Part shown: positions 1-64,000 of the stretch, piece after piece | Position numbering within the stretch: position 1 is the first letter of the stretch | Layout: every line of letters begins with the position of its first letter | Virus record (IMG/VR): IMGVR_UViG_3300024999_000038 | Coordinates: 86,269 to 150,268 of that record | Strand: one strand, 5' to 3' | Source: a virus | DNA length: 64,000 bases | Notes under the pieces: model-generated | Databases searched by the model: none | What the model was told of the DNA's origin: nothing | Seen by the model: the letters and a program-made list of their open reading frames with translations, nothing else | Made by a program: the position numbers and the translations under genes

Positions 1-2
1 AC

Positions 3-788
3 ATGATAAGATATAGGTCAGCAGGTACTTGGTATTATAAAACAGATCCTAATAAAATAGTAAGAGAAAGTGTTAATTTTTATACTCTATTTACTGACGA
101 AGAAGATTCACAACATAATTTAAATGAAGGAATAAAATTCTTTAAGAAATTAGAAATAAATTCTAATAAGATTTTCACAGGGAAGAAGGATTATAAAAAT
201 AATAATAAAGTATTAAACGGTGAGCTTGGGTCTATTATAAAGAAAGAGAAGAAAGGTACTGCTACAGAAAAAGATATAAACAGAAAGAATGAGATATTGT
301 ACTCAATTAATGCCAATGAAGAACAATATGCTATTCAAAGTTTGTTAGAATCTAATCTAGGTAAATTGCTTTCAGAAATTTACGAGGGATTTAATAGCGA
401 TAAGAAAGCAGAAAAATATTATGAGTTAGAAGAAAAATTAGGACTTCTTGATACTGGTGATAATGATAGTGGGGTTGACTTTGAGTATTATAAATGGGTA
501 ATGATTAACTATGAAAAAGATGAGCATGATTATTATGTAAGTTGTGTGAATAAACGAAAAAGAGAAATGTATAGTCTTGAAGATATAATAAATTTCTCAG
601 AACAAAAACAAAAAGGATTACATATTAATGGAGTGCCTTTGAAGAAGAGTAAAGATAATAATAAAGAAAAAGTAATAGAACAAGATGATAGTGATATTAT
701 AGAAGAATTAGGATTATGGGAAGACATAGACTCATTGAAAGAAGAAAATAAAAGATTTAATGATGATTGGTATTCAGAAGAAGAGTAA
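3..788 (+). CDS. Hypothetical protein with acidic C-terminus, probably 5'-truncated by the window edge
   Basis: 261-aa ORF starting at the window edge; no recognisable motif. Confidence 0.6.
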   Translation: MIRYRSAGTWYYKTDPNKIVRESVNFYTLFTDEEDSQHNLNEGIKFFKKLEINSNKIFTGKKDYKNNNKVLNGELGSIIKKEKKGTATEKDINRKNEILYSINANEEQYAIQSLLESNLGKLLSEIYEGFNSDKKAEKYYELEEKLGLLDTGDNDSGVDFEYYKWVMINYEKDEHDYYVSCVNKRKREMYSLEDIINFSEQKQKGLHINGVPLKKSKDNNKEKVIEQDDSDIIEELGLWEDIDSLKEENKRFNDDWYSEEE

Positions 789-797
789 GTGAGAATA

Positions 798-819
798 AGG
801 GGCGGTTAATTCCGTCCCT
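798..819 (+). terminator. Stem-loop with TTAATT loop, likely terminator
   Basis: AGGGGCGG-TTAATT-CCGTCCCT just after the stop at 788. Confidence 0.55.
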
Positions 820-1489
820 ATATTTAAAGGAGGTGATAAAAAATGAAAGAACGTATTACAATGAAGCAGTTAAAAGAGTTAACTATTGATCAATCAATCA
901 AATTAAAAAGTTGGTGGCAACCAAGAAAGTATGACGTTATTATGGTAAAAGATAAAACATTTACTTTTAATAAATTACACTTTAAGACAGATGTTATTTT
1001 CGAAGATAATTATGATACTCAAAAAGAATTTCGTATGCCATTATTGTCAATTGGTCAGATGCTAAATATTTTATATGATTATAAATATGATTTTATCAAT
1101 ACTCACAATCTAAATTGGTACGGACATAATGAAACAGTATTATGTAGTTTAGGATTCATTATTACTTCATATCCAGAGTATATTTGTGACGCTCTTTGGG
1201 AAACTGTAAAAAGTATTTTATAAATACCAATGAATGTTCTGTTTCGAAGTATTATAAAATAATTAAGGAGGTGATAAAAATGTTATATTGTCCTCACTGT
1301 GATGAATTCCATTTAGATAGTGAATTAACCATTCTTGTAGAACTTGATTATGTAGAATGTTTTAAATCAAATAGAGAAATAAAAACATACAAATATATCA
1401 ATTCTGAAAATGTGATTACTTGGAGAAAAGAACATGATTTTACTGAACTGTAAAATAAAAAATAAGATAATAAAAGGAGAGATAAAATA

Positions 1490-2209
1490 ATGGAATTAAA
1501 ATTTATTGGCACAGGTTCAGCGTTTAATACTAAATTAGGAAATACTTCAGCATATATCAAAGAAAATGGTTGTTTATTACTTCTTGATTGTGGTGAGTTG
1601 ACTTTTGATAGGATTATAAATATGAATCTATTAAATGATGTTAATGAAGTACATATTGCTGTAACTCATTGTCATCCAGACCACATAGGGAGTTTAGGGA
1701 GTTTAATATTCTATTGTCATTTTATTAAGAAAATTAAGCCGATATTTCACGCAGTTGATATTAAATCTATTGAATTATTAGAACTTATGGGAGTTACTTA
1801 TGATCATTGCTATTTTTATAATTGTATGGTTGATAAGTTTGCAGAAATTAAATCTCTTAATCTTCAATTGTTATTCGTTCCTACAAAGCACGTAAATAAA
1901 ATGAATTCTTTTGGAATATTAATTGCTAATCTAATCACAAGAAAAACTATTTATTATAGCGGAGATAGTTGTGAGATACCAAAATCTATTTTGTATGGTT
2001 TAAAATGCGGAGAACTTCATTATTTGTATCAAGATACTTGCAAAGTAGATTATGATGGTAATGTTCATTTGTCCTTAAGGAAACTTACAGAACTTATTCC
2101 CGAAGAGTTAAGGAGTATGGTTTATTGTATGCATTTGGACAGTGTATTTGATAGAAGTGAGGCAGAGGGACTAGGATTTAATGTTGTTGAGATTGAAGGA
2201 GGTGAATAA
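1490..2209 (+). CDS. MBL-fold metallo-hydrolase (RNase Z/beta-lactamase-like)
   Basis: FIGTGSAF, LLDCG, THCHPDHIG (HxHxDH), YYSGD, YCMHLD motifs. Confidence 0.88.
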   Translation: MELKFIGTGSAFNTKLGNTSAYIKENGCLLLLDCGELTFDRIINMNLLNDVNEVHIAVTHCHPDHIGSLGSLIFYCHFIKKIKPIFHAVDIKSIELLELMGVTYDHCYFYNCMVDKFAEIKSLNLQLLFVPTKHVNKMNSFGILIANLITRKTIYYSGDSCEIPKSILYGLKCGELHYLYQDTCKVDYDGNVHLSLRKLTELIPEELRSMVYCMHLDSVFDRSEAEGLGFNVVEIEGGE

Positions 2210-2821
2210 AATGGATTTTAACAAAGAATTGCAAATACTTAAGCAAAAAGAGCAAGAATTAATTAATAAAGCAAAGGCTAAAGGTTATAAATTTATCAAT
2301 AATCAATTCACCAAAGATGAATTTATTCCTGTGATAGAGATTTATGCATACGGAGAAACAACTTATGAATCTTATGGTAATTTTATGATATTTAAAAAGA
2401 CTATACCTTTAACAAAAGAACAGCTTTTAGAAATCAAAGGTATACAGCAAACCAAAGAAAATATAATCAATGATTTTATGTATAATGATGGATTCTTAAC
2501 AAAATTAGATGGATTAGATAGTTTTTATGATATATCAGAATGGCATGGTATGTTGGATTCAGAAAACATTGATGGAATAGTAGAAGATTTAGAGGAAGAA
2601 TATTCAATGTTAGAGGATGGATGTAATTTATATTTAGAATTTTTCTTTGAGATAGAAGAGGGATTAAGGGGCTATATTAGTGTTTATGATATGCCATTAG
2701 ATAAATTAGGACAACAAGATAATATAGATTTAACTTTGCATAAATATCTTACTCAAAATTGATACCCTATGAAAGTCAATTTTCAACGGATAAAAAATAA
2801 ATAATAAAAGGGGAATTATAA

Positions 2822-3241
2822 ATGAGAGAAATTAGGTTTCGTGGTAAGTGTGTAGACGATAATGAATGGGCGTATGGAGATTATTATTCATCTGATGAAA
2901 TGCCAATGAGGGGAGAAATAGGGCATTTTATTAAGTGTGGATTAAATGAAGAGTATAGAGTTATCCCTGAAACTATTGGTCAATATATTGAACTTCATGA
3001 TAAAAACAAAAAGTGGATTTATGACGGCGACATTCTAGAAAGAGAAGGTTATTGGTCTATAAGAATTGAGTATAAAGAAGGAACATTTTGGATTCGTGAT
3101 TTAGATAAGGTGCGTTATAATAATAGGATACTAAATACACCTATAGCATTGTTTACAACTCTTAACGAATATGAAGTGATTGGTAATATTTTTGAGAATC
3201 CAGAGTTATTAGAAGAGGGAGATGAATTAAATGAAAACTAA
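2822..3241 (+). CDS. yopX: YopX family phage protein
   Basis: MREIRFRG..W.YG, ETIGQYI.LHDKN...IYDGDIL, EVIGNIFENPELL signature. Confidence 0.9.
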   Translation: MREIRFRGKCVDDNEWAYGDYYSSDEMPMRGEIGHFIKCGLNEEYRVIPETIGQYIELHDKNKKWIYDGDILEREGYWSIRIEYKEGTFWIRDLDKVRYNNRILNTPIALFTTLNEYEVIGNIFENPELLEEGDELNEN

Positions 3242-3875
3242 ACCATATTTGAACTATTTTAAATATGTCCTAGAACACAAAAAGAATGTCTTTAAAACTT
3301 GTTGGAAAAGAAAGTTATATCTCCACGCCATTACACATGATTTAAGTAAATTTAGTCCTAAAGAATTTATGCCTTATGCAGAATGGTTTTACGGATATCA
3401 TGGTGTAAAACTAGAAAAGGAATATAATAAAGAACAACTTAATAATGGAATGTCATGTTTAAGTAGAAATTATTTAGAGTGTAAAAGCAATTTTGATAAA
3501 GCATGGGAGCATCATTACAATAATAATCCTCATCATTGGGACTACTGGTTGGACGAGAAGGGGATTCCTAAACCAATCTCTTATGATTATCTGCAACAAA
3601 TGTTAGCAGATTGGGAGGGGATGAGTTTAAAATTTGGTGGAACTGCACAGGAGTATTATTTAAATAATTATCATAAAATTAAATTAGAAAGGGATACAAG
3701 AATAAATTTAGAAATGTTGTTAGGTTTAAATAATAGTTTAGCACATAATTATGGTCATACATTAATAGAATTTGCAAATAAATACGATAAAAGTGATTAT
3801 AATATGATTTTTAGGTTTATTAAAGATAGGTATGAAATTGATACATATGAATTGTTAAGAAATAAAATCCAATAA
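3231..3875 (+). CDS. DUF5662-like HD-type phage protein
   Basis: HKKNV, HDLSKFSPKEF, AWEHHYNNNPHHWDYW, MLADW motifs. Confidence 0.7.
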   Translation: MKTKPYLNYFKYVLEHKKNVFKTCWKRKLYLHAITHDLSKFSPKEFMPYAEWFYGYHGVKLEKEYNKEQLNNGMSCLSRNYLECKSNFDKAWEHHYNNNPHHWDYWLDEKGIPKPISYDYLQQMLADWEGMSLKFGGTAQEYYLNNYHKIKLERDTRINLEMLLGLNNSLAHNYGHTLIEFANKYDKSDYNMIFRFIKDRYEIDTYELLRNKIQ

Positions 3876-4182
3876 AACCCAGATTTTATCTTATGAAGAG
3901 AGGAAAATTTAAATGAAAAAGGTTAAAAAGAATTGGATATATGAATTAGAACGTGGTGATATGATTTCAAAAGGTGAATTGGGAGCGTCTTATGAATTTA
4001 TGGGGATGAATGATGAAGGTTTATATATGTTATGCGGTATGCCTTTTGGATACTATAGAGAAACTATGGAGACGTTTAAATTACTACGCAAGAAAAATGC
4101 GGTACAATGAAAACCTTATTTGATGTGCCCATGGTATAAATATAAAAAGTAAATAAAAGAAAGAAAGAAAGAAGGAATAGTT

Positions 4183-5133
4183 ATATATACAGCAGTAGAT
4201 TTTTTCTGTGGTATGGGTGGTGTTTCTAAAGGATTAGAGGATGCAGGTTTTAAAGTTTTAAAAGGGTATGATATGTGGGAAAATGCACTTAAAACTCATA
4301 AACAAAATCTGCAAAATATTGATGTAGAAAATATTGATATTACAAAATTGGAAATCGAGGATATCCCAGATGCAGATTTATACCATTTTAGTCCACCATG
4401 TCAATCTTTTAGTACAAGTGGTAAAAAGGAAGGAGCTAAAAGTGATAAAGGTCAATTAATATATGAAACAGTTAGGATTTTAAAAGGCAAAAACCCAAAG
4501 GCATTCACATTTGAAAATGTAAAAGGATTAACCTTAAAAAATAATAGGAGCGATTTCGATAAATTAATAAGTATATATGAAAATATTGGTTATGTATGTT
4601 CGTGGAAAGTAATTAATGCTTATGATTATGGAGTAGTTCAAAGCAGAGAAAGGTTAATTTTGGTTGGTATAAGAAAGGATTTAGATGTAGCTTATGAATT
4701 TCCAGATAAAATTCCTAATAATAAAACAATAAAAGATGTTATAAAAAATATAAAAAACAATAAAGGTGTATTAAAACACAAACCTGAAACAGTAGAAAAA
4801 ATAAAACATGTTCCATATGGAGGTTCTATTTTAGATATTCCATCCGAAATAAGACCTAAAGCGTTTGGCAATGCTTATGTTAGATTAAAATGGAATGAAA
4901 TACCTCCAACTATTACTAGAAATTATAATTGTCCATGTAGTGCAAATTGTATTCATCCAGAAGAACATAGGGCGTTAAGTGATACAGAAGCATTGCTTAT
5001 ACAAGGGTTTGATGAGGAGTGGGAGGTATTAGGAACAGGTAAGGATTTACAGATAGGCAACGCATTACCACCACAAATAATGAAGGTTATAGGGAAAAGT
5101 CTAATACATATTTTGGATATGAAAAATAAATAA
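4183..5133 (+). CDS. DNA (cytosine-5) methyltransferase; probable ATA start at 4183
   Basis: Motif I (YTAVDFFCGMGG) begins upstream of the track ATG at 4213; PPCQSFS catalytic motif, ENVKG, QSRER, QIGNA. Confidence 0.92.
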   Translation: MYTAVDFFCGMGGVSKGLEDAGFKVLKGYDMWENALKTHKQNLQNIDVENIDITKLEIEDIPDADLYHFSPPCQSFSTSGKKEGAKSDKGQLIYETVRILKGKNPKAFTFENVKGLTLKNNRSDFDKLISIYENIGYVCSWKVINAYDYGVVQSRERLILVGIRKDLDVAYEFPDKIPNNKTIKDVIKNIKNNKGVLKHKPETVEKIKHVPYGGSILDIPSEIRPKAFGNAYVRLKWNEIPPTITRNYNCPCSANCIHPEEHRALSDTEALLIQGFDEEWEVLGTGKDLQIGNALPPQIMKVIGKSLIHILDMKNK

Positions 5134-5501
5134 TTCTTGTACAATCAAATTAATAATCTATTTAGTACATAAGAAGTTAAAAATAATTAATCTTTAGGGT
5201 ATTGCAATTAAGAGCGATACCCTATATAATTGATATAGAAAGTAAATTAATGGTGGTGGTATATGTGAAAGGAATAGGATTTTATAAATACCGAAACGAA
5301 TTAATATTACTTAATGAAAATGATAAGTGGTGGATAACAAATTATTTTGATATTGAATTTGATAGTATAGAAAAAGCCAAGAATCACATTGACAAACATT
5401 TAGGTGGTTGGTCTGGTAAATGTATGCCTCAAAGATGGTTGAAGGATGAAGCGTTAAAGGAATATTATGAGGGAAGAAAGTATTTTTGAGGAGGAATAAA
5501 A

Positions 5502-6101
5502 ATGCGGAAGAGAGTAATGAATAAACATATTTTAAAAGATAACTTAAAAATTAAAAAAGAATTTGTTAATTCACAAGAAGTGAAATTATTAAATATGTCT
5601 GATATCTTATTGGTTGAACCAATACATATTAATGCAAATTGTGATATGTCTGAGTCAATTGAAAGATTTAAAAGTAAAAATTTAATACAATTAAACGTCC
5701 CTATTGTTGTTAAGGAAGAATTGGATGGCAAATATTCATTAGTAATTGGGTATAGTGGTTACATGATAGCAAAATCATTAGGATTTACTGAAGTTCCATG
5801 TATTATAACCAGTGAAAAACGAACGGATTTGAACTATAAATTAGGTTTTAAAAGTCAGATACCGATTAATGGATCTATAGCAGATAACTATTTATCAATT
5901 GATAAGATTACTATTCCCAAACGAATTGTAAATGTAAACGAAGAAAAGATTAATAAGTGTATTGAATACTATAATAAGAATGGATATTTTAAGAAGCCTA
6001 TACTTATTCGAAAAAATGGAGTATGTGTAGATGGGTTTTCAATACTAATTGCTGCCCAGAGATTGAAATTGGATAAAGTTGAAGTTGAAATTAAGGTATA
6101 A
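5502..6101 (+). CDS. Protein with two ParB/Srx-like domains
   Basis: Two units resembling ParB N-terminal domains (PIVV..YSLVIGYSGYMIAKSLGFTEVPC and KPILI..VDGFSILIAAQRLKLDKVEV). Confidence 0.55.
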   Translation: MRKRVMNKHILKDNLKIKKEFVNSQEVKLLNMSDILLVEPIHINANCDMSESIERFKSKNLIQLNVPIVVKEELDGKYSLVIGYSGYMIAKSLGFTEVPCIITSEKRTDLNYKLGFKSQIPINGSIADNYLSIDKITIPKRIVNVNEEKINKCIEYYNKNGYFKKPILIRKNGVCVDGFSILIAAQRLKLDKVEVEIKV

Positions 6102-8707
6102 AATGTTGCGTTTAAAGTAAGTTAAAAAGGAGATATTATTATGAATTTACTCAAAGTTTCACTTTCTGAATCATTACAAGAAGAATTGAATAAGGAAATT
6201 ATTTTCTCATTAAAGGATTTAGGTTTCAAAATAGATAAAGAGATTAATTGGAAAGGTGCTATTTTGCTTTGTCACAAGACAAAACAGGGAATTATAAATA
6301 TCAGGCAATGGGAAGAACAATTCCAAAAATATGCCTGTTGGAGATTCACAAAAAAGAAAGAATTAAGTTTTGATAAGTATGAAGAAGGAGGAAAGTAAAA
6401 ATGAACAGTGAAAATATGATAGTAAATCTTAATAATGAGGATATAGTGGGATTATGTAATGATATTTACGATTGGGAGAAGGGCAATGGCGATCTGAATA
6501 ATGATAGTAAATTAAGAAAGTTATTTTTAAATCATCGAAACATTTTTCGTGATATTTACCATCTTAAAGATTTAATATTATTTGAGGCACATGAAAGGTT
6601 TCATAAAGTTGCTAGAATATTGATTATAAATAATCCTAGAATGTTTATTAAGTAGATAGTGCCAAGAAATGATGTTTTTATCTTATTATGAAAGGAGTGA
6701 ATAATATAAATGAAATATTCAAGAGCTAAAGTAGGAGACAAAGTAAGTTTTACTTTATGGGAACAGCGTTCAGGATGGATGGAAAATCCTAAAACCCCAC
6801 CTTATTATGGTGTGATAATGCGTAAATACAAAAATTATTTAGGAACATTTTATGATGTGAAAAGAGATATAGATGGCAATGTTATAAAATTACTTGGTTG
6901 TGATTTTCAAAAGGTATAGAATCTTGCTTTTAAGTTATTTAAGGAGGAGAAAATTTAATGGATTGTATTTATAAGTTGGGGCTATCAGTAAATATGTTTG
7001 GAAAGAAAACACGTTATTCTTTTACCGTATTGAGATGTAATGTAAAAAGTCAAACAAAAGATAATGTTATTCTTCATGATAGCAGAAGAATTAAAAAAGA
7101 GAATCTAGATAAAATTATTGATGGATTTTTAACTAATAGTTCAAGGAATATAAATTATGTAATTTGGACATTTGATTTATCTAAACAAGAACTTTATAAA
7201 AAGCAATTAGTAGGAAAAATAACTTTTCAAATAGAGAAATATAAACAAGAATTAATAGATTTAGAACAAGCAATGTTGTCTGAGCCGCAATTTACAGAAT
7301 TAGATAGAGAATAGTATCCTACGAAAGAAGGGTTTCTTAGGATTTAGATTGGAGGGGATTAAAAATGGAATATATTAATTGGGAATGTAAAGATTGTGGA
7401 TGGCAATGGGTAGGAGATAGAACAGATGCATGGTGTCCTTGTTGTGATGAGAATAATATTTTCTCTCCTAGTCATATAATTGAAGAATGAAGGAGAAATT
7501 TAAAATGATAGAGAAACAAATTATGATTCCTAAAACAGTTTATGAAACAAGTGATGGGCAACAATTTGAAAAAGACTATGATGCAGAAAAGTGGGAGTGT
7601 AAACTATATTTTAAAAATAATATGGAAAATAGATATCGGGATGTTATGGAAATCGGATACTGTGTGCTTAATTCCAAAGAAGAAACTGAAATTTTAGAAA
7701 CATTATCTAGGAATGGTTATATTAAAAAGGGATTTTATAGTCATTATTTAAATGATGAAATTAAATTTCCTATTATGGTTAAATTTAAAGAAGAATTTGG
7801 GCGGTCAGCCGTAATAGCAACGAAAAATGATTATGATAGATTTAAAGATATGGCAGAAAGATTTCAAACGCTTTGCAAGATGTACGAGTCAGTAAATTAA
7901 CTATAGGAGAAGGGTATGATGGCAAATTGATCATAATTAACGATGGTTCATTATCGGAGATATATTTTGATTATGGTGAAATGATATATACTAAATTCCA
8001 AAAAGGGAGTTACATTGAATATATTCCTTTTGGAAAATTTATGTCGTTTAAATGCTCTAAATATTGTATTGATTTGGTTAACGAAAATGGAGAGGCGATG
8101 CCATTGGATTTATGTTATAGATTTGTCGAATAAAGAGAAAGGTTGTTGAAATTTATGACAAAAGATGATTCATTAAGAATTCTACATAAATGCATTAAAG
8201 AATTAAATAATATGAGTCAAAAAGAATTTGATCAAAAAATGTTGCAACAAGGAGCGTTCTTTGATGAATACTCATATGAGGAAGATGGTTTTAGTTTAGT
8301 ATTATCTCATGAACATATTCCTAATAAATAGCATTGAAAGGAGTTTTGTGATAATATGGAAACGATTAAACTTTCACAGCTAAATACAGATACAACCATT
8401 GCGTATGGTAGTAAAAATATTTTAGCATGTGCGGAAAGATTGTTCTATGATATTTATGAAGGGAAAAGAAAAAGAAAAGCTATTGCAATTATTGGTGATA
8501 AAAACTATGAAGTAGAATATGATATAAATCTAGAACAGATTAAAAAGGTTATAATTTGTTGTAATCACAATAAAGAAGTTGATAAGGATGCCAGCAGATG
8601 CCAGTTCGGTTGTGATGATTATTTAGAGGATAAGGAATTTGAAGGTAGTTGTTTGGAAATAAGACATTTATTAATTTAAATACAGTGAAAGGCAGAGGTT
8701 ATAAGTT

Positions 8708-8977
8708 ATGGCAATTTGCGGATATTGTAATAAAGATATGTCAAAAGTTAATTCGTGTGTTGAGGTTGCAATTACAATCAACAAAGAAGTGTATAAACCA
8801 ATACCTTATGGTCAAGAAACAAGAATTAATTGGGAATCTGAAAGATGTCATGATTGTAATATTGAACAAGGTGGATTACATCATCCAGGTTGCGATGTAG
8901 AAGAATGTCCTGTATGTCATGGTCAATTAATTTCTTGTGGATGTATAGATGATGAGGAGAAAGAAGAAATTGACTAG
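8708..8977 (+). CDS. Cys-rich zinc-binding phage protein
   Basis: CGYC, CHDC, HHPGCDVEECPVCHGQLISCGC. Confidence 0.6.
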   Translation: MAICGYCNKDMSKVNSCVEVAITINKEVYKPIPYGQETRINWESERCHDCNIEQGGLHHPGCDVEECPVCHGQLISCGCIDDEEKEEID

Positions 8978-9333
8978 AAAAAGTGTAAAAGAAGCTGTTT
9001 AGGAAAGGAGGTATTAGGTATGGAAAGCTATCCTGAGAAATTAGTTCAAACTGTAATTGAATACTTAGAAGAAACCAAAGGAGCAAAGATATTTCATTAT
9101 GACTCATACACTGGGACACCTTACAAAGACAAGTCTATTACAGATACTACTTATCGTATTTATGTTTTATATGGTAATTTATTTGAAGTTTTTAGTTATA
9201 CTATAAATTCTAAACCAGAATGGAATTTTGATGAAGTATCAGTTAGTTCTATGATTGCTTGGGAAATTAAAGAGTGTTATGAGAAGTCAGGTTGGCCTTG
9301 GAGTTAATTTGAGGGAATGGCAGGTGGTTTAAA

Positions 9334-9519
9334 TTGTTTGATGAAGATAATTATATGACGGTTACAGAAGCATCTAAAGCAATAGGTAAAACAAAACAAG
9401 AAACACTTGAACTTATTGAAAAGTATCAAATTAGGAAGTTTAAAGCGTTTCCTAATGATACTAGATTTTTGGTTTCAATGAAAGATGTTAATTTAATTTT
9501 AATGAGAAAAAGTCGTTAA
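9334..9519 (+). CDS. Small excisionase/MerR-like HTH protein
   Basis: YMTVTEASKAIGKTKQ helix-turn-helix pattern; TTG start. Confidence 0.5.
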   Translation: MFDEDNYMTVTEASKAIGKTKQETLELIEKYQIRKFKAFPNDTRFLVSMKDVNLILMRKSR

Positions 9520-10715
9520 AACAAAAGTTTGAAAGGATTATGATATGGGTTGGGAAGAAAGAGAAAAGCAAGAAATTACTAATCTAATATTTGATATATC
9601 TATGATATTAATATTTTGTATATTATTTGTTTTTGTTGTTATAACCCTATGAATCGAGAGTTTTATGCTAGTTATGGTTATGAAAAACGTAGTAAATCGA
9701 AGAATTAGCGAGCATGAGAGAGGTGGATTTTTATGGATGAAAAATTAACGCACTTAGAAAATCTTGCTTTGGCTTTAATGCAACAAAGTGAACCAAAAGA
9801 GACTTTACCAATGACAAAAGATTGCAAGTATTGTACACATTACTCCGAAGTTAAATGTTATGCAGGTGGTTTTAAATTAAACCAAGATAAAATCATTGAC
9901 GAGTGTTATTATTCAAAAGGTAAACGTAGAACCATTGAATCTTTACATCCAATGATAGATTCAGGTGAATTAGGGGTATTTGAGTTTGAAAATATAGAAC
10001 TTACTGAGAATGAAAAAGTGATTGAAGAATTAAGAGAAGATGCATTAAAAAAGTTATTTCAAAGTTTAGGGGTTAGTTTGGCAGATATAATTGGAGAAAA
10101 TAGAATAAAGGAGGGAATATAATGGATATTAATTATTTGAAACATCTTAGAAAAATTTATGAAAATTATTCGAATATTAACGGAAAAGAAATAAAAATAA
10201 TGTGGAATATTATTGGAAGATATGTTGGAGAAATAGAAAGTGGTGAAATTGATTATAGTGCTTTTGGAAAATATGTTGGAAATATAATAAATGAAGCTAA
10301 TATAAAATAGATATTTTATCCTAGTTTGAAGCTAGAGACTCAAAGCATTTAAGAGCATGAGAAAGTATGGAGGAGGTTAAAATTATGGAACAAAAGGAAT
10401 TACATATCTGGATGGGTACACCTGATTTAAATAGTAGAGATGTGTTATTTACCACCTTTGATGAAACGGATACAGCATTACAAAATGGTCATAATAGAGT
10501 AAATACAGTACAACCTCATTTTTGTAGCACAGAATGGATAGTAAGAGGGTATCGAGTATTTATTCATATGCTAGATGGTAAAGTGGTTGAAATGAAACTA
10601 GGTTACATTGGTAATTGTGGTAGAGAAGTTAAGATTTCTACTGCTCTTGAGAAAATGATGTTATCCAATTGTTTTGGGAAAGCGACTAGGGATTATGATA
10701 AAGGAGCGAATTAAT

Positions 10716-11252
10716 ATGAGCGATAACCATAAAAACAAAATTTTCATGATTTCAGATCCACATTTCCATCATGAAAACATTATCAAATATGAGAGCAGAC
10801 CATTTGAAAATGCTGAACAAATGACTAAAACAATTATTAAAAATTGGAATAAAGTTGTTCATAGAGATGATGAAGTTTTCTGTTTAGGGGATGTTTGCTT
10901 TAAAAATAAAGAAATTACAACAGAAATTGTTCAGCAATTAAATGGAATCAAAACATTAATCTTAGGAAATCATGATAGATCAAAATCAGTAACTTGGTGG
11001 AAAAGTGTAGGATTTCAAGAGGTGAGTAAATATCCTATTATTGTTGGTGATTTTTATATTCTATCACATGAACCAATTTATTTGACTGAAGCAATGCCTT
11101 ATGCAAATATTCATGGACATATTCATCATCTGAAATATGAAGGTGAACAACATTTTAATGTTAGTGTTGAGTGTATTGATTATACTCCTATGGATTTTGA
11201 GGATATTAAGAAGGAAATTTTTATTAGAAATATGGAGGAGGAAAAGGAATGA
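10716..11252 (+). CDS. Calcineurin-like metallophosphoesterase
   Basis: SDPHF, LGDV, GNHD, SHEP, HGHIH motifs; RBS AAGGAG before ATG 10716. Confidence 0.9.
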   Translation: MSDNHKNKIFMISDPHFHHENIIKYESRPFENAEQMTKTIIKNWNKVVHRDDEVFCLGDVCFKNKEITTEIVQQLNGIKTLILGNHDRSKSVTWWKSVGFQEVSKYPIIVGDFYILSHEPIYLTEAMPYANIHGHIHHLKYEGEQHFNVSVECIDYTPMDFEDIKKEIFIRNMEEEKE

Positions 11253-13105
11253 AAGATATGACACTTACACAAGCACCTGAATTGACTGAGGAAGAATTAG
11301 AAATGGTAGAAGAAGATCAAGTAAAGGTGATCAGAGGAAAATGTTATTTTGTTTTTGAAAATGGAAAGATCAAAAGTTACTGTAAAGATTTTGATGAGTA
11401 TGAAAAGGAAATGCTTAAAAACGAATATACTATCTATGATTTAATAGATGGGAAAAGTTTCGCAGAATCATTAAAATACAATGGGTTTACTGATTATGAT
11501 GGAAGTTTGTGTGAAATATTTGTTAATGACTATGTTACCAATCTTGGTATTTGGAGCAATAATTTTCATCAAGGAGAAGGATTTTATGTAAGTCTTAAAG
11601 ACTTTAAAAAACTATGTGGTCAATACAAAGTTGAAATTAATTGGGCAAACAAGTAATCCCTCGAATAACGCATTTGATGTTTAAGTGAGGAGAATGGTTG
11701 ATGGATTTCAAAGGTAAAGATAAAACCTATATTGACGAATGGGTTAGAACGATGTTACCTAATCTTGATTTATCAGCATATGAAAGATTAGGATATCTAA
11801 GGGGATATTTCAGGATACAAAGGGAAGTTGGATGGGTATTTTCAAGAACAGTATGAGCAATTGATTGATATTTTGACTAAGCAATAAAACAAACACTTGG
11901 AATTTAGTAGTAGAAAAATCATGTAAATGGAAGTATAATAGAGCATGAGCGAGGTGTAAAATCATGCAAGATATTATCAACGCTATTAAAATTTCAAATA
12001 ATCCTAATGAAGTGAAGCAAATGTTAAAAGCATTGAAAATTAAAGAAGTGATTAAAATAGCAAATGGTCTGAATGTTTATATCAGAGGAAATGAGAACAA
12101 AACTGAAGTAATTAGTAATATTATTTTAGGGATTATTAAAGAAACTTGAAGGAATGATTAAATGAATATTGATTACTCAAAGTTCACGCTAAAATGTGGT
12201 GGAAACGGTTACAATGATTGTGGTCAAAATGAAAAACAAAGATGCTGTGTGGCGTGTGATAAATATGAAGAGTGTGTTAAAAAAGGTTGGACTTGCTTTC
12301 CTTTAAAAGATTTATTTAATAATGATCCACTGGAATGTCCTGCATTGTATTTGAAAATTGAACGATAAATCATAATAGTAGTAGGAGGTTTAATTAAATG
12401 AAAACAGATATATCTCAAGTAGGCATGTGGTGGAAATGGAATGAGCATTGTGATAATTGTGGTAGAAAGATTAGAGACTATGATGAATTTTCTTCAAGTG
12501 CTGAACCGGATGTGGATAAAGAAGATTATTGTTTGGATTGCATGAGAAAGAAATTAGATGGTGTTGTTGAATTATAAAATAAATATTTGTAAAGTGTTGA
12601 TTTTATAATTTGTATATGATAGAATATGGGTAAGAAGAATTTGAGGAGGAGATTTATTATGGAAAAGAAAATGGTAAGATTCACTATGACAATCGTTAGG
12701 GATATAGAGGTAGATTTAGCCGATTATCAAAATATGGGTAGTGAAAAACATCCAGAATCACCATGTAAAACTATTGAGGACGCATCTGAATTTAATATGG
12801 AATGTGACAAAGAAGATCCATTTGCTTTTATTGATGATAAAGATACTAAAATTGAAATGAAATATGAGATATTACCAGAATAGAAAGGTGGAAGATAAAA
12901 TGTCGGAAAGTATTAAACCTGAATGTCAACTATCTGGAATTAATGGAAATGTATTTAACATAATTGGAACAGTTTCAAAAGCATTAAGAAATGCAGGATT
13001 GAGAGATAAAGCAGTTGAATTTTCTGATAGAGCTGTGCAACAAGAAAGTTATGATGCTGTGTTGAGATTGTGTTTTGAATATGTTGATGTTTGTTAGAAA
13101 GTCAA

Positions 13106-13140
13106 ATCCTGAAACCATTGGTACATAATGGTTTCAGGAT
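13106..13140. repeat. Perfect 14-bp inverted repeat; member of a dispersed 23-bp element family
   Basis: ATCCTGAAACCATT-GGTACAT-AATGGTTTCAGGAT; near-identical core at 48798-48820. Confidence 0.75.
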
Positions 13141-15389
13141 ACATAATATGGCATAAATGACGTAATTGAATGTAATTTAAGGAGGAGGAAAATACATGAA
13201 AGACAAACTATTAAACACATTCTCAACTGAAAGTAATGGAGAAATCATTAGAATCAATATTCTAGAAACAGACAAAGGTATTGTCTTTGATATTGTCGGT
13301 AAGTCAATGGATGTTTTTATTAATGGAGAAGAATTTTACAGCAAATATGATAAGGAAGAATACAAATATATTCCATCTCATTTAAGAAGTTTTGTTGAAG
13401 AAAATATATGTTCTTGTGGAGACGGTTTAGTAAAAGAGGGATCTGAAGTTCAGTGTGATCTATTATTAGAAGGAAAAGAGTATTTCTTAAAGATTCCAAC
13501 CAAAAAAGCAAAGAAAAATACTTTGACATTAACTGATTGGCTCATTAATTATGAAATGTTAGTAGATGATGGTAAGATTACAGATAAGGAAAAAGAGAAG
13601 TTAAAATATAAAGAATTTTTAGATTTAGTAAAAGGTTTTGGATATGAAATGAAAGTTAGTCATGGTGGTAACGATTATGATAACTGGTATAATTTAGTAA
13701 TTCCCATTAATGATTTTGATTTAGACAAAATTAAGAAATGTTTGAAATTGTGGCAAGAATATAACCAATATTTAATTGACAACTATTTAGATGGGAAGTA
13801 TTAGAGAAGGGAGATTTGGATGATGGATGTTCCAAAAATGTCTAAGAAAGAATTAGAAGAGTTAAGTAAATTGGTTGAATTGCAAAAACAACTATTGAAA
13901 GATGAAGAAGTAAACAAATTAAAAGAGAAAGCAAAAGTAAAAATTGAAAAACTCAGAGAACAAAAAGATTTGATCCTTAGTTTAATTGATCATAGCAGAA
14001 CTTCTTGTAGTGATTCAAATGTTTGTAATGGATATGACTCTGCTGATTATGGTGCTAGGTGTACGAAATGTCATTTGATTGAATTATTTGATCAAGAATG
14101 GTCTGATGGTGAGTGGGAAATTGATTTTCATGTTACAATAACTAAGGTGCAATAATCCTTCGAATCGTGAATTTTCTGGGAAAGGGAGTGAAAAAATGTT
14201 AAGAGGTTGTGAATTAGATCATCTTAATAAGAATAATTATGTTTATATCGGAGGAAGTTATGACGGTTTTGTATGTGTTGCAAAAGAATTGTGGTATGCT
14301 TTATTAAATAGTGAAGAAAATCAAAAATTAATCAAATCAATGAAAAACAAAGCCGAGTAAAATTAAGTTTTAATTGAAAGGGAGTAGTACATATGAATTT
14401 ATTAGGTGTAACTGTAAATATTTCTGCTGAAAAATTGAGAGTAGAGATATCTAGGAATGAAATCATTAAAGAAACTGACAAATCATTTAAAATGAAGAAT
14501 ACTAATGATTTGCTTTTTAGATGTTTAACTCTCATACCAAAAGATATTATTGGCAAGATTCAAAAAGGACATTACGGCGATCATGTTAACAGTTTTGAAA
14601 GAACTGTATGGGTTATAGAGAATGACAACGTAACCGAACAATCTTTGATAGAAAGACTTAAAGGAGAAATAAGAAAAGAGTTGGATATTAGGAAAAATCA
14701 TCTTGACAAAATGATAAGCAATATCAACAAAGAAATGGAGGATTAAATATGCAAGTAGGGGACAATATTTATCTAAAACCAACCAACAACGCAGCTAGAC
14801 GAACTTCTGAAATTAGAGAATGGAAAATCAAATCTGTTGGAAGAAAATATTTTGAAGCATGGGATGGAGAACGGGATCATTCTGCTATGAAGTTTTATAT
14901 TGAAGGTTTTAAACAAGTTACAAAATATTCTCCAGATTGGGTTGTATACTTTTCTAAACAAGAAATCTTAGATGAAAATGAATTTTATAAACTCTTTAAT
15001 GATATCAGAATATTTTTTGGAGGTTATAGCAAACCGAAATTAACATTAGAACAATTAAGGAATATTAAAAAGATCATTGATAGCGAATGAAATTATTCAT
15101 TTATGGTACTAGAAAGGATTGATAAAATTGTACAAACCAATTCCATTTATACAATTTTTTAAAACAAAAAGAGTTATAGAAATTGCTGATTTGATAGTTA
15201 CTAAAATTGAATCGTCTGAACAATATTATATTCATAAATTTAGATATAGTAATTATTATAGAATTGGAGATATTATTAGTAAAAAGGAATTTGAAGTTAT
15301 TTTATCTAAGGCTAAGAATCCAATTGTATTAAGTGATATTTACATTGATTTAGAACTGAAATAGTTTTCGTATAATTCAAATATAATTA

Positions 15390-15418
15390 TTGTATTCTAT
15401 CTAACAACATGATACAAT
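15390..15418 (+). promoter_or_regulatory. sigmaA-like promoter for uvsE
   Basis: TTGTAT-17 bp-TACAAT with extended TG. Confidence 0.55.
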
Positions 15419-15451
15419 AATTATATTAAGGTTATTAGGAGGAATACATAA

Positions 15452-16333
15452 ATGATCAGACATGTCGGATTCGCCTGTATGAGTAAAAAGTGTAACACTA
15501 AATATCAAACATTCCGATTAGCATCATTCAGTGAATACAGGTCGCGTCAAGCAATTGCTCACAATCTAAAAGAAACTGAGCGTACAATTCAACATTGTAT
15601 TTCAGAAGGAATTAAATTATTCAGAATAAGTTCTGATTTAGTTCCATTTGCTACACATGAAATCATGAAAGATATTGATTATATTTCTTGGATTGAATCT
15701 GATTTAAAAAGGATTGGTGATATAGCAAGAAATAATAATATGCTATTATCTATGCATCCATCTCAAATGTGTTGTATAAACAGTCCAAAACAAGAAGTTG
15801 TAAATAATTCTATCAAAGATTTAATGTATCATTATGATATTCTTAATACTATGGGCCTTACTGATTTTAATATTATCATTCATGTTGGTGGAGTTTATGG
15901 TAATAAATTAGAAGCAAAGAAGAGATTTGTTAGTGTATTTAATAGTTTGCCTGTTGATTTAAGAAATCATATCTTGCTTGAGAATGATGACAAAAGTTAT
16001 ACTGTTAATGATATAATGGAAATACACAAAGAAACTGGAGTTAGACTAGTGCTAGATTTTCACCACAATGTTTGTAATAATGATGGGACAGAATTAGATT
16101 TAGAAGCTGTATTTGCCACTTGTGGGGTTGGTAAAGTACCTAAGATACATCTTAGTTCACCTAAGAGTATTAAAGAGTTCAGAAGTCATTCTGACATGAT
16201 TGATTATGAATATTGTAGAGAGTTCTTTGAGAAGTATAAGGGATTAGAATTTGATGTTATGATTGAGGCTAAGGATAAGGATTTAGCTGTAGAGAAGTTT
16301 ATTGAGGATTATAGGAGGGAGATGAGATTATGA
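15452..16333 (+). CDS. uvsE: UV DNA damage endonuclease (UvsE/UvdE)
   Basis: GFAC, LFRISSDLVPFATH, SMHPSQ, IIHVGG, LENDDK, LDFHH, PKIHLSS, HSDMI, MIEAKDKDLA. Confidence 0.95.
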   Translation: MIRHVGFACMSKKCNTKYQTFRLASFSEYRSRQAIAHNLKETERTIQHCISEGIKLFRISSDLVPFATHEIMKDIDYISWIESDLKRIGDIARNNNMLLSMHPSQMCCINSPKQEVVNNSIKDLMYHYDILNTMGLTDFNIIIHVGGVYGNKLEAKKRFVSVFNSLPVDLRNHILLENDDKSYTVNDIMEIHKETGVRLVLDFHHNVCNNDGTELDLEAVFATCGVGKVPKIHLSSPKSIKEFRSHSDMIDYEYCREFFEKYKGLEFDVMIEAKDKDLAVEKFIEDYRREMRL

Positions 16334-17106
16334 TTATTAGTTTTGATAAAATAGTAGAAAGATTTATATCTGCACAAGGAATAAGAGCAGTTGTATTAAA
16401 AACTGAATTTATTAATGAAAGTGAATGCGAAATATCTTTACGTGGAGGATTTTCAACAAATGTAAAAGTAATTGAAGACAAATTGTATAAAGATGATATG
16501 TTATATTGCAGAGTTGAAGATTTGTTTTTATTCGGTTAAACAGTCCCAGAAAAGTGTGGTTTTAAGCTAAGTGAGAAAGGAGTAATTTTATGCAAAAGGA
16601 AATGGATTATTCTGTTTGGGTAACTTTAGATAATAAGCGTTTAAAGATATCTGAAATGACCACAGATCATATTAAGAACTGTATTAAAATGATTAAACGT
16701 AGTAAATTTTTAGATGTTATGGAGCGTTATGATACAGTTCCAGAACCACCTCCAAGATATGTAGTTGACTATGATAAATATAAACCATATTTAAAAACTT
16801 TTAAGAATGAATTAGAAATACGTTGAAAGTGTAAATATAATTGTTTAGGAGGGTTTTTATGGATATAAATGTATTTAATATCAAATGTACTAAATGCAAT
16901 CAAGGAGTATTCATAGGTAAAGCATTCGAAGAAAAATGTGATCATTGCGGAGAAAACATTTCGGATGAACTCATCGTTGCTTGTTTGGAAAATGTAAGCG
17001 AAGAATTAAAGAAATAGTGTTTACCATGAACATCTAGTTTTATCTTGAGAGTTTTAAAATAGCTGTTGTCTTGGATATAATTTATTTCTAAAGAGGAGTG
17101 GCAAAA

Positions 17107-17292
17107 ATGGAATTGAAATGTGGAGATGTTGTTCAATTAAAAAGTGGTGGGCCAGTAATGACTGTTGTAGAAGTAGCTAAATTTAGAAGTTATAGTGATG
17201 GTGAACAAGCAAAATGCACATGGTTCGATAAAACTGGGATTAAGAAATTTGATGATTTATTTGAACTGGAGACACTTGAAATTGTAGGTTAA
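17107..17292 (+). CDS. YodC/DUF2158 family protein
   Basis: GDVVQLKSGGPVMTV and CTWFD signature. Confidence 0.8.
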   Translation: MELKCGDVVQLKSGGPVMTVVEVAKFRSYSDGEQAKCTWFDKTGIKKFDDLFELETLEIVG

Positions 17293-17376
17293 TTAGTTGT
17301 AGGAAATGAATTCTAAGGCAACAGTTATTTTAAAACTCTTAAATTTTTAATTAGAGAAGAAAGAGGGAAATTTATT

Positions 17377-17892
17377 ATGAAATCAACAGGTATTATTAGG
17401 AGAATAGATGACTTAGGAAGGGTAGTAATTCTTAAAGAAATTAGACGAACTTTAAGGATTCATGAAGGAGATCCAATGGAATTATGTGTGCATGAAGGTG
17501 GAGTATTTTTAAAGAAGTATTCTGCATTAGGTGAAATGATAGATTATGCTCAAAACTTTGCTGATACATTATTTGAACAAACTGGCCATATTGCTTTAAT
17601 TTGTGATAGCGATGTTGTAATTGCTGTATCTGGAACGTCAAAAAGAGATTTTTTAAATAAACCAATTTGGAATTTAGCATCTAAAGCAATGGAAGAAAGA
17701 TTAACATTAACTGGCCTTAAAGATGGAATACAAGAAGAATTTGAATATGAAAATCAAATTGTTACACCAGTAATTTGTGAAGGTGATGTAGTAGGAGCAA
17801 TAGGGTTAGTAGCGAAAGAAGAAGTTGGAATTGTAGAACAAAAACTAGTTCAATCTGTTGCAAGATTTTTAGCGAAACAAATGGGACAATAA
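17377..17892 (+). CDS. spoVT: SpoVT-like transcription factor (AbrB DNA-binding domain plus GAF domain)
   Basis: MKSTGIIRRIDDLGRVVILKEIRRTLRIHEGDPME, LKKYS, LICDSDVVIAVSG, PVICEGDVVGAI, ARFLAKQM; 171 aa. Confidence 0.9.
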   Translation: MKSTGIIRRIDDLGRVVILKEIRRTLRIHEGDPMELCVHEGGVFLKKYSALGEMIDYAQNFADTLFEQTGHIALICDSDVVIAVSGTSKRDFLNKPIWNLASKAMEERLTLTGLKDGIQEEFEYENQIVTPVICEGDVVGAIGLVAKEEVGIVEQKLVQSVARFLAKQMGQ

Positions 17893-20402
17893 AGGAGTAG
17901 TAAATATGAAATGTGAATTCGGATTATGTGCATTTGAAAGCACTGGATCTTGTTTAGTTGTAGAATCATGTAAACAATGTGATTATGGTAAACTTGTTTT
18001 TAAAAGTTTACCATTACAAGTTGTTAAAACTGATAAATCAAGTCAAGTTTGTCAAGTTTGCAATGTAAATGTTAACAGTAATTATTGCTCTAATTGTGGG
18101 CAAAAGTTAAAATACTAAACACTCAAAACGAGGATTTTAAGCTATTAAAGGAGGGATAATTAAATGAAAATTATTACTAAGAGCAACTACGACGATGAAA
18201 GGCTTAGTGAATATGTTGTCGCCGAAGGACTCAATCAGTATTATGGTAAACTAATTTATGACTTTTTACTTAATAGTACAGATAAACGTGATAGTAGTAT
18301 CTTTGAATTGGTTGAAGATAATTATATATTGTATGAATTCGAACCGTGAAAAGGAGAGGCATTATGAATAAAAACCAAAAGATATTATTAAAGGCACTAG
18401 AAACAATAACTAATTCGGTGTTATTTTTAGAAGATGCTCAAAATATTATTGAGAAAATAACTAAAGAAGAAGTTTCAGAGGTAATTGCTAAATTTTCAAA
18501 CAAGATTATACCTTTTGACGAAGATAGTCTTTATCAAGATTCTTATAATTTTCAAGGGTATGCAGATAGTATAATTGGTGGCGTAGTGAATAAGATTGGT
18601 GAAAATTAATATACTTTAAATCTAAGAATCTATCGGGTTAGGAGTTGAAATATGTTTATTATAGAAGGTAAGTCTGGCAAATCTAGAATATTAGAAACAG
18701 CAGTTAATGAATTACCAGAAGGTAATTGTATTGTTATAGATTCTGTGGGTGTTCCTATAGACTGGAATAGGACTATTTTTGCTTTCGATTTTAGAAGTAT
18801 GTCTCACGATTCTATTATTAATTGGTTAAAAGTGTCTTTGGGAAAATATATAAATGAGGAAGAAACACTAGTATTGGAAGTAAATTGTCCAAAAGATAAA
18901 TTAAATGATTATTTAGAACTGGAGAATATTTTAGGTTTCCAAAGATATATGATTACTGTACAAAATAATGAAATTGATGATATTTTACAATATAATGTAA
19001 TTTTGTAATCCAAGGAAACTTTGATTTTAATTGAGAAAGGAAGATAAGCTAATGAGTAAGATCAAAATTATGACCGATAATGTTGAAAGTTTTCAAAAAT
19101 GTTCAGAGATTATAAAAGTATTCAAAGAGAGTTTCAAAAGTTCAATTAAGTATATTGAGGATAATGGGTTATATATTAGAATTCATGTCGATGTGAATAA
19201 TCTTTCAGATCAACTTTGTCTACCTGAAAATTATAAGCATAGCACTTCGATTAAAATTGAATCAGAAAGCAAAATGAGTGTATCATTAAATGGTCATTTG
19301 TTGATTGAGGAAAAAGATTATCATATTGTAATTGAAGCAACGGCATATAAGAATTTGGAAATATGTTAGCGTATAAAGAGGAGAATCTATAATGCCAAGA
19401 AAATACGATGTAAATAATATCAATCTACAAATAGACAATATAGATTTTTGGTCTGCTCATACTGGTAATAAGGGTGGAATGAGAATCTATTGGAGTGCTG
19501 ATATTGGATATGGTCAACTTGATATTGTTAAACGTAGTGGTAATGATGGTGAGGGTAGAGATATTCTAGAAGGAGCATTAGAAGAGGAATTAGTATTAAT
19601 TGTAGATACTGAACGAATGGATCATGAAGATGATAAAGAATTTACGAGTAAGATTATGAGTTTGTTGGTTGAGATGTTGAAAGTTACTGGGTAAATGATT
19701 GTTTATTGTTAATTTTAGTTCATTATTTGCATTAAATCTTAATAATTACATCTAATTAAACAATATATTATTTAAAAATAAATATTTAAAGGAGATTGTA
19801 ATATGTATTATGTTTACACAATTTGTATGAAAAATGGAAAAGAATACAAAACCGAAGTCAAACAAAATCTTAATGAATTAATAAATCAACTTATGCCACA
19901 ATCTTTAAATGAAATTAAAATATTTAATTGTAATTTATTTAATGGAGAAGGCAGAAGCGTAGCAATAATCGGGAGTGAAGTATCAAGCATTGAATATCTT
20001 GTTACAAAAGAATCTGTTCTTGCAAGTATGTAAATAATTATTTGTTTTACTATACATTACATGCTATAATGAATACAGAAATAAATATTTAGGAGTGATG
20101 ATACATAAATGACATCAGGTGATGGAATAAGAAGTTGTATACATAGGCATTCATTATCTACAAGTTTTAAGATTATTCCTGAAGGTGAAAGAAAAATTAA
20201 TTATGCTCCAAATATAAAATATGAGTGTCCTGTCTGCGGTGGACATAATGTAAATAAATTACCAAGTAATTTTCTATATTGTTTAGACTGTGGCTGTGAA
20301 ATTGATCAGAGTGGGAAGGCATATACGATTCAATGGGATGGTACTTTGACTGATTATTATGTTAATGAATTTGAGAATTGTGGATAAGGAGAGATTACAT
20401 AA

Positions 20403-21086
20403 ATGATTTTTATCACTGGTGATCGTCATGGATCAAAAGGAATGTCAAGATTAAATTCAGATAATTTTCCAATCAACAAAGAATTAACAAAAGATGATTA
20501 TGTAATTGTTACAGGTGATTTTGGTGTAGTTTGGAATGGTGATAAAGAAGACAAATATTGGTTAAATTGGTTACATGAAAAGAACTTTACAATTTTGTTT
20601 TGCGATGGAAATCATGATGGTCATGATATATTAGATAATCTTCCAGTTTCAGAATGGAATGGCGGTAAAGTACATTTTGTCAATGATAGTGTAATTCATT
20701 TAATGAGGGGTCAGGTCTTCAATATCAATGGCAAAAAGATATTTACTTTTGGTGGAGCTGATTCAATTGATAAAGCAGATCGTAAAAGAGGAATTGATTG
20801 GTGGGAACGTGAGATGCCATCTACTTCCGAATATGAGGATGGTTTAGACAATTTAGACAAGTGTGATTGGAAAGTTGATATTATTGTTTCGCACGACTGT
20901 TCAACAAGAATTTTTGAAAAATTAATGGCTGGATTATACGTAAAGAGTTTAACTTCAATTAACAAGTATTTTGAGGTCTTAGAAGAGAGATTAGATTATA
21001 AGCAATGGTATTTTGGACATTATCATGAAGACAAATGGATTGATGATAAACATAGGTTAATTTATAATGATATTATAATGTTATAA
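20403..21086 (+). CDS. Metallophosphoesterase
   Basis: ITGDRHG, GDFG, DGNHD, FGGADSID, SHDC, WYFGHYH. Confidence 0.9.
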   Translation: MIFITGDRHGSKGMSRLNSDNFPINKELTKDDYVIVTGDFGVVWNGDKEDKYWLNWLHEKNFTILFCDGNHDGHDILDNLPVSEWNGGKVHFVNDSVIHLMRGQVFNINGKKIFTFGGADSIDKADRKRGIDWWEREMPSTSEYEDGLDNLDKCDWKVDIIVSHDCSTRIFEKLMAGLYVKSLTSINKYFEVLEERLDYKQWYFGHYHEDKWIDDKHRLIYNDIIML

Positions 21087-21421
21087 GAAAGATGAGGGAG
21101 GAATTTTAATGTATTTTATTACTGGAATTGAGAAACTAGATAAAGATTATGGTATTAAAGGAAGTAGATGTTTCGGTTACAAGAAAACATTTGAAGAAGC
21201 AGATTTGGCGGTAAAAGAAAATCATTGTGACATCAATGAAACAATTTATGATTATGCTGTGATTGAGTTGATTGAAGATGGAATACATCAGATTTGTTGG
21301 AATGATAAGAGATGGTTTTATAAGTTTGATTATGATAAGGGTATTTATGAGGCGATTGATGAGCCGGAAGAGGTTAAGGGATTGTGTAATTTTAGTATTG
21401 GGTAGAATGTAAAAATAAAAC

Positions 21422-21450
21422 TTGACTTAAATTGATAAATAATATATACT
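21422..21450 (+). promoter_or_regulatory. Strong sigmaA-like promoter
   Basis: TTGACT-17 bp-TATACT. Confidence 0.7.
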
Positions 21451-21597
21451 GAACACAAGGTAAATCAAAAAATACATAAGTTAAATATTAAAGGATGTGA
21501 AAATAAATGTGGGTAAGAGGTCATACATAACTAAGCAAATTTATTTCAATTACTAATCACATTGAATCATAAAATAAATATATTGGAGGAATTAAAA

Positions 21598-23706
21598 ATG
21601 GATTTTAAAGAATTTAAAGCACTGCAACAAAAACACGTTTCCGAAATGTTAAAAAATGCTACTCACTTATTTGAGGTTGGTTTAAACAAAGATGCTTTAT
21701 ATGACCTGTATTTATCGAGTTTCCCACCAGGAACGAATGAAATGTTTAGAAATAGAAGAGAATTTGATTGTGGTTGTTGTAGACAATTCATTAAAAATAT
21801 TGGAAATGCAGTTATTACCAAAGACAACAAAATTACAACTATTTGGGACTTTGAAACAAATGATTCAACATTTCAACCAGTAATTAATGCTCTATCAAAA
21901 TACATTAAATCTCAAGTTGTTTCAGATATTTATGTCACTAAGTTTAAAAAGATTGGAACTGATAAGAATTTTGAAAAAGGTGTAAACGGAGGAATAACTG
22001 AATGGCAACACTTTTTTCTTGAACTGCCTAGTAAATTTGTTGATACAAGTGGAAAATCAGAAGGAGATATCAAAGGTGGTTATAGGGATACAAGAAATGT
22101 ATTCAAAAGATCATTAGATGAAATTACTGAAGAAAGTTTACTTACTGTATTAGAGCTTATTTCTCAGAACAGTTTATATAAAGGAGAAGAATGGAAAGCA
22201 GTATTAAATGAGTTTCTTAAATATAAGAAAGCATATGATAAACTCAAAACTAATAAAGCAAAAGAAATTTATGCTTGGGAGCAATCTGTAAAAGTTGGTG
22301 GTTCTATCGGAAGAATTAAAAACCATTCAATTGGAACATTGCTTATCAATATCAGCGAAGGAATGGATTTAGATTTGGCAGTTAAGAAATATGAAGCGAT
22401 TGTGGCTCCGTTGAACTATAAGCGTCCAAAGGCTATATTCACCAAGAAAATGCTAGAAGATGCTAAGAAAACAATTCAAGAATTAGGATATATGGATTCA
22501 TTAAATCGTAGATTTGCTACACTTGATGATATTACTGTGAACAATATCTTATTCTCAAATAAAGATTCTGCCAAAAGAATAAATGGTTTAGATATTTTTG
22601 ATGAAATGACTAGCAATATTCCTGTTAATCCTAAAAAATTCTCTAAGGTTGAAGAAGTTTCTATTGATAATTTTATCAAGGATATTTTACCTACAGCAAA
22701 AGAATTAGAGGTATTTCTAGAGAATAAACATGCGAGCAATATGGTATCTTTAATCGCTCCTGAGAATAAGGATTCAAAAACAATGTTTAAGTGGGATAAT
22801 TGTTTCAGTTGGGCATACTCAGGAAATATCACAGATTCAGACTTGACAGAAAGAGTAAAAGCTGCAGGAGGAAGAGTTGATGGTGTTTTAAGATTTTCTC
22901 ACAGTTGGAATTACGATGGTATGAGAAATGGTTCATTAATGGATTTACACGTATTTATGCCAGGATCAAGTCAATCAGTAACTATGAAAAGTGGTAAAGA
23001 AATACATGATAATTATGGCAATGATAAAAGAGTCGGTTGGAATCATAGAAATAATTATGAGTCTGGAGGTGTTCAAGATGTAGATTATGTAAATATTGCT
23101 CCAGTTGGATATATTCCAGTAGAAAATATTACTTTTCCATTAATAGATAGACTAAAGGAAGGAATCTATATATTTAAAATTCATAATTGGAGTTTAAGAC
23201 AACCTACAACGGGTGGATTTAAAGCGGAAATAGCATTTGGTGGACAAGTGTATAAATTTGAAAGAAAAGAACCACTGGGGCATAAAGAATGGATTACTTT
23301 AGCAAAATTAGAACTTAAAAATGGAGAATTTAAAATATTGGAAATGATGGAAAATGACACAGTACCAATCGAAGTTTGGGGAATTAAAACCCATCAATTT
23401 ATTCCGGTTTCAGTTGTTTGTAATTCTCCTAATTATTGGAATGAGCAACAAGGCATTGGACACAAACATTATATGTTCATGTTAAAGAATTGTATCAATT
23501 CAGAATTGCCAAATGGATTCTTCAATGAGTTCTTAAAACAAGATTTAGTTCAACATAAAAAAGTATTTGAGGCATTAGGTGCAAAAATGGCGGTTAAAGA
23601 TGTTAATGACCAACTTAGTGGAGTTGCATTCAGTTCAACCAAGAGAAACGAATTGTTAGTTAAAGTTAAAGGGCAAACAGAAAGAGTAGTCAAAATTAAA
23701 TTCTAA
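21598..23706 (+). CDS. Large phage protein of unknown function with an internal YfaP/DUF2135-like segment
   Basis: About 702 aa from the RBS-supported ATG 21598; N-terminal CGCC; LRFSHSWN..MDLHV..QDVD..PVENITF segment. Confidence 0.55.
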   Translation: MDFKEFKALQQKHVSEMLKNATHLFEVGLNKDALYDLYLSSFPPGTNEMFRNRREFDCGCCRQFIKNIGNAVITKDNKITTIWDFETNDSTFQPVINALSKYIKSQVVSDIYVTKFKKIGTDKNFEKGVNGGITEWQHFFLELPSKFVDTSGKSEGDIKGGYRDTRNVFKRSLDEITEESLLTVLELISQNSLYKGEEWKAVLNEFLKYKKAYDKLKTNKAKEIYAWEQSVKVGGSIGRIKNHSIGTLLINISEGMDLDLAVKKYEAIVAPLNYKRPKAIFTKKMLEDAKKTIQELGYMDSLNRRFATLDDITVNNILFSNKDSAKRINGLDIFDEMTSNIPVNPKKFSKVEEVSIDNFIKDILPTAKELEVFLENKHASNMVSLIAPENKDSKTMFKWDNCFSWAYSGNITDSDLTERVKAAGGRVDGVLRFSHSWNYDGMRNGSLMDLHVFMPGSSQSVTMKSGKEIHDNYGNDKRVGWNHRNNYESGGVQDVDYVNIAPVGYIPVENITFPLIDRLKEGIYIFKIHNWSLRQPTTGGFKAEIAFGGQVYKFERKEPLGHKEWITLAKLELKNGEFKILEMMENDTVPIEVWGIKTHQFIPVSVVCNSPNYWNEQQGIGHKHYMFMLKNCINSELPNGFFNEFLKQDLVQHKKVFEALGAKMAVKDVNDQLSGVAFSSTKRNELLVKVKGQTERVVKIKF

Positions 23707-23744
23707 AAATAAAATATTAAAATTAAGAAGGAGCGTGTATTATT

Positions 23745-24143
23745 ATGACAAATGCAAATACTGTAAACATTTTTGAGGTTGCCAATAGAAATATGTATCG
23801 CTTCCCATTTAAGGGAACGAGCAATGTTGAAGATATGTGGCAAATTAGTGTAAAAGAATTGGATTCTGTTTTCAAGGTTCTTAATTCTCAATTGAAACAA
23901 GTGCAAGAGGAAAGTCTTCTAGATGTAAGAACTCAACAAGATCAAGAATTAGATATTAAAATCGCTATCATCAAACATATTGTAAAAGTTAAGCAAGAAG
24001 AGGCAGAAAAACAATTGCAAGCAAAAAGTGTAAAAGAGCAAAAGCAAAAACTTATGGAAATTTACGCATCTAAAAAAGATGAAGATTTGCTGAAAAAGTC
24101 ACCAGAAGAAATTAAAGCAATGATTGATGCGTTGGATAGTTAG
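23745..24143 (+). CDS. Coiled-coil phage protein, probable partner of the upstream gene
   Basis: RFPFKG..VEDMW N-terminus and helical C-terminus; strong RBS. Confidence 0.6.
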   Translation: MTNANTVNIFEVANRNMYRFPFKGTSNVEDMWQISVKELDSVFKVLNSQLKQVQEESLLDVRTQQDQELDIKIAIIKHIVKVKQEEAEKQLQAKSVKEQKQKLMEIYASKKDEDLLKKSPEEIKAMIDALDS

Positions 24144-24160
24144 GGTTAGATTAGTTAAAA

Positions 24161-24198
24161 TCAAATAAGTAGGGAGTTAATTCTCTCTACTTATTTGA
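24161..24198 (+). terminator. Long hairpin with TTAATT loop
   Basis: TCAAATAAGTAGGGAG-TTAATT-CTCTCTACTTATTTGA. Confidence 0.7.
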
Positions 24199-24258
24199 AA
24201 AAATTAAAATACATAAAAAATTCATTAATTTGGTTTAAATAATATATAAAAAAGGAGT

Positions 24259-25296
24259 ATGGGAAGATTGCCGGGTAAAAGAAAATTTCTAACAGGTCAA
24301 GTATTTGGACATTTAAAAGTTTTAAAAGAAGTCCATTCTGAAAAATATGGAAAAGCATGGTTAGTTGAGTGTGATTGCGTTAATAAAACTCAACAAGAGG
24401 TAGATACTACGAGATTAACTAGTGGTATAAAACAACATTGTGGTTGTCTAAAAGTATATAAAAAGCGAAGCGAAATTAAATTGCCTTCAGAATATATAAA
24501 TAAAACTAAAATATGTAATCAATGTGGAATAGAAAAAGTATATGGGGATTTTTATTCAACGGAATATATAAATTCAGAGAATATACAAATATATAAATTT
24601 GATTCAAGATGTACAGAATGTGTTAAGGAAAATTCTAAGAATAGAATATTAAATAATCGTGAAGATCATTTAAAAGCATTGAAAATAAACAATGCCAGAG
24701 AAGAAACTAAAGAAAAAGTTAGAATATGTGGTAAAAGATATAGAAGTGGTGAAAAATATGTGGCATGGAAAGATAAGAACGCATATAGATTTAAGATTTA
24801 TAGTGACAAGCACAGAGTTCACGACATTACAGAGGAAGAGTGGAGAGGATGTTTAATTGCATTTAATAACACCTGTGCATACTGTGGACTGCCAATTGAA
24901 GAACATATTATAAAACGAAATGGCAAATACATAATTATGAAATTTCACAAAGAACATGTAGACGATAAGGGTTATAATGATTTAAGGAACGGAGTACCAT
25001 CTTGTAGATCGTGTAATAGTAGCAAACACACTTCTAGTTTAGAAGAATGGTATTTTAAACAAAAATTCTTTTCTATGGATAGATATATCAAAATACTGTG
25101 GTGGACGAACGAAGAATATAAAGATTATATTGAAGAAAAACCACCATATAGAATTGTTAAGAAAAAGAACGATGACAATAATAAATTTCATCATGAACTT
25201 TGGTCGGTTGACGAAATGAGAAATTTTATTGAAATTATAACCACAGGAATAAAGAAAGAAGATATTAACATTTATATTGCTAATAATAATTTGTAG
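24259..25296 (+). CDS. HNH homing endonuclease
   Basis: GQVFGHLKVL/WLVECDC N-terminus, CNQC..CTEC finger, CAYCG...EHVD...N.VPSCRSCNSSK HNH core. Confidence 0.85.
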   Translation: MGRLPGKRKFLTGQVFGHLKVLKEVHSEKYGKAWLVECDCVNKTQQEVDTTRLTSGIKQHCGCLKVYKKRSEIKLPSEYINKTKICNQCGIEKVYGDFYSTEYINSENIQIYKFDSRCTECVKENSKNRILNNREDHLKALKINNAREETKEKVRICGKRYRSGEKYVAWKDKNAYRFKIYSDKHRVHDITEEEWRGCLIAFNNTCAYCGLPIEEHIIKRNGKYIIMKFHKEHVDDKGYNDLRNGVPSCRSCNSSKHTSSLEEWYFKQKFFSMDRYIKILWWTNEEYKDYIEEKPPYRIVKKKNDDNNKFHHELWSVDEMRNFIEIITTGIKKEDINIYIANNNL

Positions 25297-28058
25297 TACC
25301 GTGAATATCAAATTTCGTGGGATTGTAAGAAAGGAGTAAAATATGAAAGTAATTAAACATGAAAGTTATATTTACCCTAAAGTTGATATGAGTATAAGTT
25401 TTATTTGTCCGAGGTGTCTTACCTCAGTTGTGATCCATATAGAAAAAGAAGGACTATACGGCAATGAGTTATGTGATTGTAATCAAAGATATCAGATTAG
25501 TAAACCAGGACTAATTGATTTTTTCAATCATGAACAACTATAGGAAGGGGGTTTAGATTAATGGAAGAATTAGATATTTTTAGCGTTAGCTTAAAGAAAA
25601 TTGAAGGAACTGTACATGATTTTGAACAAATACTAAGAATTAATCCTATGTTTAGTAGTTTACCTGAAAATAAAGTCAAAGAAATAGAGAATATTGTTAA
25701 TAGTGCTGTTGAAAGTATTCAAATGATTTTGAGAGATTAAATACTAGCAAAGAGTTATTTCGAATGTTTTGAAGAAAGTAGGAAATTAAATGCTTAAAGG
25801 CCAAAATGGAACAACTATCTTGCAAGTAGAAAATGGAGTAGTAAGATTATGCCATGATATGGTTACTTGTAGTTATACTATTGGAATTAGAACTGATAAA
25901 GACTTCCAATGGAAAGATATAAGTAAAGAATTATATGAATTAATGGTTAAAGAATTATCAAATAAAGAAGGAAATAGGTGGTAAAATAATATGAAAGAAA
26001 GGAGGATCAATTCTCATGAAAGATATTTTTAATTTTGAACTAGATGAAAATAATAAAAAGAAATTTCCTAGTTGTGATTTTGTATTCAAAGCAGAAAAGG
26101 AAAATGATGGAAAGTATAAAGTAACTTGGATTGAAGATGGAGAATTAGAACAATCGTATATAGGAGAGAAGAGAATGAAGCAAGGATTAGAAGAAGGGTA
26201 TTGGGTTGTAAAGGATGATTAGAGATGTCAATTCAAAGAATACATTTAAAGGATAAAGGATGGAATTATTAATGAATAAATATAATGAATTAGAGAACCT
26301 AATGTATGCAATCGGAAGACAATTATATCATAAAGATAGAATATTGTATGACTTATTCGATAGTAGATTTAATCATACATATGTCTCATTTGGATATTGC
26401 TCCTCTGAAGAAGATAAAATTCAACAATTAGGAATTATTAATAATCTTATGGAAGAGTTTTCTTTAATTGACTTAATAAAAATGGCGATGTCTCATTCAG
26501 ATTACTATAGATTATATCAATTAAATTGGTGGATTGGTAATTACACTGAAAAGATAAAGGATTATAAATTGGATTGTGAACCAATAGTAAAATTAATAGA
26601 TATTAAAGATGCATTTGATAAAAGAATTAATAAACTAGAAGACGAGAATTTAAACAGTTGGAGAAAATCAGATGATGATATATTGCATTCTCATTATCAT
26701 TGGTGGATAAATAATTTAATGAATAATGAAAATTATGCTATATGGGCCTTACGATACAATGATACAAGAACTTTTGATACTTTTCATCTGAGTAATTGTG
26801 GTGAAAAAATATTCCCTAAAATTATATTGCAGTACATTTTGGATAATCATATAATTCCAGACCAAATTAATAAAAATGCAGAAATAGAGATAATGAGTCC
26901 ATTTAATAATTATGGTACAAATGGTTACAAAATAAAAACATCTTCTAATATGGGCGGAATGTGGTATATGATTTATTTGACAGCTAAAGAATTTCAAGAA
27001 ATATATAAGAGCGTAGGGAGTAAGAAAATAAGTGATATGAATGTAAGACCATTTTTCAGTTATGTAAATAGTTTGAACGAAGGTGATGAGTTAAACGAAA
27101 AATTCTATTTGTATTTTAAAAAATGAACTAAAAATGAAGACTTGGTAGAAAATGATAAATTAAAATCATTGCAGGAGTAGGCTTTCAGGGTTCGGTACAT
27201 GGCATAAAACATGTCTTTCGTTGGATTATAAGGAGAATTATATGCATAAAATAAAAGGATATTGGAGTAAATTTGTTTTAATTCAAATGATAGTAATAAT
27301 ACTTTTATCTATAGTTGGATTGCCTAAAAGTAATTCTGGTATGTATTGGTGGATGGGAGTCACTTTTGTTGATATGATTGCTACTCATCCTGTATTTTAT
27401 GAAGAGGAGGAAGATAATCATGGATTTAGCAGACGTAATTAAAAACTGTAAAGAAGGCGAAGTATATAAAGCTACTTATGCTTTATGGAATAATTGGTAT
27501 ATAACCAAAAGCGTTGGATTTATAAGATATTGTGATGAGAATGGAAATGTATCCAATGAAGATGAAACAATTAAGTTGACTCCTAGTAATTTAAGAGCAG
27601 AATATGAATTGATTAAGGGATAGAAAGGAGCAGTGAATAATGGACGATGGAGGAGTACAAGAAATCAAAGTAATACCATTATGGGCAAGAATCATATCTT
27701 GGATATTTAGTGGAGTGATCACCATTATGGGGATTATAATATTTATTATTGGTTCTTGGAGTCTAGGAAGCAGTATGTTGAAAGAAATTAATACATTTGG
27801 AATGTTAGAATCTTTAATAACATTAGGAATGGGATTTTTAATAATGTTATCTTCATTGTTGTTTGCTACATTATTTGTTTTAATACTAAAACGTTTAGTG
27901 AAATGGAAATGGTTATAAACAATTGAAATTTAATTATATATTGACGAGAGGATGTGATTGTAATGTAGAAATAAATATTTTGTTGGACAATGAATAAAAA
28001 ATAAGCTGTTGGCAATACTATCTACCAAGGGAATAAATTAAAGGTAAGGTGATAGTAT

Positions 28059-28490
28059 ATGCAAGTAGTAAATAAAGTTGCACAACATAATCAACCACAA
28101 CAATTTAATAGAGGAGACATTTACTTAGCTACAGTTGAAAATAATGTCGGAGGGTCAGTGCAAAATATTTGTCAGAGACCAATGATTATAATTTCAAATC
28201 CTATGAGTTTACTGCACTCGCCTGTGATTCACGCAATTCCATTATCTTCTAAGACTTTTAAGCGATGGATTCCAACTCACGTTTCTGTACCTATGGCTAG
28301 TAGTGGTTTATTAAAGGATTCAATTGCACTTTGCGAACAAGTAATGTTGCTCCCGAAAGAGGTTTTTAGTAAAAAAATTGGCACATGCAGTAGTTTAATT
28401 GTAAACAAATTAGAAGAGGGTTTAATGGTACAATTCGGGTTGTTTAATCATAGTCAAAATGTAAGAAACAATGTTGCTTATGCAAATTAA
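28059..28490 (+). CDS. MazF/PemK family protein (orphan, divergent)
   Basis: RGDIYLA, QRPMIIISN, IPLSS, PTHVSV, GLLKDSIALCEQV align with B. subtilis NdoA/EndoA motifs; no MazE upstream. Confidence 0.88.
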   Translation: MQVVNKVAQHNQPQQFNRGDIYLATVENNVGGSVQNICQRPMIIISNPMSLLHSPVIHAIPLSSKTFKRWIPTHVSVPMASSGLLKDSIALCEQVMLLPKEVFSKKIGTCSSLIVNKLEEGLMVQFGLFNHSQNVRNNVAYAN

Positions 28491-28512
28491 AGAAGGAGAG
28501 ATTATTTAAATA

Positions 28513-30111
28513 TTGGGGAAAATGAAAACTACAGAACAGTATAGACAAGATTTAGAAGAATACAATTTAAAATATAATACAAAAATAGAGTTAAAGAATG
28601 GAGTTGAATATAATGGTGCTAATACTAAAATATTACATATTTGTTCGTGTGGTAAAGAGTGGTTAGTTTCACCTTCAGGCGTTATAAATAGTAGTTCGAA
28701 AACAAGTTGTGGTTATACGTTTGCAGAAAAAGGAATCGATAATCTAGGGTATAATTTTTTAGAAAAATATTGGGATTATAAAACAAATAACGAATTAGGA
28801 ATTGATCCTTGGAAAATTAGTTGTAGTTCTGGAAAAGAAGTTTATATATTTTGCCAAGAGAAAGATTATCATGGAAGTTATAAAGTACGTTGTGCTGATT
28901 TTAGTAATGGAAACAGGTGTGGTTATTGTCAAGGATACTATTTGGTTCATCCTTTAGATAGTTATGGACAGTATTTAATTGATTCATTTGGAATAACCGC
29001 ACTAGAACTGTATTGGGATTATAATATAAACACTGTTGATCCTTGGAAGATTACAAAACAATCAAATAAGATGGTATATATTAAATGTCAGAGGAAATAT
29101 TATCATGGAAGTTATGGCATCAGGTGCAATGATTTTATAAAAGGAGATAGATGTGGATATTGTGGAGGTAAAAAAGTACATCTATTAGATAGTCTAGGAA
29201 CGTTACATCCAAAATCACTAGAATTATGGTCAAATATAAACGAAAAATCCCCATATGAATATATGCCTGGGAGCGATATGGAGGTTTGGTTTAAATGTGA
29301 CAACAAGAGACATGAAGATTACCAAAAAAGAATATATAATGCAGTAAACTGTAATTTTGGATGTCCGACATGTTCACAAGAACAAAAAGAATCTATCATG
29401 GCCTCCACACTAAAACAAGTACTAAGATATGAATATAGTCACACAAAATGGGAATATGATGCAGGATTTAAAATAGATAATAGTATTAGTAGGTATGATA
29501 TTTATGTTCCAGAATTGAATAACTTATTAATAGAATGCCAAAGTGAATATCACGATGATGAAAAACATATTATTAACGATCAACTTAAAAAACAGTTTGC
29601 TATTGATAATGGATATGAATATATAGCAATAGACAAAAGAGATTTTTCCATAATAGAAATACTAAGGTTCTTTATACCATACATGGATAAAATTCCTGAT
29701 TATGTACAATTAAATAAAAATACTACAAGAGGTTGGGATATAGAAAACGCTCAAAAATTGTTAGATAGTGGTCATACATATATAAATATAGCTAATATAT
29801 TAGAAACATCAGTTACCGCGATACGTGCAAGTGTAGGAGACAATGGGTTAATCAAACCAAATAATTATACTTTTCAAGGTGAAAATATTGTTTGTCTGTC
29901 TATGGATAATAGTTTAATAAAAACATATAATTCTTGCAGTTCTGCCGCCAAAGATTTAGGAAAAGCAAATGGAACAAGTATTAGTTCATGTCTAACTAAG
30001 AAGCCTCGTTCAGACACAGGGAAAATTCGTGAAACAGCTTTTGGTTTTAAATGGATGTATTTAGTAGATTATGAAAATATGATTAAAGATCAAAATAATA
30101 AACCTCCGTAA
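28513..30111 (+). CDS. Putative homing endonuclease: zinc-ribbon repeats, PD-(D/E)xK nuclease, NUMOD1-like tail
   Basis: Three repeats of WDY..N..DPWKI...C...YHGSY..RC.DF..G.RCGYC; YDIYVPELNNLLIECQSEYH; C-terminal YNSCSSAAKDLG...TAFGFKWMY. Confidence 0.75.
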   Translation: MGKMKTTEQYRQDLEEYNLKYNTKIELKNGVEYNGANTKILHICSCGKEWLVSPSGVINSSSKTSCGYTFAEKGIDNLGYNFLEKYWDYKTNNELGIDPWKISCSSGKEVYIFCQEKDYHGSYKVRCADFSNGNRCGYCQGYYLVHPLDSYGQYLIDSFGITALELYWDYNINTVDPWKITKQSNKMVYIKCQRKYYHGSYGIRCNDFIKGDRCGYCGGKKVHLLDSLGTLHPKSLELWSNINEKSPYEYMPGSDMEVWFKCDNKRHEDYQKRIYNAVNCNFGCPTCSQEQKESIMASTLKQVLRYEYSHTKWEYDAGFKIDNSISRYDIYVPELNNLLIECQSEYHDDEKHIINDQLKKQFAIDNGYEYIAIDKRDFSIIEILRFFIPYMDKIPDYVQLNKNTTRGWDIENAQKLLDSGHTYINIANILETSVTAIRASVGDNGLIKPNNYTFQGENIVCLSMDNSLIKTYNSCSSAAKDLGKANGTSISSCLTKKPRSDTGKIRETAFGFKWMYLVDYENMIKDQNNKPP

Positions 30112-30162
30112 TCAATACATAAATTCTAATAATAAATAATAAAAGGAGAGATAATATAATAA

Positions 30163-30780
30163 ATGGTTGAAACATTAATATTTAGTCTGCTGTGTCTAAA
30201 AACAAAATTTGATCTAAAACTAGGCAAACTCCAAATACATAAAGAATCATACCTAATAAAACCAATGCTAAAAAGATGGAGCATCTATCCTGTAATATTT
30301 ATGTCAATATTCTATGTCTATCTACAATACACAATAATGAATCAGAATTACTATTTTCTTCAATATCAACACATAATAAAGAATGCTATATTAGGTTCAT
30401 ATATGATTCTAGGGCTTGATGTTTTGTTTAGGCATGAAAAGTATAAAGAGTATATTATAGCCTGTTGTAGTCTCTTGTGTGGCTTTACATTGAATAAGAT
30501 TGTAATGCATTTCAATAATAATCTCATGCCAATCTTCCCATCAATATCTTATTCAACAGGTTACACGCAATATGGTATGATTACGAATGCTTCTAAATTT
30601 AGCGATTTTCATGTTCTCGGAGATCATACAACAAGATTGATATTTTTGGCCGATGTGTTTGATATAGGTGGTAGCATTTGGTCGGTCGGGGATATTTTAG
30701 TTAGATTATTTGCTTTTATAATTGTGTATTATGCGGGTAAAGTAGTTAGTAAAATGCATACGAACAAAATATTGAATTAA
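30163..30780 (+). CDS. DUF5317-like membrane protein
   Basis: GFTLNKIVMHFNNNLMPI and HVL...TRLIFLADVFD...SVGDIL motifs; several hydrophobic helices. Confidence 0.7.
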   Translation: MVETLIFSLLCLKTKFDLKLGKLQIHKESYLIKPMLKRWSIYPVIFMSIFYVYLQYTIMNQNYYFLQYQHIIKNAILGSYMILGLDVLFRHEKYKEYIIACCSLLCGFTLNKIVMHFNNNLMPIFPSISYSTGYTQYGMITNASKFSDFHVLGDHTTRLIFLADVFDIGGSIWSVGDILVRLFAFIIVYYAGKVVSKMHTNKILN

Positions 30781-30796
30781 TAAATAAATATAAAGC

Positions 30797-30825
30797 TTGC
30801 ATTACACTCTTACATATGGTATACT
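30797..30825 (+). promoter_or_regulatory. sigmaA-like promoter for receptor-1/agrD
   Basis: TTGCAT-17 bp-TATACT with extended TG. Confidence 0.7.
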
Positions 30826-30865
30826 TGTTTTAGATTAAGAAACGAATAAGAAAGAGGTAATACAT

Positions 30866-31687
30866 ATGCAGAGTGTAACAAATGCTTTGTTGAATACAGT
30901 ATTTGTAAGTTTACCAGAGGAAACATTTTACGCAATGATGACATTGATATTTTTGAAAAGATATGATCTATTAGATTTTAGAATGTGGAAAGAAAACATT
31001 ACAACACTTATGATACCTATAATTCCAGTATCAATATTAATTAATATATTTAGATATATTATAATTATAGATAAAATACAAATGATGATTATTACAATAG
31101 TGATATTTTACATATTGTTATTATATATTGTTATAAAATATAAAGTTGAAGATATTGAAAGAATACATATGAAAGTTTTATTAAACTTAGCATATAGCGT
31201 AGCAATATGGGTGTTCTTAGAAGAGATAACCTATCCATCATTATTGTTTTTGATGAATTACCCACTCGAATTTATATCAAATAATATATTTTGGAATTTT
31301 ATTTTAAGTGTTCCTTCAAGGATAATTGCTATGGTTATAATAATATACAACATAGTTAAAAATAGTAACGAAATAAGCAATATAGAAGTTCTTGACGTCA
31401 TTACTAATAATAAACTTTATCGAAGAATAATGCTTTTCTGCACAATGTCATTTATTTTATTATCATTATTCTTAATTAAACTTATTTGGTGTAATAAAAT
31501 ATTTGACAATAAGGTTCCTTTGTTTGAAAAGATTATTATTACTGAATCGCTTTTTGTTTTGCCAGTAGTTGTAATATTCCTAATAATTATATTAATCAAC
31601 AATCTTCTTGTAAAAGAAAAACAAATACAACAGTCTTATGAAAATCTTGTTATGCAAGACGACATAATGCTTGATGTAGAAGATTGA
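30866..31687 (+). CDS. Polytopic membrane protein, putative kinase-less peptide receptor 1
   Basis: About 7 hydrophobic segments; directly upstream of the agrD-like gene; ends EKQIQQSYENLVMQDDIMLDVED with no HisKA/HATPase; paralog of 33689-34552. Confidence 0.6.
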   Translation: MQSVTNALLNTVFVSLPEETFYAMMTLIFLKRYDLLDFRMWKENITTLMIPIIPVSILINIFRYIIIIDKIQMMIITIVIFYILLLYIVIKYKVEDIERIHMKVLLNLAYSVAIWVFLEEITYPSLLFLMNYPLEFISNNIFWNFILSVPSRIIAMVIIIYNIVKNSNEISNIEVLDVITNNKLYRRIMLFCTMSFILLSLFLIKLIWCNKIFDNKVPLFEKIIITESLFVLPVVVIFLIIILINNLLVKEKQIQQSYENLVMQDDIMLDVED

Positions 31688-31709
31688 TATGAAAGGAGGT
31701 GAAAAATTA

Positions 31710-31826
31710 ATGAAAAAGTACGCAATTATCGCTGGAGTGGTTGCTTTGTCAGCCGCAATGTTCTCAAATGTATTTGCTTCTATGTTCTTTTCTCATCAAC
31801 CAAAAACTCCTAATTGCATGAAATAA
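31710..31826 (+). CDS. agrD: AgrD-like cyclic lactone autoinducer propeptide, 38 aa (MKKYAIIAGVVALSAAMFSNVFASMFFSHQPKTPNCMK); not in the ORF track
   Basis: Strong RBS GAAAGGAGGTG; hydrophobic leader; x-x-F-F-x-HQP-K-x-P motif as in clostridial AgrD (CLWFT|HQPEEP, CPWII|HQPKVP); agrB 1 kb downstream. Confidence 0.88.
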   Translation: MKKYAIIAGVVALSAAMFSNVFASMFFSHQPKTPNCMK

Positions 31827-31838
31827 TTTTACCATACA

Positions 31839-31868
31839 TATAGGGAAGGACTTCGGTTCTTCCCTATA
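31839..31868 (+). terminator. Hairpin after agrD with cUUCGg tetraloop
   Basis: TATAGGGAAGGAC-TTCG-GTTCTTCCCTATA, 13-bp stem with one G-U. Confidence 0.8.
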
Positions 31869-31908
31869 AATCTAATATAAAATATTTTATAAATTTACTA
31901 AAAATCTA

Positions 31909-31936
31909 TTGACATATCTCCCAAATATGGTAAGAT
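31909..31936 (+). promoter_or_regulatory. sigmaA-like promoter for HTH-MazF/agrB
   Basis: TTGACA-16 bp-TAAGAT with extended TG. Confidence 0.65.
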
Positions 31937-32003
31937 GTATTTAATGAAGTTGTAAATAAATTATATATACATCATTATAAATTGAAAAGGGAGTTGTGTT
32001 ATT

Positions 32004-32792
32004 ATGTTTGAAAAATTTATTGGTAAAAAAGAGAGTACTATTACTGAGGAGAATACAAAAAAGGATTTCAAAAAGTTGGCTACATATGTTACTTTAGCCA
32101 AAGGCCCAAGAACTATTAATGGATTCGCAGCAGACTGCAAAACAAATGCTGACTATCTAGCTGATATTATCCATGTAAAAATCAATTCTTATCCTCAAGT
32201 TCAATTTCTGAAAATAATATCTGAAAATTCACAAGGCAGAGTTTCATTAGATGATCTTAAATTATCTTGTGGATATTCTTTATATGAACATAATGATATG
32301 GAGCAAATAAAAAATATTAATGTTCGCAGAGGATGGTTTTGTTACGTAAATCTAGGCCAAGTTTTGGACTCGGAATATGGGGGAAATCGAATGTGTTTGG
32401 TAGTGCAAAACGACGTAGGGAATCATTTCTCAAGCACATCAATTATTTTACCATTGACTTCTAGAAAATCAAAAGTAAAGCTTCCTACTCACGTCGAAGT
32501 TGGAATAAAAAATTGCGGATTACCGCAAGATTCGATTGTTAGTTGTGAGCAAATTCGTTGCGTATCGAAAAGGAGACTTATTCAAAATGGAATAGTCCAG
32601 AAAGTATCAGAATGTCCTCCAGATGTAATGTTAAAGGTAGAGGTGGCTTTATTAAAAGCACAAGGAGTTATACATCTTAAAATGAATGAACAGGAAGCTA
32701 TTCAGCACTTAATGAACATGAATACCCAAAAAACATACCAGTATCAAAATAATTATGCTAGTGCAGGACAGCAGGTGGCCTATGCACGATAA
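32004..32792 (+). CDS. XRE-like HTH fused to a MazF/PemK endoribonuclease domain
   Basis: N-terminal AKGPRTINGFAADC...YLADII..P...LKIISENSQGRVSLDDLK..CGY HTH-like segment; C-terminal RRG, SEYGGNR, QNDVGNHFS, PLTS, KLPTHVEV, DSIVSCEQIRCVSKRRL with catalytic Arg and Thr positions retained. Confidence 0.85.
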   Translation: MFEKFIGKKESTITEENTKKDFKKLATYVTLAKGPRTINGFAADCKTNADYLADIIHVKINSYPQVQFLKIISENSQGRVSLDDLKLSCGYSLYEHNDMEQIKNINVRRGWFCYVNLGQVLDSEYGGNRMCLVVQNDVGNHFSSTSIILPLTSRKSKVKLPTHVEVGIKNCGLPQDSIVSCEQIRCVSKRRLIQNGIVQKVSECPPDVMLKVEVALLKAQGVIHLKMNEQEAIQHLMNMNTQKTYQYQNNYASAGQQVAYAR

Positions 32793-32808
32793 AAGAAAGG
32801 AAGATTAA

Positions 32809-33516
32809 ATGTTTTCAGTTCAAGATATTTCTGATCAATTGGCTACTAAACTATCAAAAAAAATATCATTAGATAAATTTAAAGAAGTTTGGGGGATCGT
32901 TATAAAAATATTCCCATCACTTGCTGATAAGCTTAATCTTGAACAAATAAAATCAATAAATGACTTATTAGGTTTATATAGTTATGGGATAACGGTATTT
33001 GTAGGATTACTATTCAAAGGCCCATTATTGATTATAATATCAATTATCTTTGGAATATTTACACCAATTATGTTTGTGGTAACCACATTTTCAAGTTTTA
33101 GGGTTGTAGCAGGTGGTTACCATATGCAGACATATTTAAGGTGTTGGATTGTAAGTTTTGTCACATTTATTGGATCTGCACTTATAGTCCAACACACACT
33201 TCAATATTGGTCTACCCAAAATATCTCTTCACTCTTCATATTTTGTATTTTAATGGGATTATATATAATTTTTAGATATATTCCTCGCGACACACCCAAT
33301 AAGCCAATTACAGAGCCATTGGAGATAGCAAAGTTTAAAAAATGGTCGTTATACTACTTAATTTCATGGGTAACAATAATGACCATTTTCTTATTCTTTA
33401 ATCTAAAATTAATTGTTATTTCAAGTTGTTTTGGATTATTATTGGAATTATTTTCAATAAGTAAAATTGGTTATAGTCTATATTCCCTTGTAGATGATAT
33501 TGGTATACATAAATAA
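32809..33516 (+). CDS. agrB: AgrB family peptide-processing membrane cysteine peptidase
   Basis: YSYG, FRVVAGGYHMQTYLRC (catalytic His/Cys), PRDTPNKPI; multiple TM helices. Confidence 0.93.
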   Translation: MFSVQDISDQLATKLSKKISLDKFKEVWGIVIKIFPSLADKLNLEQIKSINDLLGLYSYGITVFVGLLFKGPLLIIISIIFGIFTPIMFVVTTFSSFRVVAGGYHMQTYLRCWIVSFVTFIGSALIVQHTLQYWSTQNISSLFIFCILMGLYIIFRYIPRDTPNKPITEPLEIAKFKKWSLYYLISWVTIMTIFLFFNLKLIVISSCFGLLLELFSISKIGYSLYSLVDDIGIHK

Positions 33517-33688
33517 TATCTCACAAACCACCTTACTATCCCACCTTATCCCATAATTGCAATACTTTATTCAATTTATTTTTCCAACATTTATGATATA
33601 TTTACAGCAACAAGTAATAGCACATAATAACTGCCCCTTACTCAAACCACACCCACAAACTAAATAAAAAGAAGGAAGGAAACCCTAT

Positions 33689-34552
33689 ATGTCTATTACC
33701 AATGCTGTACTAAATCTACTATTTGTCTCCATCCCAGAAGAAGCATTTATAGCAATAATAGCTATAACATTCCTAAATAAACTAGATAATCTTTTCGATA
33801 TCTATATGTGGAAGAACAATCTCAAATGGCTTATGATAGCAACATTGCCCACATCAATATTAATTTGTGTTTTACGATTTGTAATGTCTGTTCCCCAAAA
33901 TATTGTAGTAAAATTAGCCATAATTATAATGATTGCTTCAATGATATACATAGTAATTAAAAACTCTGACAAAATTACTATTCTATTAATATTTAAAACA
34001 GCAATGTTTACATTAGCAGGATTTGTAATTACAGGAATATTGGAATACTCATATTGCCCAATAATATTCTCATTATTACATAAACCACAAGAATTTTTTA
34101 ATAATGTTTTCCTCTATAATTTTCTATTAGGTTTACCTGCAAGAGTCCTTTACACCTGTATTATCACTTTTATCATAATGAAGAAAAATGGCAAAGTTAA
34201 AGTAAATTTATTTGATACTTTAGTCAAAAGCAAATTAATCATTGGTATTTTCATTGCTACAATATTATCTGTAGTTTCATTAATTGCCTATGTTGCTAAA
34301 TTGATAGAAAATGAAAGCATTTTGTTTAGTTTTCAATTCATTGATCAATTTATTATCATTGTAATAATCACATCTGTACCAACTATTTTAATCACATTGT
34401 TATTGATAGTTATTAATTATTTAATATCAGGTGAGAAGGAAAATCAGCAAATGTACGAGAATGCTATGGGTAGTAGGGATGAGAATGAGGATATAAATGA
34501 GGATGGTAATAATAGTAGCGATGAAGATATTTATGAAAATTATTATGAATAA
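33689..34552 (+). CDS. Polytopic membrane protein, putative kinase-less peptide receptor 2
   Basis: Paralog of 30866-31687 (S.TNA.LN..FVS.PEE.F, D..MWK.N, LE...Y.P, N...NF.L..P.R, EK..QQ.YEN); highly acidic C-terminal tail; no kinase domain. Confidence 0.6.
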   Translation: MSITNAVLNLLFVSIPEEAFIAIIAITFLNKLDNLFDIYMWKNNLKWLMIATLPTSILICVLRFVMSVPQNIVVKLAIIIMIASMIYIVIKNSDKITILLIFKTAMFTLAGFVITGILEYSYCPIIFSLLHKPQEFFNNVFLYNFLLGLPARVLYTCIITFIIMKKNGKVKVNLFDTLVKSKLIIGIFIATILSVVSLIAYVAKLIENESILFSFQFIDQFIIIVIITSVPTILITLLLIVINYLISGEKENQQMYENAMGSRDENEDINEDGNNSSDEDIYENYYE

Positions 34553-34723
34553 TTATTATAAATAGGAGGCGATAATAATGCTCTAAAAATAGTTCCAAAG
34601 CACTAAGACTATTGACCTATATCAAATGGCAATATTCCTATTCTAATAAATAAATAAGATAAAACAATGTCGAAAAACCGAACATAACATCCCAAAATAA
34701 CATAATTATTGGTAATTTTGTTC

Positions 34724-34752
34724 TTGATTCTTGAACAAATGTTCTATATAAT
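34724..34752 (+). promoter_or_regulatory. sigmaA promoter with a Firmicutes LexA (Cheo) box in its spacer
   Basis: TTGATT(34724)-17 bp-TATAAT(34747); GAAC-AAAT-GTTC at 34733-34744. Confidence 0.72.
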
Positions 34753-34833
34753 AATATCAAGGAGGTATTGAAAGAACAAAGATATAATTTGTTGAATATC
34801 CAAATATTAGAAAATAAAGGAGAGATTTTAAAT

Positions 34834-35241
34834 ATGAATTGTATTAAAACAGAAGACAATGTGAGATATACATGGGCCATCAAAGATTCAAAAGGTAATT
34901 TTGCCCATAAGGGCAGTATACGTAAAATCAATAAAGATACTTGGCAATACATATCGTTTAAGACATTCTCCCAAGAAGCTAGGGGATACACATCCAAGGA
35001 ATCTGCTGAAAAAGCATTGGCTTTCTTAAATAAAAAGAATGACATTGCAGGATTCAAATTTGTTTTTCATATTGAGTGTCTTAACTTAAATAAAATAATT
35101 GATGAAAACACCATATTCCAAGGTAAAAATATGCTTATATATGAAAAAGAAGTGGTATCAGCTGCTTATAAAATGGGAAAAGTGGCAAAAACATGTGTCT
35201 GTACATGTTTACCAACTCTAATATTAGCCAGTATAATTTAA
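34834..35241 (+). CDS. Hypothetical protein under a putative SOS-controlled promoter (candidate antirepressor/inducer)
   Basis: RBS AAAGGAG before ATG 34834 (the track start TTG 34768 has only about 2 nt SD spacing); no known domain recognised. Confidence 0.5.
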   Translation: MNCIKTEDNVRYTWAIKDSKGNFAHKGSIRKINKDTWQYISFKTFSQEARGYTSKESAEKALAFLNKKNDIAGFKFVFHIECLNLNKIIDENTIFQGKNMLIYEKEVVSAAYKMGKVAKTCVCTCLPTLILASII

Positions 35242-35257
35242 TTAATTAACTCCACGC

Positions 35258-35300
35258 ACAATAAACTACTCTGAGATCATGTCACTGAGTAGTTTATTGT
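35258..35300. repeat. Perfect 14-bp inverted repeat (terminator or operator) before the yopQ-like promoter
   Basis: ACAATAAACTACTC-15 nt-GAGTAGTTTATTGT. Confidence 0.7.
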
Positions 35301-35319
35301 AGAAATAAAGTATTTTTCC

Positions 35320-35349
35320 TTGACATTATTGCACAACTCATGTTATTAT
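35320..35349 (+). promoter_or_regulatory. sigmaA-like promoter of the yopQ/yopR-like repressor operon
   Basis: TTGACA-18 bp-TATTAT with extended TG. Confidence 0.65.
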
Positions 35350-35381
35350 ATATACATTAATGATGTGAAGGAGAGATATTT

Positions 35382-36752
35382 ATGCTTAAAGAAAAATCGG
35401 TTGCACTCATGAGGGAACTAAATGTGTTAATTAAGAAGTATAGTTCAAACGACAAGGTAAGAAAATTAATTGTAGAAGAATTTGATAAAAGAAATATGAA
35501 GGGCAGTTTAGCGGTCGGCATCTTAAATGAAAATAGAGAGCTATCCACATTAGATATTGATGAAAGCAAAGATGTAATAATGTTATTTATTTTCACTATG
35601 AGTATGTATAATGCATTGACATATAAAGAGGAAGAAGATAAAGAGGCGTTGGGAGAAATTGAAGAAGGGTTAAGAATTGATCCTAAAAATTATTTTACTG
35701 AAATTGAAATTGAAAACCTAAATGACTATAAGTTTGAAAAGAAAATAGACAAAAAAGACGAAGTTATTATTTTCCCCAAAATGAGTAGAATTGCCCCTGA
35801 TTTCTTTTCAGGCTATATGTCAGGAAAGCATTTTGCAGAATTAGATGCAGGAAATGAATTTATCTATAATTTTAAGACTCAGCGTGACCCAATTATTGAT
35901 GTATCTGGAATGAAGAGGATACATTTAAATAAAACAAATGCAAAAGAAATTAGAGATGGCCTAATCTCAAAGAATCAATTCCCAACTACCATAGTAGTAA
36001 ATGTTCTTAAAGACGGTGAAGACGAGATATATTATGATGAGAAAACAGGCGATTTGTCTATTATTTCAGGTACTAAAAACCTTGTTGATGGAATGCATAG
36101 AAAAGTTGGTAATAGTTTGGCTCTCGCTATTGATCCAGACTTGGAGTTTAATTGGTTATTAGTTGTAACAAACTATAGTGAAATTAGAGCACAAAAATAT
36201 ATGGTGGAAATTAACAAGCAACAAAAAATGAAACAAGAACATATTAAAAATATGGATACTGCCAGTCTTGGAAATATTGTTGTTGATGTTATTAAAGATA
36301 TCAATAGTTCTGAATTTGCTGGACATATCAAAGATAGCGACAAGGAATTAGAACATGGAGGTTTAACTAGGAAGTCAATTTTAACTTTAGCAATTGAGGA
36401 AATATACAAAGATAAACTTGAAAACAAAACATTCATAAAACCTATCGCCAACCACATTACAAACGTTATGGATCATATTATTGCATTGAGAGTTGATGAG
36501 TTTATGAAATATCCTGAAGCCACACGTAAAGTAAGCTATATCAACCACAAGAATATGTTTGCAGGATATGTAGCTTTATCTGAGAGACTATATGGAGTTG
36601 AAAAATGGGATGACCTCCTTGAGGAAATTTTAGATAAAATTGATTTCAGTATGAAAAATTCTTTTTGGGAAGATATTGGATTGGGCAAAGAGTCCGATAT
36701 GAAGAAAACTACACGAAACAATCTATACGAATTCTTTCAAAAATTAATTTAA
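35382..36752 (+). CDS. SPbeta YopQ (SroE)-like protein with a DGQHR/DndB-like ParB-Srx domain
   Basis: RIDPKNYFTEIEI, IYNFKTQR, LNKTNAKEIRD, LVDGMHR and TNYSEIRAQ match the YopQ pattern as I recall it; about 460 aa; upstream of the YopR-like gene. Confidence 0.75.
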   Translation: MLKEKSVALMRELNVLIKKYSSNDKVRKLIVEEFDKRNMKGSLAVGILNENRELSTLDIDESKDVIMLFIFTMSMYNALTYKEEEDKEALGEIEEGLRIDPKNYFTEIEIENLNDYKFEKKIDKKDEVIIFPKMSRIAPDFFSGYMSGKHFAELDAGNEFIYNFKTQRDPIIDVSGMKRIHLNKTNAKEIRDGLISKNQFPTTIVVNVLKDGEDEIYYDEKTGDLSIISGTKNLVDGMHRKVGNSLALAIDPDLEFNWLLVVTNYSEIRAQKYMVEINKQQKMKQEHIKNMDTASLGNIVVDVIKDINSSEFAGHIKDSDKELEHGGLTRKSILTLAIEEIYKDKLENKTFIKPIANHITNVMDHIIALRVDEFMKYPEATRKVSYINHKNMFAGYVALSERLYGVEKWDDLLEEILDKIDFSMKNSFWEDIGLGKESDMKKTTRNNLYEFFQKLI

Positions 36753-36768
36753 CAAAGGAGACTTTAAA

Positions 36769-37812
36769 ATGACTAAAAATGAAATCATTGATGAAACTAA
36801 AATCCAAGAAGTCGAAGAAAAATTAATGTTTGAAGTTGATCCTGAAGTTAAGGAAGAATTTTTAGAAAAGCAATTAAAATCAACTAGAAGTTATTATCGG
36901 TATATTTTAAAACTTGCCGATGAATTTGAAGTTAAATTAGGAAAACCAATTTACAATTTCAATACTGAAGAAAGAGATGAGTTATTGACTGTTCAATATA
37001 AAAACAAAAATATATTTGCATTTCAAACTGTTTTGTCTCCATTAAAAACTTATGTTGATTTTTGTATATCTCCTAAGAATTTAGTACGACACAATGAAAA
37101 TCGCTTTAGTAGTATCCTTACTTCAAACTACAAAGTTTATATCAGTAAACAAGCAAAAGAAAATTCTTATATCCCTTTATCTGAATGTAGAGAATTTCAA
37201 TCTAAATTAGCGAATTATCAAGACATGTTAATTCTTGAATTGCCAAATCTAGGAGTTAGAGGTCGTACTGAAAAAGGAAATACTCTTGAGGAACTGGTTA
37301 ATCTAAGGGAAAAAGATATTGAATGGGAGAAAAAGAGATTACATCTTACCAAAAACAATGGTGAAGAAAGATGGATTGAAGTTGATGATTACACTTTAGA
37401 TTTACTCAAGAAAACCATCAATCAAGATTTTTATATATCCAATAATGGATTAAAGACAAAACCGAACGACGATGGGGTATATGAACGTACAGAAAGGGGA
37501 AGAATGATTAATAAAACTGAATATGTATTTAGAATTCCAGGTAAGAATAAACATGGTAAGGTTGAATACCAATTTTTTGCTAGTAGAATCCAACGTATTC
37601 AAAAATGGTTAGGTAAACCGTATATTAGCATTAGTAATCTGTATTTTTCTGCTATTATAGAATACTCAAAGAAACTAAAAGAAGAGAAAGGTGAATTGAT
37701 TAGAGAAGATTATATTTCAATCAATCAAAGATTTGAATTTGGAGAAGATGGTGAGAAATATGTCTTTAAAACTAGAGAGCTTGTTGAATCATATCTTGAC
37801 GATGAGAGGTAA
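36769..37812 (+). CDS. SPbeta YopR (SroF/MrpR)-like repressor with tyrosine-recombinase fold
   Basis: EVKEEFL, E..LGKPIYNF, LKTYVDFCI, LANYQDMLILEL..GVRG, EELVNL, NG.ERWIEV, Y...NG; canonical HxxR motif absent. Confidence 0.78.
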   Translation: MTKNEIIDETKIQEVEEKLMFEVDPEVKEEFLEKQLKSTRSYYRYILKLADEFEVKLGKPIYNFNTEERDELLTVQYKNKNIFAFQTVLSPLKTYVDFCISPKNLVRHNENRFSSILTSNYKVYISKQAKENSYIPLSECREFQSKLANYQDMLILELPNLGVRGRTEKGNTLEELVNLREKDIEWEKKRLHLTKNNGEERWIEVDDYTLDLLKKTINQDFYISNNGLKTKPNDDGVYERTERGRMINKTEYVFRIPGKNKHGKVEYQFFASRIQRIQKWLGKPYISISNLYFSAIIEYSKKLKEEKGELIREDYISINQRFEFGEDGEKYVFKTRELVESYLDDER

Positions 37813-37817
37813 ATACT

Positions 37818-38222
37818 ATGCAGAACACACTATCTGAGATGTGGAGAAAATACAATTTGCTTTTCTCTTTTAAAAATGAGATGAATAAACGAGGGTACGC
37901 TAGTAGGGATTTGTATAGTATCCATGTTCAATTATGTTTGTTAATGGAATTGATTGAAATCGAAAGTATTGATATCCTAGATGATTTGTTAAAGAAAAAA
38001 ACTTATTTCAGACTGTTGAGGAAAATCAATAGAGGTATTGAATATTTACATGAAATTGTAGATTTACCTGAGAATTGGTCACTTAACACTATTGAGAAAG
38101 ATACGGACGCATGGATTGATCCAAATGTTCTAATATTTACTACGAAATCAAAAGTTGCAGTATTCAGTAAATTGTCCCGTAAGAATGATGGAAGTTTGTA
38201 TATTGATGGAAAATTTCAATAA
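37818..38222 (+). CDS. Hypothetical protein in the repressor operon
   Basis: 134 aa, tightly coupled to the yopR-like gene. Confidence 0.6.
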   Translation: MQNTLSEMWRKYNLLFSFKNEMNKRGYASRDLYSIHVQLCLLMELIEIESIDILDDLLKKKTYFRLLRKINRGIEYLHEIVDLPENWSLNTIEKDTDAWIDPNVLIFTTKSKVAVFSKLSRKNDGSLYIDGKFQ

Positions 38223-38236
38223 GAGGTGTATTTTTT

Positions 38237-38644
38237 ATGAACGTAGGAGAAAAAATTTGCCTATACAAAGAAAGATTAAACTTTAGAGACTATCAAGAAT
38301 TTGGTAGAGCAGTTGGTATCAGTGGCAATTGGATAAATGAAACATCTAAGAAATCAGAGATTAAACAAATCAACGATTTAGGTTATTTGGTTAAATTATG
38401 TGGATTTTTAGGAATAACGATAGATGAATTTTTAAGAGATGATATAATTGAAACAGATGAATCAATTGAACTTAAAATTATTGATGCAAATTCGGAAGAT
38501 ATTGGTATTTTGCTCAATAATATGATATTATTACTAGGAAAGGATGGTATAAAAATAGACGGAGCGTTAATGAATGACAAGAGCAAAGAGATTTGTATAG
38601 ATAGCCTTGCGGTGGTAAGAACACTAGTCAAGCAACATTTATAA
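38237..38644 (+). CDS. XRE-family HTH transcriptional regulator (YopS position)
   Basis: GEKI..YKERLN...YQEFGRAVGISGNWINE...LVKLCGFLGITIDEFL. Confidence 0.75.
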   Translation: MNVGEKICLYKERLNFRDYQEFGRAVGISGNWINETSKKSEIKQINDLGYLVKLCGFLGITIDEFLRDDIIETDESIELKIIDANSEDIGILLNNMILLLGKDGIKIDGALMNDKSKEICIDSLAVVRTLVKQHL

Positions 38645-38659
38645 TGGAGGTCGATAATT

Positions 38660-39520
38660 ATGGTTCGAAAGAATTACAGGTCTGTAGACACATATGAGAT
38701 GGATGATATTGAAGTCTACTCATTAGTTAAAAATGGTAGTCTAAGGGCATTTCCTTCAAGGTTTTGGGAAGGTGTAATAGGTCTTCAAACTTCCAAGAAA
38801 ATTCTAAAATATGTTTTCGAAACTCTATTAAATTGGTCTATCGAAGACATCAAAGTTAAGGCCACTAGAGATATGTTTGAAGAATATAAATTAGTTGGAA
38901 TGGTTAGCACTGCATTTGATGGTAGTATGTATATTGCTATTGGAGAAACTTATCCAGAACTTAAAGAATGGGCAGATGAATTATATCAAACAAACGAACA
39001 TGCTGATTTTGTTTATAGGAAATATTCAGACGAAGAATTAATTGGTATTCTTCAGGAGAAAGCAAAGGAATTAAAAAGAATACCAAAAGGAGTTGATATG
39101 AAAACTCCCAGTAGTGGAATCTATAATAGAAGATTTGGCTCATGGGAAAAATCATTGATGAAAGCAGGATTAATTGAAGATATTTATAAGAATGTTGACT
39201 TTGAAAAACACTCAAAAGAATCTGTAATATCTAACTTAAAAGAACTTTTTTCAAACAAAGAGAGAGTGTTAGATAAGAAAGAGATACTTGCTATTTATCC
39301 AGAAGGATTAATAAAAGAATATTTTGGAACTTATAATAACCTTGAGAAAGTTATTATAAATGAGTATACCAAAAGGGATCTTATCAAAATCTTAAAAAAT
39401 AAGAAGGGAAAATTAGGTAGAACTCCAAGCAATAAAGATATGAAGTTTCCAATGGCTATTGTATTCATAGATAAATTTGGGAGTTGGCAGGAGGCGATTG
39501 ATAAATTGGAGAAAACTTAA
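38660..39520 (+). CDS. DUF4046-like protein with homing-endonuclease-associated repeats (putative DNA-binding)
   Basis: FPSRFWEG..LKYVFETLLNW N-terminus; repeated YS.EELI..L..KA..L.R.P...DM..P.....RFGSW units. Confidence 0.6.
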   Translation: MVRKNYRSVDTYEMDDIEVYSLVKNGSLRAFPSRFWEGVIGLQTSKKILKYVFETLLNWSIEDIKVKATRDMFEEYKLVGMVSTAFDGSMYIAIGETYPELKEWADELYQTNEHADFVYRKYSDEELIGILQEKAKELKRIPKGVDMKTPSSGIYNRRFGSWEKSLMKAGLIEDIYKNVDFEKHSKESVISNLKELFSNKERVLDKKEILAIYPEGLIKEYFGTYNNLEKVIINEYTKRDLIKILKNKKGKLGRTPSNKDMKFPMAIVFIDKFGSWQEAIDKLEKT

Positions 39521-39614
39521 ATTTTTTATATTAGATATTGAGGTATTATAGAAATATCTCAATAGTACATAATCTGGGATATTATTAAAATATAATTAGA
39601 AAGTGAGATAAGTA

Positions 39615-40187
39615 ATGAGGAAAAATCCACTAAAGCATACTAAATTATTTGTCACATTTATTAGTGTGTTTATTCTCATAAGTAGTACAAATGGAAATCA
39701 TGTTATAAATAAAGATATAAAGAGTGTTAAACATATTAATAATTATGTAAGGAGTGATGTCTGTGAGACACTAAAGCAAATGAGAAAGCAATACATTGTG
39801 AAAGTAAAGCCAAAAGAAAAAGTAGTTACTAAGAAAGAAAATATATTTCTAGTCACAGTTTATGATCTTTCATTCCAGTCATGCCAGAAGTCAAGAGGCA
39901 ATTCTGAATATGGCATTACTGCTTCGGGATATGACTTGAGAGGCCACACATTATCGTCTGCTAGGATAATTTCTGTAGACCCTACTATTATATCGCTTGG
40001 AAGTAAAGTGAGGATTACATTCAAAGAAGATAAGTATAAGAAGTACAATGGAATCTATACGGCAAGCGATATTGGAGGTGGAATTAAAAATAATAAGATT
40101 GATTTGTTTGTTGGAGATAATATTTGGTCTAGAAAAAATATTAGAGATTTTGGAGTCAGGGAATGTGTTGTAGAAATAATCGAGTAA
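39615..40187 (+). CDS. Exported 3D-domain (peptidoglycan-acting) protein
   Basis: N-terminal signal/TM segment; ITASG, ISVDPTIISLGSKV, ASDIGGGIKNNKIDLF. Confidence 0.85.
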   Translation: MRKNPLKHTKLFVTFISVFILISSTNGNHVINKDIKSVKHINNYVRSDVCETLKQMRKQYIVKVKPKEKVVTKKENIFLVTVYDLSFQSCQKSRGNSEYGITASGYDLRGHTLSSARIISVDPTIISLGSKVRITFKEDKYKKYNGIYTASDIGGGIKNNKIDLFVGDNIWSRKNIRDFGVRECVVEIIE

Positions 40188-42551
40188 TTAGTTGTAAAAC
40201 AGTAACAAATTTAGATGATTAAACATATTGTGAACAAATTAGTAAATGCAAAAATAAATATTAAGGAGATTGATAAACATGGCAGTTAGTATTACAGACT
40301 TCCCAGTAAAGAATGATTATAACGCAATGATAGGTTTGAGATATTTTGATCATAAAGATAGAATTGCAAAAACAAAATTATTAGAAAGAGAGATGACAGA
40401 AAAGAAAAAACTAAATAAAGGGAATTTTAGAATTTCGTCAAAGGATGATTGTGTTTTCTGTGAGTTTTGGGATAAATCAATTTATTATTAATACATAAAA
40501 CAAGACAACAAAATATTTTTCAATAAATCTTTCCATGACACCCTTAATTTACAATGCTCACACGTACAACATTATAATCATAAAATTAAAGAGGAAAGAG
40601 TGTGAATTAAATATGAGAATATATGATAATGTAGAAACAGTAGTTATTGTTCCGGTTTTAGTAGGGTCGCTCTGTAATAAATGTGGCAATGTTTTTGAAC
40701 CCAATGATACCAATATACAACCATTAAATACCCCATTAGTAGGATACGGGAATTTAAAATATGAAATATGCAATGATTGTCAATTAAAATTTATCAAAAG
40801 TTTTACAATTGTTCCTACTAATTTTAAAAGTAGTCCTCATTTCACTTCTTCTTTTGATTTAGACCATGATTTGCACCAAAGTCTCTTCGAAGAGTGGAAG
40901 AAAACAGATGTATGGAACTGTGATGAAAACCCTTGGAAAAGTTATTACAGTGAAGATATTTTAGATCAAGAAAATGAATCTTACGAAGAATATGAGGAAT
41001 ACTATGAAGATATTTCTAATGCAATAGAAGTTCGTAAACCTTTACATATCAATATTGTAAGGTTAGCAACCGTTCATCAAATTGGATTAGCAAAAAGGTG
41101 GTGTGAAAATAATGACTGACAATAATAAATCTATTCAAGATATTAAAAATATTCAAGAAGAATTAGACAACATTATGGAAAAATATTATTCATGTTGTTT
41201 TGAGGCCCATGATGTAAAAGCTTTTAAAAAGTTTCTAATTGATAATAAGGAAACTTTGATGGATATTATAAAATAGAAGTGGAATGAATTGGAGTAGAAA
41301 ATAAATGAAAAAACAAAATGAAGACAAATATCTTCCATACACTAAAAAAGATTTCAGAAAATATTGGTGCTATCCTGATTCAACATTCCCAACATTTCAA
41401 CCATATGAAATAATTAGACCATTTACAGAAGAAGAAAAATTAGATTGGACAAAAGGTGAGGACTATGATGAAGAAGTATATTTAGTAAAAAGTTTTGATG
41501 AAAATGGATCAATGGATGAATGCTGTGCTTCTGATAGAGATATTCTTATTGAATGTAAAATTGATCCTGAAACATGGAGAATTTGTTTAATTAATCTGCT
41601 TGACAGAATGGAATATTGTGATGATGATATATTGGATTTTGTGAGTGAATGTAAAATTGAACAATATATAAAGAAACATTTAAATGATTAAAAGGAGTTG
41701 AATAATAAAATATGAAATTAAGCGATGAAGAATTAATAAAGTTAAAAGTTCTAATTCTTGGAGCATTGGACGAAGAAGATGATAATAATTGTATGAAATG
41801 CACACCAGAAATTCCATGTTGTGGTTTAATTAGTGTATGCAATAGGTATGGTAGTTTTAATCTTATTGGTGGAGCGAACGATATGGTTATAGATTTGTTT
41901 GATACTATTGAAACTTTAAAAGATGATTTATTTGACAAAAGAAGGAGTTGAGTAATTTATGAAATTCAAAGATGAAATAATTGATAAAATCTTAAATAAA
42001 GAATGGAAGCTACTAATTGAAGAACACGGAGGAGGGAGTTATCATTGCAAAATATATTTTGAAAGATATCTTAATCAAATTATAATCAAAGATTGTAATA
42101 GTCATAGCATTTATGATTTTGCAGAAATAGACAGTTTGGTTACTACTAAAATTGATGATGAGAAGGTAATATTGTCAGGTAAGAAATTAAGCAATGAGTA
42201 TTATGATGAATGGATTTTGTTAGAAATTGAGGAGAAGATTGTTGGCAAAGGTAATAAAGATGGTGATTGGCCGGATTCATGGAATATATAGACAAATTAA
42301 AAATGAGGAGATTAAATAAATGATATTAATAGGAATTGATATTGGATTGTGTATTGGTTTTGCGTTTGCGTTTTGGAGATTTTACTCATATAGAAAAATA
42401 TTAATTTTAAAATCAAACAAAGAAAATAGAACCTCTGAAAAAATTGGTGACGAATTCTATTATATTGTTCCTGCTGATGAATATTTAGAAATGGAACAAT
42501 TGGCATTGTTTAGAAAGTTTGATGAAATGAAAAGAGAGGAGAAAAAGAATA

Positions 42552-42881
42552 ATGATTAATCTCTATCTCGATGATTTACGTCCATGCCCTGAAAGATTCA
42601 TCATAGCACGTAACGCTTCAGACTGCCGTTTCTTACTTTTAGAAAATGAAGTTAACCTCTTATCTCTTGACCACGATTTGGGAGATGTAAATGCTGAAAC
42701 AGGTTATGACTTCTGTAAATGGTTAGTTGAAGAAGGATATAATAATCCTAAAATTTATCCAAAAGTAATTTATCTTCATACTGGAAATGGTGTAGGTCGA
42801 GACAATATGTTTAAGTTATTAAACAGATATAAACCAGATTGGTGTAAATTGCATAGAAGTCCAATGCCAAATAATGATTGA
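42552..42881 (+). CDS. Cyclic-phosphate-processing receiver-like domain protein
   Basis: LYLDDLRPCP, LSLDHDLG, TGYDFCKWL, HTGNGVGR. Confidence 0.75.
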   Translation: MINLYLDDLRPCPERFIIARNASDCRFLLLENEVNLLSLDHDLGDVNAETGYDFCKWLVEEGYNNPKIYPKVIYLHTGNGVGRDNMFKLLNRYKPDWCKLHRSPMPNND

Positions 42882-44318
42882 AGGATGATTGGTAATTGAA
42901 TTTTAATAAAGTTGAATTCTATCGTACAATTTATTGGATATTAATACCTATATTTGTAATATTGTTCATGTTTTTGTTTACACACTTACCATTATCAACT
43001 CAGGACAATGTTGTATGTGGGATGATTGTTTATCTAATAGTTGGTTATATAATTGAAAGAATTGCTTATTGGATTAATAATAGAATCAAAAATAAATAAC
43101 TTGAAACGACAAATTTAATTGTTAGGAGGTGTAATAAATTGATTGCTATTTTGAATTGGTTTGATAATCCAAGGATGGATGAGATGGAGAAAGTTATAAA
43201 GGGAGATGCGGTAAAATCTACTATAAATGATTTTGATTTAACTGAAGGAAAAGAATATGAGGTTATTGAAGTTAATAGTCCAACTATGATCACAGTTATG
43301 AATGATCTTGGAGAAATTGATATGTATTCTGTAGAATATTTTAAACTGTAGTACGAAATACAGAATTGAAAAGAAAGAAGGAATTAATAATGAAAGAATA
43401 TGTAATGGAGAATAAAGTGACTAATACAATGTTAGAAGAAAAGATTCAAGAAGCAAAAGAATTGCTTTGGGCAAATGGATACATAGTAAAGAAGTTTACC
43501 AAAGAAATGAATAAAGATGCTGATAAATGTGATGCTTCAGGTGGTGATGGAGATTGTATGGGTTGCTCATGTAATATGTGTATTATTCAATAAAATAAAG
43601 AAGGAGAAAAAAATAATGAAGAAATTTGAAGTTGTCAATTATAAAATTTGTCCTGATTGTAAATATAAAATTTCACCAGAAATTACACATGCTTATGCTA
43701 AAGAATGGTGTCCAGCCTGTGGTTGTAACTATGATGAAGTATTTCCTTTAGAAACAAAGAGTAAAAAATCAGAAACAATAGTGCGTAAAGAAATTGAATA
43801 TGTTAGTAGTGGATATGATGATGCAGTAAGAAGTGGATTATTGTAAAACTATCTAAAAATCAATTGAGAATGGAGTAAAATATTTATGAAAAGTAAAATA
43901 GAGAAGAAAACTGAGGAACTTATAGACCAACTACAAAACGAACAAGAACCTGTTAATGATTCTGAATGGCAAAGTGGATACAATAATGGTTTAGTCAGAG
44001 CATTAGAATTGCTTTGTGAATTTTATAGGGCAACAGAAGTTCAAGAAAGGAGATAATAGAAATTGAGAAATAAATTAATCATAGAAAAAGATAAACAATT
44101 AATTGACTCGCTAAAATTTAAACATAAATCTATCTCAGAGAATATTGAGCAATTAAATGATGAGAAATTACACCTAGAAACAAAATTAATCAAAAATCTA
44201 ATTTGTCCAAAATGCTATTCAATATTAAATAAAGAAGAACGTAAAGATTGTGATTGTAATTATTATGATTGTACGAATTGTTGGTATGATACATACAAGT
44301 AAGAATACTAGATAATTT

Positions 44319-44411
44319 TCACTTACTAAAATAATAAATCAACAAACCAATAAATGGTGTCAGAACAATAACTAATCCTAAAACTCTAATTACAATTTTC
44401 CCAAAATCCAT
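44319..44411 (-). CDS. 30-aa single-TM peptide MDFGKIVIRVLGLVIVLTPFIGLLIYYFSK (type I toxin-like); not in the ORF track
   Basis: RBS GAGGGT 8 nt upstream on the minus strand; local strand-composition switch; fills a gap free of + strand ORFs. Confidence 0.55.
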   Translation of the reverse strand: MDFGKIVIRVLGLVIVLTPFIGLLIYYFSK

Positions 44412-44967
44412 ATATCATTACCCTCTTATCTAAAAATAAAGAAGACCTTGCTATTAGAGGAGAGATTCAAAATAGCAAGGTCAAGCGTGTAGGACGAAGA
44501 AGAATATTTGATTGATAATAGTTTATCCATATTAGTAATTATTATGCAAAGTGAGATGATTAAAAATGACAGAAGTGAGGAATTTGAAATGTGATTTAGA
44601 GGTTGTTGATAAAAATGGTAAGGTTCAATGCTCCGCAATTTGTCTAGTTCATTTTATGACCGATGCTTGTTGTAAATATTGCGAAGAAACTAGAAGTTGC
44701 AAGAAAGTCTGTTGGTTAATTAAAGAAATCAGAAAAAGTAAGAAAGGGTGAGAAAATGAAATGTATAAAGGAAAATTGTAAATTTAATTTTATATCTTGT
44801 AATTTGGGGTTTTGTGAAGTAATTGGATCTTTTGTTCATGGAGAAGAACCAGAGTGTGTGTTGTCTGATAAAATTGTGCAAGTAGAAAATGAATTGAGAG
44901 AATATCAGTGTGCCTTAGATAAGATTATTATGTTTCATTATAAAAACGATAAGAAAGAGGTTAAGCA

Positions 44968-45561
44968 ATGAGTGTAGTTGTAGCAATTAAAGATAATGAT
45001 AGAATATGGTTGGGTTGTGATAGTCAAGTCACCTACGGTTATACAAAATCTACATTAAAATCGCAAAGAAAAATATGGAGAGTTGAAGATGAAGAAAATT
45101 TAGTTATGGGTTTAGTAGGCGTTTGTAGAGACATGGACATTTTATCTACAACAGAAGATTGGATTGAGGAATTACCTAAACTAAAGAACGAGGTAAATTT
45201 TAAATACATAGTTAGAAAAATTGTTCCAAAGATTTTTAGTGAGTTAAATAAATTCGGTAGAATGGAAACAAAGAATGGTCAATGGTTTATTGATTCTAGT
45301 GTAACATTTGCTTATAAAAACAATGCTTATCAGATTGGACATAATGGTGAAGTTATGGAAATTGATGATATCTTAATTAGTGGTTCTGGGCGTACTTTAG
45401 GTATAGGGGCATGGAATAATTTAAAGGACAATAAAGAAATGAGCATTAGAGATAAATTGGTGCAAGTGGTTAAATCAGCTTGTGAGAGTGATTTGTATGT
45501 TAATTATCCAATTATTATCATGAATACGGTAGATAAAGAAATTGAGATTATTGAAAAGTAA
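44968..45561 (+). CDS. Ntn-hydrolase / proteasome beta-subunit (HslV)-like protein
   Basis: M-S-VVVAI, LGCDSQVT, KIW, ISGSG; N-terminal Ser nucleophile position. Confidence 0.7.
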   Translation: MSVVVAIKDNDRIWLGCDSQVTYGYTKSTLKSQRKIWRVEDEENLVMGLVGVCRDMDILSTTEDWIEELPKLKNEVNFKYIVRKIVPKIFSELNKFGRMETKNGQWFIDSSVTFAYKNNAYQIGHNGEVMEIDDILISGSGRTLGIGAWNNLKDNKEMSIRDKLVQVVKSACESDLYVNYPIIIMNTVDKEIEIIEK

Positions 45562-45574
45562 GGAGTAAATAACG

Positions 45575-45742
45575 ATTAAACTTAATCCTTATGATTGGCA
45601 AGATGTTTTATATTGGTTTGAAGATGAATCAGAAATATTTGAGTTTATGAGAGAAAATGAAGATATAATTGTGAAATATTCTTTAGAAAATAATATGACT
45701 ATTAGGGATGGAATTTGGTATTTGTTTAAAGTAAGGGATTAA
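45575..45742 (+). CDS. 55-aa hypothetical protein with probable ATT start; not in the ORF track
   Basis: AGGAG RBS at 45561-45565; open frame (I)KLNPYDWQDVLYWFEDE... fills the gap before tdk. Confidence 0.45.
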   Translation: MKLNPYDWQDVLYWFEDESEIFEFMRENEDIIVKYSLENNMTIRDGIWYLFKVRD

Positions 45743-45780
45743 TCATCCAATTATTAATAAATTATAAGGAGTGGATTAAA

Positions 45781-46425
45781 ATAGCACAACTTTATTTTAG
45801 GTATGGGACAATGAATGCATCAAAGTCCATGCAACTTTTAGCAGTAGCTCATAATTATCAAGAACAAGATAAGAAAGTATTGATATTTTATCCTGCCACA
45901 GACACAAGGGGTGATGATGGGGCAGTAAGTTCAAGAATTGGAATTAGTAAACCTGCGATAAAGATTGACGGTAAACTCAATATAATTTCAGCAGTAAAAA
46001 GCATTATGCCAGATTGTGTATTAGTTGATGAATCCCAATTTTTAACCAAACAAAATATATTAGATTTTGCAAAAGTAGTTGACGAATTAAATATTCCTGT
46101 AATATGTTATGGGTTGCTAAGAGATTTTAAAAATGAGTTATTTGAGGGAAGTTACAATTTGGTATGTTATGCTGATAAATTAGAGGAAATTAAAACAATC
46201 TGTACGTATTGTAATAAAAAAGCAACAATGGTTTTAAGATTTGTAAATAATGAACCTAAATACGAAGGAGAACAGGTACAAATAGGTGGTAATGAGAGTT
46301 ATAAATCTGTTTGTAGGAAACATTACTTTAATCCAAAATACAAAGAAACTGGAAAAGTAAAAAACGCAGAATATTATTATCCGTCTTATATTCATAAAAT
46401 GCAAAACCCTGTAATCCCATTGTAG
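45781..46425 (+). CDS. tdk: Thymidine kinase; probable ATA start at 45781
   Basis: In-frame ATA-AQLYFRYGTMNASKS matches the canonical TK N-terminus; VSSRIG, LVDESQFL, YGLLRDF, CTYC, IGGNESYKSVCRKHY. Confidence 0.95.
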   Translation: MAQLYFRYGTMNASKSMQLLAVAHNYQEQDKKVLIFYPATDTRGDDGAVSSRIGISKPAIKIDGKLNIISAVKSIMPDCVLVDESQFLTKQNILDFAKVVDELNIPVICYGLLRDFKNELFEGSYNLVCYADKLEEIKTICTYCNKKATMVLRFVNNEPKYEGEQVQIGGNESYKSVCRKHYFNPKYKETGKVKNAEYYYPSYIHKMQNPVIPL

Positions 46426-48251
46426 TAAGGGTTTCAGAAATCAATAATTGCTATGAAATCAGGATTTTAAACTACATCGAAAGGAGAAACAATGATAAAA
46501 ATAAGAGAATATCAATGGGATAAAATTGGCACAGAACAATTATTTTCTATAACTATTCCTCAAAACTCTCAAGAAAGAATTATTGAATATTCTTCATGGG
46601 AAGATTATTGTAACGATATCATAAGAATTGATAGTATGAAAGCATTACAATATCCATCTTTACCAAGACAAACAAGAATTAATGATAACTCTTTATGTCG
46701 TACTGATAAATGGATTTCTTTTGATTTTATACACAGACTTCTTAGAAAAGAAATAATGCATTATGCTGAACCAATTTCTGATTGGTGGAGTATGAATAAG
46801 AATTGAGAGGGGGACAATGATATGGAATTATCAAAATATCCAGTTATTTATAATGAAAATGAATATAGGGTTGATATATCTAAAGATTATATTAGTCTTG
46901 GAGAACACCAATGGAAAGTTCAAGTTTATAAATTTTTATTAAAAACATTACCATTTGGACGCACAAAATATAAATGGGAAAAAGTTTATACCTATAATAG
47001 TGGATGGCATGATTATAAAAAATGGTTGGATAATTTTATTGAGCTTGCAAAATTAGTAGTCATAAGGTATGAAGAATCCATTAAGGCACAAGAAGAATCT
47101 AAAAATAAAGAAAAACAAAGTATTAAACAATGGAATGAATGGGATGGTATAATTGAATGATTAAACCATTAATTGAATTAATAACTAATGAATCAGGAGA
47201 TTGGGAGGTATTACAAGTAAATTTAGGTGAAGATTTTATACGTGAAGGACATAGAATTTCTAATGAAGATTGGATTAAGTTATTAAAGGAGTTAGGTTAT
47301 CCAGTTGCTAAGAAATGTTTATCAGATGAAAATATGGAATATGGTGATTATAACGTGGAAGGGATTGAATAAATGACAAGAACAATAGATTATGCTAAAT
47401 GTCCTAATTGTGGTAAGAAATTCGAAATGGGATTTAATAATTATTGGATGTCATCTGCTTTTGGAGAATATTCATTTAATTATACAAACCACACTTGCGA
47501 AGATTGTGGATGTAATTTTAAAATGACTGTGAAAAAGCAGACTGTATTTAATACAAAAGAAAATAAAGGAGGATAAAATAATATGAGTTATGATAAAGAT
47601 GTAGAAATTAGATTAGAGACAGTTAAAAATAATTCACAAAACTTAAATTTCTCAATTCCTTTAGATTATTTTTGGAATAGTTTAAGTGAAGAGGATTTAT
47701 CAGAAATCGCTAAACAATTTGTAAGTAGTGGATTATTAACTAAAGTCTTAAAAGAACTCATTGATGAACCATCTTTGCCCTCAGTCATGTTTGGTTCTAC
47801 GGATCAAAATTATATTGAATTTAAAGAAACTCTGATTAATTTAGTTGATGATTTAAAAGAAAGTTACATAAGGGATTTAGAACAGGCTGAAATGCATAGG
47901 TGGTGGCAAGTAAGTAGGAGTCTTGATAAAATTGTAAAAACCATATGTCCAGATAGAAATATACATTGCACTACACAACCTCATATTGATGGATTTTTAG
48001 TGATTGACAAAGATAGGAATAAAGACGGTCAATTTAATATAAATTTATTAGATTGGACTTGTTATATTTCCAATGAAAAAACTAATGGAAAAGATGCCGA
48101 TAATTACTTTTATGAGGTAAGGAGAGAACTTGTAAATATTATTGATAATGGCAATAGATATTATGAAATAATGGAAGATTATCGAATTAAAAATCTAAAA
48201 TTAGAAAGTAGGATTAGAGAATTAGAAAATAAATTAAAGGAGTGTAAATAA

Positions 48252-48779
48252 ATGAAATACAAACCAACAATTATAGTAAGTGCCTTCCCTGCTTGCGGAA
48301 AATCGTATATGTTCAATAATTATAACGACAAACCATTTACTATGCTAGATTCAGATTCAAGTAATTTTAGTTGGATTAAGGATAGTGAAGGTAACAACAC
48401 AAAAGAAAGAAATCCAGAATTTCCTGAGAACTACATCAAACATATTAAAGATAACATAGGTAAAGTAGATGTTATCTTTGTGTCCAGTCATGATATTGTA
48501 AGAAAAGCATTGAATGACAATAAGATTAATTTCTTTATGGTTTATCCTGATAAAAGTATGAAACAAGAATGGATTAGACGTTTTAGAGAAAGAGAAAATA
48601 ATGAAATTTTTATCAAGTTTATTTATGATAGTTGGGATAATTTCATTGATGAAATTGAGAATGAAGAGAAATGTTTAAAAGAAAGATTATCTTTTGATAA
48701 TCCATATATTGATAATAAATATCTTGCAGGTTGTTTTGATACTAGTATGGGTAATTTGTCTAGTATGTGGTGGAATTAA
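48252..48779 (+). CDS. Small P-loop kinase-like phage protein
   Basis: SAFPACGKS Walker A; DSDSSNFSW; FPENYIKHIK; VIFVSSH. Confidence 0.65.
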   Translation: MKYKPTIIVSAFPACGKSYMFNNYNDKPFTMLDSDSSNFSWIKDSEGNNTKERNPEFPENYIKHIKDNIGKVDVIFVSSHDIVRKALNDNKINFFMVYPDKSMKQEWIRRFRERENNEIFIKFIYDSWDNFIDEIENEEKCLKERLSFDNPYIDNKYLAGCFDTSMGNLSSMWWN

Positions 48780-48974
48780 GAAAAATCCAAAAAGCTAAAA
48801 CCATTGCTACATAAGGGTTTTGAAGATCAATACTTCCGATGAAAACGATGTTTGATTTGGTTTAAAAAGTACGTAAAGTAATAAATAAATATTTGACATA
48901 ATTGACTTCACCATGTATTATTAGATAGACAAAAGATGAGGTTTATATTTTTATAAAAAGAAGGAGAGATATTA

Positions 48975-50300
48975 ATGGAAAAAGTATTAGAAATTATTAA
49001 TCAAATTCAAAACACATCAGGACGGAACGATAAAGAATTTATTATTAAGTCAAATAAAGACAATCAATTACTTAAGGATATTTTTAAATTCGTTTATAGT
49101 TTAGAGGTAAAGACAGGTATCAAACGTAAGAAACTTGAAAAGGAAGTTAAATCTAAACCCACTATAAAAATTACAGACTTTTATAGTTTAAGAGATTTTC
49201 TTATTGTTAATGGGACTGGTTCAGATGAAACAATAGCAAATATTCAACGATTCTTGTCAGAGCAAACAGATAAAATGAAAGAACTCTACATACAAATTAT
49301 TCTTCAAGATTTAAGAGGTGGCCTTAGTGAAAAAACTATCAATAGTGCTTTAGGATATGAATTTATTTATATTCATAAACTTGAAAAGGGGGAAGTAGCC
49401 GAAGAAAGACATTTAAAATTACTTAAAGGAAAAGAATTTGGTATATATAAAAAGTTAGATGGATATAGGGCTGAAATTGAAGTTGGCAATGGCAAAGTAA
49501 AAATTATGACTTCAGGTGGAGAATTATATAAAGAACTAGTTGATTTAGAAAGAGTTCTATTGAATTCAGATTTACCACATGGGGTATTTGCCTGTGAGCT
49601 GTTAGCAATCGATCTAGAAGGAACAATGACAAGAATGGAAGTATTTAATAAGACAGGGTCAATTCTAAGAAGAGATGGAGAGAAACATGGAATTGAAGTT
49701 AATGTATTTAATTTTATTCCTGACAATGGGTTCTATGAAGGAAAACATTCTATGATTTGTAGAGATAGAAAGAATCTAGCAAAACAATTGGTAGATAAGA
49801 TTAATTCTCCATTGGTTAAAAATGTAGAACCTTTCTATATTGGAACTGATTTATCCCAAATTGATTATTGGTTTGAAAAAATGATGGAACAAGAAGACGA
49901 GGGTATTATGGTCTTACCATTAGATCAAAAGTATGTTGGGAAAAAATCATATCAACAAATGTTAAAAGTTAAAACAGAAAAAGAAGCTGATTTACGTGTA
50001 ATTGGTTTTGAAAAAGGTGAAAAAGGCAAAGAATTTGAAAATACATTGGGTAAAATAATTGTAGATTATAAAGGCAATTCTGCAAATGTAATGTGTGGTT
50101 ATAAGGTTAAATATAATTCGGAAAAATATGATGACAGAATGGTTAGAGATTATATTTGGACACATCAAGACGAAATACTAGGTAAGATTGTTAAGGTTAG
50201 GTATACCGATGAGACTACTAATGATAAAGGTGGAGTAGATTTAAGGTTGTGTAGATTGATTGAGTATCGTGACGATAAGACAGAACCCAGTTACAATTAA
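48975..50300 (+). CDS. ATP-dependent DNA ligase
   Basis: KLDGYR (motif I), EGIMV, LKVK, ADLRVIGFEKG, RDDK C-terminus. Confidence 0.93.
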   Translation: MEKVLEIINQIQNTSGRNDKEFIIKSNKDNQLLKDIFKFVYSLEVKTGIKRKKLEKEVKSKPTIKITDFYSLRDFLIVNGTGSDETIANIQRFLSEQTDKMKELYIQIILQDLRGGLSEKTINSALGYEFIYIHKLEKGEVAEERHLKLLKGKEFGIYKKLDGYRAEIEVGNGKVKIMTSGGELYKELVDLERVLLNSDLPHGVFACELLAIDLEGTMTRMEVFNKTGSILRRDGEKHGIEVNVFNFIPDNGFYEGKHSMICRDRKNLAKQLVDKINSPLVKNVEPFYIGTDLSQIDYWFEKMMEQEDEGIMVLPLDQKYVGKKSYQQMLKVKTEKEADLRVIGFEKGEKGKEFENTLGKIIVDYKGNSANVMCGYKVKYNSEKYDDRMVRDYIWTHQDEILGKIVKVRYTDETTNDKGGVDLRLCRLIEYRDDKTEPSYN

Positions 50301-50315
50301 GAAAGGAATGATTAT

Positions 50316-50771
50316 ATGATTAAAATAGTTGATGGAGACATTTTGCAAGCAACAGAAGATATATGGTGTCACCAGACAAATGCAAAGGGTGTAATGGGTG
50401 GAGGAATCGCAAAACAAACCAAAGAAAAGTATCCAGAGGTTTATAAAGCATACAAAGAATTATGCGAAAAACACAATTCAAAAGATTTATTAGGAGCAGT
50501 TCAATATGTTGAATGTCATGATGGATATATTATAGCAAATTTATTTGGACAAGAGGGTTTTGGTAGAAATAAACAATATACTGACTATAATGCTTTAAGA
50601 AATGCATTAAATATTGTTTACAAAAGAGTAAAACGATATCATGAATCAGTTGCAATTCCGTTCAATATTGGATGCGGTTTAGCAGGAGGTTCTTGGCCTT
50701 TTGTGTATAGTATGATCGAAGAAGTTTTTCACGATTACGATGTAACTCTATATAGATGGGAGGTGAAATAA
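50316..50771 (+). CDS. Macrodomain (ADP-ribose processing) protein
   Basis: GDIL, HQTNAKGVMGGGIA, IANLFGQ, TDY, AIPFNIGCGLAGGSW. Confidence 0.93.
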   Translation: MIKIVDGDILQATEDIWCHQTNAKGVMGGGIAKQTKEKYPEVYKAYKELCEKHNSKDLLGAVQYVECHDGYIIANLFGQEGFGRNKQYTDYNALRNALNIVYKRVKRYHESVAIPFNIGCGLAGGSWPFVYSMIEEVFHDYDVTLYRWEVK

Positions 50772-50772
50772 T

Positions 50773-51999
50773 TTGAGCTATGACTTTAAAAGTTTATATT
50801 TAGTAAAAGTTGAGCCAAATGCGAATAATAATAAGTTCTACCGTATGATCCAGACAGATAATAATAATTTTACTGTAGAGTATGGTCGTATTGGAGCAGG
50901 AGGTTTTCAAACAACACATTATGATATGAGTCAATGGAATAAAAAAGCAAAAGAAAAAGAGAAGAAGGGTTATGCAGATAATACTAGATTAGTTGCAGAA
51001 GTTATTGTAAAAGACAAAAAGAAAAAAGAATATCTAGACATTCCAAATCAAGTAATCGCATCTATTGTGTCAAGGCTTCAATCTATGGCACGACAAGCTA
51101 TTGCTGATAATTATACAATTTCTTCTAATAAAGTTACTCAAGTAATGATAGATGAAGCACAATTGACTTTAGATGGTTTAATGAATGCCGATAATATTGA
51201 ATTGTTTAATAAAATTTTAGTAGAATTATTTAAGATTATTCCACGGAAGATGAAAAAGGTTAAAGATAATTTAGCTAAAAAGGTTGAAGATTTTGGTGAG
51301 ATTATTCAGAAGGAACAAGATTTACTCGATGTAATGAAGGGGCAAGTAGTAACCCAATCCATAACTAAAGAAGACGAAGAAGATATTATTGAAAACGAAC
51401 CAGTCAATAATCAAACTATTTTGGATGTTATGGGTTTGCAATTTGAAGAAATAACTGAAAAAGAAAAAGAGTTGATTAAGAAGAATCTTGGTTCAATCGG
51501 TGATAAATTCTATCAAGCATGGAAAGTCGTAAATACAAAGACACAAGAGAAATTTGATACATATATTAAAGACAATAATATCAAAAATAAAAAACTATTG
51601 TTTCATGGTAGCAGGAATGAAAATTGGTGGAACATTATCAACACAGGATTAGTTCTAAGGCCATCAGCAGTAATCACAGGAAAGATGTTTGGGCATGGCA
51701 TATATTTCGCCCCTAAAGCCCAAAAGAGTCTAGGATATACCTCTTTACATGGTTCATATTGGGCAGGAGGAAGTTCGAATTCGGCATTCATGAGTTTGTA
51801 TGATGTGGCCTATGGTAAACCTTACGATGTTCATTCTTTTGATAATGTGTATCATAATTTTAATTATGAGTTGTTACAAAGGCACTGCCCAGGTGCTCAT
51901 TGCTTACATGCTCACGAAGGAAGTATGTTAAGAAATGATGAGATTATTGTCTACAAAGAAGACCAATTAACAATTAAATATTTAATAGAACTAAGATAA
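50773..51999 (+). CDS. PARP-like ADP-ribosyltransferase (WGR, regulatory helical and catalytic domains)
   Basis: NNNKFY, YGRIG, KEKKGY (WGR); LFHGS, GKMFGHGIYFA, KSLGY, NDEIIVY (H-Y-E triad intact). Confidence 0.9.
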   Translation: MSYDFKSLYLVKVEPNANNNKFYRMIQTDNNNFTVEYGRIGAGGFQTTHYDMSQWNKKAKEKEKKGYADNTRLVAEVIVKDKKKKEYLDIPNQVIASIVSRLQSMARQAIADNYTISSNKVTQVMIDEAQLTLDGLMNADNIELFNKILVELFKIIPRKMKKVKDNLAKKVEDFGEIIQKEQDLLDVMKGQVVTQSITKEDEEDIIENEPVNNQTILDVMGLQFEEITEKEKELIKKNLGSIGDKFYQAWKVVNTKTQEKFDTYIKDNNIKNKKLLFHGSRNENWWNIINTGLVLRPSAVITGKMFGHGIYFAPKAQKSLGYTSLHGSYWAGGSSNSAFMSLYDVAYGKPYDVHSFDNVYHNFNYELLQRHCPGAHCLHAHEGSMLRNDEIIVYKEDQLTIKYLIELR

Positions 52000-52349
52000 G
52001 ATCAAAAAATAAAAAATAAAGGAGATATGAAAGAATGAGTAATAGAGATGCAGAGATTAAAACAATTAAATATTATGGAACGAAACAGTATTTTGTAGAA
52101 ACAGACGCAAGGACAGGAGAAGTTATTAAAGATAGTTCTTTTAAGATAAAAACAAAAAGTGAACGAGTAATACATAGTGATTTGGCAACTATAGTAATTC
52201 TTGATGATGGGTCTAAAGGTGTGGCAAAGTGTATGCCAGAAGACGAATATGATAAGACAAAGGGAATTAAGATTGCATATCTTAAAGCAAAGATTAAATC
52301 ATTGAATAAAGAGTTGAAAGAACTGATCAAGTAATTAGACAAATAAAAT

Positions 52350-52539
52350 AATTGAGCGAGGGAATGAAAAAACAGATCCAGTCACAATAAAAACAGAATC
52401 CCAAACTGTGTGATTAATGATAAAACTGGGTAATGCTCAATTTATAATACGATATGTTTAAGGACTAACTAGGATTCGGTAACTGAAAACTACAAAAGGC
52501 TTTTGCTAAGTGTTTCACTTTTGTAGCTGTTAGTCCTTA
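52350..52539 (+). ncRNA. Candidate structured non-coding RNA (two nested multi-stem domains)
   Basis: AATTGAGC/GCTCAATT, CCAGT/ACTGG, TCACA/TGTGA; TAAGGACTAAC/GTTAGTCCTTA enclosing CTACAAAAG/CTTTTGTAG; unusually long gene-free gap. Confidence 0.35.
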
Positions 52540-52873
52540 TTTAATGAAAAATAATTCATAATATTATAAATTTCGTAGAGAAAGAAGGTGAATAATAAAT
52601 GGAAACAAATTTAAGTATAATTAGTATTGATAATCTTATTGAGAATTTAAGAAAAATGGAAAAAGTTAATCATAAAAAAGTCTTCGTAATAAAATATGAT
52701 ACTTCTGGTTGGCTTCATATTACACAAATGGATAAAGAGTATCTAGAATCTAAAATAAAATGTAAATTGGACGTTAGGATAGATAACGACAACGACATAC
52801 TTCAAATAGCAATATTTTCATAATTAACAAGCTGTTGATTTAAAATATCGATTTTATAGTATAGAAAAAGGAT

Positions 52874-53182
52874 GTGTTAACAATTATTAAACTATTAGAA
52901 AAAATACAAGAATTAAGTATTCAAAATGGTAAGACATTGGAACAAATATGTCTTAAACTATCAGAAGAAACTGGTGAATGTTCACAAGCGTTATTATCTT
53001 ATGTAGATGCTGAAGGAAGTATTTACAAAGGGTTAGGTTCACAAGATGTTAAAGAAGAATGTATAGATGTAATTATGGTTGCCATATCATTGTTTTATAA
53101 ACTTGGTGGCAATAATGAAGAATTGGTTAATCTTCTTAATGAAAAAATGAAGAAATGGCAAAATAAAGTTAATATAAAATAA
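52874..53182 (+). CDS. MazG-like nucleotide pyrophosphohydrolase
   Basis: KLSEETGECSQA and EECIDV (ExxE...ExxD) motifs. Confidence 0.85.
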   Translation: MLTIIKLLEKIQELSIQNGKTLEQICLKLSEETGECSQALLSYVDAEGSIYKGLGSQDVKEECIDVIMVAISLFYKLGGNNEELVNLLNEKMKKWQNKVNIK

Positions 53183-53202
53183 ATATAATTTGTAAGGAGA
53201 GT

Positions 53203-54216
53203 TTGATAATGAATATAGAATGGTATGAAAATATACCTGTTATGCTTAATAATCATGGAGACCCATTAACAGACAATCAAGTAGAAAGTACAATACTTAA
53301 AGTTAAATCATTAGTGGGTTGTGACAATGTGGTGGGAATTTGTACAAAAGCTGTTCCAAGTGAGAGTGCATATCAACAACTTAAACAAATAATGAATATA
53401 AAAGATGTAAAATTATTTATGGCGTATTCTTTAACTGGCTTAGATGAAGGAAATTATAGTTTTGAAGAAAGAGAAGAAACTATAATGCGACTATATGATA
53501 TGTTTGGTCAAATGAACATACTTCTTAGACCACTTATAAAAGGAAGGAATGATTCACATGAAAATATCAAGCGTATTGTTGAAATTGCTGCTGAAACTGG
53601 TAATAATATAATTTTAGGTGGATTACATAATAGAAAATTATTAAAGCAATTGAAGGATGATACTAAAGGTTACTTTATTGATTGTTGTAATGCTAATGGG
53701 GTAAGATACTTCAATAAAACATCTTGTGTAATTGCATATCAATATAATACAACTTGTAAAGTGCATGATATTGTAAACAATAAACCAAAGAATCTAGACG
53801 TTATTGATAGACTAGGATATAAATATACATTGTATAATGGTCATATATTATTAGATTGGGCTTCATCAGGAGATATGAATTTAGTAAGGTATATTACAGA
53901 GTCTTTACCGTACACTAAAAAATTGACATCTCGATTGAATCGAATATCATCTAATGAAAATCATAATTATGAACTTACATCTGGGTGGTTATCTTGGAGT
54001 AATAATGCCGATTGTCCGATAAAGTGTGACTATTGTGTTATGTCACTAATAGACTATTTGGTTGATAAAACTCCCGTAGGTTGTCATCCAAAAGATTTGC
54101 AAGATATAACAATCCGTGATACTTTTGATGGTGATGCCATAGATGTGGTAGCAAAGGATAAGTATATTTCATACAACGATTATAGAGTACCACAAGATTG
54201 CATAAAGTATAGATGA
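53203..54216 (+). CDS. Radical-SAM-like protein with C-terminal CxxxCxxC (apparently circularly permuted)
   Basis: Barrel-like motifs NNHGDPL, ICTKA, YSLTGL and LRPLIKGRND precede CPIKCDYC at residues 271-278. Confidence 0.55.
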   Translation: MIMNIEWYENIPVMLNNHGDPLTDNQVESTILKVKSLVGCDNVVGICTKAVPSESAYQQLKQIMNIKDVKLFMAYSLTGLDEGNYSFEEREETIMRLYDMFGQMNILLRPLIKGRNDSHENIKRIVEIAAETGNNIILGGLHNRKLLKQLKDDTKGYFIDCCNANGVRYFNKTSCVIAYQYNTTCKVHDIVNNKPKNLDVIDRLGYKYTLYNGHILLDWASSGDMNLVRYITESLPYTKKLTSRLNRISSNENHNYELTSGWLSWSNNADCPIKCDYCVMSLIDYLVDKTPVGCHPKDLQDITIRDTFDGDAIDVVAKDKYISYNDYRVPQDCIKYR

Positions 54217-54911
54217 GTGAAAATATGAACGAAGAAATTATGAATATCTATAAAAGTCTATTACAAGACATGTATAAGATAAACCCAAATATAGTGATTA
54301 CTGGAAGTGTAGCAACTGTGTTATATTTGAATAATATCCATCGTATTTGTAATGATATTGATATCCATTTTGCTGATGATTACTCTATTGTAAGACTAAT
54401 TAATCAAATAAATTATACCAATGCGAAATATGAAATAATTGATTATTCAGTAGGTGATAATAATATAAGCATAAAATTGAAAAAGAATTCAGGACATCAA
54501 ATTACATTAGACATTTACAATAACTCGCTTATAGATCATCAAGAAGTAAATGGAATGAAGTTAATTAAACTAGAAAAGTTAATAGTTAACAAATTAATCA
54601 ATTGTGTTACTATTAAAAATTCTACAAATCCGAGAATTAAAGATTTATATGATTTGCAATTTTTGTTAAGGTTGAAGTATGGTTATAATTTAATATTTTA
54701 CTATTTATGCCGAGAGTTATTAGAAATATATAAAATTGATAAGTTGTTTAATAATGTTATCAATGAGCTATGTATTGGTGATTTTTATGAAGATATTTTT
54801 AACAAATATAAAGCAAATAATTACACAACTGAAGATTTAAAACTTAAAGAAATAAAAGATATGATTATTCAGTTAAAAGACCAATTTCATTCGGAAGGAG
54901 TAAAACAATGA
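54213..54911 (+). CDS. Pol-beta-superfamily nucleotidyltransferase (AbiEii-like)
   Basis: ITGSVA, RICNDIDI, LDI, NKL, RIKDLYDL; 4-bp overlap with the upstream gene. Confidence 0.75.
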   Translation: MSENMNEEIMNIYKSLLQDMYKINPNIVITGSVATVLYLNNIHRICNDIDIHFADDYSIVRLINQINYTNAKYEIIDYSVGDNNISIKLKKNSGHQITLDIYNNSLIDHQEVNGMKLIKLEKLIVNKLINCVTIKNSTNPRIKDLYDLQFLLRLKYGYNLIFYYLCRELLEIYKIDKLFNNVINELCIGDFYEDIFNKYKANNYTTEDLKLKEIKDMIIQLKDQFHSEGVKQ

Positions 54912-55370
54912 AAATCATTTGTAAAGTATGTGATGAAGTGATTGAATATGAAGTAAATGCACCAGGAGAAATTATTGAATGTTCAGTTTGTTGCACGAAT
55001 AATATACTCCCTGATATTAATAATTATGGTAATCTTCAAAAGTCTATTATTTATCAATATCATTTTTACAAAAATAGATTAGAAGAATATGAAAAAGCAA
55101 TGAATAAAACACATAGGAATTTCAGCAGAACTGTTGCTAACAGAGAAATAAATATTTACAGGCAAATTTATTCTTGGTTGGATACAATTATGGACGAAAA
55201 CAATTTTGACAAGACACCAGATTATTGGAGTGAAAATTGTGGTAGAAGTATAGATTTGCCTACTTATTGCCAGACGCATAAGAGAATATGTACTGGTTGT
55301 GGAGATTGTTAACCCAAGGAAAGGACTATTTCATCTACTCCAAAAATAAAATACAAAGGAGATTATATAA

Positions 55371-56306
55371 ATGAAAGTAAAATTGTTCAGTCACAGTGAC
55401 AAAGATGGCATTGGTTGTGGTATTTTAGGAAAACAAGCATTCTCAAATATTGATATTGAATACTGCGACTATGACAATATAAATGATAAAATTAAACAAT
55501 ACATACTAACAGAAGAATATAAAAATTATGACACAACATTTATTACAGATATTTCCGTTAATGAAGAAGTAGCTGAATTAGTCAATAATATTCAATCTTT
55601 AATTAGTGAAGTTATTTTATTAGATCATCATAAAACAGCAGAATTCCTTAATAAATATGATTGGTGCAAAGTGGTAGAAAGTATAAATGGAGAAAAGACT
55701 TGTGGAACATCTTTATTTTATTATTATCTAATGGAACAAGGATTCTTGAAAAATTCAAGAGCATGGAAATGGGATGGATGTTCTAACTTATTTTCTTTTG
55801 TTGAATCAGTTAGAAAATATGATACATATCTTTGGAAAACTTTATACAATGAAATTGAACCAAAAATGTGGAATGATTTACTTTACATAATGGGTAGAGA
55901 TAATTTTATCGAAAAGATTATGGATATAGTTGGATTCCAACATGAATTTAAACTTGATGAATTTGATTTAAAATTGCTAGAATACAAACAAAGAGAAATT
56001 GACCATTACATAGATTCAAAAGACAAATCAATCATTGTTAAAGAAATTCAAGGTTATGAAACAGGAATAGTATTTGCAGAGAGATATGTTTCAGAATTGG
56101 GTAATAAGTTATCGGAATTACATCCTGAATTAGATTTTATTGTTATGATAAATCCATCGCATTCAGTTAGTTATAGAACAATTAAAAATAATATTGATTT
56201 AGGTGTAATAGCAGGCATATATGGAGGTGGAGGGCATCCTCAAGCTTCAGGAAGTCCAATAGATGAAAATATGAGAAATAAGATTATAGATTTAGTATTT
56301 GCGTAA
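55371..56306 (+). CDS. DHH/DHHA1 phosphoesterase (NrnA/NrnB-like)
   Basis: HSDKDG, ITDI, LDHHKT, SYR, GGGGHPQASG. Confidence 0.9.
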   Translation: MKVKLFSHSDKDGIGCGILGKQAFSNIDIEYCDYDNINDKIKQYILTEEYKNYDTTFITDISVNEEVAELVNNIQSLISEVILLDHHKTAEFLNKYDWCKVVESINGEKTCGTSLFYYYLMEQGFLKNSRAWKWDGCSNLFSFVESVRKYDTYLWKTLYNEIEPKMWNDLLYIMGRDNFIEKIMDIVGFQHEFKLDEFDLKLLEYKQREIDHYIDSKDKSIIVKEIQGYETGIVFAERYVSELGNKLSELHPELDFIVMINPSHSVSYRTIKNNIDLGVIAGIYGGGGHPQASGSPIDENMRNKIIDLVFA

Positions 56307-59258
56307 GAAAGGAGAAAATATAAGTAATGAAATATACAATTGGTCAAATGGTATCTGTTCCAAAATACAATGTGCAATATGGAGAAATTACAGGTATTCA
56401 TATATACAATAGAGAAAAGGGAGATTCAGTAAATTCTATTGATTATGATATTAGTTTTTATTCAGATGGATGTTTGTTTAGAGAATCATATAGTGAAGAA
56501 CATATTGAAGAAATTTAGAAAGAAGGATGAATTAACAATGAGTAACAATAAAAAAGAAATATCAATTGATCGTGTAAAACAAATTACTCAAGAAGAATTA
56601 CAAAAATATATACAAGGTAATTTCTCAGAAGAAAGTTTAAGAAAAATGATTCAAGGACAATTAGAGAATTCTGGGAGAGAAATTGTTTTTAAAGAACTAG
56701 GATTAAAATATGATAGATGGGATCATAATTGGAATTTAGATTCATCTGGAGCAATTACAAATATGATTAAAAACAATTCACATATTAGAGACGTTGGGAA
56801 AGAAGTAATCCAAGAAATCATTAAACTAGTAACCCCTGAAGATATTTTAGGGTTACTAAATAAAAATAATATTCAATCATTGAAGAAAATATATAGAGAA
56901 ACTTTGATGAGTTATTTTGAAAAAGAAGTTAGAAATTCAGCTATACAACATGGAACCGATCAAGCAGAAAAATTATTTAAGAAATATTTATATGAAAGAG
57001 TAGATGAACAAATTCAGGCAGATGAAATTTAACATTTATGGGAAAGGAAGATAAAAAATATGGAATTTATCAAAGTAAGAGCAAAAGAAGGATTTACTCT
57101 ATTCAATAAAAAGGAAGAAATTTTAGCCAAGATAGAAGAGGGAGAGGTTTTTCGTGCTAGGTTATCTAATATCTCTGATGAATATTTTGCAAAAGACTCT
57201 AAAGGTAGAGAATTTTATGTTGGAGAGTTGGATTTTGATAGCAACCTAAAATTAGATGATTGTTTTGAATTAACTAATGTAATCAATATAAAATAAAATA
57301 GTTCTTACTCAATTATATGAATAGCAAATAGGTCGCCAGACAGAAAGATAGAAAGGGAGTTAGATAAATATGATATTAAAAATTATGTCAAAAGAAGGTC
57401 AATCGAACTATACATCTGCGGAGGAGTTTACAACTCATAAAGCAATTGTTAAAGGCATATATGATGATTTTCAATCTAAATATGAGAAATCTGAGATCAT
57501 GTATTATAATGACAAACACAATCTTATGGTTAGGAAAATCCAAGAGCTTACAGGAATTGACAATCAGATAATAGACTTTAAAATCAACTGTGAATTTGAA
57601 GAATTAGACTTGATTTGTTGTATATATCCAAGAACTAAAAGTAAAGAACACAATATAATTGTAACAAATCAAATGACATTTCTTATGAGTGATGATGGAA
57701 AAACCATAGAAAGGTTAATATAGGTGATTGAAATGGATGAAGTTTTATTCATGGGAATGAATCTGCCAAATGAAATTGATAAGTTTCTTAATGAGAAAGA
57801 ATTGCTTATTACTAATGGTATGAGTGGTGCTGAATTAAAGTCATATAGGTTAGGAGTTAAAAATACATTGTCTGCACTATCCTCAATTATAAATGGTTTT
57901 GATGATTATTTAGTAGTACATACGGACAATGAAAAATATACCTGCGAAATGAATATAAAAGACTTACAGAAAATGTTTAATAATATCTAAATAATAAAGT
58001 GGTTTGGCGACTTATTTATTATTTGTATAATTGAGTAAAGTTTTACGATAAGCTTATGGTTTGAAAGGACTTGATTATTAATGTTTAAAATTGACGGAGT
58101 TGAATATACAGAAATGGATGGTTATTTATATAAGAAGGAATGTGAAGTTTTAAAAAGTAAAATAGAAAATTTAAGACTTGCTCTAGAATGTTTAAAAGAT
58201 GAATATATTCAGTATGTAGATAATGCTTGTCATTGTGATGAATATGGTGAAAATGAAGAATGTGCTTATTGTTTTACTAAAAGAATCTTAAAGGAAACTA
58301 AATAAAAGGGGAAATAAATAATGGTTGAACAAGATATGATAATTTTTAGGCATGTAATGCCATATGATAAAATTTTAAATAATAAAGATGCTTTATATGA
58401 TAAAGACGTTGATGAAGTATATGCCTCTGCTAGATATTTAGCTTTAAGAGAGTTAAACAAACATGGATTTAGAGTATTGCAATTCATAGTTACCGAAGAT
58501 AGTCTTGTAACTGGAGAATGGGTTTTAGTAGAAAAATTAAAATGAAAATAAAGGAGATGTAATATTATGACTTGTATAGAATGTGAATTTTACTCAGAGG
58601 ATGATTTAACAGGATTGTCTCCACAAGAGAAATTAGATCATGTAAGTAGTCACTGTATAGATTCTAATAATCCAGATTTCAATGAATGGGCAAGAGAATT
58701 TGGCAGAGGCGTTACTAAAGAGGAATCATTATCACATCCTAAGTGGTGTGGTAAAATTGATAATCCTGAGAAGACAGAGGAGTATTATACTAAGGAAGAA
58801 ATTAGTGAGGCAGTTAAAGAAGCAAAAGAACATCGTAAGTTCGCTATAAAGTCATATTCTTTATCCATAAATGATATGGCGATTGGAGGAACAATGTATC
58901 CAATTTATACAATAATTAGAGCATTGCAACGCTATGAAAAATAGTATTTTGGTATCGTTGGTTCTTTAGATGGAAAAACCACAGCTAAAGAAATCGTAGA
59001 AGAAATGATTAAAAGCAAATAAAAAATATTTGAAATAAAAGGAGTATTTTTAATTTAAGAAAGGAGGTGTTTATATGGACGCATTTAAATTCATTAACAT
59101 CACTAGAAAATATAAGAAATGTCCAGATTGTGGGAGTAGTTGGAAAGATACAAAATTACAAGTCAGTGTAAAAGATGAAATTGTAACAATTAGTTGTGAA
59201 TGTGGTTTCTTAAAATTGGTTGATGAAAATAATAAAGAGATTAAAGGAGGAGAATAGA

Positions 59259-60320
59259 ATTAACAGTACAATATTTTTACCAAAAACTATTAAAGTAGGC
59301 TATCAAAATCGCTCAGATACATATACTGGTCAACTTGCGTATATTATTTATTATGATCAAAAGAATATATTAAGAAAAAGTAAATCATGGGAAAGTTGGA
59401 GAGATGATAAAATTCTACCACAAGAATTTGCCAATGAACCCACTAGTGGATTTGTATTAAATAAAAAAGTAGGCGACTACTCAAACGGTTGGGATCATCG
59501 AAAATCATATTGTAGAGTATTCGACCCTCGTAATTTTGAGTTCGAGATCACAATAGAGAATTTACTCTATATTCTTGAAAATGCTAGTTCAATTAAAGGA
59601 AAAGGGCTAGAGGGAGAATTCGTGTACGGTTGGTCTGGGTCAGATATAATTTTAATGCCAGTTGATTCACCTGATTATGCTGAATTATCAAAATTAAATG
59701 ATCTAAGACACGAAAGAAAGAAATTTGACGGTAAAACTTTAATATTTGGTGGTACATATAAATCAAATTCCAATAATGAATTAATTTATTTGGGTAGATT
59801 CTATGAAAATAATGATGATGGCAAAGAATCAAAAACTTATTTTTTCTATGATAGAAAGTCAAGTTATAGGAAAATAAATTCTATAAAATCTTTATCAGGA
59901 AGTATAATTGATGTTATTGATGAAAATTGTGTAGAAGATTATGCTGATTTGATGGATGAATTATTAAAAGACAGTAAATATTCATCAAGAGAACCTAAGA
60001 ACGACACCTATTTAGATTATACATTAGAAGATTTTAAGAAATTGCTAGAAAAGAATTCTTATTGGCATAATAAATGCTATGTTGAAATTGATAAAAAATA
60101 TTTAAGATATTACATCGAAAGACAAAGAAACTATTATCATTATTCATATTCTAATTATGACAGAAGAAATGAAACTTATAATGTTTATACTACTACCAAG
60201 GGGAGAAAAGATGAAATATTCATGAAAGAAGCGTCTCCAGAACATGTTTTTAATACAATTAAACCAAAATATTTAGTAACATACAATCAAAATAAAGAAT
60301 TAATTAAGGAGTGGAAATAA
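59259..60320 (+). CDS. Large hypothetical phage protein; probable ATT start
   Basis: GGAGG 8 nt before ATT 59259; IKVGYQ.R.DTYTG.LAYIIYYD and RVFDPRNFEFEITIENLL motifs. Confidence 0.6.
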   Translation: MNSTIFLPKTIKVGYQNRSDTYTGQLAYIIYYDQKNILRKSKSWESWRDDKILPQEFANEPTSGFVLNKKVGDYSNGWDHRKSYCRVFDPRNFEFEITIENLLYILENASSIKGKGLEGEFVYGWSGSDIILMPVDSPDYAELSKLNDLRHERKKFDGKTLIFGGTYKSNSNNELIYLGRFYENNDDGKESKTYFFYDRKSSYRKINSIKSLSGSIIDVIDENCVEDYADLMDELLKDSKYSSREPKNDTYLDYTLEDFKKLLEKNSYWHNKCYVEIDKKYLRYYIERQRNYYHYSYSNYDRRNETYNVYTTTKGRKDEIFMKEASPEHVFNTIKPKYLVTYNQNKELIKEWK

Positions 60321-60736
60321 AAATGGCAAACGAAACAAACGATTCAAAGATTATGATATTAAAGAAGCAAATTGAGGACAAGAAAGCAAAATTAATTAAA
60401 TCTCAAAAGTTTTCTCCTATTACAAATAGTTCAATTGAGTTAGATGGGGTAAGAACTAATATCCAAGTTCTAAATAAGGAACAACTAACTTATCTATTAG
60501 TAAAACTCAACTCATATGCACTTTCTGCAAAAGATTTAGAAATTGATTTTATTATCTCTGGTTATTATATTGCGGATTGGATTACAGATATTAAATCTAA
60601 GCTTGATTTTGTAAGTCGCAAAGAAGAAGAAAATAAACTTAAAATAATGGAGTCTAAATTACATCAATTACTTTCAAATGAGAAGAAGGTAGAGCTTGAA
60701 ATTGATGAGATTATGAAGAATTTGTAATAGTTAATA

Positions 60737-60764
60737 GAGGGAGGGTGTTAATTCATCCTCCTTC
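60737..60764 (+). terminator. Hairpin with TTAATT loop
   Basis: GAGGGAGGGTG-TTAATT-CATCCTCCTTC after the stop at 60727. Confidence 0.6.
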
Positions 60765-63700
60765 GAAAGATACATTTTAAGTTATGAAAGGAGAAATTAT
60801 GGGTTGGTGTAAGAGAGACAAACGTAAATGCATAGGAGAAATTTGTAGTATGCGTCCACAACCAAAAGAATCAGAGACATATGAAGACTGTCCTGAGTTT
60901 ATTATTAGGGGGCAGAGAAGTAAATTGAATTTGTACTACGATGATTTTGGCTATAATGCTGAAGAAATTAATAAGGTTCTGGAAGTATGTATTAATAAAA
61001 AGGAGATTAAATAATGAAAGAATTTAATGACTACTTACTAAAATTTAAAATAACTAATGATAAACTTAAAATGGAAATAAGTCTAAAGGATTTGGTATGG
61101 TTATTTCATAATAGTCCTGAAAATATAGCTGATGATGGAGAAAGTCCATTTGCAAAAGTAAAACGTGGTAAAAGACAAGAGTTCGCAGAATATTTTGTAA
61201 AAACACTTATGGAAGATGCTCCATATGAAAGAGACTGTTTCAGATGGGGAGAGCCATTTGAAGATGCTTTTAGAGAAATTACTGAAAGTGGAGTAGATTT
61301 TTGTAAATATGAGGATGATTAGGGAGGTATAATATGCTAGTAGAAATTTATAGAGGTGTAGTACTAAAAGGTTATTCTATTTTATCAAGACGTAAACATT
61401 GGTATAGTAAAATTGAAAAAGAAAGAAGACAAATTAAACTCAATACTGGAATACACACAATTTGCGATGAAGAAGAAATTGAATTAAATGTTGATAGATT
61501 ACTTAAAGAAGTTATGGAAGATTCAGGTTGGGGTGAAAATTTTGAAGGATGGTCTGATTACGAATGGAAGTGGGATTTAAGGGTTGTTTATATTAAAGAC
61601 TTGAAAATGAACGAAATTATTGAAAAATTAACTGGTGAACAATTTAAAAATGAATTTGGGTTTATTAAGCCCTATTAAATTGAATATTCTAATGGATTGA
61701 AAAGAAAGGAGAAACATAAATTGATTTGTAAAGAATGTAAAAACAAACCTATAGCAAGAGGAATTAAATTCGTAAAATGTTTTAGATGTGATGAGAATAC
61801 AACAGTAAATAGTTTTCATAAAAATATTTGTAATGATTGTTCAGATAAGTATCAAGTATGTCAATATTGTGGCAATAAGATTGAGCAACATCAAATCTGA
61901 CTTTTAATTGATAATGAAAGGAGTAAAATATAAATGAATATTAATAACTTCAACTCACTATTACAACATATGGAAACCAAATTTCCAATCAATGAATGCA
62001 CAAATAAATACAACCAAGATGCAATTTATGAAGGAAACAACTACTATTTGTGCATGATAATTGATAAAAGATTTAAAGATGAAATCACTTTAAAAATTTT
62101 AAAGCCATATATTTGGGTAGGAAATGAGTCAAAAGATATTAGACTAAGAAAAGATTTTAAAGACTATGTAGGATGTGCTTGGATAAGTAAAAATAATAAA
62201 TATTATGTTGATAATTTTGAAAATCCAGTACATGATGAAGATGAAATAGTAATTGGATTTGTTAGATACAAGAATATTTCAGATGATAAAATTTGGGATG
62301 AATTATGATTACGAAGGATGATTTTAAGATGTGGTTAAACTTGCAATTTTTCAAAATATAGCGTATACTTAACTACAAATAAAGAAATAATATCACCATA
62401 AACTAAGAAAGGGTGATATTATGAGAAGATTACTAAACGGTTACATCAATACATTTTATGTTCTAGGAAATAAAACAGGTAAGGCATTTGTCAATCACAA
62501 TATCAAAAGTTCAATATTAATTACTGATCCAATGAGAGCAAAGAAATTTAATTCTATGAGTGAAGCATCTGATTATTATAATAAATGTAGAAATAATTAT
62601 GATGGCGAGTTATTTGTTCATCAGATTAGAGTGACTGTTGAATTAATTTAGATTTTTGTTTAAGGTGTAGTATAATTGTAAAATAAATATATTACACCTT
62701 ATTTTTGAAAGGTGAGGAAATAGATATGTGAATATTGTAATGGTAAGAAAGTTTTATTGGAAGGTAATGATGGATATGGATTTTTTATAAAAAACAGTAC
62801 AATTATTATTGTTGAGCAAGCAAACGATGGTGCTTTTATTCTTGATAATATTTTTATAGATTATTGCCCAAAATGCGGAAGAAACTTATTTGAAATATAA
62901 TACTTTAAAAAATCTGATTTATAGGAGAAAGGAATGATTATTATGTTCAAGAATTATAAAATTGTCAAAACAGAACCAAATATAAATATGATGAAAGAAA
63001 ACTCTTCTAAAATACTTACACATATTATTGTTGCTTATAATGAGTGTAATTCACCTGATAAATTTAATGATATGACAAACGAAATAATTAACATATTAGA
63101 AAGTCATTTTGAGTATGGATTTATGCAAGGTTATAAAGAATTTGGGAGGGAAGTTGAATAATGAATACATATAAAATTGGAGAAGAAATTGGATTTTCTC
63201 AAGACTTTGAGATTGAATCAGCTTTAAGTAGAAACAAAGTAACTGTAAAAGTAGGAGATAAGGGTTTTATAGATAGCAAAGGTAATGTTCATTATACTAC
63301 TGGTCAGGCTTGTGGCATAATTCAAAGAATAGGTAAAGAAATTGAGATGGAAGATTATGATTATCATAGTATCGCTAAAATGTTATGGAATAGATTGAAA
63401 AGTCAGTTTGAAATTGAAGAGTTTCTTGGAGATTATGATGTTAACGAAAAAGATGTTCTTGAAGAATTAGAAGAAGTTTTGAGTGATATTTTGTAAGAAA
63501 GAAGGATAATTAATAATGAAACAATTCAAAGTAAAAGCAACCAGAACAGACGAATACATTATTGAAATTGATGAAAATGAATTAAATGAGAAATGGATGG
63601 AAGATTTTAGACAGGCGTTCTTTGACTTTCACACTTACGAAGAACATGCAGAACAAATTGCAATGATGAGAGCAAGATTTGGCGAAGGTTTTATTGAGGG

Positions 63701-64000
63701 ATATGGAAATATTTTAGTTGATGGAAATAAACCTTGGTATATTACTGATGAAAAACAAGTAAATAAAGCAATTAATATTAAAATAGTTAGCGAAGATAAT
63801 GATAGAGAAATTGAAGTGGAGGAAATTAAATAATGGAAAATTATTATGAAGTAACCAAACAATCATCATTACACAAAGAATATATGGATTATATAGTAAG
63901 TGATAAAATAATGAGGGAAATTTCCCATGAGTTTTTATCTAACAATAATATTAACACAAAAGAATATGCTTCAACTAAAGATACTTTTTATATTATTCCA

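Follow-up and report, generated by a model that had tools for sequence, protein, structure and literature searches.

An agr-type cassette beside SPbeta-like repressor genes in an uncultured phage: a strong candidate for a second viral signalling route before the lysis/lysogeny choice

The window analysed here is a 64,000-nucleotide stretch of the viral record IMGVR_UViG_3300024999_000038, which is 150 kb long and 71% complete; the locus of interest lies at positions 28059-38644 (Table 1). The gene order given by the first-pass annotation, from a mazF-like gene to a final XRE gene, holds for every ORF, as do coordinates and + strand. Its AgrB, AgrD, MazF, YopQ and YopR assignments passed family tests; "XRE" keeps a weak phage-family match but has no Pfam match. 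The homing-endonuclease-like ORF is an insertion outside the system: among relatives it is present, absent, swapped or moved.

Table 1. Genes and sequence features of the locus (window positions).
Feature	Position	Strand	Basis
MazF1, stand-alone MazF/PemK, accessory	28059..28490	+	Pfam PemK 6e-15; PDB MazF 4e-13
Homing-endonuclease-like insertion	28513..30111	+	phrog_559 HNH 2e-26
DUF5317 membrane protein	30163..30780	+	Pfam 5e-17
TM1, kinase-less, ~7 membrane helices, candidate cognate receptor	30866..31687	+	agrD adjacency, ring co-variation, kinase-fused host homologue
agrD pre-peptide, 38 aa	31710..31826	+	TIGR04223, 22.4 bits (cut-off 19)
Predicted lactone ring Ser24-Met-Phe-Phe-Ser28	31779-31793	+	register of C. 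thermocellum lactone
Conserved 13-bp hairpin 3' of agrD	31839..31868	+	-19.4 kcal/mol, z -4.9
SigmaA-type promoter-like site, HTH-mazF-agrB	31909..31936	+	TTGACA-16-TAAGAT with TG
HTH-MazF fusion, candidate output	32004..32792	+	PemK E=3e-22; PDB EndoA 1e-21
AgrB peptide-processing enzyme	32809..33516	+	Pfam E=4.7e-35
TM2, orphan receptor paralogue, accessory	33689..34552	+	32% identity to TM1
LexA (SOS) box	34733..34744	.	perfect GAAC-N4-GTTC
135-aa ORF behind the SOS box, candidate Sar-like antirepressor	34834..35241	+	identity tracks YopR; 34834 is the likeliest start
Hairpin before yopQ-yopR promoter-like site	35258-35299		z -3.5
SigmaA-type promoter-like site, yopQ-yopR	35320..35349	+	11/12 consensus with TG
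YopQ/SroE homologue, DndB-like	35382..36752	+	SPbeta yopQ, tblastn 1e-13, reciprocal 1e-22
YopR/MrpR/SroF-type master repressor homologue	36769..37812	+	Pfam MrpR_N_CB 4e-13; PDB 9rd5 8e-12; MrpR 8a0a 1e-5
Conserved 134-aa ORF	37818..38222	+	3' of YopR in related phages; no family match in Pfam or phrog searches
Possible XRE-like regulator, weak	38237..38644	+	phrog_8 E=0.0019

The predicted ring of AgrD is a lactone, S-M-F-F-S, by analogy with the orphan AgrD lactone of C. thermocellum, which was confirmed by mass spectrometry and whose register the phage ring shares (PMC5322536). Family membership and this precedent suggest that AgrB would cyclise AgrD to a pentapeptide lactone, which would then exit the cell. 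The rings are highly diverse (41 in 49 loci), with none common to the phages and 47 host rings, and AgrB has no relative among INPHARED phages. The "terminator" annotated 3' of agrD is indeed a strong hairpin, retained with changed stems across loci, but it lacks a U-tract; it is a candidate for either a terminator or a stabiliser of the mRNA end. The TTGACA of the HTH-mazF-agrB promoter-like site is kept in most relatives.

TM1, which lies directly 5' of agrD across related loci, has no kinase and ends in a short tail of ~30 residues; every one of the best 150 profile matches is at most 326 aa long. A word search, which is a weak one, found no longer fused forms, and the kinase fusion came from a genome search: in host L165 (146 bits), the same domain is joined to HisKA_3/HATPase in a gene that follows agrD and precedes one for a NarL-type regulator, making the TM domain plausible as a sensor. 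TM1 itself has no meaningful fold match (Foldseek, none at E<=0.001; VIA, best Z 7.9) and no relative among INPHARED phages. The claim that kinase, AgrA/LytTR regulator and AimR are all missing extends beyond the window: in the record (71% complete) there is no HATPase_c, HATPase_c_5, REC or LytTR domain, no AgrC/AgrA pair and no match to SPbeta AimR (tblastn, phmmer), and HATPase_c is lacking in four complete relatives.

The suggestion that ring and receptor co-vary holds for TM1 but not for TM2. TM1 identity declines with ring differences (partial r -0.48, p 5e-4, from locus pairs that are non-independent, many from one groundwater site); the same statistic is -0.08 for HTH-MazF and -0.05 for DUF5317, and neither TM2 nor YopQ tracks the ring. 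Where DUF5317 is at least 75% identical, TM1 identity is 94% in pairs with the same ring, and 70, 55, 47 and 47% in pairs whose rings show 1, 2, 3 and 4 differences. Between the window and locus L001, leader (95%), DUF5317 (83%), HTH-MazF (82%) and TM2 (84%) are all close, while TM1 is just 42% identical and the rings differ. From these comparisons, TM1 alone is the candidate cognate receptor, and would bind the ring with strain specificity, as the kinase fusion also suggests; TM2 is a candidate accessory orphan. TM2 is missing from many relatives, and because it has no peptide of its own and a quick tree nests its clade among receptors that go with S-W-L rings (SH-aLRT 98), it may eavesdrop, reading the peptides of competing phages. 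DUF5317, absent from L009 and L020, has invariant residues N111, N118, D167, S174, G176 and D177 in the alignment, and a confident model for which the fold search gave no match. A role as a leader peptidase like LspA (signal peptidase II), which it resembles at most at the level of motifs, gained no support from the fold search, LspA being absent from the top matches.

Both MazF assignments stand, and both domains retain the catalytic residues. In MazF1 the catalytic positions are occupied by R40 and S63 (homologues: R in 30/31, S/T in 30/31), and HTH-MazF, with an XRE-like part at residues ~20-95 and MazF at 106-220 (PemK match 109-217), keeps R129 and T152 (R129 in 40/44 homologues, T/S152 in 44/44). 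Its HTH has no Pfam match, the support being homology to host XRE proteins: with an HMM of the N-terminal part, host XREs beside TM-agrD rank top of 1325 ORFs (1e-14 to 9e-12). As partners of the signal, MazF proteins had been proposed jointly; HTH-MazF is fixed, but MazF1 is missing from L006, L020 and L021 and does not track the ring. No small antitoxin ORF was seen upstream of the MazF genes at the locus or in relatives, and there is no UACAU bias (16 vs 14.9 in the cassette, 145 vs 137.5 in the rest of the genome). The presence of two MazF domains without an evident MazE gene at the locus, together with extreme ring diversity and receptor swapping, might instead indicate peptide-gated kin discrimination or superinfection defence, the phage's own ring keeping prophage MazF quiet and MazF restricting incoming non-kin phages or elements; MazEF is known to restrict lytic phi3T/SPbeta mutants. 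The defence reading is unlikely: the fixed place beside repressor genes fits a life-cycle switch, and ring diversity does not discriminate between the two, arbitrium peptides being highly diverse as well.

The repressor module had been called SPbeta-type. SroE (YopQ) and an integrase-fold SroF (YopR) are both present, but they are the sole two of the six-gene sro operon: sroA-D (YopM-P) have no significant match in the 150-kb record, and no gene lies between the promoter-like site and yopQ. A search for an operator repeat found none. The LexA-boxed ORF is borne out: its perfect box is the single copy in the record, and a box lies upstream of 14 of 43 homologues (background 1.4%). Identity of this ORF follows that of YopR (r 0.87) and not that of TM1 (0.06); it has no sequence similarity to YopT (pI 9.3 vs 4.3). 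It is a candidate antirepressor, analogous to Sar, an SroF-binding acidic mimic of DNA with the fold of YopT, and would provide a separate DNA-damage input. The type of cassette does not go with the type of repressor (r -0.01), so receptor and repressor are not directly paired, a point against the signalling reading.

Linkage of the agr genes to yopQ/yopR extends to related phages: of the 19 informative distinct phages recovered via YopR, in a search seeded from cassette-bearing phages, 18 have the cassette 5' of yopQ-yopR. The fixed core is TM, agrD, HTH-MazF and agrB, HTH-MazF being 3' of agrD in almost every phage locus that has downstream sequence. One relative (L012/L214) has kept yopQ-yopR and lost the agr core, as might happen if the cassette were neutral, hitch-hiking host DNA; this is most improbable and largely refuted by conservation, given that the cassette is intact across dozens of phages so divergent that TM identity falls to 24%, with catalytic residues kept and ring and receptor co-varying. 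No integrated prophage was seen, the YopQ-like matches in 2 of 399 Clostridia genomes being DndB-like genes in other contexts.

The candidate receptor is kinase-less in the phages, but the module is not peculiar to them. Members of the TM family occur on the chromosomes of 53 of 149 Acetivibrionales genomes, which would allow host proteins to transmit the signal. The kinase-less TM-agrD pair is found on many of these chromosomes and often adjoins an XRE protein, although a rough pattern shows such a neighbour at just 26 of 68 host loci. Host TMs carry a further helical tail that weakly resembles the SpoOB-type DHp helix pair (hhalign 15.6 vs <=11.7 in 30 shuffles; probability 3%); a reading of this tail as a His-less DHp is weak, with no SPOB_a Pfam match. 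One possibility is that the truncated phage TM acts on a host histidine kinase (e.g., an orphan sporulation kinase), by pairing with it or by blocking it, and sends the signal through a host two-component pathway, with the MazFs separate. The L165 fusion, where the domain is a kinase input, the SpoOB likeness and the proposal that phiCDHM1 borrows a host regulator (PMC3901668) are all consistent with this, but phage TMs lack the host tail, just 1 of 68 host loci has a kinase within 1.5 kb, and the near-constant place of HTH-MazF after agrD also makes it doubtful. Another is that, once lysogens are dense, the cassette adjusts the physiology of the host (growth arrest, dormancy, sporulation) rather than lysis/lysogeny: modules of this type are found on host chromosomes, growth is slowed by 50 uM of the C. 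thermocellum lactone (PMC5322536), and C. difficile AgrD1 promotes sporulation (PMC11210211). The lack of any match between phage and sampled host rings, the strict linkage to sroEF, and a quick tree in which a branch (SH-aLRT 93) separates the phage TMs from those of hosts make this quite unlikely.

On balance, the locus is probably a cassette for communication between phages, carried by a family of large, SPbeta-like clostridial phages and running from ring to TM1 to HTH-MazF to lysogeny. With no kinase and so short a tail, TM1 would most likely signal by direct protein contact, holding or releasing HTH-MazF, which would be the phage counterpart of the XRE partner beside host receptors. Once released, HTH-MazF would act on DNA and/or cut RNA, favouring lysogeny or blocking induction at high phage density, and SroE/SroF would then maintain the prophage. 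Control of lysis/lysogeny through MazF is suggested by position and by analogy with phi3T, where host MazF drives lysogeny (PMC10769878); SPbeta lysogenisation is independent of MazF, which counts against this route (10.1101/2023.04.27.537455). We infer the peptide and its binding, the receptor-to-MazF link, and the direction and target of the effect. More tentatively, and somewhat short of probable, this would be a second, independently evolved phage communication system, in which a kinase-less receptor directly controls an XRE-family partner (here MazF-fused), an orphan receptor hears competitors, and the same receptor family is the missing receptor of orphan agrD in Acetivibrionales.

To our knowledge, arbitrium is the sole well-characterised case of phages producing and sensing a signal of their own, and the cassette is a strong candidate for a second such route before the lysis/lysogeny choice; no published description of the arrangement was found in the open-access literature searched. 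If true, a non-homologous system in the same slot would imply that the SPbeta-type repressor core accepts different communication inputs, and phage communication would extend to anaerobic Clostridia. It would also offer a testable receptor family for the long-standing clostridial agrBD loci without AgrC/AgrA. Since chromosomal members occur in cultured Ruminiclostridium species, binding and output are testable without the uncultured phage.

The closest parallel in position is arbitrium with sroA-F in SPbeta and phi3T (PMC10769878, 10.1101/2025.11.27.690993), whose signalling genes also lie just 5' of yopQ-yopR: the cassette occupies the slot where SPbeta has aimR-aimP, filled here by other genes. 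Diverse peptides, MazF in the circuit and a small LexA-boxed gene tracking the repressor are further likenesses. In arbitrium, however, a linear peptide is imported and read by cytoplasmic AimR, whereas here there are a cyclic AgrD/AgrB peptide gene and a membrane sensor candidate; the MazF of that circuit belongs to host MazEF, whereas MazF here is phage-encoded; and sroA-D, AimR and YopT have no match. With AgrBDCA systems and the agr3 locus of phiCDHM1 (PMC3901668) the cassette shares AgrB, AgrD, a membrane protein adjoining agrD and, for the latter, phage carriage, but it has no kinase domain or AgrA, its TM has no detectable similarity to phiCDHM1 AgrC, and the annotated stretch of phiCDHM1 has neither MazF nor a sro link. 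Among the Brevibacillus phages Abouo, Davies and Emery (PMC3901668, PMC4168068), genes for a membrane protein of 222 aa without a kinase, for AgrB and for a short peptide lie close to the regulators of Abouo; this phage differs in that its gp44 has no similarity to the TM family, no MazF is annotated and the phage is 45 kb. Finally, Clo1313_2818 of C. (Acetivibrio) thermocellum (PMC5322536) is chromosomal, unlike the phage gene, but shares its pre-peptide pattern (Ala|Ser-x3-X, aromatic/His, Gln-Pro) and combines a serine lactone with no known AgrC/AgrA.

All genes named in the first-pass annotation were recovered in the same order: Pfam matches bear out both PemK/MazF domains, DUF5317 and AgrB, the AgrD pre-peptide exceeds the TIGR04223 cut-off, and the repressor pair match yopQ of SPbeta (SroE) and MrpR/SroF (YopR). 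The claimed absences also hold, the record having no HATPase_c, HATPase_c_5, receiver or LytTR domain and no significant match to SPbeta AimR; SPbeta YopM-P, YopS and YopT likewise gave no significant match in the record, and HATPase_c was not found in four complete relatives. The supposed terminator after agrD is a hairpin missing a U-tract, with a promoter-like site 3' of it; the LexA-boxed ORF and its SOS box are real, with the start put at 34834; and support for the last gene as "XRE" is weak.

Coordinates of features in the window and in related loci
Locus	Position	Strand	Feature
Window	21562-23706		714-aa protein, conserved phage family phrog_1735 (E 3e-256)
Window	28059..28490	+	MazF1, stand-alone MazF
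Window	30866..31687	+	TM1, candidate receptor
Window	32004..32792	+	HTH-MazF fusion
Window	33689..34552	+	TM2, TM1 paralogue
Window	34834..35241	+	135-aa ORF with SOS box
Window	38660-39520		Conserved HNH-associated-repeat protein, behind repressor genes
Window	39615-40187		Conserved 3D-domain (cell-wall hydrolase-like) protein, behind repressor genes
L012 (phage)	3228-4022		About 800 bp, resembling a mobile-element remnant, in place of TM-agrD-HTH-mazF-agrB
L025 (phage)	5773-6549		Second TM and HTH-MazF behind main cassette
L058 (phage)	8916-9689		As L025
L165 (host)	2567-7443		TM-like gene, agrD, two kinases with the same sensor domain, NarL-type regulator, peptidase C39 ABC exporter

The window is the final 64 kb of a linear 150,268-bp virus record (28.5% G+C, about 71% complete) linked to a groundwater metagenome. 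From a tyrosine recombinase encoded elsewhere in the record, together with the SPbeta-type repressor pair, we infer a temperate life style; the nearest named chromosomal relatives of the receptor are in Ruminiclostridium and related Clostridia.

Searches with TM, AgrB, YopQ and YopR yielded about 100 phage-type loci. In the YopR-anchored set the cassette lies upstream of yopQ-yopR in 18 of 19 informative distinct phages, bearing out the proposed linkage, a figure that describes this phage family only, because the YopR search was seeded from cassette-bearing phages; one phage has lost the core, and one further contig ends early. TM, agrD, hairpin and HTH-mazF are constant, agrB lies either 3' of HTH-mazF or 5' of DUF5317, and MazF1, DUF5317, TM2 and the endonuclease vary in presence. 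The relative with a replaced core (L012) still has mazF1 and DUF5317, and the second TM and HTH-MazF of others (L025, L058) suggest duplication of receptor-effector units as wholes.

TM1 matched nothing in Pfam, NCBIfam, PHROG or fold searches; its predicted structure consists of helices only, about seven of them in the membrane and a short one at the C-terminus. A receptor role is backed by three findings: ring co-variation, a host kinase fusion and chromosomal TM-agrD adjacency. Co-variation, proposed for the receptors generally, stands for TM1 and fails for TM2. Where two loci have DUF5317 proteins of at least 75% identity, their TM1 proteins are 94% identical if the ring is the same and 70, 55, 47 and 47% with growing ring difference (partial correlation -0.48; p 5e-4, indicative since locus pairs are not independent); flanking genes give -0.08 and -0.05. 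Between the window and the related locus L001, identity is 95% for the agrD leader, which separates TM1 from the ring, and 42% for TM1, a disparity that simple linkage does not explain.

In one host locus (L165) the same TM domain is fused to a HisKA_3 kinase (146 bits), directly behind agrD and ahead of the NarL-type regulator. In almost every host locus examined, a chromosomal TM gene lies directly 5' of agrD; of 149 genomes from the order (Acetivibrionales), 53 have a match to the family. The best 150 of 235 profile matches are all at most 326 aa; the kinase-less state is therefore normal for the family. Many of the kinase-less [agrB]-TM-agrD modules in hosts have an XRE neighbour (L104-L132, L137-L180), and some form tandem arrays (L179, L180); the chromosomal TM proteins could be the receptors of orphan clostridial agrD genes. 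TM2, whose clade falls inside the receptors of S-W-L rings in a quick tree, would be a receptor copy that has no peptide of its own and perhaps eavesdrops.

AgrD is patterned like the C. thermocellum pre-peptide, source of an MS-confirmed serine lactone pentapeptide (PMC5322536); on that basis cleavage is predicted after Ala23, with Ser24-Met-Phe-Phe-Ser28 as the ring. The 49 loci of the phage family encode 41 different predicted rings (first residue Ser in 35, Cys in 6), none identical to any of 47 host rings.

How might the signal reach an output? An XRE gene, recognised with a rough sequence pattern, adjoins TM-agrD in 26 of 68 host loci, and a kinase in one only. These adjacent XREs rank top of 1325 host ORFs with an HMM of the HTH-MazF N-terminus (1e-14 to 9e-12), so that HTH-MazF looks like the receptor's XRE neighbour plus an added MazF domain. 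Both phage domains conserve the sites of the catalytic Arg and Thr of B. subtilis MazF. The simplest route would be for TM1 to contact HTH-MazF directly. Lysogeny in phi3T is promoted by free host MazF under arbitrium control, and the MazE binder comes from the phi3T_92-97/yopM-R operon (PMC10769878); here sroA-D (yopM-P) are missing and MazF is phage-encoded, which fits a replacement. MazF's role in lysogeny should not be over-read, since SPbeta lysogenises without it (10.1101/2023.04.27.537455) and no UACAU bias was found in the cassette or the rest of the genome.

The record's one perfect SOS box belongs to the 135-aa ORF; among 43 homologues of this ORF, 14 also have a box, compared with a 1.4% background. 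The ORF's identity tracks YopR (r 0.87), not TM1, and it shifts to behind yopR where the repressor type changes. In these respects it resembles the Sar antirepressors (10.1101/2025.11.27.690993), and it may act as a second input; its product, however, is basic and does not resemble YopT. Cassette types and repressor types recombine freely (r -0.01): the peptide types are found in free combination with four or more types of YopQ/YopR (24-89% identity; L198-L204, L219-L229).

[quoted passage not shown] A search of the open-access literature found no published description of this arrangement. Phage-borne agr genes are already known from phiCDHM1 and Brevibacillus phages (PMC3901668), the latter with a membrane protein also kinase-less but unrelated to the TM family. 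The cassette is predicted to make an Agr-type signal, yet is not a canonical agr system, because AgrC/AgrA are missing. In a Staphylococcus SPbeta-like phage and in Perkons an integrase-like gene lies ahead of yopQ-yopR, and agr genes are not annotated; in SPbeta itself, aimR-aimP and yopM-P occupy the slot held here by the cassette. Without AimR, and with a cyclic peptide, the cassette is not a member of arbitrium, but it shares arbitrium's position and, likely, its logic.

Follow-up and report, generated by a model that had tools for sequence, protein, structure and literature searches.

Stand-alone AgrC-type sensors beside agrD in a phage cassette and in bacteria: candidate receptors that may signal by protein contact

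Agr signalling is textbook two-component signalling. In a 64,000-nucleotide stretch of viral DNA (the whole stretch analysed, hereafter the window), two AgrC-like membrane proteins, X1 and X2, are encoded around an agrD gene without any kinase, which raises the question of what such receptors read and how they could pass a signal on. We lean, with modest confidence, towards the reading that X1 and X2 are stand-alone AgrC-type (HPK10) sensors, X1 reading the phage's own cyclic peptide and signalling by protein contact, and X2 being a duplicate that has moved off that peptide. The two genes are as follows.

30866..31687, + strand: X1, kinase-less AgrC-type sensor with about 7 TM helices, 273 aa, the fast-evolving copy beside agrD; tail KEKQIQQSYENLVMQDDIMLDVED
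33689..34552, + strand: X2, slowly evolving X1 paralogue, 287 aa, no peptide gene adjoining; long acidic tail ending EDIYENYYE

Putative ribosome-binding sites precede both start codons (AAGAGG 5' of the X1 ATG at 30866, GGAAGGA 5' of the X2 ATG at 33689). The original prediction had regarded the two proteins as paralogues with shared motifs and acidic tails; indeed, BLASTP aligned them at 32% identity over 281 columns (E 8e-28), with FVS.PEE.F, MWK.N, NF.L..P.R and EK..QQ.YEN all present in the alignment, and the last 30 residues contain 7 D/E and 2 K/R in X1 and 11 D/E and 1 K/R in X2, with His absent from both tails. Both proteins have about seven TM helices, and the tail of X is probably cytoplasmic, as judged by kinase-sensor homology and the positive-inside rule. 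The clean stop codons without a downstream kinase remnant were likewise confirmed, since agrD begins no more than 25 nt after the X1 stop, and a 215 bp spacer and a 157-aa ORF follow X2, leaving no space for such a remnant. Neither protein belongs to a family in Pfam, NCBIfam or PHROGs, and the X1 model found no PDB match at E <= 0.001 with Foldseek. In a wide VIA search the best Z of the X1 model was 7.8, within helical-bundle noise, and ESM Atlas returned unnamed clusters only, the nearest of which (7,917 members, score 0.89) serves as a lead only.

We then compared the X family with AgrC-type kinases at the profile level. The X HMM matched residues 9-239 of a 452-aa SPOB_a+HATPase_c_5 kinase, adjoined by a LytTR regulator gene, and hhalign aligned the X family with the family of this kinase at 97.8% (E 1.1e-12, 265 columns). 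In the control, the reversed target gave E 0.5 where the real one gave 6.5e-11, and a phage-only X profile still gave 1.9e-7. A further AgrC-type ORF adjoining agrB, which is cut by the locus end and whose SPOB_a match lies just below the Pfam cut-off, matched X at 3.3e-9. These profile comparisons show that the membrane domain of X and the AgrC-type kinase sensor are homologous. The alignment puts the X tails at the linker and first DHp helix of the kinase, just where the original prediction had the AgrC kinase domain begin. These kinases share the TM1 PE motif of X, in the form VSVPES, so that it goes with sensing and not with catalysis. Seven bacterial loci encode split AgrC forms, in which an X-like N-half and the kinase are separate ORFs and agrB is present; 2 of the 7 also show agrD, and one extended locus (L182) a LytTR regulator. 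The break falls within the sensor: the first ORF covers TM1-4/5, and the second has two TMs and the kinase.

Had homologues of X carried HisKA or HATPase domains, X1 and X2 would have been truncated kinases, but a kinase was found on no X homologue. Every one of the 115 homologues from an exhaustive search, and of the 24 close homologues, is at most 326 aa long. Pfam found no domain among 89 family members, and specifically no DHp (SPOB_a/HisKA-type) helix in these or in X1 and X2. HATPase_c_5 was absent from X1 and X2, from the 115 homologues (by length) and from the whole 150-kb phage record, which is about 71% complete, so that record-wide absences apply to that portion. Fused X-kinase forms were also absent from a profile search limited to longer proteins, which is weak evidence. 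These results support X1 and X2 as kinase-less AgrC-like receptors and not truncations. An apparent DHp remnant in the long bacterial X forms was not significant by itself (E 0.074 against 0.24 with the reversed target). Neither tblastn of X1 against cultured phages and plasmids nor megablast of the cassette gave a match; the DNA sources with cassette sequence are groundwater metagenomes from a single study, and no RNA sources were listed. The papers searched held no relevant description of a kinase-less AgrC or of DUF5317, the membrane protein encoded next to X1 in the surrounding cassette, whose other features are as follows.

28059..28490, + strand: MazF1, stand-alone PemK/MazF-type RNase, 143 aa, ending ...VAYAN (Pfam PemK_toxin 6e-15; PDB MazF matches from 4e-13)
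28513..30111, + strand: Zn-ribbon (DUF4379 x3)/NUMOD1 protein, variable insert between MazF1 and DUF5317 (Pfam)
30163..30780, + strand: DUF5317 membrane protein, directly 5' of X1 (Pfam PF17248 5e-17)
31710..31826, + strand: agrD, 38 aa from an internal ATG after a GGAGG site (TIGR04223 AgrD 1.3e-4, over cut-off)
31841..31866, + strand: GC-rich hairpin with TTCG loop just 3' of agrD, possible terminator or attenuator (direct reading of the sequence)
32004..32792, + strand: HTH-MazF2 fusion with C-extension ending ...VAYAR (Pfam PemK 3e-22)
32809..33516, + strand: AgrB peptidase, 235 aa (Pfam AgrB PF04647 4.7e-35), the sole AgrB in the record
34768..35241, + strand: 157-aa ORF separating the agr cassette from the repressor genes (nothing matched in Pfam or PHROGs)
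35382..36752, + strand: DndB-fold (YopQ-like) protein (Pfam DndB 5e-7, 29.5 bits, cut-off 29.1; phrog_5732)
36769..37812, + strand: MrpR/YopR-like recombinase-fold repressor candidate (Pfam MrpR_N_CB 4e-13)

The phage thus encodes the AgrB and AgrD of an agrBDCA locus, and as for a LytTR response regulator (AgrA), the record holds just a sub-threshold fragment of 31 positions (16 bits, E 1.2e-3). In AgrD, the predicted ring SMFFS is followed by HQPKTP, and the orthologue N-termini read MKKYA. The hairpin 3' of agrD was not called by a terminator scan, and promoter and terminator scanning gave no enrichment over shuffled sequence. Among 15 phage cassettes, MazF2 is present in all, DUF5317 in 12 and MazF1 in 11; the Zn-ribbon/NUMOD1 slot is empty in phage L001 and taken by unrelated ORFs in phages L002 and L003, and no agr neighbours occur in 24 bacterial DUF5317 loci. 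HTH-MazF2 consists of an XRE-fold N-domain (about residues 17-93), a MazF domain (105-224) and a C-extension; its AF2 model matched MazF at Z 18 and XRE-type HTH domains at Z 8-9.3 in VIA, and it keeps the equivalents of BsMazF Arg25 and Thr48. Relatives of the 157-aa ORF occur in most related phages, and those of the MrpR/YopR-like candidate additionally match MrpR_C_cat.

The pairing of X with agrD extends to bacteria. X lies immediately 5' of agrD in 15/15 phage loci and in 22 of the 26 assessable bacterial loci, and the operon order agrB-X-agrD is frequent. Among 27 bacterial X loci, with flanks of mostly only 1.5 kb, 7 have agrB as a neighbour and 12 an XRE gene, and the examined flanks of the X-agrD loci contained no kinase or LytTR gene. 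A scan for further loci with a degenerate DNA pattern returned 4 real loci in 120, the rest being mostly chance matches. A sponge or dominant-negative action on host AgrC, also offered in the original prediction, is conceivable. However, the architecture also stands alone in bacteria, alongside agrB, agrD and an XRE gene, so the X design was not originally an anti-host device.

We also asked which parts of the cassette change with the peptide. In the 9 phage pairs with MazF2 at least 60% identical, X1 was below MazF2 in conservation in all 9 and AgrB conservation was also low, whereas X2 was above MazF2 in 8. In a pair with X1 70% identical (rings SWLFS and SWLGA), the changes cluster in TM3, out4, TM5, TM6 and out6, with hardly any in TM1, loop 1 or the tail. 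X1 and AgrB diverge fast together with the peptide, in the manner of agr pherotypes. X2 originated by duplication within the phage lineage and is far more conserved, and therefore it is probably no reader of the phage's own peptide. The original prediction had offered a split of tasks, one receptor sensing self peptide and the other host peptide. This option gains indirect support: the self half fits the divergence of X1 and AgrB, and for the other half the sequences indicate conservation of X2 across phages with differing peptides, a host signal being one candidate among others. At the tail, X1-type orthologues are nearly invariant (QDD[IV]MLDVED) despite an overall identity of just 40-50%, although the acidic end varies across the X family: the bacterial long forms end with a helical extension of about 60 aa, and some phage X2 end neutrally. 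The intramembrane acidic residues of the PEE motif (TM1) and E119 are kept family-wide. Co-diversification of X1 with AgrD and AgrB would be equally expected of a processing or export helper.

We infer the ligand binding, the partner and the lysogeny effect of X1 as follows. X1 and X2 each retain about 7 TM helices (predicted N-terminus out, C-terminus in) and some 25-40 cytoplasmic residues, and have neither a DHp His nor an ATPase domain. X1 is most likely the cognate receptor of the phage cyclic peptide, a predicted Ser-lactone with the ring SMFFS made by AgrB. The binding site would lie in the variable outer half of X1 (TM3, TM5-TM6 and outer loops 4 and 6), and peptide binding may shift the conserved cytoplasmic face, namely loop 1 (LKRYDLLDFRMWK), the membrane-proximal helix (KEKQIQQxYEN) and the acidic end, so that the signal would be passed through protein-protein contact and not phosphotransfer. 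Of the candidate partners, XRE-HTH-MazF2, encoded in every one of the phage cassettes, is the likeliest, and it could be the phage counterpart of the XRE regulators adjoining bacterial X-agrD pairs; profile comparison of the MazF2 N-domain with those bacterial neighbours was insignificant, and the fold match stands alone. The output may pass to the neighbouring DndB/MrpR lysogeny module, which is of SPbeta type. In SPbeta itself the repressor is MrpR (PMC10516654), and MazF is a node of arbitrium lysis-lysogeny control in phi3T (PMC10769878). X2 is probably either a reader of some conserved signal, host-derived or common to several phages, or a modulator of X1.

An unlikely alternative is that X helps AgrB in AgrD maturation or export, through leader removal or peptide release, like MroQ in S. 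aureus. The position directly 5' of agrD, often within an agrB-X-agrD operon, would suit such a helper, as would co-diversification with AgrD and AgrB and the conserved intramembrane acidics PEE and E119. CPBP/Abi intramembrane proteases, to which an MroQ-like protein would belong, carry EExxxR, FxxxH and HxxxN/D motifs, but X has no Pfam Abi match, and no His or Cys is conserved across the family alignments. MroQ does set a precedent for a second membrane factor in AIP biosynthesis (10.1101/2021.12.29.473670). Against a helper, however, the fold of X is homologous to kinase sensors, which share its TM1 PE motif, X2 and some bacterial X copies have no adjoining agrD, and the conservation of the cytoplasmic loop and tail points to a partner inside the cell.

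Histidine kinases are dimers, and it can be imagined that X acts in trans on a distinct kinase (for the phage, an AgrC-type kinase of the host), pairing with it within the membrane as sensor subunit or dominant-negative partner, and so confers, blocks or re-tunes peptide sensing. We consider this quite improbable. The natural two-gene AgrC forms do demonstrate that a sensor can sit on another polypeptide than the kinase, and conservation of X2 across phages with different peptides is as expected if a conserved host protein is targeted; these split forms, however, break inside the sensor rather than pairing a whole sensor with a kinase, and bacterial X-agrD loci have XRE genes rather than kinase or LytTR genes in the flanks examined. 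The MazE-like role put forward in the original prediction, with acidic tails holding MazF1 and MazF2 inactive at the membrane until peptide binds, is very improbable: both MazFs are without a MazE recognisable by Pfam and keep the catalytic Arg and Thr/Ser, the X1-type tail is almost invariant and MazF inhibitors from phage exist in arbitrium phages (PMC10769878), but no MazF adjoins the bacterial members of the X family, MazF2 is retained in the more distant phage lineages while their upstream X ends in ...RDD, ...EDDMSV or ...DDDF and their X2 neutrally, phage L001 combines two MazFs with only one X, and neither Pfam nor NCBIfam matched a MazE-type AbrB/RHH DNA-binding domain in the 7-TM proteins X1 and X2.

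Stand-alone sensing by X1 and X2, which we continue to prefer, would have wider consequences. Kinase-less sensors that are widespread and locked to agrD, often with agrB and an XRE gene, imply an unknown transmembrane route for a peptide signal. The phage cassette occupies the place of arbitrium in SPbeta-like phages, with pherotype-like diversification. Tentatively, it may represent a second form of phage-to-phage communication with a new mechanism, in which a cyclic Agr peptide made by the phage would act through X1, by direct contact, on an XRE-HTH-MazF effector to set lysis or lysogeny while X2 eavesdrops on a host or pan-phage signal, and a phosphorylation-free AgrB/AgrD/X/XRE circuit might have gone unrecognised in Clostridia. 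If true, phage communication would come to include cyclic peptides and hosts of the Clostridia type. The system lends itself to direct tests, with a short synthesisable peptide and candidate partners encoded next door, and the variable X1 and conserved X2 constitute a natural specificity experiment.

Finally, we compared the cassette with known systems. With AgrC/HPK10 receptors (S. aureus AgrC, clostridial AgrC-like kinases and VirS), X shares a homologous polytopic N-terminal sensor, as compared with the AgrC-type kinases found here rather than S. aureus AgrC itself, as well as the agrB/agrD linkage and the joint diversification of sensor, AgrB and peptide known from agr specificity groups. 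X differs in ending 25-40 residues past the last TM, without a DHp His, HATPase_c_5 or LytTR partner, and in having as output neighbour an XRE regulator (bacteria) or XRE-HTH-MazF (phage). The C. perfringens agr operon includes two hypothetical ORFs, CPE1563 and CPE1562 (PMC2706048), which are candidates for DUF5317- or X-like proteins. The Clostridioides difficile phage phiCDHM1 also carries agrB, agrD and an AgrC-type sensor, but an agrC kinase gene is reported there, whereas here the sensor is kinase-less, duplicated and part of a conserved MazF cassette beside a lysogeny module (PMC3901668). The MazE-MazF type II pairs (B. subtilis EndoAI/EndoA, PDB 4ME7) resemble the cassette in its two MazF-fold RNases with catalytic residues kept and acidic C-terminal peptides encoded nearby; here, however, there is no MazE fold or gene, and the acidic peptide forms the C-terminus of a membrane protein with 7 TM helices, a putative binder at most. 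The likeness to arbitrium (AimR-AimP-AimX, SPbeta/phi3T) is one of position and logic only, as no AimR-type TPR receptor or AimP was found among the cassette ORFs scanned: the two share a peptide cassette directly 5' of a DndB/YopQ and MrpR/YopR-type repressor module, a peptide that varies between related phages, and MazF as part of the decision (PMC10769878). Without homology between them, arbitrium uses a linear imported hexapeptide, a cytoplasmic TPR receptor and a host-encoded MazF, whereas the present cassette encodes a cyclic peptide made by AgrB, a membrane sensor and its own MazF.

X1 and X2 are both genuine open reading frames with ribosome-binding sites. The window has a low GC content of about 28%, with all ORFs of at least 150 aa on the + strand, and is part of a 150-kb IMG/VR virus record with an estimated completeness of 71%. 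The two genes belong to a cassette with the following order:

28059-28490, MazF1, a stand-alone MazF
28513-30111, + strand, variable Zn-ribbon/NUMOD insert
30163-30780, + strand, DUF5317 protein
30866-31687, + strand, X1, 273 aa
agrD, 38 aa, predicted ring SMFFS, then HQPKTP
32004-32792, + strand, N-extended MazF2, an HTH-MazF fusion
AgrB
33689-34552, + strand, X2, 287 aa
157-aa ORF, + strand
DndB-fold protein
MrpR-type protein

X1 and X2 align over their full length with 32% identity (E 8e-28), and the alignment contains all of the motifs listed in the original prediction. The acidic tails that it described are present in both proteins, with no histidine in either, and the downstream ORFs confirmed that no kinase remnant follows X1 or X2; HATPase_c_5 had zero matches in the whole phage record. 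Homologues with HisKA/HATPase domains, which would have marked X1 and X2 as truncations, were also looked for and did not arise. A word-indexed search yielded 24 X homologues (263-279 aa), and an exhaustive one with phmmer, covering 1.8 billion representatives, yielded 115, none longer than 326 aa; no Pfam domain was detected among 89 full-length X-family members.

We searched 400 genomes sampled from Clostridia, the class containing a bacterial X carrier, with an X-family HMM, and obtained matches in 20 of them. Among the weaker matches was a 452-aa protein, of which residues 9-239 match X and the remainder consists of SPOB_a and HATPase_c_5, encoded by a gene adjoining a LytTR response regulator. 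In seven other genomes, an ORF of ~160 aa corresponds to an X-like N-terminal half; a separate kinase ORF with two TMs, SPOB_a and HATPase_c_5 comes next, and AgrB after it. In two of these seven loci an agrD-like ORF was seen, and one locus, once extended, adds a LytTR regulator, so that it amounts to a complete agr operon whose AgrC is in two pieces. In the two-gene AgrC loci (L151, L152, L154-L157 and L182, from genomes G293, G096, G233, G072, G161 and G186), the second gene encodes 282-302 aa, and the split point lies at an identical position in several genomes.

Indeed, in agreement with the predicted AgrC-type sensor domain, the profile-profile comparison of the X family with the 452-aa kinase family gave a probability of 97.8% (E 1.1e-12, 265 columns), versus E 0.5 for the reversed kinase sensor as a control, and a phage-only X profile matched the kinase at E 1.9e-7. 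An AgrC-type ORF beside agrB, clipped by the locus end and with SPOB_a just below the Pfam cut-off, matched X at 3.3e-9, whereas the profile comparison with three other AgrC-like kinases gave no match, indicating that X represents one sensor subtype. X and the kinases have a TM1 motif in common (VSIPEE in X, VSVPES in the kinases), which is therefore a feature of the sensor fold, and the X tails align with the kinase linker and the beginning of the DHp domain. These genomic kinase matches are the decisive evidence for what X is.

The AF2 model of X1 (pLDDT 82, pTM 0.73) contains seven long helices, and a further one at the C-terminus extends out of the membrane; structure searches with this model returned nothing informative. 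The K/R residues are concentrated in loops 1, 3 and 5, which together with the kinase-sensor homology indicates an external N-terminus and an internal tail. Judged by sequence, X1 and X2 are AgrC-type sensors without a kinase rather than truncated kinases, as originally predicted, and the original interpretation is supported in part; the accompanying proposal of a MazE-like tail acting on MazF is an unlikely rival.

The bacterial members of the X family are encoded by MAGs and chromosomes of Bacillota and Clostridia. In 22 of the 26 assessable bacterial loci, X is followed a few bases 3' by an AgrD-like ORF, and AgrB adjoins X in 7/27, either in the order agrB-X-agrD or divergently transcribed; the genomes without an adjacent AgrB encode one of the same subtype elsewhere, without its own agrD. 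A soluble XRE-family regulator is located within about 1.5 kb of X in 12 of the 27 loci, and these regulators have a C-terminal motif in common (roughly [DN]xx[FY][IV]x[LY][AL]...K). Sets of agrB, X, agrD and XRE occur in L161, L146, L165, L166, L169, L150, L167 and others, and constitute a candidate agr circuit in Clostridia that needs no phosphorylation. Neither a kinase nor a LytTR gene was observed next to the bacterial X loci. X may alternatively serve a host kinase as a trans subunit, antagonise it, or be a biogenesis or export helper. In the C. perfringens strain 13 agr operon, two hypothetical ORFs, CPE1563 and CPE1562, lie upstream, and an agrB mutant was complemented by a plasmid with CPE1563, CPE1562, agrB and agrD, but not by agrB or agrB plus agrD plasmids whose upstream sequence was limited to about 400 bp (PMC2706048).

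In the phages, MazF2 is the counterpart of the bacterial XRE regulators. Residues 17-93 (pLDDT about 90) form an N-domain with matches to XRE/Cro-type HTH domains at Z 8-9.3, which account for some 35 of the 50 entries listed; the C-domain resembles MazF (Z 18) and retains residues equivalent to Arg25 and Thr48 of the B. subtilis enzyme. MazF1 and MazF2 share an extreme C-terminal motif, V-A-Y-A-[N/R], found with variants (MAYA, VSFA, IQYA) in nearly all related phages (L001, L002, L170-L176), which looks like a putative degradation tag or docking peptide. Of the 399 Clostridia genomes sampled, 75 encode DUF5317, which in several of them (G070, G159, G265, G342 and others) lies inside open frames of about 530-630 aa and may there form the membrane part of a larger protein; none of the 24 bacterial DUF5317 loci examined showed agr linkage, so that the DUF5317-X link is specific to these phages.

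A viral-contig scan and assemblies encoding homologues provided 14 phage loci beyond the window. The X-agrD-MazF2-AgrB set is present in all 15, accompanied by DUF5317 in 12, MazF1 in 11 and a second X in 8, and the DndB and MrpR genes come next in every locus whose fetched flank extends that far. The DNA of the window is present in groundwater metagenomes, all from one study. The predicted AgrD ring differs in nearly all of the phages (SMFFS, SYFWT, SWLFS, SWFFA, SYFIS, SWFWL, SWLGA, SLMWL, SWYLL, CLAAW, SAFLW, CFAVW and SAIIW). A hairpin, GGGAAGGAC-TTCG-GTTCTTCCC (31841-31866), directly 3' of agrD, and TTGACA-16-TAAGAT with an upstream TG (31909-31936), between this hairpin and MazF2, suggest that X1-agrD and MazF2-agrB are separate transcription units. 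The 532-aa protein between MazF1 and DUF5317, with three DUF4379 treble-clef zinc fingers and NUMOD1, looks like a mobile homing-endonuclease-type insert; relatives have nothing at this position, or else unrelated ORFs (of 300 aa, or of 411 aa with DUF7487). DndB and MrpR are 85-86% identical between the window and L180, versus just 27-33% for X1 and MazF2, and MazF1 is 87% identical to that of L176, versus 25-38% for X1, AgrB and MazF2; such uneven identities (26000-39000 against L170-L180) indicate module shuffling among phages by recombination between cassette parts. A sub-threshold LytTR-like match in an 88-aa open frame at about 57892-57984 (G000:C1:144160-144252; 16 bits, E 1.2e-3), spanning 31 of 98 profile positions, is probably due to chance.

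In the maximum-likelihood tree, the X2 (downstream) copies group in a single short-branched clade (100/100 support) that sits among the upstream copies from the same phage group, and X2 was therefore born by duplication inside the phage lineage. Pairwise identities across seven phages carrying both copies showed that X1 and AgrB are the fastest-evolving cassette proteins and X2 is among the slowest (X1 42%, AgrB 63%, MazF2 82% and X2 84% between the window and L002; 39%, 52%, 69% and 92%, respectively, between L180 and L179). In X1-type proteins, TM1, cytoplasmic loop 1, TM2 and the tail are conserved, and TM3, TM6 and outer loop 6 are variable; between two phages with 70% identical X1 and rings two residues apart, the changes cluster in TM3, outer loop 4, TM5, TM6 and outer loop 6, a substitution pattern like that of the agr specificity groups. 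These sequence patterns are consistent with X1 being the cognate sensor, whose interface inside the cell is conserved, and with X2 being sensor-like but not reading the variable peptide encoded by its own phage.

Building on the sensor homology, linkage and evolutionary rates, we infer that the phage peptide would dock onto X1 at its outer half, whereupon the conserved face of X1 on the cytoplasmic side would capture or let go of a partner. HTH-MazF2 is the most plausible candidate for this partner, and its DNA-binding or RNase activity could act on the neighbouring DndB/MrpR lysogeny module. The literature searched contained no description of kinase-less AgrC-type sensors or of the X-agrD-MazF2-AgrB cassette, and no relatives were found in the collections of cultured phages or plasmids searched. 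X matters in that the signalling step of a kinase-less AgrC-type sensor is open to a direct test. The phage cassette is analogous in position to arbitrium, in which MazF is a documented node of the decision (PMC10769878); the SPbeta repressor is MrpR (PMC10516654).

Follow-up and report, generated by a model that had tools for sequence, protein, structure and literature searches.

Agr peptides are the best-studied quorum signals of Gram-positive bacteria, and the P-x-x-P tail is the part of the AgrD propeptide that AgrB recognises. [quoted passage not shown] The agr3 locus of this C. difficile phage comprises agrD, agrB and agrC (PMC3901668). Autoinducing peptides (AIPs) cyclised through Ser exist and are rare, and tail-less clostridial thiolactones rearrange to homodetic cyclopeptides, with the fate of tail-less Ser lactones left open (PMC8251862); both premises of the first-pass annotation of the locus analysed here, namely that Ser-lactone peptides exist and that some clostridial peptides rearrange to cyclopeptides, are described in that paper. 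For H. thermocellum, a Ser AIP without a tail has been predicted (cited in PMC8251862). The agrB and agrD genes of C. perfringens strain 13 share a transcript with two hypothetical genes, CPE1563 and CPE1562 (PMC2706048). In SPbeta, the genes of the arbitrium system, aimR-aimP, and yopM-P are located directly upstream of yopQ-yopR.

The locus described here can be compared with each of these systems. It shares with phiCDHM1 agr3 the phage-borne agrB and agrD, the lack of AgrA and the P-x-x-P tail. phiCDHM1 has an AgrC-type kinase, whereas none was found in this record, and the present locus adds a Ser ring, a co-varying protein with seven transmembrane (TM) helices, MazF domains and neighbours resembling yopQ and yopR. 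As in the Ser-lactone AIPs, the AgrD has Ser as its ring residue and the predicted product lacks a tail; those systems are bacterial and chromosomal and include AgrC and AgrA, whereas here a phage clade is fixed for Ser. With the arbitrium system of SPbeta-like Bacillus phages the locus has in common a small, predicted secreted peptide of many pherotypes encoded directly 5' of yopQ-yopR. The two systems have no sequence relation, the likeness being one of position and logic only. Moreover, the variable part of AgrD is internal, in contrast to the mature hexapeptide of arbitrium, which is C-terminal. A megablast search with the module and a tblastn search with AgrB (E 1e-5), each against 50,697 phage records, gave no match, and a 2025 review (PMC11945551) contains nothing like this module. 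What is new is the setting: a Ser-ring AgrD in a Clostridium phage clade, adjacent to yopQ/yopR-like genes and accompanied by a co-varying membrane protein (TM-A). The module around agrD may be more than a variant of known agr.

A predicted agrD gene in a large Clostridium phage

The window, i.e. the whole stretch of DNA analysed here, comprises the last 64 kb of one 150,268-bp IMG/VR virus record (linear, GC 28.5%), the completeness of which was given by CheckV as 71%. The source is a large Clostridium phage of the temperate type, and its agrD is part of a Clostridium phage clade. The plus strand carries all long ORFs of the window, and the features of the window described below lie on this strand.

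The agrD ORF (31710..31826; 38 codons plus stop) encodes MKKYAIIAGVVALSAAMFSNVFASMFFSHQPKTPNCMK. A leader ending in VFA (codons 1-23, 31710-31778) is followed by Ser24 (codon TCT, 31779-31781), with which the predicted ring SMFFS (31779-31793) begins, and by the tail HQPKTPNCMK (31794-31823). The ribosome-binding site (RBS) read from the sequence, GAAAGGAGGTG (31691..31701), has its AGGAGG ending 10 nt 5' of the ATG and is kept in 19 of 19 related loci. Because another in-frame ATG, at 31689, overlaps this RBS and is not conserved, it was rejected and the start was placed at 31710. On the 3' side of agrD, a 13-bp stem with a UUCG loop (31839..31868) is likely a terminator or an RNA-stabilising element. 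Its folding energy is -19.4 kcal/mol (z -5.2; equally stable shuffles, 0 of 200), and the hairpin is kept in 19 loci, in which the changes in the stem are compensatory. A U-tract is absent 3' of the stem, and the hairpin does not figure in the list of the terminator scan. The 38-aa ORF with its strong RBS and the UUCG hairpin behind it, both pointed out by the first-pass annotation, are thus real features, with RBS, frame and hairpin kept in 19 related loci.

Beyond the hairpin, a consensus scan found a promoter-like site (TTGACA-16-TAAGAT with a TG extension, 31909..31936; 10 of 12 matches) ahead of the operon of the MazF-fusion gene and agrB; since promoter-like matches are no commoner in the window than in shuffled sequences, the site is a weak candidate. 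Within the whole record, agrD is the sole frame with the motif [CS]-x4-[HQ]QP behind a plausible leader. Close copies of agrD in the protein collection are unnamed and carry no Pfam domain.

Serine at the position of the ring cysteine

A lack of similarity to the AgrD/cyclic lactone families had been named beforehand in the first-pass annotation as evidence against its own reading. We found that the NCBIfam model TIGR04223 (quorum_AgrD, cyclic lactone autoinducer peptide) matches the peptide with 22.4 bits (E 9.7e-5), the curated cut-off being 19, and that in a six-frame search of the genome it matches agrD with 20.8 bits, which was the sole such match in the 150-kb record. Pfam and PHROGs searches with the AgrD peptide gave no match.

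For a comparison with bacterial sequences, we searched about 300 Clostridiaceae genomes, 296 of which were scored; 188 of these had an AgrD. We took 60 of the best matches and five AgrDs from other agr loci, which reduced to 62 different peptides with the pattern leader-[ST][ST]A-C-xxxx-[YH]QP[EK][EV]P[KE][CS]L[RK][ED][EK]. A custom HMM built from these chromosomal AgrDs matches the window peptide with 27.7 bits (E 1.8e-9) and all 16 of the distinct phage peptides (E 7e-11 to 5e-7). In the profile alignment, the phage pattern A-S-xxxx-[HY]QPxxPxC[ML]K corresponds to the bacterial A-C-xxxx-YQPeePKcLr. Ser24 is located opposite the ring Cys of the clostridial AgrDs, in agreement with what had been proposed from the window alone, and the phage tail [HY]QP[KQ][TS]P, including P-x-x-P, is homologous to the bacterial YQPEEP. 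The rings CLWFT and CPWII, which had served as references for that proposal, could be traced as well: one of the sampled clostridial AgrDs reads ...TSACLWFTHQPEEPKSLRDE, i.e. the CLWFT type, and C. difficile AgrD1 contains ...NSTCPWIIHQPK (PMC8534292).

The peptide has a lone Cys, residue 36, which lies in the C-terminal tail, as had been noted before, and aligns with a tail Cys present in many bacterial AgrDs. Because it is homologous to the tail Cys of AgrDs that have their own ring Cys, Cys36 is no alternative ring residue; only two residues follow it, and it was rejected in this role. Judged by this alignment, Cys36 is an ordinary feature of the clostridial AgrD tail, and the product of the ORF is a member of the AgrD family.

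Ring Cys is present in 61 of the 62 bacterial AgrDs, a sample that is biased to Cys because the best HMM matches were taken. The one Ser-type AgrD among the 62 is from a chromosomal Clostridiaceae locus with the order agrA-agrC-agrB-agrD and has the ring STYYV. This AgrD (locus L106, 4975-5109, G198:C3) reads ...SSVSTYYVYQPEVPKKLKK; its leader is amphipathic and not signal-peptide-like.

Ring pherotypes and selection on agrD

A word-based protein search with the 45-aa frame that starts at 31689 yielded four relatives of 38 aa. Scans of viral and metagenome contigs yielded 18 loci from metagenomes (three of them present as viral contigs too), and a scan of genome contigs yielded one contig, from a Clostridium sp. 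metagenome-assembled genome (MAG). The total is 20 loci if the window is included, and all the relatives stem from a few metagenomes that are themselves related. The 20 loci contain 15 different rings (SMFFS, SMFFT, SWLFS, SAYFL, SWLYS, SYFWS, SWLVS, SWLVA, SWLGA, SYFVT, SWYFA, SFFVT, SWFFA, SYFIS and SWLWS), so that at least 15 versions exist in related phages. Ten rings coexist in one metagenome assembly, Ga0209728 (L012-L018, L021, L025, L027 and L028), which suggests frequency-dependent selection for private pherotypes.

Pairwise differences were counted among the 17 distinct nucleotide versions of agrD, in all of which the frame, the RBS and the stop are kept. In leader codons 1-23, there were 947 synonymous and 601 non-synonymous differences (N/S 0.63), and the tail (codons 29-38) gave a similar picture, with 241 synonymous and 132 non-synonymous differences (N/S 0.55). 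The Ser24 codon (TCT, TCA or TCC) had 79 synonymous and 0 non-synonymous differences (N/S 0), whereas the ring codons 25-28 had 50 synonymous and 380 non-synonymous differences (N/S 7.6). Ser24 is thus invariant in the 20 loci despite three synonymous codons, and the four residues that follow it are hypervariable. With the conserved tail behind them, this pattern supports the earlier assignment of Ser as the ring residue. Cys36 is likewise invariant, through the codons TGC and TGT. Purifying selection thus acts on the leader, Ser24 and the tail, and diversifying selection on the ring, as expected of a translated gene and as known from the specificity groups of agr.

Gene order of the module and its bacterial counterparts

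The order of the module is the same in all loci: a small MazF, a variable ORF of the zinc-ribbon/HNH type, DUF5317, TM-A, agrD, a MazF-domain protein of 260-279 aa, agrB, an optional second membrane protein (TM-B), a small ORF, a yopQ-like gene and a yopR-like gene. In the window, the DUF5317 membrane protein is encoded at 30163..30780 (PF17248, E 5e-17). The MazF-domain protein that follows agrD (32004..32792; 262 aa; phrog_1936) carries a C-terminal MazF/PemK domain (PF02452, E 3.2e-22, residues 109-217) behind an N-terminal region of ~105 aa that has no Pfam match. The yopQ-like gene (35382-36752) has a 456-aa product and matches SPbeta yopQ in tblastn (E 1e-13). The product of the yopR-like gene (36769-37812) matches SPbeta YopR in BLASTP (E 1e-7) and gave no match to SPbeta YopP. 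Since the agr module lies upstream of these yopQ/yopR-like genes, it occupies the position that arbitrium has in SPbeta, which is a positional analogy. A single-sequence search of the record for SPbeta AimR was negative at E 1. In the 150-kb record, which is estimated to be 71% complete, the AgrC-type kinase domain (PF14501) had no match and the LytTR regulator domain (PF04397) gave nothing over the cut-off; the kinase and regulator of canonical agrBDCA were therefore not found there.

In Clostridiaceae genomes, a search with the TM-A profile matched small ORFs inside chromosomal agr loci. These loci read DUF5317, a membrane protein of ~160 aa, agrB and agrD, with DUF5317 as the first gene, and the MAG that bears a phage contig has a chromosomal agr locus of this DUF5317 type too. 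Over residues 7-167, TM-A is homologous to the ~160-aa protein (hhalign Prob 96.9%, E 1.6e-10), and both have IPE, R, E and P-S/A motifs in common. From their position, we infer that CPE1563 of C. perfringens corresponds to DUF5317 and CPE1562 to the ~160-aa protein. With DUF5317, the homologue of the ~160-aa protein, agrB and agrD, the phage thus has all four families of the clostridial agr operon in a rearranged form. The peptides of phage and chromosome agree in the leader type, in the five-residue spacing of the ring and in the [YH]QPxxPxC[LM] tail. They differ in the ring residue, which is Ser in the phage. Furthermore, in the phage agrD precedes agrB and is separated from it by a MazF-domain gene; the phage protein corresponding to the ~160-aa protein has 273 aa, with two additional TM helices and an additional conserved acidic cytoplasmic tail; and the phage has an optional second paralogue of it.

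In an alignment of 24 phage and bacterial DUF5317 sequences (window, L011-L028, L036, L037, L041, L042 and L107), H150, D167, S174-x-G176-D177, N111, N118 and M122-P123 are invariant. These residues look like those of an active site, and DUF5317 is perhaps an intramembrane protease that would trim the AgrD leader.

TM-A, a membrane protein that co-varies with the ring

TM-A (30866..31687) is a 273-aa protein encoded directly 5' of agrD, with its stop 22 nt before the ATG. The AF2 model (pLDDT 93.6) comprises seven TM helices, and its C-terminus forms a long helix in the cytoplasm. TM1-loop1-TM2 and the acidic cytoplasmic tail (KEKQIQQ.YE.LV.QDD...DVED) are conserved, and TM3 to TM7 are variable. 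The identity of TM-A proteins follows the ring: it is 71-100% between loci with the same ring, 68% on average where three of the four ring residues are common, and about 46% where none or one is (Mantel rho 0.43, p 0.0005). No such relation was found between the ring and the identity of DUF5317 or of the MazF-fusion protein (rho about 0), and TM-A is itself uncorrelated with both of these flanking genes. The coupling of TM-A to the ring could partly result from physical linkage; ~170 nt of conserved DNA lie between the variable parts of the two, so that recombination could have uncoupled them.

An exhaustive HMMER search for the TM-A family gave 118 cluster representatives, the full-length ones having 240-330 aa. 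None is of kinase length, and those that we looked up come from metagenomes only. TM-A had no match among Pfam, NCBIfam or PHROG families, nor in a sequence search of the PDB. In fold searches, Foldseek E values were above 1 and the best VIA match had a Z of 7.9, which is in the noise range of helical bundles. The possibility that TM-A is derived from an AgrC sensor was considered and received no support in profile comparison, as hhalign of the 91-member TM-A family against one clostridial AgrC sensor and against a profile of 8, which represent one AgrC lineage with fast-diverging domains, gave a Prob of 0.2-0.3%. Comparison of the family with NCBIfam gave no consistent match. Hints of AgrC came from the name of an Atlas cluster (score 0.93) and from sub-threshold AgrC and SpoIIGA matches of single bacterial homologues.

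It is about equally likely that TM-A is the receptor of the peptide and that it is a ring-specific maturation or export factor. A receptor would be in line with the variable membrane core, the conserved cytoplasmic parts, the matching to the ring and the fact that no other receptor was found in the record. A maturation or export factor is suggested by the homology of the TM-A core to a protein encoded beside agrB in bacterial producer operons, and some of the bacteria with such a homologue beside agrB have a kinase elsewhere.

TM-B (33689..34552) is a 287-aa paralogue of TM-A (32% identity, E 8e-28). It is optional in the related phages, and in L020, L021 and L024 none is seen in the interval from agrB to the yopQ-like gene. 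No match to TM-B came up in a scan of genome contigs. At least three sequence types of TM-B occur (window 33689-34552; L011 4858-5691; L014 3377-4168; L025 5082-5891). In L011, TM-B is followed by a second gene resembling the MazF fusion.

AgrB and the predicted maturation of the peptide

The agrB gene (32809..33516; 235 aa; PF04647, E 4.7e-35) gave the single match of an AgrB search of the 150-kb record. It starts 983 nt 3' of agrD, with the hairpin, the promoter-like site and the MazF-domain gene lying between, and wherever a related locus extends far enough, its module also contains an intact AgrB. His105 and Cys112 in the motif GGYHxxxYxxC, which we take to be the catalytic pair from what is known of S. 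aureus AgrB, are invariant among 12 phage AgrBs. The identity of AgrB is only weakly related to that of the ring (rho 0.27, p 0.018), and AgrB has two N-terminal forms that are independent of the ring; L011 and L012 both have SMFFT and differ in the AgrB form. These observations fit a recognition of AgrD by AgrB through the conserved tail.

A ring of five residues closed by Ser, either as a lactone or as a rearranged cyclopeptide, appears to be the best reading of the product. AgrB would cut off the [HY]QP tail after residue 28, forming an acyl-enzyme on the AgrB Cys, which the hydroxyl of Ser24 would then attack to give the five-residue lactone S-M-F-F-S. The leader consists of MKK, a hydrophobic stretch and S-N-V-F-A, the V and the A standing at -3 and -1. 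Its resemblance to a Sec signal peptide makes removal between V-F-A and S, immediately before Ser24, probable; in the bacterial clostridial AgrDs, the leaders end with SSA or TSA directly before the ring Cys. In the tail-less ring, an O-to-N acyl shift onto the free amine, plausible by general peptide chemistry, could yield a homodetic cyclopentapeptide, and the final signal may be cyclo(SMFFS), held by amide bonds alone. The released peptide would act as a pherotype-specific extracellular signal, with TM-A as its putative specificity partner, either as peptide receptor or as ring-specific maturation/export factor.

Alternative explanations

The same ORF could instead give a linear peptide that is exported by Sec, cleaved between VFA and S and possibly trimmed, and the variable N-terminus of which confers specificity as in Phr, AimP and the competence pheromones, with AgrB being uninvolved. 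The n-, h- and c-regions of the leader, and its V and A at positions -3 and -1, would suit such a peptide, as would the placing of agrB in a separate transcription unit behind the hairpin and the promoter-like site. However, chromosomal AgrDs have the same type of leader (SSA or TSA before C) and are encoded directly after agrB, the tail with the P-x-x-P that AgrB recognises is conserved under purifying selection, and every locus long enough to show it has an intact AgrB. We therefore regard a linear product as unlikely. About the same low probability is given to the view that the Ser peptide mainly mimics host AIPs and so agonises or blocks the Agr receptor of the host. In its favour, one bacterial genome has the ring CMFFT, the Cys twin of the phage SMFFT and close to SMFFS, and no kinase or regulator of the phage's own was found in the record. 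This was, however, the only case, as a phage twin exists for 1 of the 62 bacterial rings, and the ring patterns differ, bacterial rings being mostly C-x-W-x-x and phage rings S-W-x-x-x or S-[YFM]-F-x-x; mimicry is thus not the general rule and was rejected as such. In the MAG with the phage contig, the binning of which is uncertain, the host carries the ring CFWFS and the phage contig encodes SWLWS. The ten pherotypes within one metagenome and the co-variation of ring and TM-A also favour a channel owned by the phage. A private phage channel fits better than host mimicry, with cross-talk being possible.

A variable peptide coupled to a variable adjacent membrane protein, in a module that also contains MazF-type toxin domains, might also be expected of a toxin or bacteriocin-like peptide with TM-A as its immunity protein. 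The homology of the peptide to signalling AgrDs is, however, clear, a ring of five residues would make a very small bacteriocin, and the core of TM-A has a homologue in ordinary chromosomal agr operons, so that we consider this function very improbable. As for a chance or decayed frame that is not translated, the small size of the ORF alone would speak for it; the 17 nucleotide versions that retain frame, RBS and stop, and the predominance of synonymous changes in the leader, Ser24 and the tail, leave this view a negligible probability. By comparison, we think it probable, on the strength of sequence comparisons, that the ORF encodes a functional AgrD propeptide from which AgrB makes a ring that serves as a pherotype-specific signal, with TM-A as the specificity partner.

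A possible communication system in phages

A broader reading, which we put forward tentatively and hold to be possible rather than probable, is that Ser-ring signalling owned by the phage replaces arbitrium in SPbeta-like Clostridium phages. TM-A would read the peptide, and the MazF-domain proteins and the yopR-like repressor would set the choice between lysis and lysogeny. If this is true, each phage pherotype makes its own cyclic pentapeptide, which is read by the kinase-less 7-TM protein TM-A via its conserved cytoplasmic tail. The whole phage clade is fixed for the ring Ser and has at least 15 pherotypes, each with its own version of TM-A. The locus thereby makes several questions accessible to experiment: ring closure through Ser by a clostridial AgrB, the fate of a tail-less lactone, the role of the uncharacterised genes that accompany agrB and agrD in clostridial operons, and communication by peptide pherotypes in phages other than Bacillus phages.

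Two further observations concern the remaining genes of the module. It contains two MazF/PemK-domain proteins (28059-28490 and 32004-32792), with no recognisable MazE beside either. The ORF in the slot between the small MazF and DUF5317 (28513-30111) varies by locus, from about 290 to 600 aa in L011-L028; in the window, it encodes DUF4379 zinc ribbons and a NUMOD1 domain, and in L001 and L004 HNH-like ORFs are found elsewhere in the module. This variable slot appears to be a hot spot for genes of the homing-endonuclease type.

Follow-up and report, generated by a model that had tools for sequence, protein, structure and literature searches.

We identified, in a large phage genome, a fusion of a helix-turn-helix (HTH) domain to a MazF-type domain that is encoded between agrD and agrB, in a cassette that contains neither an AgrC kinase nor an AgrA regulator. 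In our preferred reading, for which we hold belief and doubt to be evenly balanced, this fusion is an integral and co-inherited part of a kinase-less, agr-type phage cassette and likely acts in the cytoplasm as a regulator or effector that would bind DNA while keeping its RNase activity, with the decision between lysis and lysogeny as its probable output. The reading builds on the domain architecture, fold and active-site conservation of the protein, on its linkage to and co-divergence with agr genes, and on the absence of both a two-component system and a MazE antitoxin. We envisage a mechanism in which the fusion would dimerise through its MazF fold, the two HTH domains of the dimer would bind DNA (at the least the fusion's own conserved promoter), that promoter would also drive agrB, and sequence-specific RNA cleavage would be kept as a second output of the same protein.

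A four-gene agr-type cassette in a Clostridium-type phage

The window analysed here (64,000 nucleotides) is the final 64 kb of a 150,268-bp IMG/VR phage record that is estimated to be ~71% complete, and its + strand bears nearly all of the genes. The source is a large, Clostridium-type phage. The stretch was found in groundwater metagenome runs from a single study, no RNA run is present among the runs listed as containing it, and a megablast search of positions 30000–35000 against the phage collection returned zero matches.

The cassette comprises four genes, all on the + strand. The first (30866–31687) encodes a 273-residue membrane protein with approximately seven transmembrane (TM) segments and an acidic cytoplasmic tail but without a kinase, which is a candidate receptor or maturation factor on the basis of its hydropathy and its co-divergence with the other genes. 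The second, agrD, is a 45-residue propeptide ORF (31689–31826) whose likely start is the ATG at 31710 (MKKYAII...) and which contains the ring sequence SMFFS followed by HQPKTP; it was recognized by its match to TIGR04223 (22 bits, cut-off 19) and by its homologs. The third is the HTH-MazF fusion itself (32004–32792; 262 codons plus stop), defined by its ORF, its protein family and an AlphaFold2 model. The fourth, agrB (32809–33516), encodes a 235-residue AgrD-processing membrane peptidase (Pfam AgrB, PF04647; E 4.7e-35). The boundaries that the initial annotation gave for the fusion were found to be exact, including the 16-nt gap that separates it from the agrB start at 32809. The four-gene module is both new and conserved, and the fusion is the sole predicted nucleic-acid-binding protein within it.

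Several neighbouring genes on the same strand are relevant to the interpretation of the cassette. A short, stand-alone MazF paralog of 143 residues (28059–28490; Pfam PemK, E 6e-15) lies outside the co-inherited block and has neither an HTH-type N-terminal part nor an antitoxin; its active site keeps the Arg, has Ser in place of Thr, and displays a degenerate SEQGG loop. A second membrane-protein paralog (33689–34552), which is 32% identical to the first in alignment, is found in only some relatives. Directly downstream are DndB-like and MrpR(YopR)-like recombinase-fold genes (35382–37812; Pfam DndB and a PHROG integrase family) that resemble an SPbeta-type repressor module, with the MrpR-like call being based on the MrpR_N_CB and MrpR_C_cat Pfam domains of the downstream orthologs in relatives. 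In SPbeta, MrpR/YopR serves as the master repressor (PMC10516654). The cassette is located directly upstream of this SPbeta-like DndB/MrpR operon, and its output is therefore probably the lysis-lysogeny decision.

The usual partners of agr and MazF genes were absent. No AgrC-type ATPase (HATPase_c_5) was found in this record, and LytTR was represented in it by just a 16-bit, sub-threshold fragment. Five relatives, one of them complete, contained no HATPase_c, LytTR or Response_reg domain; the complete relative (166,652 bp, with terminal repeats) contained two PemK genes and no LytTR, HATPase_c, Response_reg or MazE/AbrB domain. The absence of an adjacent antitoxin, which had been pointed out initially, was also borne out: no MazE/AbrB or RHH gene adjoins the fusion, and a SpoVT homolog (17377–17892), 14 kb upstream, accounts for the only AbrB-type domain of the record.

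Linkage and co-divergence of the cassette genes

We collected more than 50 full-length homologs of the fusion (49–82% identity), all of which originate from metagenomes, and examined 17 distinct loci, comprising 11 syntenic phage loci and six further distinct loci with fusions at 28–39% identity. The further distinct loci (labelled L016, L017, L018, L021, L023, L025, L027/28 and L029) were found via the HTH profile or the membrane protein. The membrane protein adjoins the fusion in all 17 loci, 16 encode an AgrD-like peptide (L017 being the exception) and 14 contain agrB. The contigs lacking AgrB (L016–L018) are short, with just 1.6–5 kb of sequence. The association of this domain architecture with agr genes, which the initial annotation had suggested surveying, thus holds in every other lineage examined, distant ones included.

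Gene order in the 11 syntenic loci is short MazF, an optional homing endonuclease, DUF5317, membrane protein, AgrD, HTH-MazF, AgrB, an optional second membrane paralog, DndB-like and MrpR-like. One distant locus displays a permuted order (AgrB, DUF5317, membrane protein, AgrD, fusion), and two distant loci adjoin ordinary tyrosine integrases rather than a DndB/MrpR pair. AgrD homologs with variable rings and a conserved C-terminal tail (QPKTPxC) are found throughout related loci. The rings in the distant loci (CWVWI, SFLYF, CRGFF, SWWVF, SIWWL, SAFLW and SYVLF) are followed by (H/N/Y)QPxxP, and the combination of a ring with this motif is seen at 16 loci.

Comparison of pairwise identities across the 11 syntenic loci (55 non-independent pairs from 11 related phages) gave Spearman coefficients of 0.67–0.81 among the membrane protein, AgrD, fusion and AgrB, versus ~0 for these four genes with the short MazF, 0.30–0.37 with DUF5317 and ≤0.32 with DndB/MrpR; DndB and MrpR gave a coefficient of 0.86 with each other. 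By such comparisons these phages are mosaic, with the four genes of the cassette travelling as a single block. Within that block the AgrD rings diversify strongly between close phages, in step with the membrane protein.

The full fusion was found in just two of 296 Clostridiaceae-family species genomes, in both cases on small phage-like contigs, and thus the architecture is essentially phage-borne. A pattern scan of GTDB species genomes returned one locus only, on a phage-like contig in a Clostridium MAG.

The N-terminal HTH domain and linker

The fusion protein consists of four parts: a divergent XRE-type HTH domain, a linker, a MazF/EndoA domain and a C-terminal extension. An AlphaFold2 model generated from a 54-sequence alignment has a pLDDT of 84 and a pTM of 0.59; a model generated without an alignment (pLDDT 31) was not used. 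In the former model, the C-terminal extension (32664–32789, + strand) is predicted to form an extra helix (residues 229–239) and a disordered tail that ends with QQVAYAR. The terminal motif [NQ]-V-A-[YF]-A(-x) is conserved in the fusion family, and the short MazF paralog shares the same ending.

The XRE-type HTH domain (residues ~14–90; 32043–32273, + strand) was assigned from a profile search, the model and structural matches. The fusion sequence itself matched no Pfam HTH family at E ≤ 0.1, and its N-terminal ~105 residues have no Pfam match of their own. A profile of residues 1–104, built from 12 loci and searched against 1.8 billion representatives (E ≤ 0.001), matched 267 proteins. Within a sample of 50 of those proteins, we found 27 with HTH_3, 10 with HTH_26, 9 with HTH_19, 3 with a LexA-type Peptidase_S24 and 5 with PemK. 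When a profile of this domain was searched against the PDB, it yielded only sub-threshold matches (the ATfaRel2 antitoxin, E 0.3), which were not used.

The N-terminal region is modelled as five helices (residues 20–33, 38–45, 49–56, 66–74 and 82–89), with helix 2, a turn and helix 3 predicted to form the HTH. Almost all structures matched by residues 13–93 of the model (VIA-align) are XRE regulators or antitoxins, with Z values of 7–9.7, which are moderate for small helical domains. The matches include 2ofy (Z 9.7, 76 residues aligned), C.AhdI, SinR, ImmR, P22 c2 and the 434 repressor, as well as HigA, HipB and ComR. The five-helix model and the XRE matches in both structure and profile searches agree with the earlier description of this region as XRE-like, and an HTH fold is present in the model. 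We also observed that the recognition helix is rather acidic.

The linker (residues 91–106; 32274–32321, + strand), with the consensus GYSxYxxNDMEQIKNI, is the most conserved segment of the protein: its mean pairwise identity is 76%, compared to 68% for the HTH and 58% for the MazF domain, and residues S92, Y94, N97, D98 and I102 are invariant. It is a candidate cis-inhibitory segment.

Such a segment would be expected in the main rival to our reading, which we regard as credible though unlikely. According to this explanation, the protein is a fused type II toxin-antitoxin in which the HTH and linker act as a covalent antitoxin that autoregulates the promoter and holds MazF inactive until a trigger (proteolysis, superinfection or phage loss) is encountered; the role of the gene would then be addiction, abortive infection or superinfection exclusion, and its agr neighbourhood would be incidental. 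XRE HTH domains are common in antitoxins (with HigA and HipB being among the structural matches), a separate antitoxin gene is absent, the active site is intact, and a DNA-binding domain precedes a toxin as in the order of a type II operon; the strong conservation of the linker is compatible with this explanation rather than diagnostic of it. However, toxin-antitoxin modules are usually mobile on their own, whereas the divergence of the fusion tracks that of agrD, agrB and the membrane protein, and the fusion remains adjacent to these genes across rearranged contexts. The putative antitoxin part also evolves more slowly than the toxin part, which is the opposite of the usual behavior, and the short MazF paralog lacks such an N-terminal part and is likewise without an antitoxin. 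A covalent antitoxin could coexist with a signalling role, and is partly compatible with our preferred reading because a signal could release the inhibition.

The MazF domain

The predicted MazF/PemK endoribonuclease domain spans residues 107–220 (32322–32663, + strand) and was assigned using Pfam, PDB, Foldseek and VIA comparisons. Pfam PemK_toxin (PF02452) matches residues 109–217 with an E-value of 3.2e-22 and 79.2 bits (cut-off 23.1). Among proteins of solved structure, the best matches are YdcE/EndoA of B. subtilis, MoxT of B. anthracis and MazF of S. aureus (~40% identity, E ~1e-21; PDB 1ne8/4mdx). The modelled domain superimposes on MazF structures with target-normalised TM scores of 0.90–0.93 in Foldseek, and its VIA comparison (Z 18.5, rmsd 1.9, 115 residues aligned) points to a MazF/CcdB SH3-like barrel.

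The sequence contains all the motifs described in the initial annotation (GGNR, with R129; PLTS, with T152; and EQIRCVSKRRL), and in alignment R129 and T152 correspond to the catalytic residues R25 and T48 of MazF/EndoA from B. subtilis. In an active-site alignment of 60 fusions (51 close and 9 distant), R129 is invariant, position 152 is either T or S, and residues D122, S123, E124, N136, G139, N140, S177, E182, K189 and R191 are also conserved, which indicates that the RNase site is under selection. Positions 183 and 185 vary among the fusions (the equivalents of BsMazF Q79 and R81 being variable), and substrate specificity may therefore differ between sub-lineages. At the level of sequence, so conserved an active site speaks against a catalytically dead scaffold, and the conserved catalytic positions favour a dual protein, with predicted DNA-binding and RNase activities, over a mere dimerisation scaffold.

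The MazF site in Bacillus and Staphylococcus is UACAU. On the coding strand of the phage we counted 295 occurrences of TACAT versus 260 expected, corresponding to no depletion of the site; an active RNase of UACAU specificity would therefore also cut phage transcripts.

The phage MazF domain resembles host MazF by sequence: 267 of the 296 Clostridiaceae-family species genomes contain a stand-alone MazF that matches the MazF part only (E ~1e-35), which makes it likely that the host also has a cognate-like MazE. These findings count in favour of an explanation in which the phage MazF domain would bind host MazE or heterodimerise with host MazF and so shift host MazF activity, with the HTH only setting expression; we consider it decidedly unlikely. 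It has a precedent in phage phi3T, in which phage proteins bind MazF or MazE, shifting MazF activity and steering lysis-lysogeny (PMC10769878). A decoy, however, needs neither the catalytic Arg and Thr nor the RNA-binding residues, and these are kept in 60 of 60 fusions (with the Thr as T or S). Nor does this explanation account for the close association of the fusion with the membrane protein and AgrD.

Regulatory DNA between agrD and the fusion

The region that separates agrD from the fusion contains, directly after agrD, a conserved GC-rich hairpin with a UUCG-type loop (31839–31868, + strand), identified as an inverted repeat with 92% complementarity, whose stem displays compensatory changes across homologs (RNAalifold). 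The hairpin does not possess a U-tract, and we therefore do not call it a terminator. The sequence TACAT is found directly after the agrD stop codon in 11 of 13 loci.

Further downstream is a promoter-like site (TTGACA-16-TAAGAT with an extended TG; 31909–31936, + strand) that agrees with the earlier proposal that the fusion has its own promoter. A scan of the region for promoters and terminators returned a number of sites no higher than chance. Across 13 homologous intergenic regions, however, the TTGACAT box hardly varies, and a conserved −10 element is positioned 16–18 nt from it.

An inverted repeat (AAGATAT...ATATCTT) is also conserved in the spacer, and reads AAGATGTAT...ATACATC in the window. 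Its left arm overlaps the −10 element and its right arm is located 35–45 nt downstream, just 5' of the ribosome-binding site. This repeat, the only candidate site for DNA binding by the HTH, could represent two paired operators or, in transcripts that read through, a stem in the RNA; an arm spacing of ~35–45 nt is unusual in the operator of a dimeric HTH protein. An inverted-repeat search of the other intergenic regions of the module revealed no shared operator motif.

The membrane protein and the AgrD peptide

The membrane protein of the cassette could be a kinase-less receptor, as suggested by its approximately seven predicted TM segments, its conserved acidic tail and its strong diversification together with the ring. 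It had zero Pfam matches, and a Pfam search with 25 members of its family at E ≤ 5 found nothing recurrent, including no CPBP/Abi and no 5TM-LYT domain. Homology to AgrC sensors was undetectable, and profile searches revealed no kinase-fused form of the protein, with family members being just 250–297 residues in length. Residues E18, D37, E119, N144 and R152, which are polar and lie in or near predicted membrane segments, are invariant in the family. A complex prediction containing two copies of fusion residues 90–262 and the membrane-protein tail (residues 243–273), performed without controls, gave a score of 0.00 and weighs neither way on binding. Separately, a language-model neighbour cluster of the membrane protein carries the automatic name 'sensory transduction kinase', which we regard only as a lead.

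Alternatively, the role of the membrane protein could lie in maturation or export, and the cassette would then do no more than produce the peptide. We think it very unlikely that the cassette is limited to peptide production addressed to host agr/VirSR-type receptors, with the membrane protein acting as an MroQ-like second-step maturation or export factor and the fusion acting as a local agrB repressor without signal input. A putative host MAG does contain three further AgrB genes of its own, the invariant polar residues of the membrane family would suit an enzyme, and in S. aureus a second AgrD processing step requires the membrane protease MroQ (PMC9388083). Against this, the membrane-family alignment contains no conserved His and no EExxxR, and thus no CPBP/Abi motifs, and the family is without a Pfam match; moreover, the ring and the membrane protein diversify together, which is typical of private signal-receptor pairs.

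Most improbable is an RRNPP-like intracellular receptor, in which the MazF groove (the MazE-tail site) would bind an AgrD-derived peptide, either a cleaved C-terminal fragment or a re-imported one, and switch the HTH: the order of an XRE HTH and a peptide-binding domain would parallel ComR (one of the HTH structural matches), PlcR and AimR, and the AgrD tail is conserved, but agr peptides are normally sensed extracellularly and the conserved membrane partner would be superfluous.

Discussion

The preferred reading, in which the fusion is the DNA-binding and RNA-cleaving output of a kinase-less agr-type cassette, combines features of several known systems. The MazF domain shares ~40% identity across its length with B. 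subtilis MazF/EndoA and S. aureus MazF, along with their fold, catalytic Arg/Thr and S/E/S/E/K/R RNA-binding positions. Unlike those proteins, the fusion adds an XRE HTH, a linker and a C-terminal extension of about 45 residues, is not accompanied by mazE, and is encoded by a phage within an agr cassette. To our knowledge, the MazF proteins described so far consist of a single domain and have MazE as their partner.

Like the XRE antitoxins (HigA, HipB and MqsA) and fused toxin-antitoxins, the protein contains an XRE HTH that is N-terminal to a toxin function, and autoregulation and cis neutralisation are possible. Single-chain fused toxin-antitoxins include CapRel-SJ46 and EzeT. The fusion differs from them in its linkage to a signalling cassette, and we found no XRE-MazF joining among the fused systems described in the literature. 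It resembles the RRNPP receptors (ComR, PlcR, Rgg and AimR) in that an XRE HTH is followed by a second domain and the gene lies beside a small signalling propeptide; unlike in those receptors, the second domain is a MazF barrel rather than TPR repeats, and the propeptide is an AgrD-type one that AgrB would mature.

We know of phage peptide communication so far only through arbitrium and other RRNPP systems, or through borrowed host receptors. The C. difficile phage phiCDHM1, which carries agrB, agrD and agrC (PMC3901668), is like the phage described here in having AgrB and AgrD without AgrA. It possesses, however, an AgrC histidine kinase, whereas the present cassette contains a kinase-less 7-TM protein and the HTH-MazF fusion instead. 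The fusion may, as the initial annotation suggested, stand in for AgrA, and would then be what receives the peptide signal.

The SPbeta-type arbitrium system (AimR-AimP-AimX) is similar in placing a phage peptide module beside an MrpR/YopR-type repressor operon and in involving a MazF-family RNase (predicted here), and the two may be equivalent in position and function. The components differ: arbitrium uses a linear, Opp-imported hexapeptide, the AimR/TPR receptor and host MazF, whereas the cassette described here has a predicted AgrB-processed cyclic peptide, no AimR/TPR protein and phage-encoded MazF homologs, one of which is fused to an HTH. Arbitrium signalling in phage phi3T is known to influence lysis-lysogeny by way of host MazF (PMC10769878). 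That precedent, together with the adjacency of the DndB/MrpR genes, makes a role for the cassette in the same decision plausible.

Taken further, the cassette might constitute a new phage communication pathway, a proposal that we put forward tentatively and with more doubt than belief. In such a pathway, a cyclic peptide made by AgrB (a Ser-lactone or Cys-thiolactone) would be detected by a kinase-less 7-TM sensor and its signal relayed to the HTH-MazF protein by sequestration, release or proteolysis instead of phosphorylation; the HTH-MazF protein would switch transcription and cut specific RNAs, thereby deciding between lysis and lysogeny, and the system would be a functional replacement for arbitrium in SPbeta-like phages of Clostridia.

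Our examination of the literature on agrB with MazF/PemK in phages, and on fused HTH-MazF proteins, found no account of such a fusion or of an agr cassette of this composition. An agr-type signal is present here without AgrC and AgrA, with a membrane protein of unassigned family and an HTH-MazF protein in their place, and this pattern is kept in many divergent phages. Taken by itself, the modest reading of these data already establishes a four-gene module and a MazF domain architecture that are both new. Should the fusion prove to be the output of the cassette, it would provide a new route by which a cyclic-peptide signal is coupled to gene expression, in which the RNase of a MazF protein forms part of a transcription factor instead of being restrained by an antitoxin, and would represent, following phi3T, a second and independent example of a MazF-family enzyme in a phage lysis-lysogeny circuit.

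Sequence elements between agrD and the HTH-MazF fusion gene

The sequence that separates agrD (31689–31826) from the HTH-MazF fusion gene contains several elements that are shared with related loci. One, in the stretch at window positions 31827–31868, is the pentamer TACAT, which lies directly 3′ of the agrD stop codon and 5′ of a conserved hairpin in 11 of 13 homologous loci, at an exact position that differs from locus to locus. UACAU is the cleavage site of the Bacillus and Staphylococcus MazF enzymes, and the motif downstream of agrD may be a processing site. Another is a conserved inverted repeat (31925–31976), one arm of which overlaps the −10 element of the fusion gene's promoter, with the partner arm approximately 35–45 nucleotides further downstream. 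In the RNAalifold consensus the repeat persists as a stem that carries a small number of compensatory changes, and it is a candidate for either an operator or an RNA structure.

AgrD itself varies strongly in its ring residues among the close phages (orthologs from compared loci L003–L029), with rings that include SMFFS, SWLFS, SYFWT, SWFFA, SAMWT, CWVWI and CRGFF, among others. Serine is more common than cysteine at the ring-closing position, and the (H/N/Y)QPxxP tail remains constant while the rings vary.

Features of the MazF paralogs

Both MazF paralogs, the short stand-alone protein (28059–28490) and the fusion through its C-terminal extension (32664–32789), end in a conserved motif, [NQ]-V-A-[YF]-A(-x), in the window and in relatives L003–L013 (for example NNVAYAN, QQVAYAR and RQVAFA). 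The motif resembles the tmRNA tag of a putative Clostridium host MAG (ANDNLALAA) and, speculatively, may act as an ssrA-like degron, in which case both MazF proteins would have short lifetimes. The PHROG family phrog_1412, annotated as ‘antitoxin mazE-like’, matches residues 92–192 of the fusion (32004–32789); because this match falls on its MazF domain, the family name looks misleading.

Genomic surroundings

Directly downstream of the cassette are DndB-like and MrpR(YopR)-like genes (35382–37812), a pair that constitutes an SPbeta-type master repressor module, here within a Clostridium-type phage. Only in the window and in two relatives (L006 and L013) does a homing-endonuclease-like gene of 532 amino acids (28513–30111), with DUF4379 zinc fingers and NUMOD1, form an insertion between the short MazF gene and the DUF5317 gene; in loci L027 and L028 the corresponding position holds a DUF7487 gene.

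The 7-TM membrane protein of the cassette has a distant cellular homolog (E 3e-29) in the 4.3 Mb chromosome of a spore-forming bacterium (L020), flanked by rex and by a mazG-yabP-yabQ-divIC sporulation and division cluster, with no agr genes nearby. Elsewhere in the window, the phage encodes a SpoVT homolog (17377–17892; AbrB-type N-domain and SpoVT_C, E 9e-33), a sporulation transcription factor.

Across the whole phage record, CCWGG occurs far less often than expected (CCTGG, 5 observed versus 23.5 expected; CCAGG, 11 versus 28.6), a deficit suggesting that the phage avoids a Dcm/EcoRII-type restriction site.
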